DNA from: Eledone cirrhosa
Taxonomy: Eukaryota
Assembly (NCBI GenBank): GCA_964016885.1
Contig: OZ024742.1
Span: forward strand, 115,134,001 to 115,198,000
Length of the DNA: 64,000 bases
Reading direction: 5' to 3'
Shown here: piece after piece, positions 1 through 64,000 of the stretch
How the letters are laid out: each line of letters opens with the position of its first letter
Numbering within the stretch: the stretch's first letter is position 1
Program-made: the position numbers and the translations under genes
The notes under the pieces: generated by a model
Seen by the model: the letters and a program-made list of their open reading frames with translations, nothing else
Databases searched by the model: none
What the model was told of the DNA's origin: nothing

Positions 1-389
1 ATAAAAGCGGCAGAAATAGAGTTATTCCGAAGGGACTTTGAGTAACGTTACTGGATGAAGTGCAGATATCAGAGACCAGAGAGTCACTCCTAGCAAAGCG
101 GCTACTTCTCCGAATTGACAGATCACAGCTGCAGTAATATGGGCATGTGTTAGAATGTCTCAGTAAAGAATCGCTGGACAGATTTTACAGGCAAAACCAA
201 CCGGCAACGGACCCAGAGGTAGACCCTGAGCAAGATAGTTAGATAACATCCATGACCTTGTTTGGTCACGCTTTAGGATCCAGCTGGACCAGTTAGAGAT
301 GTTTACTTCGGACAGACTCGCTGGAAGGAGTGTTTGTTGAGGACTCTGCCCCCACGACCTTCTCAGAAATAAGTGGGCGAAGAAGAAGA
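1..389 (+). mobile_element. 3' end of a decayed RTE-clade (Expander-like) LINE
   Basis: Manual translation across frameshifts gives IKAAEIELFRR...LLLRIDRSQLQ*YGHV...ILQAKPTGNGPRGRP*AR*LDNI, the typical RTE C-terminus (LRWFGH...RPRGRP), ending in a short (GAA)n tail. Confidence 0.7.
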
Positions 390-785
390 TATTGTCAATT
401 TACTTTTCAATATACATATAATATCGATATGCATATATATTTGCGTATAAAACCAATACGCACATTATATGTGCTAGGAGAAAACCGCACTCAGGGTGGT
501 TTTTCTGCTAGTATGTATAATATCTTTGTTAATTTACTAATGGGCATTTAATAATTCAACAGATACATACATAGGATGTTGTAAACTGATATTTATTGGA
601 GGATAACTTAACAGGTGGTTTGAAATAAATTAAATATTTATTGAAGGTTGATATTTCGCTTTCTTTCAGAAATAGCTCATTGAAGAATAGCTCATTATAA
701 AAAAATACCAATTCAGTAATCATAATAAAAAGTATCTTCAGTAATAATGATAAAAGTATAGATAAGTGGAAAGGGAGGAGGAGAC

Positions 786-875
786 GAAGAAGAAGAAGAA
801 GAAGAAGAAGAAGAAGAAGAAGAAGAAGAAGAAGAAGAAGAAGAAGAAGAAGAAGAAGAAGAAGAAGAAGAAGAA
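786..875. repeat. (GAA)n microsatellite
   Basis: Direct read of about 30 perfect GAA units. Confidence 0.98.
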
Positions 876-1177
876 GGATTTAAAATGTATAATATCAAAG
901 ACCATCCTATGAACAGTAGAACAAAAACATACAATAAAAAATTAAAATCTCAAATTGAATTTTCAAAGATTTTCACATTTATACTAATAAGAAAATATAT
1001 TTTTTTCTAACATAACATTCTTACAATTTTTATTTAACAAAGATGTTTTGATGTTTTACATCAATAATAATATTGTTCGTGAAAAATGTTTTAGAGAATA
1101 ATCTAGATGACATTATTTATACGTAAATCTGTAAATACACCTACACGCACACATAGAGAAAAAAGTTTGTTTATAAC

Positions 1178-1244
<67 letters not shown>

Positions 1245-1251
1245 TATATAC

Positions 1252-1282
<31 letters not shown>

Positions 1283-1389
1283 CCTGTGTGTGTCTGTGTA
1301 TGTATGTACATTTTATTTATATATATAATAATATACGATAAGTTTGAAAATAAACATGTGAAAGCCTTTAGCTCTGAATTTTAAACGAA

Positions 1390-2395
1390 ATAAAAAAATA
1401 CCAATTGATGATGCCAGCTAGGATTTTCCAGCTGAACCAAGAGGAAATTACCGGGAGGTGTTTCTAACTTTTAAAGGTAATTCACCCGTCTACCTCTCTT
1501 TCTGCTGGAACTCGATTCAGGCGAAATCGATTAGCTTTTATGCATATGTATATTGGCTGTTTAAACTCATTTGCAAACGGCTCTGTAAACGGGCTCTGCA
1601 TGTACAACTAAAATAAATAAGTTGTTCGCAACAGCATAGCTGTATACTTATGTGTATGTAAATATTGTATATCGAATAATACGGGACATATTCACGAAGA
1701 AACATTTCAAAGCATTCAACTATGTATTTTAAAACGTAGTGTCAAGGCGACACATCACGGATTCTAGCAGAAGCAATGAACAATTTCCGACAGTTGTTTC
1801 TGACTTATGTTAGTTACGAAGGTAATGCAGTCCTCTACCCCGTTTTCTGCTGGAACAACATGTAAGCACAATATATAGTTTTAAAGCCTATGTATACGGT
1901 CAGGTTAACTTCGTTTGCACACAGAAGTGTAACATGCTCGGTTCGTACAATACATTGTTTAAAGTGTTCACTACATCACAGCTGTATACATATAACTATG
2001 CCATTTTTGTGTATACTATATATTTAGGGATATACATTTGAAATTCGTTAGCTATCAATTTTAAAAGGGGTTTGCAGGCAGGTATCCAGCTTGTTTACCA
2101 ACAACAGTTGTTTCTGTGGAGCGTACAACATAATTCTATTCCTTGTACAGACTGAGACAGCCTATTGCTCCATATGCAAATAAAACTAATCAATTCATAT
2201 ACATAGGCGTTAAAACTATATGTTTGCACCTATTTCGAGTTCCAGCAAAACGCTTGGTAAGGAGGTATATTACCTTGATAAAGACCATAAGTCAGAAACA
2301 GTTATTGGGAATATGCCTTATAATCTGCTGTAGCTCGCTAGGTGCCGCCTAGCTACCATCTTTTAAAATTCATAGCTGAAGTATGTGTCTGAAAG
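1390..2395. repeat. Diverged ~350 bp repeat: two direct units, a partial unit and one inverted unit, each with a decayed HHR-like motif
   Basis: Shared blocks (gtttctgactt..aaggtaat..tgctggaac..tatgtata..tttgca) near 1450, near 1790 and reverse-complemented near 2170-2310. Confidence 0.65.
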
Positions 2396-2399
2396 GGGC

Positions 2400-3300
2400 T
2401 TTTGGAACTCTTCTCTCTAACACTATGCTTCTTAATTTTTTAAATGAGATATATAGAACATTCCAGACCATATAGGTAATTCCCTCTTTATTCTACAAAA
2501 TCGATTGAACGGATGAACTATGCCTTTTCACACCCCTTTTTACAGTATTTTATTAACGCCTTGAATATTAGTTTAATATACTTTTTTACCACACCTCTAA
2601 GTTATACTACCTTATACAATTCGATATTTTTCATCCATAACCTAACATCAAATTCAATGAGTGTGTGTCTAGAGCTCAAGACAATACCAATTTCCTGTCT
2701 CAAAATAGTGAATTCTAAAGGAGGATAGGGTAAATTAATTCACAATTATTGTCAATATCAAATTGTATTAATGTTACATTCTTCTTATTTTATTTAATAA
2801 ACCACTCTATAACTTCATTAAAATTCCTCCACCAGACCAGTACCGTTATGAGAGTAATGTTAGATATAATTCTATTGTGGATAAGTTTACGAATTTGTTC
2901 TTACATCTGAAATGAAAGAACGTAGTAATTGTTTCCTAATACAATTCGTCTTATAATCCTTGTAGTTAGGGATTTAGGATTTAGACACCTATGTTTCAGT
3001 GTACATTTGCAAATTGACTTGTTTAACAATATTTCCACCGTCTATTGATGTTTATTAAATTAATGTTATGATAATTTCGTATTGTTTAAGTCCAACAGAG
3101 ATGAAAGAAATGTATGAATCGTAGGCTATAATGTATTTTGATAGAGGTGTCTACAAGGATCTGTATGTTTTGTTCTCTGACGTAGTTAACAGTAGACATA
3201 TGTTGCTTCAAGAATGAGTTACTGAATATACAGATTTTTGCTTTTGATATTTGTTATTATGTTAAACAGATCGTATTTAAATTATCCAAAATTACATTAT
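2400..3300 (-). mobile_element. Highly decayed Penelope-like RT fragment (tentative)
   Basis: Minus-strand remnants EVIEW and NKKNVTLIQFDID resemble the PLE RT motif-A region; many stops. Confidence 0.3.
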
Positions 3301-4104
3301 GAAGTTGATGATCCGCAGAGACATCCGCAATGTTGGACTATATATACAATCAGTCCATTCCAGCTCTTCATTACGAAAAAGTCACCCAAGTATGACAACA
3401 GCCAATGCAGGCAGGCACACAACCACAGCTCTCACCGGTATGTGCCAATAGGGCTATAGCTAAATGGTATCCACAAATCAACAACAGTTTAGAATTCAAT
3501 AGTCAAAAATACGCTCACAGATCTGTTGATATAAGTCATATACGCATAATAGTCAACACAAATCGACATTATAGTTAGACACAAAACGTTTGACATATAC
3601 AGCACGATCACTGCCATGAAAACACGAAAATGAAGCCAGAACAGCAAAAAAAAAATATCCTAATAATTGTATCGTGAAACAAAATTTGCATGAAGAAATA
3701 GCATAATAATATAAACAAGATCACACACTATTTGGCAGGAACACGTGTACACGCTCTCTCAACATTCTACTCATTTCATTCTATATAAAACGTCATCTTC
3801 CTATTACTTCCGACAGCTATAAATAGACAACCACTTGCAACAAAGCAAATAAGTTTCCCTATAACAACAAAGCACAAGACTCGAACCAAATTCTGATGGA
3901 GATATTTTACTTCTGAAATATGAGGAAAGGTAAATAAAGTAACAAGTGACGCATTAAAATATTCGGTGCCTTCAAGTAATTCCAAAATCTATCATCCAGT
4001 ATCATTTGCCATATCCTACGAAAAACATAATACGCTACACCCTATACTCACACACACTCGCACACATGCACATGCACGTACACACACACACACACACATA
4101 CACA

Positions 4105-4183
<79 letters not shown>

Positions 4184-4321
4184 GTATATATATATATATA
4201 TATACAAGCAAAATAAAATTAAGGATGTTATGTCTGAGGATCAAGTGCCATAACCTCCGTAGGATATGCTCAAAGATTCCAGTGAATGGATCCGAACATT
4301 TATATCAGCTAGACATCTATT

Positions 4322-4363
<42 letters not shown>

Positions 4364-4967
4364 GGGGGGGGGCGTGTGTTTGTGTCTGTGTGTGTGTGTG
4401 TGTGCGTGTGTGATTTACCGATTGATGGTGAAATATATATCTTTAATTAATGAAATATATACAAAGGAGATTAATCATTTTAAAATGTATCTATATTTGA
4501 AGTTATCGTTAACCTTTAATTAGTTACCTACCTAGCTGTGTGTGCTTACACTCTTTACAAATTATCCTCTGTGATTCTTTCATATGTTTATTTTATATAT
4601 ATATATATATGTCAATCGATTTCTAGTTGATATATATTCATCGTTTTTTTTACAAAACAATATCCCAAAAATGGAAAGTGGTAGGTGGAGAAATTAAAAC
4701 GGCTAAAATACAGTAATTTATTATAATAAACAGTACAAAAAGCTGTTTCATACTTCTTTGAAAGATTTTTCAAAGAAGCATTTGTGTAACACAAATTAAT
4801 TACGCATGAACCAAATTATTTATTAAAGTAATTACCAAATACATTTGTATGTTATATATTGATATACGAACGTTTATTCCACTTATTGGGTATTATCAAA
4901 ATCAGTTATTTGTAAATAAATATCTCATTATAAGTCTCACATTATATATATATATATATATATATAT

Positions 4968-7900
4968 AAAGATGAAATCGAAAATGCAACTGGAGTCTTA
5001 TTTAAAAAAAAAAATATTTAGTTATTTGGTTCCTTTACCGGTTTCGCAGTTCTTCTGCGTTTCAAAAGTAGAGTTGAGATGGAGGGTCTGTGGTTTTTTT
5101 CACATCTGGTTGGACTTTGAATGTTACTTGTTTTATATGGAAAAATGTGGCTCGAAACGCCAGGTTTTTAGAGAAATATTTTGGTTGGTTGATCAATAAT
5201 TATAATGAATTTCGCGCCAGTTCTAGTTATAAATTCATTCAAACAGGTGGTCAGGTTGTTTTTTCAAATATGAGTGTTTCAATTTATCTTTACTTAAAAA
5301 AAGGGGGCTCACGAAGGCTTTTTTTTAATAAACGTAATTTGATTGGTTAAAAATGAAATTAAGCAGTAACGTGAACAAGTTTTCTTTAAATTTCGCGCCC
5401 GTATTTGAAATTTATTCTGTAGCCTTTTTAGAGAATTTTATGACAAGCAAAAGATAATGTTCAAGAGAAATGGGATGGGAGAATTGTTCTGGTTCAGTGA
5501 ATATGGTTAGTTCGCTGGGGTGTCAGAATTCAGATTTTCTATTGAAATAAAGAAAGTAAAGATATGTATGTTTATTTGTGTGCTTGTGTGTGTGTGTCTG
5601 TGTGTATAGGAAGATGATTCTATTAGTAGAAATGGAGGAGGGAGTTGTGTGTGTGTGTGTATGGGTGTTATGTGTGTGTGTGTGTGTGTGGGATTATGGT
5701 TAGCATGTTATGATGAAGAGAATATATATTGTGTGTGTATGTGTAGGAAAATGATTCCGTTAGTAGGAATATTTTTGAATGAACATATTTTCCTTACGTA
5801 TTCGTATTTGTTCTGTTGTATTGTCAGCGCGGACCTATGTTACGATTTATTTAGTTCGGGTTTTAGTTTTCTAAAGTAGCAGGTGTTATGTGTGTGTGTA
5901 TGTGTCTGTTTGGATGGTTAGCATGTTATGGTGTTGACATAATGTGTTTACATAATGTATATTAAACCATATTTAATGCTGGTCTATATTTTTGAATAAA
6001 CATATTTTCCTTATTTATTCGTATTTGTTCTGTTGTATTGTTAGCTCAAAGGTAAAAGGGGAAGACTTGGAATTTGGGTGTCTTATTACTTGCGCATATT
6101 CTAGCTGTGCGCTTAGTGGTATCTCTCTCGTGGTTGGATCTCGTAATTGTTGGCGATGAACTGTCATTCTGTTTCTGAGTGTGAGTTTAGTTTGTCCTAC
6201 ATAATTTTCATTGCATCCTTTAAATTTAATGGCATAAAGTAGATTTTTTGATGAGCAAGTGAAGTGATTTTTTACACCAAAATGTTTTCCTGATTTAAAT
6301 GTATACGTGTTGCCTTCAATGAGGTGAGTGCAGGTTCCACAATTAGAGCGACCACATTTTTTGACAGTTTGTTGTGGGTTTTGTGGTAGGTAATTTGGCA
6401 TTGGTGAGTAATGTTTTCAGTGATTTCGGTTGACTTATGCTTTTGATTATTTTGTGGTTCAAGGGCTTTTTTCATTCTTGGGTCTTGTTTTAGTATGGTG
6501 ATGTTCTTGTGAATAGTTTTGTAAGCTTCCGCATTTCTCGGGTTGTTTCTTGTGTTATATGCTAGAATGTTCGACGTACCTTGAATTTATTTCTGCTTAT
6601 GTAATTCATCAATGTCTATTGCTTTAGCCCTTTCTATTCCATCATTTAATTGGAATGGTGGCTACTCTCTTTCGAGTAGAATTTCCTTTAATTCTTGAAG
6701 TCTTTTATTTCGCGTTTCATAATTGAGACAATTGTGCAAATTCTTCTTGCTAAGTTAAAAGGGTTGTTCGTCTTCTTGTGCTTTGGATGCTTGGTGGTGA
6801 AAAGCAGGTATTGTTTGGAATTTGTTGGTTTGTAGTGTATGTCAGTTTCAATATTTGTGTCTTTTTTTAAGATTAAGATGTCCAGAAATGGGAGTTGATG
6901 TTGGCTGTAATCCATTGTGAATTGGATGTGGTTATTGATGCCGTTTATTAAGTTTTTGAAATCCTTCAGTTGGTCGAGTTTGTGGGACCAAAGACTGAGA
7001 CAATCATCCAAGTAGCGTTTCCAATTCTCTGATAAATATTTGGGGAAGTTCAATCCGTATTTTGATTTGGACTGTTCATATATCTGGACTTCTAAGTATG
7101 CCATGGCTAAGTTAGCATAAGTTGGACCGGCTTTTGCACCCATCGCAGTCCCCAATATTTGCTTGTAATTACTGCCATCGAAATAAAAAAAGTTGTCTGT
7201 AAGATATATTTTAATCCCTCGGTGATGAAGCTTTTTTCTATTCTGCCAGGTATCTCACTGCGATATTTCTCTAGCCAGAATGCTGTTGCTTCTAGTCCGT
7301 ATTGGTGTGCGATCGTTGTGTAGAGATTCACTGCATCGAAAGACACAATGATAGTGTCGTTGTTAACATGTCTGGGGAGGTGGTTTAAGAGTTCCAGATC
7401 GTATCTTACAAGGCTTGGTATGTGTTTGAGAATTGGTTTTAGTAGTATGTCTTTAAAGTTGCTCAGTCTGTGTGTTTCACATTGTGGGCCCGCTACAATT
7501 GGTCTTAATTTATGGTCTGTGGGGGTATTGTGTGTTCACGCAGGCTGAGGTGGATTGTTTACAGGCATCGTTAATTATTTTACACTTGTAGATCTTCGGA
7601 AGTCCGTAAATGTTGCTGGTTTTGTATTCAAAATGTGTTAAGTAATCGCGTTCCCTTATAGTTAAGTCTTCCTGGTATCGACAAATCAATGTGTTTAATC
7701 TGGTCATTGTTTTTGATTGCTGGAAGATTTTTGCTCTTTCATAGTAATTAGTATTTTCTAAGAGAGACAACATAGAATCTTTATATTTGTCAGCATCCAG
7801 TACTTCCCTTGTCCGCTTCCTTAATTATAATGTCCATATTGTTTTTTAGTTCATGGATAATCTCCCATTCCCTTCGACTCGTGTTGGCTTTGGGTTAAGG

Positions 7901-9445
7901 TTGCGGTAGTTCATGGTATGGGAAAGTAGCTATGTGGTCACAAAATTTGTCCGGAACTCTGTTTCTACCTTTTGTTGGGTTGTAGCTGCTTTTATTCCGT
8001 ACAATTGATTGGTCGTTATTCTCCTTGTCAAAAAATTCCTCTGTGAGACGTAATTTTCTACAGAAATGTGAGATATAATCATTTATCTCATTCAGGTTAG
8101 AGTATTGTGGTGTTGATGTGAATTTCAGTCATTTGGAGAGCATTTTTACTTGTTGGGCTGAGAGGTTTGTATTTGAAAGGTTGATTATTTTCGTTTTTTT
8201 TCAAAATCGGTTTGTGCCACCGGGTATCGTGGGTCATGTAGCCTTGGTCTCAAAAATGATTTTTCTGGAATCTTTTTTCAATGGTAATATTATCATTAGT
8301 TCCTTTGTGTGGGCTGGAATCTACGGTTTTGGAACAGGCTCTGTGTGGACAGGGGTCTACGGTTTGGGAATAGGTTTTGTGTGGGTTGTGATCTGCGGAT
8401 CGGGTCCTGTCTTCTGTTGGGGGATCTTAGGTTTTTGTTAGTAGGGTTATAGTTTTATCTATGGGTTCTGGGATTATCGTTATAGTTTTGCTGGGGCTAT
8501 GTTGGACGTTTTGTTACTTTTTTTGTTATTTGTAGTGCATGTGGTGTGTGAGTTTTAGTTTGTTTCAAAAATGGGTTACATGTATGTTGTTCATTTTTGA
8601 AGTCCATTTTGTAGTTGTTGGACAAGGTGGCGTTTTCTTCCCATCGCTGGAGGGATGTTAGTCCTTCATCCTCACAGTTTTCTTTCCAAAGTTTTAAGGT
8701 TGTTTCGTAGAGTAGGCCTTCAGAGTGCTTTGAGATTTCTGTGTCCATCTTTTGGCCGAGTGACTTGATTTTTTCTTCGATGGAGTTGGCTCTTAATCAC
8801 AACAGTTCTATTTCTATTTTAAATTTTTCTAACGTCATGTTTTACCTAAGACTTTGTTGATTTTCTGGTTCATTCGGGGTGGGTTTTAATTGGAGTTTTT
8901 TTGGGAGGATGATTGGGGTAGAGTTTAGCCACTTTTCATAAATGTCTGCCTTACCATTATTTTTAGGAGATTCCAAAAGAAGAATATGCGGGCTGTGAGC
9001 TTTTGAGTCCATATATTGATTAGGGTGTTTCTCACTGAGTGGACATCTCGTACACTGGCTTCTAATGGTTGTTTCAGCTTTTGGAGCATTGCTGTTTCAA
9101 TGGTTTCGATTAGTTTAGTTAATGCTGGAGTAATATTTGTCTCTTGGGTATTTTCTGTTTCTTCGCGGGGTCCTTTTTTTAAAGATGTGTATTTGGTCCA
9201 CTTTGTTAGTCAAAATTGAGAGTTCAGAGGAAATCTCTTTGAGTTCATTTAAGATGTCCTGGTTCAGTGAGTTGTTGTTTTGCTGAGACATTGGTGGCAT
9301 TTTAGGTCTTCGTGTGATGGCTATGTTTTAGTAAGTGAGGTTTTTTTACAAAATGAAAAATATCCTAGGTGTCCTGCACGAGTGAAAGTATAAAGAAAAA
9401 AAATAAAATCGAAAATGCAACTGGAGTCTAATTTAAAAAAATATA
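4968..9445 (-). mobile_element. Penelope-like element (RT + GIY-YIG), near full length, with a partial terminal direct repeat (pLTR-like, 9330-9445)
   Basis: ORF pieces: YGLPKIYK, RPIVAG, SFDAVNLYT, GTAMG..GPTYANL, RYLDD, LPFLD, DIHYKPT, CGRSNCGTC, LLYAI..YVGQT..LRNRMTVHR. The aaatcgaaaatgcaactggagtct block occurs at both ~4975 and ~9406. Confidence 0.92.
5962..9300 (-). pseudogene. Frameshifted PLE ORF (N-terminal extension, RT, Zn finger, GIY-YIG endonuclease)
   Basis: Collinear ORF fragments 9115-9300, 8497-8748, 7510-7773, 7107-7346, 6688-7155 and 6015-6401. Confidence 0.88.
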
Positions 9446-9452
9446 TATATAT

Positions 9453-11965
<2,513 letters not shown>

Positions 11966-11981
11966 ATAAACAATACAATAT

Positions 11982-12059
11982 AATTACCTCATTACCAGAG
12001 GTTTCCCGAATAGGACGAATACTAGAAACGTTCTCATTCGTTCGTCAGACAAGGCAATT
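11982..12059 (-). ncRNA. Type I hammerhead ribozyme motif
   Basis: Minus strand: aattgccttgt CTGACGA acgaat...attcgg GAAA cctctgg TA atgaggtaatt. 11-bp helix I (with G-U pairs), helix II, short helix III, GUA triplet. Confidence 0.8.
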
Positions 12060-12667
12060 TAAAACATGGTCAAATATTTGAAAAATCTCCTCAAGAAAGG
12101 CAAAAGTTTAACGGGCAAAAAGAAATATGTATAAAAGTGATGCAACAGATATATAAAAATAAAATAAGGAAATATAGTAAGGTTATGTGTATAAATGTGT
12201 GTATATACACCTACAAATGTACATATGTGTGTATGTACAAATGCAAGTGTATAGTGAAAAAATGTGTGCGTAAGTACATGCATGAGGGCAAGCATATCAG
12301 TATATGTGTGACCACAGATACGTATATAATATATGTTGAAAAAATAAATTGTAAGATAATTGAGTTAGCGTACATACAGACTCAGGGAATAAGGATTGAA
12401 ATATATACACATACAAGTATGAAAGCACGCGTATAAACACACACACACACTCGCAACCACATACATGCACGTGATATATACAGGGAAGGGAGAGTAACAG
12501 TCAAAGCAGTGTCAGGTTGAAGGTGGCAATAAATATAAAAATATTAAATATGAAATTTAAAAAATGAAAAAATATATGAGAATAAAAGATTTAAATGAAA
12601 GAGAAAGTAAGAGTGAGGGGTTATCAATTATAAAGTAACACTAGAAAAATAGAAAACATACAGAGGT

Positions 12668-12770
<103 letters not shown>

Positions 12771-13611
12771 CGCACAGACACAAGCACATACATGCGTACA
12801 TACATAAACAAGCGCTATATATACACACGAAGCACATATCTTGCCTAATATTGGGTAGATAACAATCTAATGAAACATTTAATGTAGTATGAGAGAGTAG
12901 ACTGTATTTAAATTAAATATAAATATATAACATTTTGTATAAGCATTCAATTGTGGCACTATATAATGTCTATTAGAGCATAACACTTTAATATTATAAT
13001 TAGCTAGTTACCTCCCCTTTACGCATGAGCTCCTCTTAATTCCATATCCACTTCCAGATATTAAACCGTTGAAAAATCTCGCAGTAGAACAAATCTAATC
13101 CATGAATATGAATACAATATCACCAAGTTGCAAGCCATTACTATAACAAACATTCAATACAAATGTAACTTAACATATGTAATGGATGTGAAATCTGTAA
13201 CTCTCATAGTCTACACACATACAGATTTGAACTATACAGAGAAAATCCTAACATTACATCCTCCATAATACACTAACATATTAGCTTAAAGTGCCTGTAT
13301 TTTATACGTTGCCATACAGTCATCATATATGCATAATACATTTCCTTGTTTCATTCCTATATATATGACTAACACATGTACTATCTCTTTAATTATTAGA
13401 CTATTCTCTTATATCATATGTCGCATGTATTCCACTCTGTGCTTCTAATTTTAATTTTAAACTTAATTTGAATTATTGTATAATTCTCGTATATTATATG
13501 TCGCATCCATACCACCCTGTAAACATGGAACTGTTGTTCACAACATCAAAATATATGTATCTATATGATTCTTCATTTAAATAGGAGGTTAATTATATGT
13601 ACAAACATTCA

Positions 13612-13663
13612 TAATACTCCGAGGACTCAAGTTAGGTTTGCAAGAAACAATTGTCAGCGATTA
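13612..13663 (+). ncRNA. Degenerate minimal HHR motif (CCGAGGA core)
   Basis: taatact CCGAGGA ... GAAA caattg TC agcgatta; palindromic helix III, weak helices I and II. Confidence 0.45.
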
Positions 13664-13879
13664 AATGATTTGAACATAACTTTGATACTTGTGTAATTTA
13701 TAATTTATATTCCTGCACTGTAAAACACCTGATGTTCTTACATTGAGCTATTTCTCTTACTGGTAATAAGGTAGTAATTAATTACTGACCTTTCCTGTTT
13801 AGAGTTATTTATAGTATAGTATATACATAACTATAAATAGTATCTTTACTATTTTATGTATATATATATATGTGTGTGT

Positions 13880-13950
<71 letters not shown>

Positions 13951-14316
13951 CGTGTGTGTGTATGTGTGTGTATATATGTATATATATATATATATACACA
14001 GTTCAAGAGTAACCAATTTTAAAGAGAGAGATGGAGATAGGAGAGGATATAGAAGAGGAAAAGAGAGATTGGTGAATTAGTTAGAAGCCAAAGCGTAAAG
14101 GCATGTGCTCAATGTGCAGTATGCAGAGAAGGCAGCCAGGTGGCTGGGTTCATGCAGAGGTTAGGTGAACAAACAAAGCTGGAAATATTCTTTAGTTAAG
14201 CAAAACAAGACCACACATTTCACAAGGAAGACATAATTAAAAGATTGTCAGCCTATTTTAGTTTGATGTAAGTAATGTAGAGAATAATAATAATAATATT
14301 AATAATAATAATGTTC

Positions 14317-14436
14317 GTTTACAATTGTTTCGCTACTCCATATAATGTTTCTGGATCAAATGATTATAGATCATTATTGATCTGGTTCAATTGAAAATAA
14401 TTAACTTAGGTAAACATTAGAGCAGCTCATCGGAAC
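14317..14436 (-). ncRNA. Type I HHR motif with CCGATGA (U4C) core and long helix II
   Basis: Minus strand: gtt CCGATGA gctgctct aatgttt...aaacatt atat ggagtagc GAAA caattg TA aac. Confidence 0.65.
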
Positions 14437-15540
14437 TTCAAAAGGAATATAAATTAAAATAAAGAAATAATGTTACATGAATGTAATGTTGCATATATTG
14501 GTATTTCATTATGGTGACCTGCGTATATCTATAGTCGTATATCTGTCGAGGCTGCATTGTGTGAGATCTGCCTATGGGTAACAAGATGGCCGCCAATGGA
14601 CATATTTACCTTACTAATTAGATGGTGGTTTCAGGGGAAGTAACTCGTCGAGAAATTAGAAGTTGTAGGTAGTTTACAGTTAAGAAGTGCTATTTTTTTA
14701 TTTTTTTATTGAGATATATTTTAAGATATATTTTAATTGAGATATATGTTAAGATATATTTTGTGCTTAATCTGTGGGATGATTTTATCTAATATTTTCT
14801 TGCTGATAATACCAATGTATGATTTGGCGGGCCTATATCTACTTAATATATATATATATATATAGAGAGAGGGGGAGGAGGTGCATGGGAAAACATATAA
14901 AAATATCTATGTTTGTATACATTAAACATATGGGTAGTCTCAAAGAAACATATTTCATCGTAATGAAACGAAAGGAAACGAATGGATTTTTCTCTCTAAT
15001 TTCCTCTATGAATTTATCATTAAGTTGAGAATCCCAAACAGCGCTCTTTCAGGTTTTGTTAATCTTTAAAAAATGATGCTGGCTCCAAACGTACTGTCAT
15101 GAAATACATTATAGTCCATATAGAAGTTTGTGTCAATATCATTTGCTGGAGATGATCATTTGCATAAAGGGAAAAAATAGGATCGGCTGGAAATGGTCAT
15201 TTGTATGCAGTGGGTGATTGGCTGGTTACATTTAATTGGCGTTTAAACATAATAAAAGTCTATATACAATAAATATATAATTAGACTCGCTGCCGAATAA
15301 ACATAATGTTTCATAACGAAACGAAAGTATCATAGTTTTCTCTATTTACAATTATGAAAATATCATAGAATATATTGAACGTTTTTAGAATTTCAGACGA
15401 ATCTTTTCAAAATTGTTTATTCTTTCAAAAGTCATACTAACTAAGAAGCATCCTCAGAAAGTAGTGTTCCCTTCCTGAGGATGTTCATTTGCATATAGCA
15501 AATAGGACGGGACATCGCATAGCAAGTACACATTACGCAA

Positions 15541-15656
<116 letters not shown>

Positions 15657-15853
15657 TTCCATGACATCTTGTTTAAGTAAAGATTAACAAAATTTAGAAC
15701 ACCAATCATTCTCAAATTCTCAAAACATTGCGACCACCCTATTCTATATTTATAAAGGAAAATAGAGAGAAAGAACTTTTTTCCCCGTTTCGTTTCGATA
15801 ATTTAGACTACGAAAAATATTTCTCTTCGTCAGCGTAGATACCCATATGTTTA

Positions 15854-16381
15854 TCTATATGCATACATGGCAAATTCTGTCTGTTTCTGTCTGTTTCTGT
15901 GTGTGTATTTTGTGAATTTGTTTGTGAGTCTAAAACTCAAAGAACTACATAAACCGATCTTGAAGAAAATTGATACGTGTGTGCGGTGTATGCCCATTTG
16001 ATTTGTTAAGTATATTTCATTTTAATGAAAGGGTTCCCCGGGGGCTCAATCCCCCGCTGAAAATGTTTTCCCTTCGATTTATATATACAATTTAAGCCAT
16101 AGGTAAATGACAAGATATGATGCCTCTTCACAAACGTTTTGAATTGATATTTTGAAAAAAAATATTTACAAGGAACAAAATAATAATCATTTTTAAAATG
16201 TAATTTTGATTTGATATATTACAAAAAATTATGATTTCCAATGTTTCATTCATCACATTTTACATTGAGTAATATTGAAATGCAGAGTGTTTCTCGATAA
16301 TTATATCACTGATTTAAAATCAATCATCATTCTCTTACAAAAAATGTGTGAAACGCAGCGAGGCGCGGGTAATTCGACTAG
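15854..16381 (+). mobile_element. Non-autonomous Helitron-like element
   Basis: Starts TC after A, has an internal ctgtctgtttctgt repeat, ends with a GC-rich hairpin-like cgcagcgaggcgcggg then CTAG before T; no target-site duplication. Confidence 0.6.
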
Positions 16382-16487
16382 TTCTATATACACGAATTAT
16401 GTTTTCGTATACACCACTTTGATGCTTATACGGTGTAATTGTGCTACCGCCAATTGAATTTATATATATATATACGTATATATAAAT

Positions 16488-16662
16488 AGTAACACAACAG
16501 TCAGTTCACCATACCGAGAACAATTGTTTCATCTTGTGGTTACTGAGCTCGGACTGAGTGTGGCTCTCGGTATGGTGAACTAACTATTGTGTTGCTATTT
16601 CTACCAAGCTCGTCCCATGAACTGAGTGCTCTACTACTGATATAACCCTCCAGTGTTCAAAC
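16488..16662. repeat. Small tail-out palindromic element in (TA)n with an HHR 3' half
   Basis: Arms tagtaacacaacagtcagttcaccataccgaga and tctcggtatggtgaactaactattgtgttgcta; minus strand contains GAAACAATTGTT. Confidence 0.55.
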
Positions 16663-16685
16663 TTTATATATATATATATATATAT

Positions 16686-16883
16686 AAAATGAAGGAAATG
16701 TGGTAAGGAACCAGGTGGACCATAACGCACCAAAGTACTCAATACTTGAGGTAGTAGAGTGGGTAATAGGAACCAGTAAGACCCCGACAGCTGATCTCAA
16801 GCCGTTTCGACGGCTAATTCTCCGAGAATAAGAGAATTAGCCGTCGAAACGGCTTGAGCTCAGCTGTCGGGGTCTTACTGGTT

Positions 16884-16888
<5 letters not shown>
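16686..16888. mobile_element. Short palindromic copy of the HHR element found at 60249-62304
   Basis: 16686-16821 is near-identical to 60249-60382; arms 16766-16822 and 16832-16888 are inverted; flanked by (TA)n. Confidence 0.85.
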
Positions 16889-16916
<28 letters not shown>

Positions 16917-16975
16917 AACCTGAACCGATAAGGTCTGGTTTATCGGGTATGCCACTATTTATAAAACAAATTTTG

Positions 16976-17038
16976 TATTCTATCTGATGAAGGCGTACTA
17001 AATTTTGTTGACACCATTCAAATATATATAATACAATA
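16976..17038 (+). ncRNA. Degenerate HHR motif (GAAA changed to CAAA), inverted partner of 18026-18091
   Basis: tattctat CTGATGA ... CAAA tatata TA atacaata; downstream sequence matches the reverse complement of 17995-18030. Confidence 0.5.
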
Positions 17039-17080
17039 AATATGGTTTTATAAATATAGTTTCCATATGTTTAGTATCAT

Positions 17081-17166
<86 letters not shown>

Positions 17167-17345
17167 CAATATCAGAGATAGTTTAAAGCTAATCTCCGAC
17201 TGGTAACCATCTCACTCAACAAACATTAGGTTATATTTTAATATAAACCCAATTTAAGTGTTTGGGGTGCTAACAATATGTATTATGTGGAAAAGCCAGT
17301 TGTATTATTTTACGAGATATAATTAAAGTTAAAATATATCTCTCT

Positions 17346-17470
17346 TTCCAAACAATTGTTTCATTATAAGTTTTCTACAAATTCGGAGAATATTTCCAGT
17401 TTATGTAGAAGCCTAATATATATTCATGTAAGAATATATTTAGGTGGGCGCTTATAAATCATCAGTGGAA
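17346..17470 (-). ncRNA. Type I HHR motif with branched helix II
   Basis: Minus strand: ttcca CTGATGA tttataag [two hairpins] cttataat GAAA caattg TT tggaa. Confidence 0.75.
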
Positions 17471-17909
17471 GCCCATTAAACTTTGATATAAGAAAACCAT
17501 TTCTTACCAGAGTTAAAAATCGTGTCTGTTAAGTTGCTCCTTCCCGCATTGAATGACCGGCAGATTTGAAATTCCAGCAGTTTTTGACTGAGGAAGTATC
17601 ATAGCGTCACTAAGCGGGAAGGGGAGACAACTACGATCCACGAAAGGAGGAAAAAAAAATAATAATATACACGCGGATTAATCAGTTTTTTCGAAAACAT
17701 TATCATTCCAACGTGTTAAGAACTCAATTGAAATTAAAAAAATAAATATATGCATGTATAAATTACATACGCATATAGATATTTTCTTAGGCTAAAATCA
17801 GAGGTTGTACCTGAATAAGAAACAGCATCCCGTAACCGTAGTAAATACGGAAAGTTATGCTTTAAAGTGCAAATGGGAATGTAAATCTCCGGCCTAATTA
17901 AGAGTATAT

Positions 17910-17962
<53 letters not shown>

Positions 17963-18025
17963 CATATATATATATATATATATACGATATTAAACAAATG
18001 GAAACTATATTTATAAAACCATATT

Positions 18026-18091
18026 TATTTCATTATACATATTTCAGAGATACCATATTAAATATATGGCATACCTTCGTCAGATAAAATA
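18026..18091 (-). ncRNA. Type I minimal HHR motif
   Basis: Minus strand: tattttat CTGACGA aggtatgccatat attta atatggtatctct GAAA tatgta TA atgaaata; 8-bp helix I, 13-bp helix II with one mismatch. Confidence 0.8.
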
Positions 18092-18213
18092 CAATATATA
18101 AACAGTTTTATAAATAATGTTGACGTACCATATTATAAGCGACCATTAACTTAGGAAGATGTTTGCAATTTTCAACAGTTGAAAATTGCAAACTTGACTG
18201 TCACCACACATTA

Positions 18214-18252
18214 TGAACCTGAAGATTGCGAAAGCATGAAAGTACTTGTTCA
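18214..18252 (+). ncRNA. Type I minimal HHR motif
   Basis: tgaac CTGAAGA ttgc gaaa gcat GAAA gtac TT gttca; GNRA loop 2 and palindromic GTAC helix III. Confidence 0.8.
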
Positions 18253-18559
18253 ATTAACACTTAACATTTAATATTCTACCATACTATTTCATTCTAATAC
18301 CATTATACATTTTAAAGGATTGTAAATAAAACGAGTAAATCATACAAAGTTGGAATTCCTTTTATTCATATAATCTTCTATTCACAATCATACACACCCG
18401 TGTATATTTATCTCTCTATCTATCTCTCTATCTATTTTTATATATACAGATAGAGGGGGAGATAGATGGGGGTGAGAGACTGCGAGGGAGAGAATGCAAC
18501 ATATAATACAAACCGTGGCATGAAGCGTCCTGTGTCAAGCAGAAATCACCGCAGATTCC

Positions 18560-18627
<68 letters not shown>

Positions 18628-19782
18628 GTGTGTGTATGTTTGTGTGTTTGCGTGCGTGTATGTGTGTGTGTGTGCTTGTGTGCGTATGGGCGTGTTTATG
18701 CTTCTGTGTATGCATGCATATGTCTCTATATACTTTGAAGAAATGAGAAACTAAAAGATGAGTAAACAAAAATGGATAGAGGAAACCTGTTCTTTTTTCA
18801 GTATTTATAGGAAATATATTTTATCTTTTACTGTTAATGTTATAATTATTTTTATTTATATTTATTGGCTATACTTCCTAGCTTTCAGTTGAGACGGAAC
18901 GAAATCCTTCCGAACGTGATTTGAATAGCGGCTGAACACATGATCCTTTTTGACAGTGGTTTAGATATCTTCCCTGTCTCATTTTCAGAAACATTGATTT
19001 GATATCAACGTGTTTTTATTGCATTCTTTATTCATCTATTACTTTTACAAAGACTAATGCATTAGCCGCTATTAGACTTTTTAATCTTTTTCACTCCTAA
19101 AGTCGTTTCGTGTCCATATAGTATATGAATGCTTGATTAGGCAATGCGACAGCCTAAAACACAGCTGATGTGTTAAAGAGAAACCATTCTGGATTTAGTT
19201 TATAAATACTGCGTGCTTTTCTTCTTATGATGCAGATATTTTCTAAATGTTAATCATTAAAAATATACTTAGAAACAGGTTCTTGCACTCTAGAATATTT
19301 GTTTATAGTGTAGATTACATAATCAGGAATGGTGTAATTCTCTGAATGAATGCGTTTATATTTAATATCAAAATGCACAGGAATACTTTCTCAATTTTTC
19401 ATTAGGATTTACTATGTATTAATATAATAAGGGAAATGGAATACGGAAGAGCAAACAAATATCTATAAAATGCTATAAATTAATATATCAATAAACTGTT
19501 AATTTTCGAAACATTAATTATCGATTAGAAATTTTGCTTGTTTAAGACAATGTATCAGCGAAATAATTTTACAATGAATACTATACAGTCTAGAGTTTTG
19601 GGACACCAATTGATGGAGCAAGTATTAATACGGCTCCAATACTACGCAGTTCAACTGAAACCAATGAACAGTTTATAGGCATTTATATTTGTAAAGGTAC
19701 CTCCAATGCTCTGTAAAACAAACTTGATATCTTGCAAAACAAACTTGATATCTTGCAACTCTATAGTCTTATTGACTTGCAG

Positions 19783-19935
19783 TAGATATAAAGGAAAGTT
19801 TACATTTAACACGGCAATATTTTGTCGGTTGGGAAGTATAATAGCTCTATCTTCCAATGATGTAGACAGAAAGGCTAACATTAAAGGAAAACCTGGTGAC
19901 ATCATTCGCACGAATAAAGGTGTAACACCTTTCAG
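19783..19935 (+). pseudogene. Candidate host exon (unidentified protein)
   Basis: Acceptor ttgacttgcag, 153 nt open frame (RYKGKFTFNTAIFCRLGSIIALSSNDVDRKANIKGKPGDIIRTNKGVTPF), perfect donor CAG|GTAAGT. Confidence 0.45.
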
Positions 19936-19969
19936 GTAAGTGGCAAAAATATTATTATTATTATTATTT

Positions 19970-20374
19970 AGCCACACCGGCGGCAAGGCGCCGGAGCGGG
20001 CTCCACTACAACCACCAACTACAGTGGAGTTCATACCCCACCCAGACGCCACGGAATCTGGCATGGAGTATGAGGCAGGAGGGAAGAAGCAAACGATCTG
20101 CCACAAAAAAAAACAGAAAAAACCTTAGCTTCACCCTCCAAAAGTGAAGGCAGACAGAGAGGGGTAAAGGCTGCAAGGAGACTTGCAGCAGCACCACCAC
20201 CATCACCATCACCATCGCAAGCATCACCACCAACAACATGCACACTACCACCAGCGTCACCAAAAACACCAACATCGCAAACACAACAAAACACACACAC
20301 CCAACAACAACAACAAGAAAACAGCAACAAAATCACCCCTCCCCCAAAAGGTACACAGCCATAGACATGACAAA
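19970..20374 (+). mobile_element. Tx1-like ORF1 fragment
   Basis: Clear nucleotide and peptide similarity to 28100-28490 (RAPL.PPT.VE.IP.PDATES.ME.EAG). Confidence 0.8.
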
Positions 20375-20900
20375 TAAGCAAATCTTTATATTTTCGTAGC
20401 TTGTCAAATTCTTTTGCCGCGATATTGTGATCACATGGGGTGCTCATATCTATCAATAAACATACCTTGTTATGTTGATCTTTTCCAATGATTTCAAGTC
20501 TATTTGCTTTTATGGGCCTGTCAGTATGTACAGGAAAGTCCAAGAGAATTGTTACTTTTTCTCCTTCAGTTACAGGGTGATGATTGTACCACTTGACTTC
20601 AGCTTTGATTTTGTAATGACGACACACTACACAGTGTAGATATTGGACAACTCTGTCATGTCTATATTTGTATTCTACAGGTGCTAAAACTTGACATCCA
20701 GAGACTAAGTGATCCACTGTTTCAAACTCAGCATTGCAGAATGGGCACTTTGGGTTTATTCCGTTTCTCATCACAATGGCCTGGTAAATACGAGTCAATA
20801 AGCTTTGATCTTGGGCAGCTAAGATGAAGCATTCCCTCTCCGCATTTAGCCCTGAATTACGTAGCCACAGATGGGTGTGCTTTTGGTCATCATCAGCTTA
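20375..20900 (-). mobile_element. R4/Dong-like fragment (CCHC + RLE), third family
   Basis: AAQDQ, CPFC..ETVDHLVSGC, YKYRHD, TDRPIKANR, LIDMSTP, KLRKYKDL. Confidence 0.85.
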
Positions 20901-20907
20901 TTTGCTA

Positions 20908-20944
<37 letters not shown>

Positions 20945-20946
<2 letters not shown>

Positions 20947-21059
20947 CGAGTTCAAATTCCGCCGATGTTAACTTTGCCTTTCATCCTTACGGGGTCGATA
21001 AAATAAAGTACCAGTAATACACTAGGTAATTGCTGGCCTTGTGCCAAATGTAGAAACAA
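20945..21059 (+). mobile_element. 5'-truncated tRNA-derived SINE
   Basis: B box gagttcaaattcc, core gcctttcatccttacggggtcgataaaataaagtaccag, tail ggccttgtgccaaatgtagaaacaa. Confidence 0.85.
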
Positions 21060-21976
21060 ATCGGGCAATGTGATCGGTGGAAACTCCACCTGCAGGTTCT
21101 ATAGAGGATTAGTGCAGGGGAAGAGCGACGACGTACTTGGGGAAACTCTAGGCGTCGACGAAAATCGATTAGCCAATTTCTTCCGAAGAGCTTTCGGGCC
21201 GGGGCCTATGGACAAATTCCAGAAATCCCTGGCCTGGCAGTGCTACCGAGGAGCTTTGCCAATTAGGGATAACTTCTACAGGCATGGAGGTGCCCTCAGC
21301 CGGGCATGTCCGAGATGCGCGCAGGGCGACGAAACCGTCCTGCACGCACTCGTCAGTTTCCGAGCATTGCTTCCCTGTGGGTTTATGTCGAACATCTGCT
21401 GTCGCGTATAGGACGGATCCAGCTATCAGCTCAGTCCATCGCAAGGATTGCCCCACCCTCTTCCTTTAGCCGGGAAGGACAGGCAGTTTTTATCTGTCTG
21501 GTCGCCATGGCGAAAGAGATAGTATGGTGGACACGTTTGAAATGGCAAAAGACGAGCACTTACCTCTTCGGTGATGCCCTGATTAACTTTTTCAAATTTC
21601 ATTTGAAAAGGAAAATGAGGGTAGAGGGGGAAGTGCTCTCTTCCCAGCATGTTGTTGAAAGATGGGTGAGAGGGGCAAGAATGGCCCGAGTGAATGGGCC
21701 TACTCTGAGTATGTATCTGTAAATTAAAGGTGGAAAACTGGGAGAGTGCACTTGCCCTGGTGGTCAGGCTCACTGTGGCTTTTTAATGGGCTTTCTCCAC
21801 GAATGTCCCTCGTAAGTCCCCTCCCCCCTATTGTGGAATTTGTTATTGTTATATTTTTGTTACATCCTCTGTTTTTGTTTTTTACACGCAGAAATGGCCA
21901 TTTGTACCATCCTGTATTGTCCTGTACTGTACTTAATGTCTACTTTGTGTAAACCCTTGTGGTTAATATTGAAAGC
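21060..21976 (+). mobile_element. 5'-truncated Tx1-like element (C-terminal Zn finger + 3'UTR)
   Basis: LAWQCYRGALPIRD, CPRCAQGDETVLHAL; very similar to 36900-37815. Confidence 0.9.
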
Positions 21977-22002
21977 ATTCTTCTTCTTCTTATTATTATT
22001 AT

Positions 22003-25000
22003 AGTTGCTTTATGTTCACACGAGTTATCACCAAGCCACAACCAGTGACCTCAAGAGACAACAAGGTCCGCCACGTTCAAGACAGAACATACATATTCAC
22101 ACATGCATCTTTAGTGTTTAGACTTGTGATATACTTATATTAACATAATCTTCCTTAGTATGTTGGCAGTTCCCATTAGTACTATATTTTGTAATTCTCC
22201 TATACGCGGGTTTCCTGGGATTTGAGATAAGTAATCATTAGACCAACTAGGTAGCATTCCTAGAGCGTCTACAACCACTGGTATTGTTTTCATTCTCAGT
22301 TTCCACACTTTACCAATTTCTATCTCCAGATGCTTGTACTTGCTCAATTTTTCAAATGTTTTTATAGATACATTCTTGTCTATTCGAACGGATATATCAA
22401 TTAGCAGGCATAGCCTCTTTTTAAAGTCCTTCAGTATTATATCAGGTCTATTTGCATCCATTTTTTGGTCTGTTTGGAGGCTAAAGTTCTACAATAATGA
22501 GTTGTAACTTTTTTCATGTATGGGCGGTGGTTGATGCTCCCACCAATTCTTTCGATGGGAAGTGTCAAATGTTTACACATTATCCAATGTATGTATTGTG
22601 CAGCTCTGTCATGCCTGTTTAGGTATTCGGTTGGAGCTATAGGACTGCATATTGAGATTATATGATCAATGGTCTCTGGTTGTGTTTTACATTCACGGCA
22701 TAATGGGTTGCATCCATTTTTTATTATGTTGACTTGGTAATTTTTGTTGGCAGACATTGATCTTCTGCTGATATAATCAGTCATTCAGTCTCCGATTTCA
22801 GTCCAGAGGATGCCAACCACTGATGGGTTAAAGTTTTGTCAACATCAGGATTGTTAGCTATTTCTGTGTATTTTCCATACAGAGGCTTTTCTGGCACTTT
22901 CTTAGCCAGTTTATGTAGCAGTTCTTTCTTTGCAGTTACTTTTACATGCTTTGCTTTTTATGTGTTTTTTAATTCAGCAGTAAATGAAACTTCTTAAATT
23001 TGTAGTCCAGTACTATATCTGTGTGCATATTTTGTAATGGTGTATGATCATTTGATGCTTTCGTGTTTCAAAACGTGTTTGATCATTCAACCATGTGATT
23101 CCTTTAGATATGTAGATAATCCAATTGTTGCAGTTTTCAACGCAATATCTAATTGGATTAACCCACGTTCTCCTTCTTTCCTAGGGAGATTTATTAAATC
23201 TGTATCTGCCTTACAGTGATGCATTCGGTGCATGGTTAATAATTTTCGAATGTTTGTATCGAGCCTACGGATCTCTGTGCTTGACCAGTTGATGACATTG
23301 TAACTGTAGGTTACTACTGGCATTGCAAGCGTGTTTATGGCATCGATCCTATTGCTTGCAATTAATTCCTTTCTTAAGTTTGCTCTTAATCTGCGATAAC
23401 AGTCCTTCCTTATCCTTTCCCTCATTGAGGAGTGCTTCATTCCGTCTCCTTCACAAACATCTAGATATTTGTAAGTTTCCTCTTGATCAAGTTCTCTTAT
23501 GACATTCCCACGATCAAGATTAATGTCTAAACTTTTCAGCAGCTTTCCTCTGGTGAACGTTGCTTTGGCGCATTTATCTAGCCCAAACTCCATTTTAATG
23601 TCATCACTGAACTGCTCCACAGTGGATAATAGTCCTTGCAATTGTTCATCATATTTTGCAAATAGTTTCAGGTAATTCATGTAGAACAAGTGATTAATGG
23701 TTTTGTCATAGACTTTATATCCATGTTTTGTTTCATTGAGCATTTTACTTAATGGTATAAGTGCGGTGCAGAATAAAAGCGGTGATTAAAAGTCACCTAA
23801 ACTATTCCACAATTAATATTAACTTCTCCGGCTTCCAGTGATTGTTTTCACTATTCAAAAGGAGTGTCGTTTTCCTTGTCTTCATACTGAATGACAGGAA
23901 CCTCCTGACAACGGGAGATATTTTGAAAATCTCTAAACATTTTTCAATCCAACTGTGTGGCAAACTATCGAATGCTTTTTTGTAATCTATCCAAGCAATT
24001 GATAGATTTTTGTGTATATTATGACAATCTTCCGGTATCATTTTGTTAACCAAAAGCTGTTCCGTATAGCCATATGAGCCTCGATTACACCCTTTCTGCT
24101 CGTTGGGAAATAGGTCATTTGTCATCAGGTGGTCTTATGTATATTCAGTTAGGACTGATGTTAACATTTTAAACATTGTGGTCAAGCAAGTTATCAGTCT
24201 GTAATTTTTGGGATTGTTTGTCTCATCTTTCTTCGGAAGTAGGAATGTAATGCCGTTAACTAGCTATGATGGTATCTTTTCTGGCTCATTAACTATTTCA
24301 TTGTAAAGTTAGGCCAACAACTCATGAGACTCTGTGAAGGCATTTATCCAAAATTTTGGTATCTTGTCTTTTCCTGGGGATTTCCATTTGCTGGATTTTC
24401 TAAGAGCCAAACGCAACTGTTCAACTGTTATATTTTCTCATATTTGTTCCTCAAGGTGAGGTGTATCTTTCATTTTTCTGTCTATCCATGGGGCATGAAT
24501 ATTATGAACTTTTCCTTCGGCCCAGATTTTTCCCATAATTCTTGCACTTCCTCCTTGGGTTGTATTGATCTAGCATTTATTGTTGACTTGCCAATTTTTC
24601 TGTAGAAGTTTGTTTAGTGGTTTTTGAATATATTATTGTCCTTACAGAATCTAGATCGTTTTTCAAAGCGATTATACGAGCAGCTTTGGCCGAAACATTT
24701 TGACTGGTTATTTCTATCAACATGCCTATGTCACTTGTTGATTTTATACTGTATTTTCTTTTCAATTTTCTAAGTTTAATTTGTTTTACATGTTCACCTA
24801 CTTTGTAGTTTGTTAACATTTCTATGTCAGATTGGAGAAAGTTTATTTGGCGATTGATGTTCTCTTGCAAGTAGATTTCTTGTGGGAATTCCTTTGTGTT
24901 TTCATTGTCATTCCACATAGGTGAGCGGTGACTTTAGCCGATGCATAATAGAGATGATTTAAATCAGTAATGTCTAGTTTGTTTGTGATATTAATGTTTT

Positions 25001-26790
25001 TGAGAATTATGTTAGTCTTGTGTATTATCTTTTGGTTCTGTTTGGAGTTCTGGATCTTAGGGAGGGTGTCTCGTTCCCCCATGTCAGATTCTTTCATTTT
25101 CATCCATTCTATCCATTTCATGCTTCATGCTGTCAAGTTCATTCTCATTCATTTCTTTATCATTTACGATCTCATTGTTTTCATTTAGAGTTTCATCTTG
25201 AGCATGCACTCCCTCCACTTTTTCGATCCTTTCTTTAATTTGTTCTGTTGTCAGTAATTCCGCCCCAACCCTGGGATTCGAAATGTTACAATTTACCTCG
25301 CTTTCACTGACACATGTTTCATTTTCCCTTCGCTGACTTTGTGCTAATAGCTTGATCTGATCAATTTCTATATCAGTTAGCAACTTTCTTTTAACAATAT
25401 TTCTTGGTATATTGGCTAGTTTGTTACTGTCAATATAGCCTCTGTTTTCGGGATGTTTATTTTTCCAGTTGATATAAGTCTGTTCTGTATTCGATCTATT
25501 TGATGGGTAGTATATGGCACTGTAGAAATTCTCAAGGACTTCTTTATTGTCTTCCCTTGACCATTTTGCTCTCTTTTTCTTTGGATTTCTTGGTGGTTAG
25601 CATGGAGGGCCAAGTGTAGGAGTATTCCGATTATGGGAGGTCTCCAGCTACGAAGCGATGGGTGACGGCCGATCCGGTATGAGGTTTTATCATTTGACAT
25701 TTACTTTATTTTGTCGCGTTTTGTCCTTAACCGCCAAAGGGTAATCATTTCGTGTTTCCACTTCTAGGACTAGTGTCAACCAAGACTAGAGGGGTCGTCC
25801 TCCACTCGAGATACGGCCGTCATCCCGGTATTTCTTGGTCACGGGGTTTTATTTTTTGTTGCTTTTAAAATGTTTATTATCAAGTGTGATTCCTTAATGT
25901 GAGCATTGCGTGGCTTAAGAATGAAATTATTATTAATAATATGATATACTTTTTTGCTGAAGTTGCCTGATATTATTGTTGGCTATGTCGGTGGTGGTGC
26001 TGGGGCTTTTTCTATTGTTGGTGGTGAAGGGGGGGGGGCAGCAGTGCCATAGTCGATGCCGTTTGACCGTGTCTAGTGATACCGCCACCTTCCCCTTTCT
26101 TAAGTTAACAGAAGGTAGTGGGGAATAGTGGTGGTAGCAATGAAGGAGTAGTGGCGGCGGTGATGGGATTGTGGTAGTAATAATGGAGAGTGGTGGCGGC
26201 GGCGGTGACTATAGTGATGGCGTTGTCGTTACTGAATGTTGTTGCATAGACTGTAGTAGTATGCGTTTGTTTGATCTATGTATCTATGTGGTTTGTCGTG
26301 TATGTTTTATATATGTGTTGACATATTTTCTTAATATTTGAATTAAACATTTTGAGAAAACTTGAGATACAATAATAGTAATTATTATTATGCTGGGAAT
26401 GGTGGTGATGGTGGTGGTGAAATTGCCGTTATCTGGCTGTTGTATTTAGTGTACACAGAGGTGTGATGGTGGGGTAGGTGGTGTAAGTAGTTTGTGGTGT
26501 TGGTGAAATTACTGTTAATTGGCTGTTCTATATAGTGTAGACAGAGGGTTTTTTTTCCATTTATAACCCTTTTCGTTTTTGAATATAAAATGTATAATAC
26601 AAAATTGAATATTTGAGCGATATAACAAGGATAATATGTATCCGAATTTTCTGAGAGCTGGCCTGGTACTTTATATATCATTAGTACTAAGAATTGTTAT
26701 ATCACAATTGTTTTAAATATGTTAAAATTCAAAAACAAACGGGAGCGATTTCATAACATTCTATCCACCTCGTGCGTCTTCTTCTTCTTA
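22003..26790 (-). mobile_element. Full-length decayed R4/Dong-like non-LTR retrotransposon, family A
   Basis: ORF pieces from 25700 to 22135: EQKGC, WIDYKKAFDS, HLFYM..LKL, FGLDKC, CREC..ETIDHI, RHD, NRPDI, KLSKY. Long 5'UTR; both ends abut (TAA)n. Confidence 0.92.
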
Positions 26791-26839
26791 TTATTATTAT
26801 TCTTATTCTTCTTGCTCATCTTCGTCTTCTTCTTCTTCA

Positions 26840-29800
26840 CAAACGACACCAACAATAACACCAACAACATCACCAACAACAACACCATCAATAACAACAG
26901 CAACAACAACAATAACAGCGGTAAAGTCGAGAACGACAGTAACAAAAATAACAGCAGTAAGGGCGAGAACGACAATAACAATGACAATAACAACAGCCAT
27001 AACAACATAATAGCAGGAACAGTATCAACAAAAACAACAATAATAACAACAGCCACAATAACAGTAACACCAGCAACAGTATCAACGAAAACAACAACAA
27101 TAACACCAACAACTGTACCAACGAAAACATCAACAATGACATCGATACCTGTAATAGCGATCTCAGCACCACCAGTAAGACCAGCAATAGTGGTTCAGCT
27201 GAAAAAGGGATCACTGCTTTTGCTGGTGTCGCCCAAAATATCGAGACAGTGTTAGTCACAGAGGAGGAGATGGCAGTCGCAAGGGCCATGGTGACAAGAA
27301 GAGCCAATATAGTCTCCCTGAAACCTCCAGCCGATTTTTTCAAGGACCAGCAGGTACGGACGGTGACTTACCGCATCGTAAGCAAAATCTCACATCGGGT
27401 GGAGAGAGCCACGGAGGTTCAAATCCAAAAGGTATTGGGTGCGTCTGGGCACGCAAAACCCACATTACCTGAGGCAGAAAATACGCCACAGTAGACGTAA
27501 TTTTCGCCACCCTCCAGGAAGCAAAGTCTCACTCTTTGGAAACCCTAAAGAGTGAGGAGGTAGTCTTGGTGCCCTCCTACTGCGGGATGAACATTGAGAG
27601 GGTCAAAGTGACCCGGATCCCATCCGACGTGCCCATACCGTGGCTGGCCGCGTCTGTCCTTGCTGGAATCGAGAACAGGACGACCATACTGCAAGTAGAA
27701 AAGATAGGGAGAGAGAAGGGTCAGGTATAGGCATGCAAATGCTTATACAAACAGACCAGGAATGTATCGACTCTATCCCCGATATCATAGACATCGAGGA
27801 AGGACTCCAACTCCCTATAAGTGTAGAAGGAAGACGGCTAAAATGTTATCTCTGTGGGTCGAAGGGTCACCTCAGGGCCTTTTGCCCGAAGAAGACAGCA
27901 AAGAAGAAGGCCCCTCTCCTTCTAATACCTAGTCTGCTTCTACCAAGAGCAGGGCAGGCAACAAAGGCAGAAGCCCCTTCCACGGTGAGTAGGAGAGCAA
28001 CGTCCGTAGCACCCGATCCAACGCTACGGAAAACTAAATCAGAATCATTAGTGGCGGCAACACCATTAGCTACATTTAAAGTAGCTACACCAGCAACAAA
28101 ATTGCCTAAGAGGGCTCCACTACCACCACCAACAGCCGTGGAGCACATACCCCTCCCAGACGCCACAGAATCCGACATGGAGTTTGAGGCGGGAGTAAAG
28201 TGGAAAACGGTCTGCCACAAAAAAACAAAAGAGAAAAAAAGCCTTAGATTCTCCCTCCAAAAGCGAAACCATACAAAGAGGGGTAAAGGCTGCAAAGAAA
28301 CTTGCAGCAGCACCACCACCATCACCACCACAAGCACCACTGACAACAACAACCACACTACCAGCAGCATCACCAAAAACACCAACGACGCAAACACAAC
28401 AAGACACACACACCAAACAGCAACAAGAAGAAAACAGCAACAAAATCACACCTCCCCAAAAAAGTACACAGCCATAAACATGTCAAAAAAAGAACTCATA
28501 CAATATATAAAGCAACACACAGACATCACAGAAAAAAACTACTACACCCCACAAAGCACCAAGAACTCTCCCGACAAACATAAGCATCATTGAAATCTCA
28601 ATAAAATAGTACAAACCTTTAAAACAAAAATTCCCCAACGCTGTTGGAGACTTCAGAGGGTCGGTTACCAAGAGGATATACACTGACATCATCTTGGAAA
28701 CACCCATGACAAGCGAAATGGACCCTTCTACTGTCCCTTCACCACACGATCAAGGTAAGTGACCCTTTCTCACTTGCTCCGTTTCTCATCCAACATGGCC
28801 GTACTCAGAATAGGCAGTATAAATGCACGTGGTCTGGGGTCATCTTGGAAGCTAGGTCACCTGCTCAACGACCTCAGGTCACTAAACCAAGGTGTGGTGG
28901 CCATCAGTGAGATCAGAATCTCCGAAGCACAAGCCTTCGCACCGATCTTCGGCGGCACCGATCCTAGACGGCATCTCCCAGACGTCCAGGATCGAGGGGA
29001 GGGTTTGCCATTCCTTTTCGGAGAGGCTTGAATCTCGCGATACGGGCCATCTACCTAGACCCAGAAAATAAGTCGGTGGTGCTGGACGGGCAGATTTCTT
29101 CAGACGTCTAGAGACCTTTCTTGGAACGTCCCGCTCTTTAGTGTTAGTGGGCGACTGGAACGGTATCTTGGATGCACGCTGTGATTGTGTGGGGCTAGTG
29201 GATAGGGGAGGAGGGTGCAAGAGCCTCACCAACCTGCTCAGACGTGTTGAACTGGCTGACAGGTATCGACTGGATCACCCGAATGTGCCAATATCGAGAT
29301 GGACAAACCGCATCGTGTCATCCAGATCGTATCTCGATAGGGTATTCTGCAGAGAACTAGATAAGGCTAGTATAAGTTTTCCACAATTTAAAATAGCCGA
29401 CTAAACAGACCACAAATTTGTGATCTGTGAGATCGACATAGACAGACCTCATAGACAAGGGCCTGGTTACTGGAAGCTAAACGCGTCTTTCCCGGCGAGC
29501 AAAGCCTACAGAGACCGGATTAGCGTATTAGTTAAGCAGGCGTTGACAGGTGCGGTCTTCAACAACAGGTGGTGGTTCGCCCTGAAAAGGGCAATTAAAG
29601 TAGAGTCGATTAGGTTTAGCAAAGGACTAGTGTTAGAGGGAAAGAGAGTAGAGGTAGAGCTAGTCAGAAAGCTAGAAGAGTCGTTTAGGACAGGCATCGC
29701 AAACGACGTTCTTGTGGCGAGATTGGCACTCGACCAATTCTTCAACGCAAAATACGAAGGCTGCGTTGTCAGAGCTAGATCGCGTGCTCTGAAACACGAG

Positions 29801-32100
29801 GAGACAAAAGCCGTCCAATGGGCCCGGGTGGCAGAGGTGCGACATGGCAACAAAGCCACAATTCGGTCTTTATCTGACCAAAACGGGTGCGTGTTGCTCG
29901 AACTCGAGCAGATATATGAAGCTTTACAGCAGCACGTTGCTTAACTGTTCGGGAGCAGCGGCGGCCCGGATCGGGGCATGGACTTCAGTGCATACCTCGA
30001 CGGACGGCCTCGGCTCTCGACGACCGCAGCACAGTTTTGCGAAAAGCCAATAACAGCTGGTGAAATACGGGGAGCGATGGCTAACTGCACAAGGGGTAAA
30101 TCGCCAAGTTTGGATGGTCTGCTCTATGAGCTTTATCCATTTATGCCAGACTTGTTCGGTGACCTCTTGGCAGATGTCTACTGCAACTGGCAGCAGAACG
30201 GGAGCATTCCCAGTTTTGTGAGCCGGGGAGCAATGGCGCTGCAGAGAAAAGACCCGAACACCGGGGATGCTATCGATAATTTCAGGCCCATAACCCTGAT
30301 AAACGCAGAGTTCAAGATTTTGGCCAAAGTGTTAGCAACGAGGCTGGCGCTTGTCGTCAAGGGTCTGATGGGAGAGGCGCAGATATGCGCCATTCTGGAC
30401 AGATCCATCCACGAAAACCTCCACCTCATGCGATACATCATAGAGAGGGTGGTTAAGGAACCTGGCACGGGTGGGGCCCTGATCAACATGGATCAATCCA
30501 AAGCATTCAATAGGGTCGACCATCGGTACCTGGCGGCGTTTCTCGAGGCAGCCGGTTTCGGGCCCGTTTTCAGGGTTTAAATGGCAGCAATGAACAGAGA
30601 CATCTGCTCAGTTGTGAGGGTGAAGGGTCACCTGTCGCAGCCGTTCAGCATCATGCGCCGAGTCCGCCAGGGTTCTCCCCTCTCGTCCCTCTCGTACGTA
30701 TTGGCTCTCAAGCCGTTACTGCACAAACTGGGGGCGATTAGGGGCGTCCCACGCGAACTATGATGCGGGAAATCCGAGTTGGCTTACGCCGACGACGTCA
30801 CCGTGGTGGTTTTGCGCAGCAGACTTGTCCAGATGCTCGGCACCGCCCTCAAGTAATACGAGGCGGTCACCGGAGCAAAGATAGACCAGGAAAAGTCGGT
30901 GGGCTTGCAGCTCGGCACCTGGAGAGGCAAGTCCATGTCGTCCGACAGCGTCGTGGGGCGTTGGTCGGACGGACCGGTTAAATTGCTCGGGGTCTGGTTC
31001 GGACCAGACCTCCAGATGGAGAAAAACTGGAACGAGGTGACGAGCAGGATGGCCTCACTCACCCAGAAATGGGACGAGAGGAAGCTGTCCCTGAAAGGCC
31101 GGGCGGAGGTGGCGAATGCGTACATCGCATCCGTCATCTGCTACCGCCTCACCGTCGTCCCTTGCTCCAGCCCAACTCTCACCAAAATAAAGCTCCTCCA
31201 CTTCCTCTTTTTGTGGTAGGGACGCGCTCCCATGGTCAGACGATCCATCTGCTGTCAACACCCGTTGCGTGGAGGACTGGGCATGCCATGGCTGATGATG
31301 CGCAAACATGCGCTAAGGCTGCTAAATCTCTGGTGCTTTCTTGATGGTGAACAGGTGTGGTCGCCGTTCGCCAGGCACGTTTTCCCACAGCTCGTCTCCT
31401 TGACGGAGCTGCAGTCCTGAGTCAGAAAAAGAAGGAGAGATAGCGCTTGGAAACTGATATGTATCCAGGCGCTCACTGCCCTCTGCCAGCTGGGCACCAG
31501 TATCGGTGGAGCATCCACCTCGGCGTTCTATAGGGGACTAGTCGAAGGGAAGAGCGACGACATTCTCGGAGAGATCCTGGGCGTCGAAGAAGATCACCTG
31601 TTTGCTCTCTTCCGTAGAACTTTCAGCCCGGTGCCGAATCCCTAATAAACGTTTTCAAGTTTCACTTGAAGAGAAAAAAAGAGTGGAGAGGCAAGTGCTC
31701 CTTCTATCAAGTTTGTTGAAAGGTGGGTGAATGTATCGAGAATGGTCCCAGTGAACGGGACCACTCTGAATATACGTCTGTAGTTTGAGAGATGGAAAAA
31801 TTGAGAGAGGGCGCTTGCCCTGGTGGGCAGGGTGGCCGTGGTCCTTTGTATGGTTTTCGCCATGAGTAACCCTCGGAGGTTTCCCCCCTATTGGGGAAAT
31901 TTTCATTGTTTCATTTTTCATTTTTATTGTTTATATATATATATATATATATATATGTTTCTATGTCCTTTTTTTTCTTTTTTTATATAAATAATACAAA
32001 TATTTACACGCACAAAACCCATATCGTACCGTCCTGTACCGTCCTGTGCCGTCTGTAATGTTTTTCTTGATGTCAGCTCTTGTGGCCAATAAAAAAATCA
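26840..32100 (+). mobile_element. Tx1-like element copy 1 (ORF1 with CCHC knuckle; ORF2 APE-RT with internal deletions)
   Basis: CYLCGSKGHLRAFCP; SINARGL, GDWN, SYLDR, WKLN, FRPITL, DQSKAF, VRQG.PLS, AYADD, GGLG; ends aataaaaaaatca-(TTA)n. Confidence 0.92.
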
Positions 32101-32110
32101 TTATTATTAA

Positions 32111-35100
32111 TATTGCCGACCTACGTAGTAAATCGTATTATCGTGAGCACCGCAAAGGTTTGTTATTTCCAGCTGTTTAAAATTGCCATTTATGGAAAAG
32201 TTTTATTGTTAACTGTATATAAGTGCACATACATTGTTTTCTGAAAAGGAAACTAAAAAAAATTGGGGTCTTGAGCTAAAAATTTTAAACTTTTATAATT
32301 ATCAAACAAAGATTTTTGTTTGAAAAATCATGGACGAATCAGAGTCACAGCTTCCTCACAAACTAACACCTCACACCGACACCACCACTGTAAATATTAC
32401 TACGTTTGCCAACACTAAAAATATAAGCAGTAGAAATATTTTAAATTTGTCTCAGGCAGACATTCATTTCCCGCCATTACCAATGACTGCAGGTGTTAAA
32501 ACCGCCACCCCCACTACCACCACAGCGACAACAGAGACAAACGAAAAAAATAAATTAACTCGTGATATCGAAATGAATTCAACCAAAATGAACTCTTCCA
32601 CACCGAACACCACTGACGCCACCACCACCACAACTGAAAATAAAATTAACAATAACAAAAATAACGATAACAACAACAGCAACAATGAAATTAAGAAAAC
32701 CACCCTGAGTTTTGCCAGAGTACCAACACATATTCGAAGCATTCCAGTTAACTCAGGAGGAATTAGAAGAAGCCAACAAAATGGTAAAGCCAGATGGGTA
32801 CAGGGTCAGCTTCACCCCCCCCCCCCCCCACACACCTAATAAAATGGAGCATCGGCGCCTATGCACCGTTAACATAAAATCGTGCCGAGTTGAACGGGCA
32901 TCCGAGTCCCAAATCCCAAAAGCTTGGGACATGGGTGGGCAAAAAAAACCCACATCAGACGTGGGCAGAAATATGGGACTGTGGACGTGTTCTTTGAAAC
33001 ACCACAGGAGGCCAGAGAACACTCCATGGCCCAATTAAGAAGTGACGACTTCGCACTCGTCCCAAGCTTTTGTGGCCAGAGACTCGTGAAGATCAGGGTG
33101 ACCCGCGATCCAACGGCCATCGAAATTCCCTGGCTAATAACTGCCGTCCTCGCCGGCATCGAAGCCAACACCAAGATAATCGAAATAGCGAAAGAAAAGC
33201 AGGAGTACTGGTCAGGATCTGGGATGGAGCTCCTGATCCAAGCGGACCAAAAAAGCATTGAGGAAATCTCAGAGGTAATAGACCTCACTGACGGCAGCCC
33301 CCTCACCGTAATTGTCGAGGGCAGAAGGCCTAGTTGCGTCGTTTGTGGATAAGGAACCCACCTAAGGGCTTTCTGCCCTCAGGCTAAAGGGTTGAGGCCA
33401 CTTCTCCTACCAACCCTAGTGACTCAACCATCAACACCACCAGCAGCAGAGATGGAAGAAACAACTGGAGCAGCAACAACAGAAGTAACTATAACAGCAA
33501 CAACGCAAGCAACAGTAGCAAAACCAACACCACCACTACCCAACGCTTCAGAACTAGCACCAGCGCCTACACCATCCACCACGCCACAACCAAAACTCAC
33601 GCCAGTGGAGGATTTTCCACTCCCCGGCCTATCACAACTGGAGATAGATTGTGACGACGAGGAGTGGGAAACGGTATCAGGAAAAAAGACAAAAAGAAAC
33701 CAAAAATAAAAAAAGTATCTTCCTTCCCCACCCCCACCCCAACATACAGAGGGAAACAAATAAACTATCAAACAAAAAAGTTAGGACATACATGCCACGA
33801 TCCACACCAGCATCACCAACCCCATCACCCCAAACACCAACACTATCACCATCATTAATCCAATCCACAATCACCTACACCACAATCACCTACACCACAA
33901 AAGTCACCAAAATGCGAAACAGAAACAAACACACAACAAACGCAAACAAAACAAAACAACCAAAATGATATGCACTACACAGCATTACATTTGAACAACA
34001 ACCAATTATTACACTACATCCAACAGAAAACCAGTATCACAGAAAAAGACTACACAACAACCCAAAAATTCACACCACCTCCACACATACAAATCACTCG
34101 CATCACACAGAAAACGTACATGACACTAAAACAAAAATTCCCCAAAGACATCGGAGAATTCCCACAAGCATTCTTCAGGAGGATTTATAAGGACATCCTT
34201 CCTGAGGAGGCCAGAAGCAGTGAAAAGGATGGAGAAACCGTCCTTCCTCTACGAGAAGTAAGGTAAGTGGTCTTTCCCATCTTTTCCACTCCATTTCAAT
34301 ATGACCTCACTCAGAATAGGCAGCATAAATGCGCGTGGCTTGGGGTCGTCATGGAAGCAGGGCCACCTGTTCAACGACCTCAGGTCACTAAACATATATG
34401 TAGTGGCCAACAGCGAGACCAGATTCTTCGAAGCACGGTCTTTCGCACCGATCTTCGGCGGCTACGATGTGTACGCATCTCCCAGCGGTCCGGGATTGGG
34501 GGAAGGAGTTTCTGTGCTTTTTCGGAGAGGTTTGGATCTTGCCTTACGGGCCATCTTCCTGGACCCAGAAGGTAAGTTGGTGGTGCTGGACGTGACCAGC
34601 GGAGACGGGCAAGCTTTCAGGTTAGTGGCCGTCTATGCCCCGACAGGAGCAGGATGGCCTGATTTCTTCCGGAGTCTGGAGACCTTTCTTGGAACGTCCC
34701 GCTCTTTAGTGTTAGTGGGCGACTGGAACGGGATCTTAGATGCACGCTGGGCCTGTGTGGGATTAGTGGATAGGGGAGGAGGGTGCAAAAGTCTCACCAA
34801 CCTGCTCAGGCGTTTTGAACTGTCTGACAGGTACCGCTTTGATTTCCCGAATGTGCCTATGTGGACTTGGACAAATCGCATAGGTTCATCCAGATCATAT
34901 CTAGATAGAGTATTTTGTAGGGAAATAGATAGGTCTAGCATAGGCTGTCCACAATTCCAGATAGTCAGCTACACGGACCACACATTCGTGATCTTTCTGC
35001 TTGACTTAGAGCAAGGCCTACAGAGACCGGATTAGCGAACTAGTTAAACGGGCGTTGACGGGGGCCATCGTCAACAACAAGTGGTGGTTTGCTCTGAAAA

Positions 35101-37817
35101 GAGCAATTAGAATAGAATCCATTAGGTTTAGTAAGGCTTTAGCAATAGAGAAAAATAGAGCAGAGGGAGAATTAGTTCGAAAATTCGACGAGGCGCTTAG
35201 CAAAGGCATCGCCACGGACGTACTTGCGGCGAAATTGGCCCTTGACCAATTCTTCAATGCAAAGCACGAAGGCTGCGTTGTCAAAGCTAGGGGCGTGCTC
35301 TCAGACACGAGGGGACGAAGGCCGTTGAATGGGCCCTAGGGGCGGAGGCGCGTGGTGGCAACAAAGACACGATCCGGTCTTTGGTGGACCACGACGGGCG
35401 CATGCTACTCGATCCCGGGCAAATGTGTGAAGTTTTTCAGCGACACTTCGATGAGTTGTTCGAGGGCAGCGGCGGGCCGTATCGAGAGATGGACTTTAGT
35501 GTCTACCTCGACGGACTGCCGTGGCTCTCGGCCACTGAGGCGAAGTGTTGCGAAAAGCCGATAACTACCGCTGAAGTACGGAAGGCAATGACTGGCTGCA
35601 CAAAGGGTAAATCGTCTGGTTTGGATGGTCAGTCCTATGAACTTTACGTATAGATGCCTGAATTGTTCGGAGGCCTCTTGGCGGACGCCTACTGCAACTG
35701 GCAACATAACGGGAGAATTCCCAGCTCCGTGAGCCGAGGAGTTGTGGCGTTGCTGAGAAAGGATCCGAACACGGGGGTTAACATAGATAATTTTAGGCCC
35801 ATAACTCTGCTAAATGCTGAGTTCAAGATATTGGCTGGGTGCTATCAAAGAGGTTGACGCTTGTCTTTGGTGGTCTGGTGGAAGAGGCGCAGACGTGCGC
35901 CATCCCCGACAGATCCACCCACGACAACCTCCACCACATGCGATACATCGTAGAGAGGGCAGCTAGAGAACCTGGCACGGGTGGTTCCTTGATCAATTTA
36001 GATCAGTCGAAAGCTTTCTATAGGATCGACCATCGTTACCTAGCGGCAGTCCTGAGGGCGGCTGGAATTGGGGACCTCTTCAGAGGCTGGATCGCTGCCA
36101 TGCACAGCGGCATCTGCTCTGTGGTGAGAGTGAACGGTCACCTTTCGGAACCGTTCAATATCATGCGCTCGGTCCGCCAAGGATGTCCCCTCTCGTCCCT
36201 CTTGTACGTATTGATTCTCGAGACATTACTGCACAAACTGGAGACGTTGAGGGGGGTCCTGGGCGAACTAGGATGCGGAAGATCCGTGTCAGCATATGCG
36301 GACGATGTCACCGTAGTGGTGTCGAACGCCAAACAAATCGAGGCGATCGGCACTACACTAAGAGAATACGAAGCGGTGACAGGAGCAATGATCAAACAGG
36401 AAAAGTCAGTGGGCCTGCAGCTCGCCACCTGGAGAGGCTCGTATATGCCGTCCAACAGCGTCGTCGGGCGCTTGACGGACGGACTGATAAATTGCTAGGG
36501 GTCTGGTTCTGTCCGGACCTCTAGACGAAAAAAAACTAGGACGAGGTAACGAGCAGGGTGGCTTCTCTCACCTAGAAATGGGCGGAGAGGAAGCTATCCC
36601 TGAAAGGTCGAGCGAAGGTGGCTAACGCGTACATCTACTACCGCCTGACCGTCGTACCTTGTCCTAAGCCCCGCCTGATTGCGCTGCGCTTTCGCTTTTT
36701 GTGGCTGATGATGCGCAGACACGCGCTCAGGCTACGACATCTCCACTTCTTCCTCGACGGTGATCAGGTGTGGTCGCCGTTTGCTAGACACGTCCTTCCC
36801 CAGCTCGTCTCCTTGACGGAGATGCAGTCCTGGGTCAATCGAAGACCGAGAGGGAGCGCTTGGAGACTGGAATGTCTTCAGGCGCACACAGCCCTCTACC
36901 AATCGGGCAATGTGATCGGTGAAAACTCCACCTTGGCGTTCTATAGAGGATTAGTGGAGGGGAACTGCGACGACGTACTTGTAGAAACTCTAGGCGTCGA
37001 AGAAAATCAACTTGCCAATCATTTCGGAATGACTTTCGGGCCGGGGCCTATGTACAATTTCCAGAAATCCCTGGCCTGGCAGTGCTATCGGTGAGCTTTG
37101 ACAGTTCGGGATAAACTCTACAGGCATGGATGTGCCGTCAGCCAGGCATGTCCGAGATGCGCGCAGGGCGACAAAATCGTCCTGCACGCACTCGTCAAGT
37201 GTCCGAGCATTGCTGACTTGTGGGTTTATGTCGAACACCTGCTGTCACGTGTAAGGCGGATCCAGCTATCAGCTGAGTCCATCGTGAGGATTGCCCCGCC
37301 CTCTTCCTTTAGCCGGGAAGGGCAGGCAGTATTTATCTGTCTGGTGGCCATGGCGAAAGAGATAGTATGGTGGACACGTTTGAAAGGGCTGAAGACGAGC
37401 ACTTACCTCTTCGGTGATGCCCTGATTAACCTTTTCAAATTTTATTTGAAAAGGAAAATCAGTGTAGAAAGGGAAGTGCTCTCTTACCAGAATTTTGTTG
37501 AAAGATGGGTGAGAGAGGCAAGTATGGCCCGGGTGAATTGGCCTACACTGTGTATGTGTCTTTAAATTAAAGTTGGAACACTGGGAGAGGGCATTTGCCC
37601 TGGTGATCTGGGTAACTGTGGCCTTTTTAATGGGCTTTCTTCACAATTGTCCTTCGGAAGTCTCCCCCCTATTGGGGAATTTTTCATTGTTATTTTTGAT
37701 TTTATCCTCTGTTTTTTTACACGCAGAAATGCCCATTGTTACCGTCCTGTATTGTCCTGTACTGTCTTTAATGTCTACTTTATGTAAACCTTTGTTGTTA
37801 ATAAAGAAATCAAAAAC
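32111..37817 (+). mobile_element. Tx1-like element copy 2, apparently full length (ORF1 32330-34266, ORF2 34301-37565, disrupted)
   Basis: CVVCG..H....C knuckle; APE ORF 34301-35035; RT ORF 35839-36498 (YADD); CPRC..LHAL..C; AATAAA then (TTA)n. Confidence 0.93.
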
Positions 37818-37837
37818 ATTATTATTATTATTATTAA

Positions 37838-37930
37838 GGTTGACTTTGCCTTTCATCTTTACGGAGTCGATACAATAAAGTACCAGTAATACACTGGGTA
37901 TTTGCTGGCCTTGTGCCAAAAGTAGAAACA

Positions 37931-37932
<2 letters not shown>
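37838..37932 (+). mobile_element. SINE 3' fragment
   Basis: Same core and tail as 20945-21059, flanked by (TTA)n. Confidence 0.85.
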
Positions 37933-37969
<37 letters not shown>

Positions 37970-37975
37970 GTTTTA

Positions 37976-38740
37976 TTAGTCTCAGTCATTGGTGTTATTT
38001 AAATGGAAAGTTTTTGAAATGAATATCAAGCCGCTAGCTGCAGCCTCGGAAATTCAGGACGTATCGGGTGGTTCTTGCTGTTCCCAGCAAGCATGTCTTT
38101 TGAAGGTTTCCAAAAGCGGGGCTGGACTAATCTTCTTTAACCATCCGTGGAAACACTTTGCGATAATACCTACTGTGCCTTTGACAATCGGGACGACCTT
38201 GATTACATGGCCGTTCCAAATCCTTTTTAATTCCCACTTGAAATCCTGGTATCGGTTAATTTTCTCCCTCTCATTTTGCACTCTCGTGTCAAATGAGCAG
38301 GCTACATCTACAATCAGGCGCGATATTCTTTCCTTGTCCCAAACCACCAAGTCAGGTATAATTGTGTTCTAATTGTTTGTCCGTCTGTATCCTATCTTTT
38401 GTATTTCTCCTATACGCGGGTTTCCTGGGATTTGCGATAAGTAATCATTAGACCCCTTAGCTATCATTCCTAGAGCGCCTACAAACACTGGTATTGTTTT
38501 AGCTCTCAATTTCCACATTTTTCCAATTTCTATCTCCAGGTCCTTATACTGGCTCAATTTTTCAAATGTTTTTATAGATACATTCTTGTCTCTTGGAACT
38601 GTCATATCAATTAGCAGGCATACCCCAATTTTAAGGTCCTTCAGTATTATATCAGGTCCATTTGCATTTATTTTTCGGTCTGTTTGGATGCTAAAGTTCC
38701 ACAAGATTGAGATGTGATCTTTTTCAAGTATGGTTGGTGG
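37976..38740 (-). mobile_element. Joined R4/Dong 3' fragments (family B-like 37976-38393, family A 38394-38740)
   Basis: ORF 38054-38350 matches the family B RLE; ORF 38369-38704 matches the family A RLE. Confidence 0.85.
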
Positions 38741-38765
38741 TTATTATTATTATTATTATTATTAT

Positions 38766-41494
38766 TTGCATTTATCTTGCTTTATGTTTATACGAGTTAT
38801 CACCAAGTCACAACCAGTGACCTCAAGAGACAACAAGGTCCGCCATGTTCAAGAAAGAACATACATATTCACACATGCATCCTTAGTGTTTAGACTTGTG
38901 ATGTACTTATATTGACAGGATCTTCCTTAGTATATGGGCAGTTCCCATTAGTACTATCTTTTGTATTTCTCCTATACGCGGGTTTCCTGGGATTTGCGAT
39001 AAGTAGTCGTTAGACCCCTTAGGTATCATTCCCAGAGCGCCTACAGCCACTGGTATTGTTTTAGTTCTCAATTTCCACATTTTTCCAATTTCTATCTCCA
39101 GGTCCTTATACTTGCTCAATTTTTCAAATGTTTTTATAGATACATTGTTGTCTATTGGAACAGACATATCAATTAGCAGGCATACCCTCCTTTGAAAGTC
39201 CTTCAATATTATATCAGGTCTATTTGCATCTATTTTTCGGTCTGTTTGGATGCTAAAGTTCCACAAGATTGAGATGTGATCTTTTTCAAGTATGGGAGGT
39301 GGTTGATGCTCCCACCAATTCTTTTGATGGGGCAGGTCAAAATGCTTACACATTATCCAATGTATGTATTGTGCAGCTCTGTCATGCCTGTTTAGGTATT
39401 CGGTTGGAGCTATAGGACTGCACATTGACATTATATGGTCAATGGTCTCTGGTTGTTTTTTGCATACACGGCATAATGGGCTGCACCCATTTTTTATTAT
39501 GTTGGCTTGGTAATTTTTTGTTGGCAGACACTGATCTTGTGCCGATATAATCAGTCCTTCAGTCTCCGATTTCAGTCCAGAGGATGCCAACCACTGATGG
39601 GTTAAAGTTTTGTCAACATCAGGATTGCTAGCTCGCTCTGGGTATTTTCCATACAGAGGCTTTTCTTGCCATTTCTTAGCCAGTTTCTGTAGCAGTTCTT
39701 TCTTTGCAGTTACTCTTCCCTGCTTTGCTTTTTCTGTGTTTTCCATTTCAGCAGTAAATGGGACTTCTGAAATTTGTAGTCCATTACTGTATCTTTGTGC
39801 ATCTTTTGTAATGGAATATGATCTTTTGGTGCTTTCGTGTTTCAAAAAGAGTTTGATCATCCAATCATGTGATTCCCTTAGATATGTGGATAATCCAATT
39901 GTTGCAGTTTTCAACGCAATGTCTAACTGGATTAACCCACGTCCTCCCTCCTTCCTAGGGAGATATATTCTATCTATGTCTGCCTTAGGGTGATGCATTC
40001 TGTGCATGATTAAGAATTTTCGGATTTTTGTATCGAGCCTACGGATCTCTGTGCTTGACCAGTTGATGACATTGTAACTGTAGGTTACTACTGGTATGGC
40101 AAGCGTGTTTATGGCATCGATCCTATTCCTTGCATTCAATTCCGTTCTTAAGATTGCTCTGACTCTGCGGTAACATTCCTTCCTTATCCTTTCCCTCATT
40201 GTCGAGTGCTTGATTCCGTCTCCTTCACAAACACCTAGATATTTGTAAGTTTTTTCTTGATCAAGCTCTCTTATCACGTTCCCCCGATCAAGATTAATGT
40301 CTGAACTCTTCAGCAGCTTTCCTCTGGTGAACGTTGCTTTGGCGCATTTATCCAGTCCAAACTCCATTTTAATGTCATCACTGAACTGCTTCACAGTGGA
40401 TAATAGCCCTTGCAATTGTTCATCATTTTTTGCAAATAGTTTCAGGTCATCCATGTAGAACAGGTGATTAATGGTTTTGTCATTGACTCTATATCCATGT
40501 TTTGTTTCATTGAGCATTTTACTTAATGGTATAAGCGCGATGCAGAATAAAAGCGGTGATAAAGAGTCACCCTGAAAAATTCCACAATTAATGTTAACTT
40601 CTCCAGCTTCCAGTGATTTTGTTTCGCTATTCAAAAGGAGTGTCGTTCTCCATGTCCTCATACTGAATGACAAAAACCTCCTGACAACGGGGGATATTTT
40701 GAAAATCTCTAAACATTTTTCAATCCAACTGTGTGGCAAACTATCGAATGCTTTTTTTAAAATCTATCCAAGCGATCGACAGATTTTTGTGTCTATTATG
40801 ACAATCTTCCAGTATCATTTTGTTAACCAGAAGCTGATCCTTACAGCCATATGAGCCTCGTTTACACCCTTTCTGCTCAATGGGAAATAGGTCATTTGTT
40901 ATCAGGTGGTCATATGTGTATTCAGTTAGGACTGATGTTAACATTTTATACATTGTGGTCAAGCAGGTTATCGGTCTGTAATTTTGGGGATTGTTTGTCT
41001 CATCATTCTTCGGTAGCAGGAATGTAATGCCGTTAACTAGCCATGATGGTATCTTTTCTGGCTCCTTAACTATTTCATTGTAAAGTTGGGCTAACAGCTC
41101 ATGAGACTCTGTGAAGGCATTTATCCAAAAGTTTTGTATTTTGTCTTTTCCTGGGGATTTCCATTTGCTGGTTTTTCTTAGAGCCAAGCGCAGCTGTTCA
41201 ACTGTTATATTTTCCCATGTTTGTTCTTCAAGGTGAGCTGTTTCTTTCATTTGTCTGTCTATCTATGGGGCATGTATGTTATGAATTTTTTCTTCGGCCC
41301 AGATCTTTTCCCAGAATTCTTGCACTTCCTCCTTGGGTGGTATTGATTTAGCAGTTATTGTTGACTTACCAATTTTTCTGTAGAAGTTTCTTTGGTTGTT
41401 TTTGAACATATTATTGTCCTTATAGAATCTAGATCGTTTTTCAAAGCGCCTTATACGAGCAGCTTTGGCCGACACTTTTTGCTTGATTGTTTCT
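38766..41494 (-). mobile_element. 5'-truncated R4/Dong family A copy
   Basis: ORFs 41263-41475, 40741-41250 and 38907-40739; 3'UTR matches 22003-22135. Confidence 0.95.
38907..40739 (-). CDS. RT-thumb-CCHC-RLE portion of the R4/Dong ORF (610 aa open)
   Basis: GIFQGDSLSP, FYMDD, YKYLG, CRVC..ETIDHI..C, RHD, RPDI, IDMSVP, EKLSKY; one frameshift upstream near 40740. Confidence 0.88.
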   Translation of the reverse strand: MPHSWIEKCLEIFKISPVVRRFLSFSMRTWRTTLLLNSETKSLEAGEVNINCGIFQGDSLSPLLFCIALIPLSKMLNETKHGYRVNDKTINHLFYMDDLKLFAKNDEQLQGLLSTVKQFSDDIKMEFGLDKCAKATFTRGKLLKSSDINLDRGNVIRELDQEKTYKYLGVCEGDGIKHSTMRERIRKECYRRVRAILRTELNARNRIDAINTLAIPVVTYSYNVINWSSTEIRRLDTKIRKFLIMHRMHHPKADIDRIYLPRKEGGRGLIQLDIALKTATIGLSTYLRESHDWMIKLFLKHESTKRSYSITKDAQRYSNGLQISEVPFTAEMENTEKAKQGRVTAKKELLQKLAKKWQEKPLYGKYPERASNPDVDKTLTHQWLASSGLKSETEGLIISAQDQCLPTKNYQANIIKNGCSPLCRVCKKQPETIDHIMSMCSPIAPTEYLNRHDRAAQYIHWIMCKHFDLPHQKNWWEHQPPPILEKDHISILWNFSIQTDRKIDANRPDIILKDFQRRVCLLIDMSVPIDNNVSIKTFEKLSKYKDLEIEIGKMWKLRTKTIPVAVGALGMIPKGSNDYLSQIPGNPRIGEIQKIVLMGTAHILRKILSI

Positions 41495-41506
41495 TATTAT
41501 TATTAT

Positions 41507-44550
<3,044 letters not shown>

Positions 44551-44585
44551 TTATTATTATAATTATTATTATTATTGTTGTTATT

Positions 44586-47500
44586 CCTTGAATCTCAGTC
44601 ATTGATGTTGGCTAACTGGAAAGTCCGTTGGATTGAATATCAAGCCACTACCTGCAGCCTCAGATATTCAGGACGTATCGGAGGGTTCTTGCTGTTCCAA
44701 GCAAGCATTCCAAAAAGCGTGAAGAGGCCGATTTTCTTTTACCATCCCTGGAAACTTTTGGAGATAGTCCACAGTGCGCCTATGACAATCGGGATCACTT
44801 TCACTTCATGGCAGTTCCAAATCCTTTTCACCTCCCACTTTAGGTCCTGGTATCGGTTAATTTTCTCCCTCTCCTTCTCTTGCACTCTCGTGTCGAACGG
44901 GCAGGCCACATCCACAATCAGACACGATCTTTTTTCTTTGTCCACAACCACCAGGTCAGGTCTATTGTGTTCCAGTTTGTTGTCCGTCTGTATCCTAAAA
45001 TCCCACAGCACCTTCACCTGATTGTTCTCCATCACGGCCTCTGGCCTATGCTCATACCATTTCTCAGAATGTGGTAAATTGTTTACTTTGCACAGGTGCC
45101 AGTGGATCACCCTGCCCATCACATCGTGTCTCCAGCCCTTATAGTGGGTCTGGGCTAGGTGTTTACACTCGGACACAATGTGAGCCACAATCTCCTCTCT
45201 CTCTCCACAGATCCTGCACAGTGGGCTAGCCTCCTCCTTGTAAATATGGTGCTTCAACCACTTCGTTTTGAGGGCCTGCTCCTGTGCAGCCATTAGCATT
45301 CCTTTTGTAGCCTTTTTGAGGTCTCCTCTTCTCAACCAGTTCCATGTCTGTGGATCTCTAAATTCAGTTTTCTCAAAGAAGGTACTATGAAGGGATTTTC
45401 CCTTAAGGCTGCTCTTCCTCCTTGATGTTATTTCCTCCTTGGACATCCCCTGGCCTACTGTCCCCTCCTTCAGTACAGTTCTGAGCATTGGCTCCTTACT
45501 ATAGGTCACGTAATTGTATAGGTTGTTTTTCTCCATCTGAACACAGTCCTCTATGCTGATAAGACCTCTTCCACCCTCAGATCTCCTTAGGTAGAGTCTA
45601 TCGACATCACTCCTCTTGTGGAACATGTTGTAGATAGTCAATAGCTTCCTAGTCTTCCTATCCATTTCTTTTTGTTCAGCAACATTCCATCTCAGAATTA
45701 CCGCACTGTACCTAATAATAGACACAGCTCGGGAATTTACTGCGCTTATGGGATTTCTGCTGTTCAGATGTGACTTCAATACGCTCCTTACTCTCCGAAT
45801 GTATTCAGTTCTTAACAATTCCTTCATTTTTTTGTTCTTTATGCCATCAGCCTCCAGAACGCCCAAATACTTGTATCCTTCCTCAGAGTCAATTTCCTTT
45901 ATCATCTCACCTGTTGGTATCTGGATCCCGTTACTTCTGCTCAACCTACCCCTCCTCATCACAATGACTCCACATTTACCAATACCAAACTGCATACATA
46001 TATCACTGCTGAAAATACGGACAGTGTCAACAAGCACATCCAACTCCTTCTCACTTTTCCCGAAGAGCTTAAGATCGTCCATGAAGAGGAGGTGATTGAT
46101 GGTAAGTTCTCCCTTTCCCCAGTTGTATCCTTCTCTCACTTTTCGCAGCATAATGGTCAAGGGCATCAGGGCAAGGACAAACAACAGAGGGGACAGGCTA
46201 TCTCCCTGGAAGACACCTCTCTTGATCTTCACGCTTCCCAAGGATACTCCAGTTGATGTCAACTCTGTCTCCCAGGACCCATACTCCTGCCTAGCAACTG
46301 TCTGATGTTATCTGCCACCCTGAAGATCTCCAGGCTTTTGGTGATCCAAGAATGAGGCACCATGTCAAATGCCTTTCTGTAGTCTATCCATCCCATGGCA
46401 AGATCAGTGTGTCTCCTCCTGCAATTCCCCATTACCATCTTATCAATAAGTAACTGGTCCTTTGTACCACGTGACTTCTTTCGGCATCTTTTCTGTTCGT
46501 CCGGTAACAATTTGTTTGTGTGGGGTTGATGGTAGATTTCCTCAGACACAATGCCCGTCAACAGTTTCCACATTACGGACAGACATGTGATAGGTCTATA
46601 GTTGGTAACATCATTGCCCTTGATTCGGTCTTTCATTATCAGGACTGTGGTACCTTTTGTCAACCACTCTGGCACCTCACCCGACACCAAGCAGTCATTG
46701 AACATGGCCGTCAGCTTCGGGTGGAGGGATGTTAAATGTTTAATCCAATACCCCTGCACACCATCTGGGCCTGGTGATTTCCAGTTGGTTAGTTTTTTGG
46801 CTTGCCCCTTAAGAGTTTCAACTGTGATACTCAAATCAGTTTGTTGTTGTGCCTGCTCACCGATCTCCCTCTGTACTGTCTCAATCCACCCTGCCTGGAC
46901 ATTATGTCTAACATCCTGCTCCCATATTCCTCTCCAGAATGTTTTAGTTTGCTTCGCCCCAGGGATCAAGTCGTTGCCTCTTTCTTTCCCCTCAAGCTGT
47001 CCAAACAGCATCTTCTGGTTGTTGTCGAACATGCGGTTCTGTTTATACTGACTGACTCTGTTCTCGTATCGCCTGATGTTTGCACTCTTTGCTACAATGC
47101 GTTGCTTCAGTTCCTCTATGATAATATTTAGCTTTTTCCTCCTAGTTTTGTATTTTATTTCCAGTCTATTTTTAGTGCCTATGTTTTTTAGTGTCCCATT
47201 CAGTAGTGACTCAAGCTTTCCTATGTCATTTCTCATTTCCCCGATTTGCCCACTCAGTCGCTTCTTCCACCACGGCTCTGCTCTTTCTTGTCTGTTGTTT
47301 CCTCTCGCCTTTATACCAAGTAGTTTCCTCACCGTATTTGCTGTTGCTTTGAGGATATTGTTGCACTGGTGAAGGTTCCTCGCCTCAAGGTATGGGATGA
47401 CTTTGTTTACCTTAGCTGTTGTTTCTTTTAACTTTTTCCTGTCTACAAATCTTAGGTTCATAGGTCTCCCACTATCATTGTTCAATTCATCTACCATTAA

Positions 47501-49125
47501 ATTTAGGATGTCAACCGAATCTTGTCCTAGCCCGTCAGCATTCATCTCCTCAGTGGCCGTATCTCTGTTCCAGGTATTATTTATCTCAGTATTCAGATCA
47601 TTGTCTGCTTCGGGTGGTTCCTCCGTTCTCAGGACCTCTTCACCTTTATTTCCCACTGGCTCGCTGGTCTGGCATACTACACCCGCCATCTCCAAGCCAT
47701 TCTCTCTGCTCAGTTCCTCCAGTTCCAGCTCGCTTATCTACCCATTAGTTCTTATTACCCGAGCCTGCCCGGTCAATTTTTGTTCATCTAATTTAAATAA
47801 ACCAATCTCGTTCCAGATGTTATGCATCCGTCTCCTGTAGCCCCTCTCCTTGGGGTTACTTTTCAGGTAACATTGCATAACAGTTCTATTCAATACTTTC
47901 GTCCAGTTGGTTCTGGCCCCTTTCCTTCTTCTCCTTCCTCCAACATCAGCAGTATTTGGTTGACAGTCAGGTTCCTGCTGCTGAGCCAGGGGGCACCTGT
48001 TGGGTGAGAGTCTGTCACATGACGTTCTAGTCTCCATTTCACCGTTATTCGAACTGTTTATGTTCGATATTTAAACACTCTTATCGAGGATTGGCGAATG
48101 TATGGTTACATAGCCATCTGTGGATCCGCCATTCCACTTGGCCCTTGTGTGGCATTATCACCACGCTGTATACGAACACACATAAACAAACAAACACACA
48201 GGCAGAAAGGGCCCCAAAAATGAATAAGCATAATTTTCACTGTAATGTAGTGTTCGAATGTCTGACTTAGTTTTTGTTTTTTAAGTTTTAGTTTCTCCCC
48301 CCTCTTCTCTGTCCGTCCGCCTGCTTCTCTCTTCATTCTTATTTTCTTTACGTTTTGGGTTTTTTTTTTTTTTTTTTTTTTCTGTTTGTTTTTCTCGTTT
48401 TTTGCTGTTGTTGCTGTGCTGCTTTGGTTTTGTTGTTTTTTTTTTCTTTTTTCTTTTCTCTTTTTTCTTTTTTCTTTTTTCTTTTGAGTCTATCTATATA
48501 TTTTGATGCCTTCCTTTTTTTTAGCAGTAGGGATTCTATAATGTGGTGGCAGCAGCCAGCTTGGAAAGTGGGCGACTGGCGGCGGTAGCGATACTGAGAC
48601 AGTGAAGGTGGTGATGTCGATACCGAGGCAGTGGTGGCGGTGATGTGACCGTATTACTGTAGTGATGGTGCTGTAGCGGTGGTAGCAGTGGAGGAGTGAT
48701 GGCGGGGTGATGGGATAATTGTGGTAATGATGGCCGTAGTGAGCGGTGGTGGTGAAAATGCCGTTATCTGGCTGTTGTGTTTAGTGGACACAGGTGATGG
48801 GGTGGGTGGTGTATCTAGTTTCTGGTGTTGGTGAGTTTGGCTGTTCTATATAGTGTAGACAGAGGATAGGAGGGGGGGGGGTTCTTCTTCCATTTATAGC
48901 CATTTTCTTTTTTGGATATACAGTGTACAATACAAAGTTGAATATTTGAATATTTGAGCCTTATAACAATATATTTTGGGTCCGAATTTTTTTGGGCTCA
49001 AGCCGGGTGCTTTACGTAGCATTTGTACTAAGAGTTGTTATTTCACAAATGATTTAAATATGTTAAAAATTCAAAACTTACGCGAGCGGTTTCATGACCT
49101 CCGTCACCTCGTGCGTCTTCTTCCC
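44586..49125 (-). mobile_element. Full-length R4/Dong family B element
   Basis: ORFs 47738-48037 (RTNWT..GYRRRM..W), 46259-47695 and 44739-46262 (RT, CRIC..HIVSEC, RHD, RPD, EK..RY); 5'UTR to ~49125; flanked by (TAA)n. Confidence 0.95.
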
Positions 49126-49161
<36 letters not shown>

Positions 49162-49162
<1 letters not shown>

Positions 49163-52100
49163 GCACGAACATGTATGAAGACGTACAAGTCTGCGTGGGA
49201 AAAGGTTCGTAACATTAAGCTGTTTTAAAGAATCACTTTTTGTATTTTCTTGTCGTTATCGAATCATAAGGTACCCCCTTGATTCCAAGGAAGAGAGACC
49301 TCTCAATATTCGGGCATTAAGCCCGAATATTCAGATTTATTTTTAAAAACCTCGAAAAAAATCGCTTCCCCATAAAAAAAAATGGAAATGTTCGACCTTG
49401 AAATGGCAAACAACGTTCAGGTCAAAAGTTCAAATGCACCCACTGTAGATCTCACCAAAACAACGAAAGCTACAGACATGTCTGGCAACCATTCCACTGA
49501 ATGTGAAGGCAAAACACAAAAGCTACCATCACAACCGCTCCTTTCTGTAGAAGTATCATCTCAAAACGACAGTATCATCTCAAAACGACAGTATCATCTC
49601 AAAACGACATCACCACCACAACAACAACAACAACGACAATAACACCGACAGCTTCAATGTAAACACGGATGGCCGTGGCAAAAGCAACAATAAACAAAAC
49701 ACCAACAACAACACCAACAACATCAGCAAGAACGACAACACCAACAACATGAGCAACAGAGGCACCATCTTTGCTGCAACAGCAGCAAAAACAAAGCGCT
49801 TATTGAATATTGATATTAGCGACAAAGACGAACAGTTGGCTCAGGTTAATTAAACGGGAGAAATCCTTGGCAAACCTAACCATCCCGGACGAGACAATAG
49901 CGGCCATGCAAAGGGGGACAGTGTATTTCGATGTATTTCAGTGCAGACACGCAAAGTGGACTTGCCAGCCAAGCAGAGGTCGAAGCTGCTTTGGACTGCA
50001 TCATAAGTGACATAGAGTATAAAGCAAAGGCCAAACATTTCGGTACCATCTCGGTTCTGTTCAAAACCGAGGCCCTAGCTATTAAGCACTCGGTGACCCA
50101 CTTCAGAACGGAATGCATTATCATGCACCCGTCCTACATGGGTAAAAGGACAGTAAAAGTCCGCATTCCCAGCATCCCACCAGGAAGGAACTTATGGTGG
50201 CTCCTGGGATGCGTAATCGAGGTGGGACAGACACTGCCCTCCTGGACATCAAACGGACAGACAGAGACGACTGGTCCGGAATGGATTTGGAGATTCTCCT
50301 CCAAATGAAACCAGAGGACATGAACAACATCCCGGATTTTGCCCGACTGCGGGATGGGACAACAATCCAACTAATCACTGAGGGAAGAAGGCCGCACCGC
50401 TTCGTATACGGGGATGAAACGCTTCTGCACGCCTTCTGCCCTCAGCGCAAAAAATGCAGGGTTCGCAAACCTCCCTTGTTGCCAACGCCCGTGTCAGCAC
50501 GGAAAGCTGCACCGTCACCACCAAAAAGAACACCACCAAAGACACGGACACCAACATCAAAAACAGCTGGACTACTACCAACACCAAAACAAATCCAAGG
50601 GAAAAACAAGGAAAGCTCCCCACTGCCGCTTCCCCAGCAATTATACACATAGACAAAACAATAACGCACACACAGACGCAGACGCAGAGACACTCACTAC
50701 CACATACCCTTTGTCTTCCAGCAGCGAAGATGGAGGAAAACCCCAAAGTTCCAAAAAAACAAAGAAAACTCACCAAAAAAAGCCCCAACAAAACACAAAA
50801 ATATACACAACAAAAATACAGACACCACTAACGCAAACACTTCCCCAATAACATCGGCACCAACAGCAACATCGACACCATCCCCACAATCCCCGAAACG
50901 CAAATAACCTAAACAAACACAAGTACAAATAAACACATAAATACCTGAAATTGCAGACACCACACCTATAACAAACACAAACATATTCGAAACAACACCA
51001 CCAAAACCATCACCACCACAGTCACTAAAACGAAGACAAATAAACCTCACCAACAAAATGTTAAAAATTCTTGCTTGTCAGAAGGGCCAACGATAAAATG
51101 ATGGCCCTCTTAGCACAAAGCGAGGACATTAAAACGGAGGGGAAGATCTTTGAAATGAGCCCATTTTGCGTGCCAGAAGATTTGGTTCTGGTCCGAATGT
51201 CTCTCGATTCATTCAAAGAAATTCGAGAGAGCTTTCCTCAAGACGTGGGAACCCCGAATGTGAAACCCACATCGAGACTTTTAAAGGGGTTCCAAAACGA
51301 AACCCCACCAAAAATGGAAGTCGAACCACCCGTCATTCAAAAGACCCTGGGAGGTAAGTAAACCTTCCCTCTCTCTTTTAGCTTGCCAACATGCCCATAT
51401 TAAGAGTAGGAAGTTTAAATGTTCGCGGTATGGGGCCACCCTGGAAGCAGGGTCGCTTGCTCATCGACCTCAGGTCGCTGAAAATGGATGTGATTGCCGT
51501 CAGCGAGACCAGAATTTCCGACACGCGCCCATAAGAATCCATTTTCTACGACTATCATATCCACCCATCTGTTAGCAGGCCGGGAATGGGAGGTGGGGTG
51601 GCAGTGCTGTTTAGGAAAGGATTTGATCTCGAGGTGCGGTCGATCTTCCGGGACCCGGACGGTAATTTCGTGGTCTTGGATGTGACCAGTAGCGAAGGTG
51701 GTGCCTTTAGACTGCTGGCCATCTACGCCCCTACAGGGGCCGGACGTCCGGACTTATTTAGGCACCTGGAGACCTTTGTGGGTAGGTCTCGCATTCTACT
51801 GTTAGCGGGGACTTGAATAGCATATTAGACGCACGCTGGCATTGTGTGGGAGTAGCTGATAGGAGCGCGGGGTGCAAAAGCCTCAAGCACCTAATCAGCC
51901 AGTTCCAACTGTCTGACAGGTATCGACTAGATTTCCCCAATGCGCCAGTATGGACATGGACCAACCGCATGGGGTCATCTTCATTAGGAAAATAGATAGA
52001 AATAGTGTAAGCTGTCCACTTTTTAAAACAGTCGCCTATTCAGATCACAAATTTGTGATCTGCATGCTCGACACAGATAAAACGCGTAGGTTGGGATCGG

Positions 52101-55025
52101 GTTACTGGAAGCTGAACATGTCATTTCTGGCACGAAAGGCTTACAGGGACCGAGCCAACAATTTAGTTAAGCAAATGTTGACATGGGGTATAATAAACAA
52201 CAGATGGTGGGGTGGGGGGGCTCAAAGGAGAGATTAGAGTAACTTCGATAGAGCTCAGCAAAGAACTAGCGTTAGAGAAAAATAGAAAGGAGCGGGAGCT
52301 GGTAGATAAGATAGATGAGGCTATTTGTAGTGGCATTGCAACTGACGTGCTAGCGGCGAGAATGGCATTAGACCATTTCTTCAATGTGAAACACGAAGGT
52401 TGCATTGTCAGAGCTAAGGCGCCTGCGCTGAGAAACGAGGGAACCAAAGCTGTTCGATGGGCCCGCGTGGCGTAGGCGCAGCGTGGTAATAAAACCACAA
52501 TACGGTCTTTGGCGGACCGAAATGGACACGAGGAAAGCTATTCCAAGCGGATGTGTGAGGCTTTTCGCCAGCACATTGCGCGGTTGTTGTTGGGGGGGGG
52601 GGAGCCAGAGAGGGTAGCGGATTTCTGTCCCTACCTTGATAGCTTGCCGCGCATCTCGACGGTCGACGCTGAGTGCTGCGAAAGGCCGATTGCTTAAACC
52701 GAAATTCAGGATGCCCTTATCGGTTGTATGAGGCGCAGGTCATCCGATCTGGATGGCCTGCCCTACGAGCTTTACGTAAATATGCCAGATTTGTTCTTCG
52801 ATCACCTCGAAGCACTCTACTGCAACTCGCAGCAGAATGGGAGTATTCCCAGTTTTGTGAGCAAGGGAGTGGTGAGGCTTGTAAGGCAAGACGAGAACAA
52901 GTGGGATATATTAGACAACTTCAGGCCCATAACTCTGCTCAACACAAAGTTTAATATTTTGGCCAAGATGTTAGCAAAGTGATTGGCGCTTGTCGTCGAG
53001 CATTTGGTTGGGGAGGTGAAAACTTGCGCAATCCCATCCAGGTCCATACACGACAATCTCCACCTCATGCGAGGGTAGGATGTAAACCTGGCTTCGGTGG
53101 GGCAATAATCAATGTAGATCAATCGAAAGCATTCGATAGCGTCGACCATCGGTATATGGAGTTTGTCCTCAAAGCGGCTGGCTTCGGTCCTGTCTTCAGA
53201 AGCTGGATCGCTGCAATGCACAGCGACACACGCTCGGTGGTCAAGGTTAATGGCCGCCTCTGAGAACCATTTCGGCTCTCCCGATCGGTCTGCCAAGGGT
53301 GCCCTCTCTCTTCCCTTCTGTACGTATTGGCTCTCGAGCCTTTACTGCGAAGCTGGAGCTGTTGCAGGGCATCCCACTCGAACCGGGACGTGGAAGGGCG
53401 GTATCGGTTATGCGGACGACATCACCGTGATGGTGTCGGACACCTCAGAAATCGAGATGGTCATCACCTTATTGAAGGAATATGAAAGGTTGACAGGAGC
53501 CAAATTTAACCCGGAAAAGTCGGTGGGCTTGCAGCTGTGAACCTGGAGAGACAAGACTATGGCATCCAACACCGTCATGGGGCGCTGGACGGATGGACCG
53601 GTAAAGTTGCTCGGGGTTTGGTTCGGACCAGTCCTCCAGGTGGAAAAGAATTGGGACGAGGTAGTCTCACCCAAAAATTGGCTGGGAGGAAGCTATTGCT
53701 GAAAGGTCGCGTGGAGGTGCGAATGCGTACATCACGTCCATCATCTACTACTGCCTGACCGTTGTGCCTCGCCCCCGTCCGTGCCTCGATATGTTGGAAC
53801 GGCCCCTCTTGAAATTATTTTGGAGGGGACAAGTTCCGTTGGTGAGGCGGTCCATCTGCTGCCAACACTCTCTACGCGGAGGGCTGTGCATGCTGTGGCT
53901 AATGATGCGCAGACATGCGTTGAGGTTGCGACATCTCCAGATATTCTGCCTAAACGATGAACAGGTGTGGTCACCGTTTATCAAACGGGCCTTTCCGCAG
54001 CTCGTTTCTTTGACTGAGCTGCAGTCCAGATCAATAAGAGACTAAGACTGGGTGACTGGCACCTGGGATGTTGCCAGGGACTCACCGCCCTATACCAAGC
54101 GGGCAATGCGATCAGTGGAACTTCCACTCTCGAGTTCTATAGAGGATTAATGGTGGGCAAGTGCGATGACGCACTCCGAGAAGCTTTGCGCCTCGACGAA
54201 GTCGAACTGACCAGTCTGTACCGGAGGACTTTCGAGCCAGGGACGATGGAGAATTTCCAGAAATCCCTCGCTTGGCAGTGCTACCAGGGGACTCTGCCGG
54301 TTCGGGATAAACTCTACAGGCACGGAAGTGCTGTCATCGGACCTGCCCAAGATACGCACAGAACGACGAAACCGTTCTGCACGCACTTGTCCAATGTCCG
54401 TGCATTACTGACTTGTGGAGTTATGTCGAACAGCTACTGTCGCGTGTGGAACGAATCCGGCTATCGGCCGAGTCCATAGTGAAGATCGAACCGCCGCCTT
54501 CCTTAGATCAGGAAGAGCAGGACATTTTCCTCTCTCTGGTGACCGTTGGGAAAGAGGTTATATGGTGGACCAGATTAAAAGGACTGAAGACAGACAATTT
54601 TCTCTTCTGCTAATCCCTCATCAACTTCTACAAGTTTCACCTGGAAAGGAAGGTGAGGGTGGAGAGAGAAGCGCTACCCCCAGAACATTTACTAAAACGT
54701 GGAAGAATGTGGCGAGAATGGCCGTGTGAATGGGCCTACTCTGACCATGCGTCTATAGGCTAGCTAACCTGAGGAGAGAGGTGCTCTCCCTGGATGCCCC
54801 AGAAGCGCAGGGGGGTTCAGGATTGGTGGAGTACATGAGTCACCCCTGGGTCGTCCACCCCTTATAGTGGAATTTATATTATTATATTTATGCATAGTTT
54901 ATTTTAAATTTTGATATCTTCATTATTGAATTAGTTTTGCCATTGTGCACTTTTACTCGACCTGATTGTCCCTGTCTTTGTATTGTGCCATACATGTCGG
55001 CTCTTGTGGCTAATAAATGAAATCA
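49162..55025 (+). mobile_element. Tx1-like element copy 3, full length, divergent family, decayed (ORF1 49382-51361, ORF2 51391-~54758)
   Basis: SLNVRG, AIYAP, SDHK, WKLN, FRPITL, DQSKAFD, YADD, GGL, LAWQCY; ends gctcttgtggctaataaatgaaatca-TTA. Confidence 0.92.
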
Positions 55026-55030
55026 TTATT

Positions 55031-55136
55031 AAATCCTGCCGAGGTTGACTTTGCCTATCATCCTTACGGGGTCGATAAAATAAAGTAGCAGTAATGCACT
55101 GGGTAATTGCTGGCCTTGTGCCTAAAGTAGTAACAA
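55031..55136 (+). mobile_element. SINE 3' fragment
   Basis: Same core and tail as the other SINE copies. Confidence 0.85.
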
Positions 55137-55157
55137 TTATTATTATTATTATTGTTA

Positions 55158-55222
55158 TCAGGCGCATAGTCGGAATAGGCCCATTCACATGGGGTATTCT
55201 CGCCACATTCATCTACCTTTTA
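55158..55222 (-). mobile_element. Short inverted Tx1 ORF2-end fragment
   Basis: Reverse complement gaatgtggcgagaatacc..tgtgaatgggcctatt resembles 54705-54755. Confidence 0.6.
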
Positions 55223-55236
55223 GCAAATATACTAGA

Positions 55237-55424
55237 GGGCTGTGGATTGGCAGTATCGGTAGAGTGTTGGACGCCATGTTTTGCAGCAATGAGTTACAGC
55301 CCTCTATGATCTGAGTTCATATCCCGCCGAGGTTAACTTTGCCTTTCACCCTACGGGATCGATAAAATAAAGTACCAGTAATACACTAGAATAATTTCTG
55401 GCCTTGTGACAAAAGTAGAAACAC
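55237..55424 (+). mobile_element. Full-length tRNA-derived SINE
   Basis: A box tggcagtatcgg, B box gagttcatatcc, conserved core, Tx1-like tail, (TTA)n. Confidence 0.88.
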
Positions 55425-55440
55425 TTATTATTATTATTAT

Positions 55441-56810
55441 TGTTCTTTGTGTCTCAGTCATTGATGTTGGTTAACTGGAAAGTTTGTTGGAATGATTATC
55501 AAGTCAGTACCTGCAGCCTCAGATATTCAGGACTTATCGGAGGCTTCTTGCTGTTCCCAGCAAGCATGCCTTTTGAAGTGTTCTAAAAAGCGGGGCGTGG
55601 CCAATTTTCTTTAACCATCCCTGGAAACTCTATGAGATAGTACCTAGTGTGCCTATGACAATCGGGACCACTTTGACTTCATGGAAGTTCCAAATCCTTT
55701 TTACCTCCCACGGTTAATTGTCACTCTCTCCTTCTCTTGCACTCGATTGTCGAATGGGCAGGCACGATCATTTTTCCTTATCCAAAACGACCAGGTCAGT
55801 TCTATTGTGTTCCAGTTTCTTGTCCGTCTGTATCCTAAAATCCCACAGCACCTTCACCTGATCGTTTTCTATCACAGACTCTGGCTTATGCTCATACCAC
55901 TTCTCAGAATGTGGTAAATTGTTTACTTTGCATAGGTGCCAGTGGGTCACCCTGCCCATCACACCATGTTTCCAGCCTGTATAGTGAGTCTGTGCTAGGT
56001 GTTTAGACTCGGATACAATGTGAGCCACAGTCTTCTCTCTCTCTCTACAGATCCTGCACAGTGGGCTAGCCTCCTCCTTGTAAATATGGTGTTTCAGGCA
56101 CTTCGTTTTGAGGGCCTGCTCTTGCGTAGCCATTAGCATTCCTTCTGTAGCCGTTTTAAGGTCTCCTCTTTTCAACCAGTTCCATGTCTGTGGATCTCTG
56201 ATTTCAGTTTTCTCAAAGAAGGTACTATGAAGGGATTTTTCATGAAGGTTGCTCTTTCTCCTTGCTGTTATTTCCTCCTTGGACATCCCCTGGTCTATTG
56301 TCCTCTCCTTCAGTACAATTCTGAGCATTGGCTCCCTACTATCAGTCACGTATTTGTGTAGGTTGTTTTTCTCCATCTGAACACAGTCCTCTATGCTGAT
56401 AAGACCTCTTCCACCTTCAGATCTCCTTAAGTAGAGTCTATCGATATCAATCCTCTTGTGGAACATGTTGTAGATAGGCAATAGCTTCCTAGTCTTCCTA
56501 TCCGTGTCTTTTAGTTCAGCAACATTCCATCTCATAATTCCCGCACTGTACCTAATAATAGACACAGCTCGGGAATTTACTGCAGTTATGGCATTCCTAC
56601 TGTTCAGATGTGACTTTAATACGCTCCTTACTCTCCGAAGGTATTCAGATCTTATCAATTCCTTCATGTTTTCGTTATTGATGTCATCAGCCTCCATAAC
56701 ACCCAAATACGTGTATCCTTTTTCAGTGTCAATTTCCTTTATCATATCACCTGTTGGTACCTGGATTCCGTTGCTTCTGCTCAATTTACCCCTCTTCATC
56801 ACAAGGACTC
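55441..56810 (-). mobile_element. 5'-truncated R4/Dong family B copy
   Basis: ORF 55768-56802 is highly similar to the corresponding part of 44739-46262. Confidence 0.93.
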
Positions 56811-56844
56811 TATTATTATTATCATTATTATTATTATTATTAAA

Positions 56845-57031
56845 GGGCGGTGAATTGGCAATATCCGTGGAGGGTCGGACGCCATGCTTTGACGCATAGA
56901 GTTACGGCCCTTGCCATTCTGAATTCAAATCCCGTCGAGGTTAACTTTGCCTTTCATCATTACGGGGTCGATGAAATAAAGTACCAGTAATACACTGGAC
57001 AATGGCTGGCCTTGTGCCAAATGTAGAAACA
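56845..57031 (+). mobile_element. Full-length tRNA-derived SINE
   Basis: A-box-like tggcaatatccg, B box gaattcaaatcc, core and tail as above; (TTA)n on both sides. Confidence 0.88.
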
Positions 57032-57075
57032 ATTATTATTATTATTACTATTCTTGCCGTTGTTGTTGTTTTTAT

Positions 57076-57150
57076 AATGTACTGGGGTCAATTTAGTCGA
57101 CATTTCCCCTCTCCTAAAATTGCTGGACTTGTGTATATTAGTAGAAAGCC
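57076..57150 (+). mobile_element. Older SINE 3' fragment
   Basis: tactggggtc..aattgctggacttgtg..agtagaaag then TTA; related to the SINE tail. Confidence 0.55.
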
Positions 57151-57635
57151 TTATTATTAATATTATCATTATCATCCTCCTCATCAACATCGGTGCTGTT
57201 CATGTTTGCTACAAACATTGTATATAATGATATTGTTGTTTGTCATTCATTAAAACGTAAATAACAAGAAATATACACACAGCACTATAAAATTAACCAT
57301 TATGTTTGTATTTATTCAGGAGTTTGCAGAATATTTATTTTCTTTCAATTGTATCTTACTGAAACTGAAAATCTGTGACATGAAAGTATAAATATAATCA
57401 AGCTAGGTATTCCGGCTGGGAAAATGTCACGTTTTATTATTTTTATTTTTGTAGACAGCATATAACTACTGCTACATTATCGAACGTATTTTTCACATAA
57501 TAATGTAGATTTTGATTTAATGAATACGTAGCTGTTGTATTTAGCAGCGCAAATCCCTGCTTCAATACAGTAGAGATATACGCAAATGTGTTCCAGATCA
57601 GAAGCCCACACGTCTTTTGTCTTTCACTTTTACAG

Positions 57636-57884
57636 ATGGTGAGGAAGATTTTCTTTCTATACCATGCAAACTGGGGAATTGGATATTTATACTATTATCA
57701 ATGCATCTAACGAAAGTTGTCTGAATTTGGATTTTATGGATGTTATCATTCCATGCAATTTATCATGCGCACATTAAATATCAGTGATAATATAAGACCA
57801 AGAAAATATATCGAGGCAGTTACTATGAGATTTACATTAACATATATTGGGCCATTTTAAACCAAGTGTATTAATTTGAAGAAG
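57636..57884 (+). pseudogene. Candidate decayed host exon
   Basis: Strong acceptor ttttgtctttcacttttacag and donor AAG|GTGAGT; 249 nt; all three frames contain stops. Confidence 0.35.
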
Positions 57885-60066
57885 GTGAGTTGTACAATTA
57901 TGAACACAGGATCTTAAATTGTGATGTTTATAGCGTGATATTAGATAGCCTTTTCAATAGGAACCACTCAAATTTCCGTATTCTTTACAATCGAATTTAG
58001 CTTTAAAATATACACTATTTTAGATAACTTTTCGAAAAAAATCATTTAATAAATTATTTCTTAGTAATACTGGTATATGAGCGTTGGAAAGAAGATTGAA
58101 TATATACCAATATTTAAATAAAAATTACTTTTTATCGATTCCAAATACGAGGATACTTAATATCATCGAAGCAGGGTTATGGGTGGAGAAGGTAATAGCC
58201 ATGTAAATAACTCCACGATGGATTTAGTCAATATTCTACCCATTCTTCCAATACAGCACTATTACAACTTAATAAATATAGACATACAACGTAACATATT
58301 GAAAGAATGAGGCGCTATTTATTTAATCGCACTGTCAAATTGGTTGAGCCTAGCAGGATATGAACTCAAAACATAAATGATAATTAGGAGATAAGATACA
58401 AAAAGAATTTTGCCTGACTAGAGAATTCGCTCTACACGTGCGTCACAAAAAAATTGATTTTATGGAAAATTTCTCCTAGTACATTGTTTCCATTGCTGAA
58501 GGGTAACTCAAATATGTTTAATTTAATAAATAAATGGAATTAGTATACATGGGTACATGGTTAGTGTTCTAAACACTTCACTAATGTGTATTAATGTATT
58601 GGATAAAATAATCACAGATAGCCGATTGGTAGTTTTTTATTCAGACAGGAATTATGCCATTAGAATGAGGCATTTTGGGATTCAGAATAGTGCAATAATG
58701 ATTTTTAAATATCTATTGAATGCATCATACGAACGTAGCAAAAAGATTGGTAAGAATATTTGGTAAGATCAAAAATAGATATACAAAATTGGAGAATGAG
58801 ATAGAGAGGGGGGTTAGAGAAAGGAAGAGAGCTGAGTGAATGAGAGGTGAGAGGGAAATACATAGTGTGGGGAGAGAGAGAGAAAGAGACATTAGTGGGT
58901 AAAAACTTGGGAGTAGATTGAAGCGAGAGAGAGACAAAACAGAAAGATAGATATATATATTTATAGATAGAGAGGGGAGAAAAAGAGAGAGAGCGAAAAT
59001 GAGGCAGATAGAGAAAGAGAGAGAGAGGGAATGTACAGAAGTAAAATGTAGAAATGTATTCACGAAATATTTTGACATAAAACAGGCATAATTAGACATG
59101 AATGTACTCGCAATCCTAAAAGTAGAGAGACAACAAGCTTGTAGGGTTGCACCAATCTTATACATTTTTAATGCAGTTTGTTATTTTCCTTCTTAAGATT
59201 AATTTCGATCCGCATTCAAGTAATATTGAAATTAGTGAACGACCCTTTTATAGGAATTAGTGATCACATTGAATTGGTAAAATAGAGCTCTTATAGGACT
59301 GATTCGTTTTGGAAACCATTATTAGTTTCAAGGGAATCCGAATAAGTACTGTTAAATAGTCAAATTGATAACAATAATTCTCAGTACCCGCATATTAGAG
59401 ATATTGTAGACATTAAGAAAGCAGTTAATTGCGAAATAATGTGACGAACATTCACTAAATGATCTTTATGGTGGAATGCGTTACTAAGTGTAATAGCCAA
59501 TTGAGGCATTACGAGATATGGAAGTCTAATTTGTGTTAGATAAATAAGGTGAGAAATAACTGTACCTAGTTCCTCTTGTTTTGAGTATCCATGGAATAAA
59601 GTTAAATTCTATGTTGTTTATTGGTTAGACATGTAAAAGATATGGTTATAGGTAGAGCTGAATAGTTAGAATGATATCTTCACAAACATTAATGTCGCGG
59701 CTAAGAGGTATCTCCGAAGCATCTTCGGTAACTTTCATTATCTATAGCTTCGGCTCAAGTCAACTTTGTGGAAGTAGTTTTAAAATCCATCGTATATATT
59801 TGACAAAAGTCCTGACTTACAGCATATTGATTGTGTCACGATCGGTGTTACACTCATTGTTCTTTAGAGTTATTATAAATCAACCCTTAATGTGCAATTC
59901 CCAGTCACGTAAATGTTGCATTAACCACGAAACGATAGTATCATCCGGAAAGAAAAAAACATATCACTTTACTTAGCTTAAGTATTTATAACTCTCTAAT
60001 TAAATGGAAACAGAAACACACATACAACCACACACACGCACACACATATATATTTAATATAGAAAT

Positions 60067-60117
60067 GGCTTCTACAGGACTGGAACTGTTTCATTCGGAA
60101 GAAATCATCTAGAAGCC
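60067..60117 (-). ncRNA. Degenerate HHR motif; inverted partner at 62452-62505
   Basis: Minus strand: ggcttc TAGATGA tttcttccgaat GAAA cagttccagtcctg TA gaagcc. Confidence 0.55.
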
Positions 60118-60341
60118 CTATGTATAGAGAGAGATTCCCACCGTTCTAACACTGGTGGCTTAGTTCGGATCTAGCTGTCCAATAGTTCGGAGCTCAATTG
60201 TCGGCGTCCTGGCTCTTTTCCTATATATATATATATATATATATATATAACGAAGGAAATGTGGTAAGGAACCAGGTGGACCATAACGCACCAAAGTACT
60301 CAATACTTGAGGTAGTAGAGTGGGTAATAGGAACCAGTAAG

Positions 60342-60435
60342 ACCCCGACAGCTGAGCTCAAGCCGTTTCGACGGCTAATTCTGGACTAAATGAAAATTTA
60401 TCCTGGTATTTAAATAGCCGATCTTCTCAAGGGGT
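60342..60435 (-). ncRNA. Type I HHR motif, U3:A8 variant
   Basis: Minus strand: acccc TTGAGAA gatcggcta...tagccgtc GAAA cggct tgagctc agctg TC ggggt. Confidence 0.75.
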
Positions 60436-62194
60436 AATTCCATATATGGTCAAAGTGATTGTCAAAAATCAGTAGTAATTCTGTGGTTGCAAATTAGTAG
60501 GGGAGATGGTGGCTAAACCTGCCAGTAGGAGAAAGAGGGGAGGGGGTGGAGTAGCCCCAATCAAGCGTTTGTAGTGCCAGCTACAGCTGGGCATGAGGTC
60601 AAAGAAGATACAGGGGAGGGGGAGGGGGAGGAAGTCGGAACGGTAGGTAGAACAATAGCGGGTAGAAATATATAGGAAAGAAAAAAAAAAAAAAAATACT
60701 GAGAGTGAAGAAAAGCAAATAAGTGTAAAGAAAAACAAATGAGTTTAAAGAAAAAAGTAAAGTAAATTAAATTCTACGACCTAGGTCTCTAGCTATTGTT
60801 AGTCTAGAATAAATAAATAAAGAAAGAAAGAAATAAAGAAATAACGAAATAAGTAAAAGAACTAGGTGGGACGAAATAGGTGAGGACCCTTTTAAGAGGT
60901 ATAAGTACGTAAATGATACGGTGACAGGTCAACAAAAGGGGCCAAAATACTAAAGAGACTACCACGAAATAAACAATAAAGGTTTCCATCCCGGGCGTAA
61001 TTCCAGCAACCACCCAGTGCAGCAAAGTGAACTAATACGAGATAATAATTCTGAGTCCCGAGAAAAATAGGGCAGCCTCGGGTGGGCGAGAAAAGACGCC
61101 GACAAAGAGAAGAGCTGGGGTAGAAGGACTAAGGAGAGAGGGGGGAAGGAAGGAAATAAAGGAAGCGATAAAAGAATTAGTCTCTCCTTAGTCCTTCTAC
61201 CCCAGCTCTTCTCCTTTGTCGGCGTCTTTTCTCGCCCACCCGAGGCTGCCCTTTGGCCCCTTGTAGCCTTAGTACCCCCACCCCCTCCCCTAGTCTAGGA
61301 TAGATTTGGCGGACTCCGCCCTTTATAGCAGTTGGTTTAGACCCCAGATACTTGTCCCCTTTTTCCGACCGCTCCCACTATTCTCTGTGCCCTCTATATT
61401 TCTTAGTGGCACTTATGCCTTATTTTTTCGTTTCAGTATTTCTTTCTTCGCTTTTCTTTTGGGCGGGGTGGATTCTGAATTTATTCTTCCGTATTCTACC
61501 TTTACTTCGTACGAACTTTCATGTAGCTTGTTCTAGATCTTTTAGAGTTAGCATTAGTATATATTTTTCTCGGGACTCAGAATTATTATCTCGTATTAGT
61601 TCACTTTGCTGCACTGGGTGGTTGCTGGAATTGCGCCCGGGATGGAAACCTTTATTGTTTATTTCGTGGTAGTCTCTTTAGTATTTTGGTCCCTTTTGTT
61701 GACCTGTCACCGTATCATTTACGTACTTATACCTCTTAAAAGGGTCCTCACCTAATCCGTCCCACCTAGTTCTTTTACTTATTTCGTTATTTCTTTATTT
61801 CTTTCTTTCTTTATTTATTTATTCTAGACTAACAATAGCTAGAGACCTAGGTCGTAGAATTTAATTTACTTTACTTTTTTCTTTAAACTCATTTGTTTTT
61901 CTTTACACTTATTTGCTTTTCTTCACTCTCAGTATTTTTTTTTTTTTTTCTTTCCTATATATTTCTACCCCCTATTGTTCTACCTACCGTTCCGACTTCC
62001 TCCCCCTCCCCCTCCCCTGTATCTTCTTTGACCTCATGCCCAGCTGTAGCTGGCACTACAAACGCTTGATTGGGGCTACTACACCCCCTCCCCTCTTTCT
62101 CCTACTGGCAGGTTTAGCCACCATCTCCCCTACTAATTTGCAACCACAGAATTACTACTGATTTTTGACAATCACTTTCACCATATATGGAGTT

Positions 62195-62289
62195 ACCCCT
62201 TGAGAAGATCGGCTATTTAAATACCAGGATAAATTTTCATTTAGTCCAGAACTAGCCGTGGGAAACGGCTTGAGCTCAGCTGTCGGGGT
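62195..62289 (+). ncRNA. Type I HHR motif, U3:A8 variant (second arm)
   Basis: Same motif; base of helix II altered (tagccgtgg GAAA). Confidence 0.65.
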
Positions 62290-62378
62290 CTTACTGGTTC
62301 CTATATATATATATATATGTATATATTTGTTCTATACATAGAACAGTCTTTTTCCCCTAGCTTTTTCTTAGGAATTAC

Positions 62379-62457
<79 letters not shown>

Positions 62458-62595
62458 ATTTCTAAAGAATGAAACAGTTCTAGTCCTGTAGAATCTCATC
62501 TATATTAAAACTTATATATATATATATATATAGTTGAACAAAGAGGCAGTACAAATGGTATGGAGTTTTAGTTTCACGCTTGAGAGTGGGAGGTA

Positions 62596-62659
<64 letters not shown>

Positions 62660-62828
62660 TTTTGACTGTTGTTTCTTGTAAACCTTCATTCGTCTCATTT
62701 TGACGTCACCGGCTCTGTCTTTCCACATATGCGTTTTATTTTCATAATCACGCATGATGGTGAACTAGCCTGCTTTTAATTCCCTTTTTGGCATATTAAT
62801 CAGTGAGAAATGTTGGTTATCGAGTTGA

Positions 62829-62908
62829 GCTCTGCTGAGGATCGTATTGCAACCGTGACCATCTCCACTGAGAGTTTTCGTGAAATAGTCTTAAAGACTA
62901 TACGGAGC
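62829..62908 (+). ncRNA. Type I HHR motif
   Basis: gctctg CTGAGGA ... GAAA tagtctt a aagacta TA cggagc; helices I and III pair well, helix II is weak. Confidence 0.65.
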
Positions 62909-63144
62909 ATTTGTAGTTTTCCAAATTAAAGGATGAGTATTTTAAACTTTATTATATTAAGAGTTAAGGCACTATTGATTTTTCCCTGGATTTCAATAAA
63001 TTCTGTTGGATTAATCTTTTTGAATTGAGTTTGAATTATTTTTCCCACATCTTACGTTAACTATTTTTTCCCATTTTGACGCTATAGTCACTTATATATT
63101 ATGGAATACTGTTGGATTTTGCTGCAATATTTTCTATATCTTTC

Positions 63145-63183
<39 letters not shown>

Positions 63184-63360
63184 TGTAATAAACAACATAA
63201 TGCAATTATTCCATTTACCAGTGGTTTCTTAAAAGCAAAAAATGATGCTTTCAATCATCAGAATGAAAAAAACCTGGTCTATTTATTGATATTGGATTTT
63301 AAAAAGAAAAATGCAATCTATATGAAAGTGAGGCTGGAGAAGGAAGAAGGAAAGGAAAAA

Positions 63361-63409
63361 TACACATGCAAACACATACACACACACACAAATGCATACA
63401 TACACACAT

Positions 63410-63448
<39 letters not shown>

Positions 63449-63621
63449 CATACACTCATACATACACACACACATATACACATACATATGTGTATATATA
63501 TACACACATACACATACATATACACATACATACATACACACATAAATATCAACACAGCCATACATACACATACATATATACAACAACTCACACATATATA
63601 CACACATATATATAGAAATAG

Positions 63622-63660
<39 letters not shown>

Positions 63661-63840
63661 TATGCTTACACATACACATACATAGCCATACACACATACA
63701 TATACATACATATATACATACATACATACACACAAACATACACATATACACACGTACATAAATACACATACATAAATGCATACATATGCATGTACAAAAT
63801 TAGAAAAATATACACACACCTCTACATATTCACACACGCA
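63361..63840. repeat. Compound (CA)n/(TA)n/(CATA)n microsatellite
   Basis: Direct read. Confidence 0.95.
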
Positions 63841-64000
63841 AATAAATATAAGAAAAAATATATATAAAATAAAATAATAAAATCTATTATACAGTTGACA
63901 GCGATACAGGCAACGAATAAACGAACAAACACTCGTGGTAAGCAACACACAAATGCACGTACACATACATACGTATAAACAAATACATACACACACTCTC

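Follow-up and report, generated by a model that had tools for sequence, protein, structure and literature searches.

This locus raises the question of why a perfect 5' splice-site consensus lies across the stop codon of the first open reading frame (ORF1) of a LINE, and whether RNA of the element is spliced from it. The window, the whole stretch of 64,000 nucleotides (64 kb) of Eledone cirrhosa DNA that was analysed, holds four copies of the element, all on the + strand. Self-BLAST, Pfam, and tblastn delineate copy 2 (32120..37812; 5' end approximate) as a full-span, decayed L1-clade (Tx1-like) LINE. Its broken ORF1 (32330..34266, ending ...LREVR-stop) comprises a low-complexity N terminus, an RRM-like core, a CCHC knuckle, and a C-terminal FPxDVG domain. 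A pyrimidine-rich inter-ORF spacer (34269..34300; C+T = 78%, with no AG) leads into a broken ORF2 (34301..37565) that encodes an APE endonuclease, an RT, and a C-terminal zinc finger (Pfam PF03372 and PF00078, with PF13966, zf-RVT, below its cutoff). The 3'UTR contains a weakly supported candidate hairpin (37660..37680; -3.15 kcal/mol, two-sided changes in 2 of 9 pairs) that is present in all four copies, and an AATAAA (37800..37805) precedes an (ATT)n tail or target.

Copy 1 (26830..32095) is 5'-truncated, with an ORF2 78% identical to that of copy 2; copy 3 (49165..55020) is 69-70% identical to copies 1 and 2 in ORF2; and copy 0 (21056..21975) is a 5'-truncated 3' fragment, 87% identical to copy 2. 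Because copy 0 starts inside ORF2, it is not a spliced copy, and self-BLAST found no copies within the 64-kb window that lack exactly the interval from donor to acceptor. The 3' ends of all four copies enter ATT/TTC repeats, with (TTA)n-like sequence flanking the 5' ends, and tail and target are indistinguishable; Tx1 elements commonly prefer a target sequence (PMC4494074). No related loci with DNA were present among metagenome contigs, viral contigs, or prokaryote genomes.

The Tx1 label was taken over from the sequence-only reading that preceded this work, and it fits the anatomy of the element: two ORFs with a short spacer between them, the ORF2 domains listed above, and a Type I ORF1 (RRM plus CCHC), which fits Tx1 according to PMC5203782. 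By Pfam, zf-CCHC scores below its cutoff in copy 1 and above it in 3 of 11 relatives. Atlas neighbours of ORF1 are of the ZCCHC3 RRM-RRM-CCHC type (0.91-0.93), and a structure model of ORF1 (pLDDT 86) has RRM/ferredoxin-like matches with Z up to 7.5, none significant alone. For the homolog P0001, PDB sequence matches are confined to human L1 ORF2p and a single unnamed RT chain. A Pfam match to MBD in copy 2 ORF1 (E 7.5e-5) was rejected, the fold being RRM-like and none of 11 intact proteins (9 ORF1 relatives and 2 ORF2) matching MBD. Word-based protein searches with the core and the tail of ORF1 returned no matches.

Self-BLAST confirmed the perfect AG/GTAAGT that had been reported over the ORF1 stop in the three full-span copies, all of them divergent and broken: in copy 1 (28753..28760, GT at 28755; ...HDQ G/GT AAG TGA), in copy 2 (34261..34268, GT at 34263), and in copy 3 (51352..51359, GT at 51354; ...TLG G/GT AAG TAA). 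The pyrimidine tract and ORF2 ATG said to follow were likewise found, the spacer being 74-78% pyrimidine and the ATG lying 40, 38, and 37 nt past the GT. The U2-type 5' splice-site consensus is CAG/GTAAGT, and each of the three donors matches it at 8 of 9 positions; a Markov model predicts only 0.03-0.05 such 8-mers per element by chance. No shared structure, and no hairpin that would hide the donor, appeared in three MFE folds.

The claim that the motif is kept although the stop frame differs stands as far as the frames go, since the ORF1 translations end in Gly-Lys-stop (GK-stop) in copies 1 and 3 and in R-stop in copy 2; what it implies is less firm, because the frame of copy 2 could be decay. 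The shift amounts to a single added nucleotide somewhere in the 20 nt that precede the GT, and the neighbouring frame of copy 2 reads ...YEK-stop-GKW.

Conservation of the motif stands out from its surroundings. Upstream of the donor, the three copies are identical in just 2 of 38 ungapped columns, and pairwise identity around it is 42-61%. The donor is the sole three-way identical run of 8 nt in the ORF1 core, ORF1 tail, spacer, and 3'UTR; three-way identity is 0.30-0.41 in the ORF1 core, ORF1 tail, and 3'UTR, with no other runs of at least 8 nt, and ORF2 has 25 runs of at least 8 nt at a three-way identity of 0.61. Gly-Lys could be spelled otherwise here, since GGT accounts for 24% of the 124 Gly codons and AAG for 41% of the 61 Lys codons. 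Granting the protein constraints (GK-stop in two copies and only a stop in the third, which leaves about 3 and 6 positions free) and using a fourfold-site identity of 44% (20 of 45 sites) and a local identity of about 55%, we roughly estimate p near 0.003 for conservation of the donor. These comparisons of nucleotides support a conserved U1-type donor at the ORF1 stop. It is highly improbable, in our judgment, that the motif is unselected and has simply survived by inheritance and chance in three related copies. Just three nucleotide copies were compared, the choice of motif was post hoc, and copies 1 and 2 are rather closely related (ORF2 78%); against this, the flanks are near random relative to copy 3 (ORF1 tail 42%), and GK ends are seen again among relatives of about 30% identity.

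Those relatives count partly for the splice-site reading preferred below and partly against it. Gly-Lys, the translation of the donor motif, lies near the end of 3 of the 6 ORF1 relatives that reach the C terminus (P0034 ...DQGK-stop; P0020 ...EGKS; P0004 ...TLGKKWKQN), and P0022, P0043, and P0062 do not end in GK. GK lies among the final 8 residues of 3 of 6 relatives versus 5 of 142 other matches (p about 0.001, for a set picked post hoc). Reading the C termini of P0004 and P0022 as spliced junctions was rejected because the phase is inconsistent. The motif might be unused in splicing and resemble a donor incidentally, serving as a C-terminal Gly-Lys with its stop context or as an RNA signal that promotes termination-reinitiation onto ORF2. 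The conserved letters do spell G-K-stop in two of three copies and in P0034, and GK codons produce a perfect donor elsewhere: a second one (34570..34577, GT at 34572) lies in endonuclease codons D-P-E-G-K and is altered in copies 1 and 3. In the available parts of the respective papers, ORF2 of L1 and SART1 is made by stop-linked reinitiation (PMC5972666), and a conserved, rarely spliced L1 donor is kept as a RUNX3 site (PMC5860796). We nevertheless consider this explanation somewhat unlikely, as synonymous positions are fixed too, the donor survives in the R-stop frame of copy 2, P0020 retains the +6 T in G-K-S although the stop is lost, and the three MFE folds share no structure around the site.

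The reading that we prefer, tentatively and as a possibility short of even, is a selected 5' splice site that makes an ORF1-only mRNA, probably via a short intron. That selection acts on the nucleotides, that the site is used, which acceptor it joins, and what purpose it serves are all inferred: selection likely maintains the donor, the likely reason being that some of the RNA is spliced at it. The most probable partner would be a candidate acceptor, CTCAG/G, that lies 120-123 nt downstream of the donor, inside ORF2, in all three copies: 34367..34383 in copy 2 (...GACCTCAG/G, at ORF2 codon 28; predicted intron 121 nt), 28861..28877 in copy 1 (predicted intron 123 nt), and 51457..51473 in copy 3 (predicted intron 120 nt). 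Joining the donor to it would remove the ORF2 AUG and is predicted to read G-H-stop in copy 1 and G-R-stop in copy 3, so that ORF1 would close two codons past the junction. A design safe from NMD requires translation to end after the junction; because the donor lies just before the stop, spliced RNA would satisfy this. Extra ORF1p might thereby be made from RNA unable to make endonuclease/RT, while unspliced RNA would remain the bicistronic template. In copy 2, the same join predicts an in-frame ORF1-ORF2 fusion and not ORF1 alone.

The near acceptor is mediocre by a heuristic score, ranking 24 of 242, 22 of 240, and 10 of 248 AGs in the three copies. It sits in conserved codons, with 80 downstream AGs common to all three copies, and most Leu codons in S-L-K/N would yield the stop behind it. 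A mini-intron ending at the first AG past the spacer (+54, +52, +28) was discarded, being too short and not conserved. In favour of the near acceptor, 62 codons plus 1 nt (187 nt) of LINE origin in the O. sinensis RefSeq model XP_036360308.1 (P0003) have borders that coincide, within one base, with this acceptor and with the donor at 34572, which enclose 188 nt of the window. The upstream exon of the model does not match the ORF1 tail significantly: the profile score of 0.7 was matched by 224 of about 2,000 shuffles, and the best pairwise comparison by 10 of 1,000 shuffles, among 8 tests. Two further observations count against splicing. The perfect donor at 34572 shows that G-K codons form this motif inside ORF2 too, and a LINE ORF1 has its own stop, so, unlike in copia gag, splicing is not needed to make ORF1 alone.

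The sequence-only reading had instead placed the acceptor in the 3'UTR. The candidate (37696..37726; a T tract, ACACGCAG) has the highest score, by our own heuristic, among the 240 AGs that follow the donor in copy 2 and is also the best in copy 0, and a TTGAT was read by eye 27 nt upstream of it. Its G was found at 37726 and at 21891, as was the AC in copy 1 (32012-32013), but the site is not family-wide: it occurs in copy 2 and copy 0 (87% identical to each other), has its AG mutated in copy 1, and is absent as a motif from copy 3. Excision of the whole of ORF2 as one intron of 3,464 nt ending at 37726, which would leave ORF1 plus an 86-nt last exon, is therefore weak as a general scheme, its acceptor being present in one of three lineages. 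In the GK phase, no stop precedes the poly(A) signal or tail; in the phase of copy 2 (phase 2), 19 more codons are read before a stop, which has an identical position in copies 2 and 0, upstream of the AATAAA. The intron may thus hold for the copy 2 subfamily. It would also take out the 3'UTR hairpin, which lies within the interval, and spliced RNA lacking the hairpin would probably be inefficient in retrotransposition, so that few DNA copies would result. Against the proposal, T-rich sequence would precede a poly(A) signal in any case, and no such joint was among those listed in the contig search described below. As an account of the donor, we regard this long intron as very unlikely.

The donor is conserved far better than any strong acceptor, which would also be expected if the site bound U1 snRNP without splicing and protected or boosted full-length transcription across ORF2. 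A precedent comes from EVD, for which the available parts of PMC5580714 and PMC7197481 describe one site that serves both splicing and suppression of premature polyadenylation, the dual role having been demonstrated (PMC5580714). The earlier suggestion of such suppression found no conserved target here: the three copies have 2, 0, and 2 internal AATAAA after the donor, none shared and none near it, and the A-rich ORF1 upstream has 1, 5, and 3 AATAAA beyond the coverage of the site. We consider this role quite unlikely.

For the junctions that splicing predicts, four contig sets were aligned to copy 2 at 80% likeness; no run is on record as RNA, and one run (X4, 88 million letters) is possibly RNA. 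The family is very abundant, with 44,234 and 39,159 contigs from two sequencing runs aligning to copy 2. Among the 15 of 2,408 joints listed, from runs none of which is on record as RNA, none started at 34262 or linked the donor to 37726; the weakest joint listed had a summed depth of 57, under an unstated ranking rule and in contigs, which drop rare forms. None of the 40 of 2,110 other-letter rows listed fell at 34261-34268 or 37725-37726, and none of the 12 of 178 indel rows listed fell at 34190-34262. Summed depth at 34234, 34276, 34293, and 34300 was 89k, 468k, 288k, and 304k in X1 and 0.6k, 167k, 53k, and 33k in X6, and simple repeats cannot match the 34234-34300 stretch at 80% (best 75% over 20 nt). 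The pattern hints at an island of likeness over the donor, from depth that cannot rank parts.

A broader version of the preferred reading is that octopod Tx1 LINEs run a copia-like programme of two mRNAs, in which the donor is fixed across subfamilies and frames and the acceptor turns over; we think this unlikely. GK-stop subfamilies would use the 120-nt intron, and an R-stop subfamily would have gained the 3'UTR acceptor that removes ORF2 and the hairpin. If the R-stop of copy 2 is genuine, the near acceptor would give that subfamily an ORF1-ORF2 fusion and the far acceptor its ORF1-only product. Host splicing would set the ORF1p:ORF2p ratio, and the same sites would be exported into host transcripts. 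The balance of ORF1p and ORF2p in LINEs is ascribed to inefficient translation of ORF2 from one bicistronic RNA. If true, selection for a donor at the ORF1 stop would give LINEs, in addition, a switch based on splicing, of a sort that copia LTR elements have so far been known for; LINE activity would depend on the splicing state of the tissue; ORF1-only elements like HAL1 would have a direct RNA route; and, because the family is very abundant, strong donors would be scattered through octopus genes.

Among the papers listed by literature searches of a library thin in subscription papers and Repbase Reports, no title or abstract opening describes a donor at the ORF1 stop of Tx1 or L1. For Octopus vulgaris, the available parts of PMC13282606 report 13 recently active L1-Tx1 families with 421 insertions and 2.29 Mb, and its supplement roughly 80 L1-Tx1 consensuses. 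By division, these insertions are about 5.4 kb each, which matches the 5.3-5.9 kb copies here in size; those parts give no sequences or splice features. Human L1 SpIREs and SpORF2 are alike in having functional, conserved splice sites in L1-clade RNA and one-ORF subgenomic RNAs; they differ in that the donors lie in the 5'UTR and the products remove promoter or ORF1 sequence (ORF2-only). Most human L1 RNA is unspliced, and no donor at the ORF1 stop is described in the available portions of these papers (PMC5860796, PMC2896524). HAL1, HeT-A, and Ag-Sponge have the structure of ORF1 plus 3' end that the far acceptor predicts, as far as the accessible text of PMC5786205 goes. They differ in being DNA-level internal deletions amplified as families, of which none was found in the 64-kb window.

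The Tad element of Neurospora reportedly yields short ORF1-bearing RNAs. An intron in transcripts of this LINE-like element has been reported (Sewell and Kinsey 1996, as cited in the available part of PMC1636488), and it could lower the novelty of an ORF1-end splice; Tad differs in clade and kingdom. The Ty1/copia elements (Drosophila copia and Arabidopsis EVD shGAG) belong to the LTR class and have a single frame for GAG-POL; their splicing is demonstrated and creates the gag stop, whereas the LINE here is a non-LTR element with a separate ORF1 and predicted splicing. Because its ORF1 has its own stop, the LINE is not a member of the copia type, though it may operate in a similar way. The analogy to copia gag splicing drawn at the outset is nonetheless apt, on the available text of PMC5580714: Ty1/copia elements of Arabidopsis have a conserved donor, which is a better predictor of splicing than the acceptor, and in both systems a U1-type donor is conserved close to where the structural ORF ends and is proposed to yield an mRNA for the structural protein only.

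Self-comparison of the window resolved three long, decayed two-ORF LINEs on the same strand (copy 1, about 26830-32095; copy 2, about 32120-37812; and copy 3, about 49165-55020), along with a 3′ fragment (fragment 0, 21056-21975) and an ORF1 fragment (19995-20377). Pfam domains of ORF2 are an APE endonuclease, RT, and a zinc finger, and an intact homolog of this ORF matches human L1 ORF2p. ORF1 combines an RRM-like core with a CCHC knuckle, a Type I layout that the available text of PMC5203782 links to Tx1; by ORF anatomy, a Tx1-like assignment thus fits. A Pfam methyl-CpG-binding domain match in copy 2 ORF1 (32918-33038; 22.7 bits, just over the cutoff) was ruled out, as the predicted fold and relatives indicate an RRM look-alike. 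Named homologs come solely from Octopus sinensis, O. vulgaris, O. bimaculoides, or Argonauta hians, which makes an octopod host very likely. The family is abundant, given that 44,234 contigs from sequencing run X1 and 39,159 from run X6 match copy 2.

Copy 2 follows copy 1 in a head-to-tail stack, and (ATT)n/(TTC)n repeats bound the Tx1-like copies (26780, 32095-32120, 37812, 49130-49165, and 55020), which suggests a microsatellite-targeting family and a nested LINE cluster. Copies 1 and 3 each lie head to head with one large minus-strand LINE (21977-26800 and 38392-49150) carrying RT and C-terminal motifs (RHD, RPD, K.SKY), with a flank in common (26410-26813 versus 48745-49151, 76% alike). 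We take the minus-strand LINEs to be R4/Dong-type restriction-like endonuclease elements. Long inverted repeats were also observed at 4957-7060 and 9453-11682, and at 60327-62304 (85-88% over about 2 kb; 98% over 744 nt).

The sequence-only reading had placed a perfect AG|GTAAGT at the ORF1 stop, and the motif is present in all three copies (GT at 28755, 34263, and 51354). When the copies are aligned on the GT, it forms 8 consecutive identical columns, compared with 2 of 38 identical columns upstream; any two copies agree at 42-61% of positions in the ORF1 tail and at 47-56% across the junction. Neither the ORF1 core and tail nor the 3′ UTR contains another run of 8 shared by all three copies, compared with 25 such runs in ORF2, which is better conserved than those regions. 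Retention by drift, without selection, is the least probable reading that we considered, and a rough estimate that allows for protein constraints gives p near 0.003 (inputs: 20/45 fourfold sites identical in a comparison of copy 2 with copy 3, and roughly 55% local identity). Perfect donors can arise by accident from Gly-Lys codons, as seen in a second one within the endonuclease codons (34570-34577; 34572 in copy 2). A further AG|GTAAGT lies outside the LINEs, directly before an (ATT)n tract (19934-19941), and may mark the end of a host exon or be fortuitous. Overall, the sequence indicates that the donor-like motif at the ORF1 stop is real, conserved, and unexplained, with splice use as a proposal.

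The stop frame differs as claimed, the motif reading G|GT AAG stop in copies 1 and 3 (Gly-Lys-stop) and AG|G TAA in copy 2 (Arg-stop), but decay could also account for this: copy 2 keeps the ORF1 frame of copy 1 through Thr-Val, seven codons ahead of the stop, where a single additional base follows. Either a subfamily trait or decay may explain the Arg end; among 12 listed of 178 indel rows from contigs on copy 2, none falls at this place.

Conservation past the window copies was judged on proteins rather than on related DNA loci. Queried with the ORF1 core, HMMER returned 156 matches (150 listed), and a profile of the C-terminal domain, or the edge of that profile, aligned to 8 relatives. P0015 and P0010, which end at or inside this domain, were left out, and P0011, a weak match outside it, was kept in the background set. 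GK falls within the last 8 residues in three of the six remaining relatives, P0034 (...DQGK, then stop), P0020 (...EGKS), and P0004 (...TLGKKWKQN), and is missing there from P0022, P0043, and P0062; the background frequency is 5/142. P0034 is the cleanest case because P0020 and P0004 are gene models, the latter with a possibly frameshifted tail. These ends appear to extend the pattern, and at the protein level a Gly-Lys requirement and a donor are inseparable. A protein or translation signal, instead of splicing, is possible though doubtful, a rating reflecting three points against splicing: that ORF1p alone needs no splicing in a LINE, that ORF2 reinitiation is the known mechanism (accessible part of PMC5972666), and that human L1 keeps a conserved, seldom spliced donor for a DNA-level reason (likewise PMC5860796). 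Three gene models (P0030, P0081, and P0111, the last from O. sinensis) run from a host-type protein into the ORF1 core, which suggests frequent exonization or misannotation of the family.

We tentatively prefer a real 5′ splice site, from which splicing, most likely through a short intron, would yield an ORF1-only RNA, with acceptor choice free to vary among subfamilies. The donor position fits splicing, as a donor just ahead of the stop should leave no junction past the new stop. For Ty1/copia, the accessible text of PMC5580714 and PMC7197481 presents the donor as the conserved part, which also prevents premature polyadenylation. The earlier proposal was a strong 3′ UTR acceptor (AG at 37726), implying a 3.46-kb intron. 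Our own simple score ranks this AG first among those past the donor in copy 2, and its counterpart first in fragment 0 (87% identical to copy 2). Copy 1 carries AC instead, and the motif is missing from copy 3. If the donor were joined to this acceptor, phase 2, as in copy 2, would run through 19 more codons to a stop in both carriers, but phase 1, as in the GK copies, would meet no stop ahead of the tail; a 3′ UTR hairpin found in 4/4 copies would also be removed. The acceptor for most subfamilies is probably a different one, and we consider the 3.46-kb intron very unlikely.

The three copies share 80 AGs; for 14 of them, at least 8 of 14 positions are pyrimidines in each copy. The first such AG, GACCTCAG|G (28877, 34383, and 51473), lies 120-123 nt from the donor and would bound the short intron; it has a poor tract score and sits within conserved codons. 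Its use would delete the ORF2 AUG and 27 codons, with predicted products ending G-H-stop in copy 1 and G-R-stop in copy 3 and an in-frame ORF1-ORF2 fusion in copy 2 (R frame). In copy 3, and in neither of the others, a strong acceptor-like TTTTAG precedes the ORF2 ATG by 10 nt (51354-51381); at 28 nt, it would be too close to the donor for pairing but could serve upstream donors to give an ORF2-only RNA.

A hint from outside the window comes from an O. sinensis gene model, RefSeq XP_036360308.1 (tectonic-3-like; P0003), which has a LINE endonuclease stretch at residues 40-101 that starts with the out-of-frame reading Val immediately past the near acceptor and ends with D-P-E at the second donor (34572, copy 2), 187 nt against 188 nt in the window (one shorter). 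Because of these bounds, and because the preceding residues disagree with the unspliced LINE reading, we conclude that this annotated transcript model uses both sites; a homology test of those residues against the ORF1 end was not significant. Among 15 listed of 2,408 joints in contigs from four runs on copy 2, none joined 34262 to the near or far acceptor. These joints neither support nor refute splicing, as they are a subset of the total, contigs lose rare forms, and an RNA that had lost ORF2 by splicing would serve poorly as a template for retrotransposition.

The Tad intron may be a precedent for the LINE splicing considered here. Portions of published accounts describe spliced LINE RNAs (SpIREs and SpORF2; PMC5860796, PMC2896524), TART antisense introns and, as cited there, a Tad intron (PMC1636488), and ORF1-only LINE derivatives (PMC5786205). 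No title or abstract opening listed by our literature searches describes a conserved donor at a Tx1 or L1 ORF1 stop, and the available sections of PMC4494074 and PMC3956500 contain nothing on one. Octopus L1-Tx1 families are counted without sequences in the available part of PMC13282606, whose family library would bear directly on donor conservation. U1 binding without splicing is an unlikely reading of the motif. For Ty1/copia, the accessible text of PMC5580714 and PMC7197481 presents the donor as the conserved part, which also prevents premature polyadenylation.
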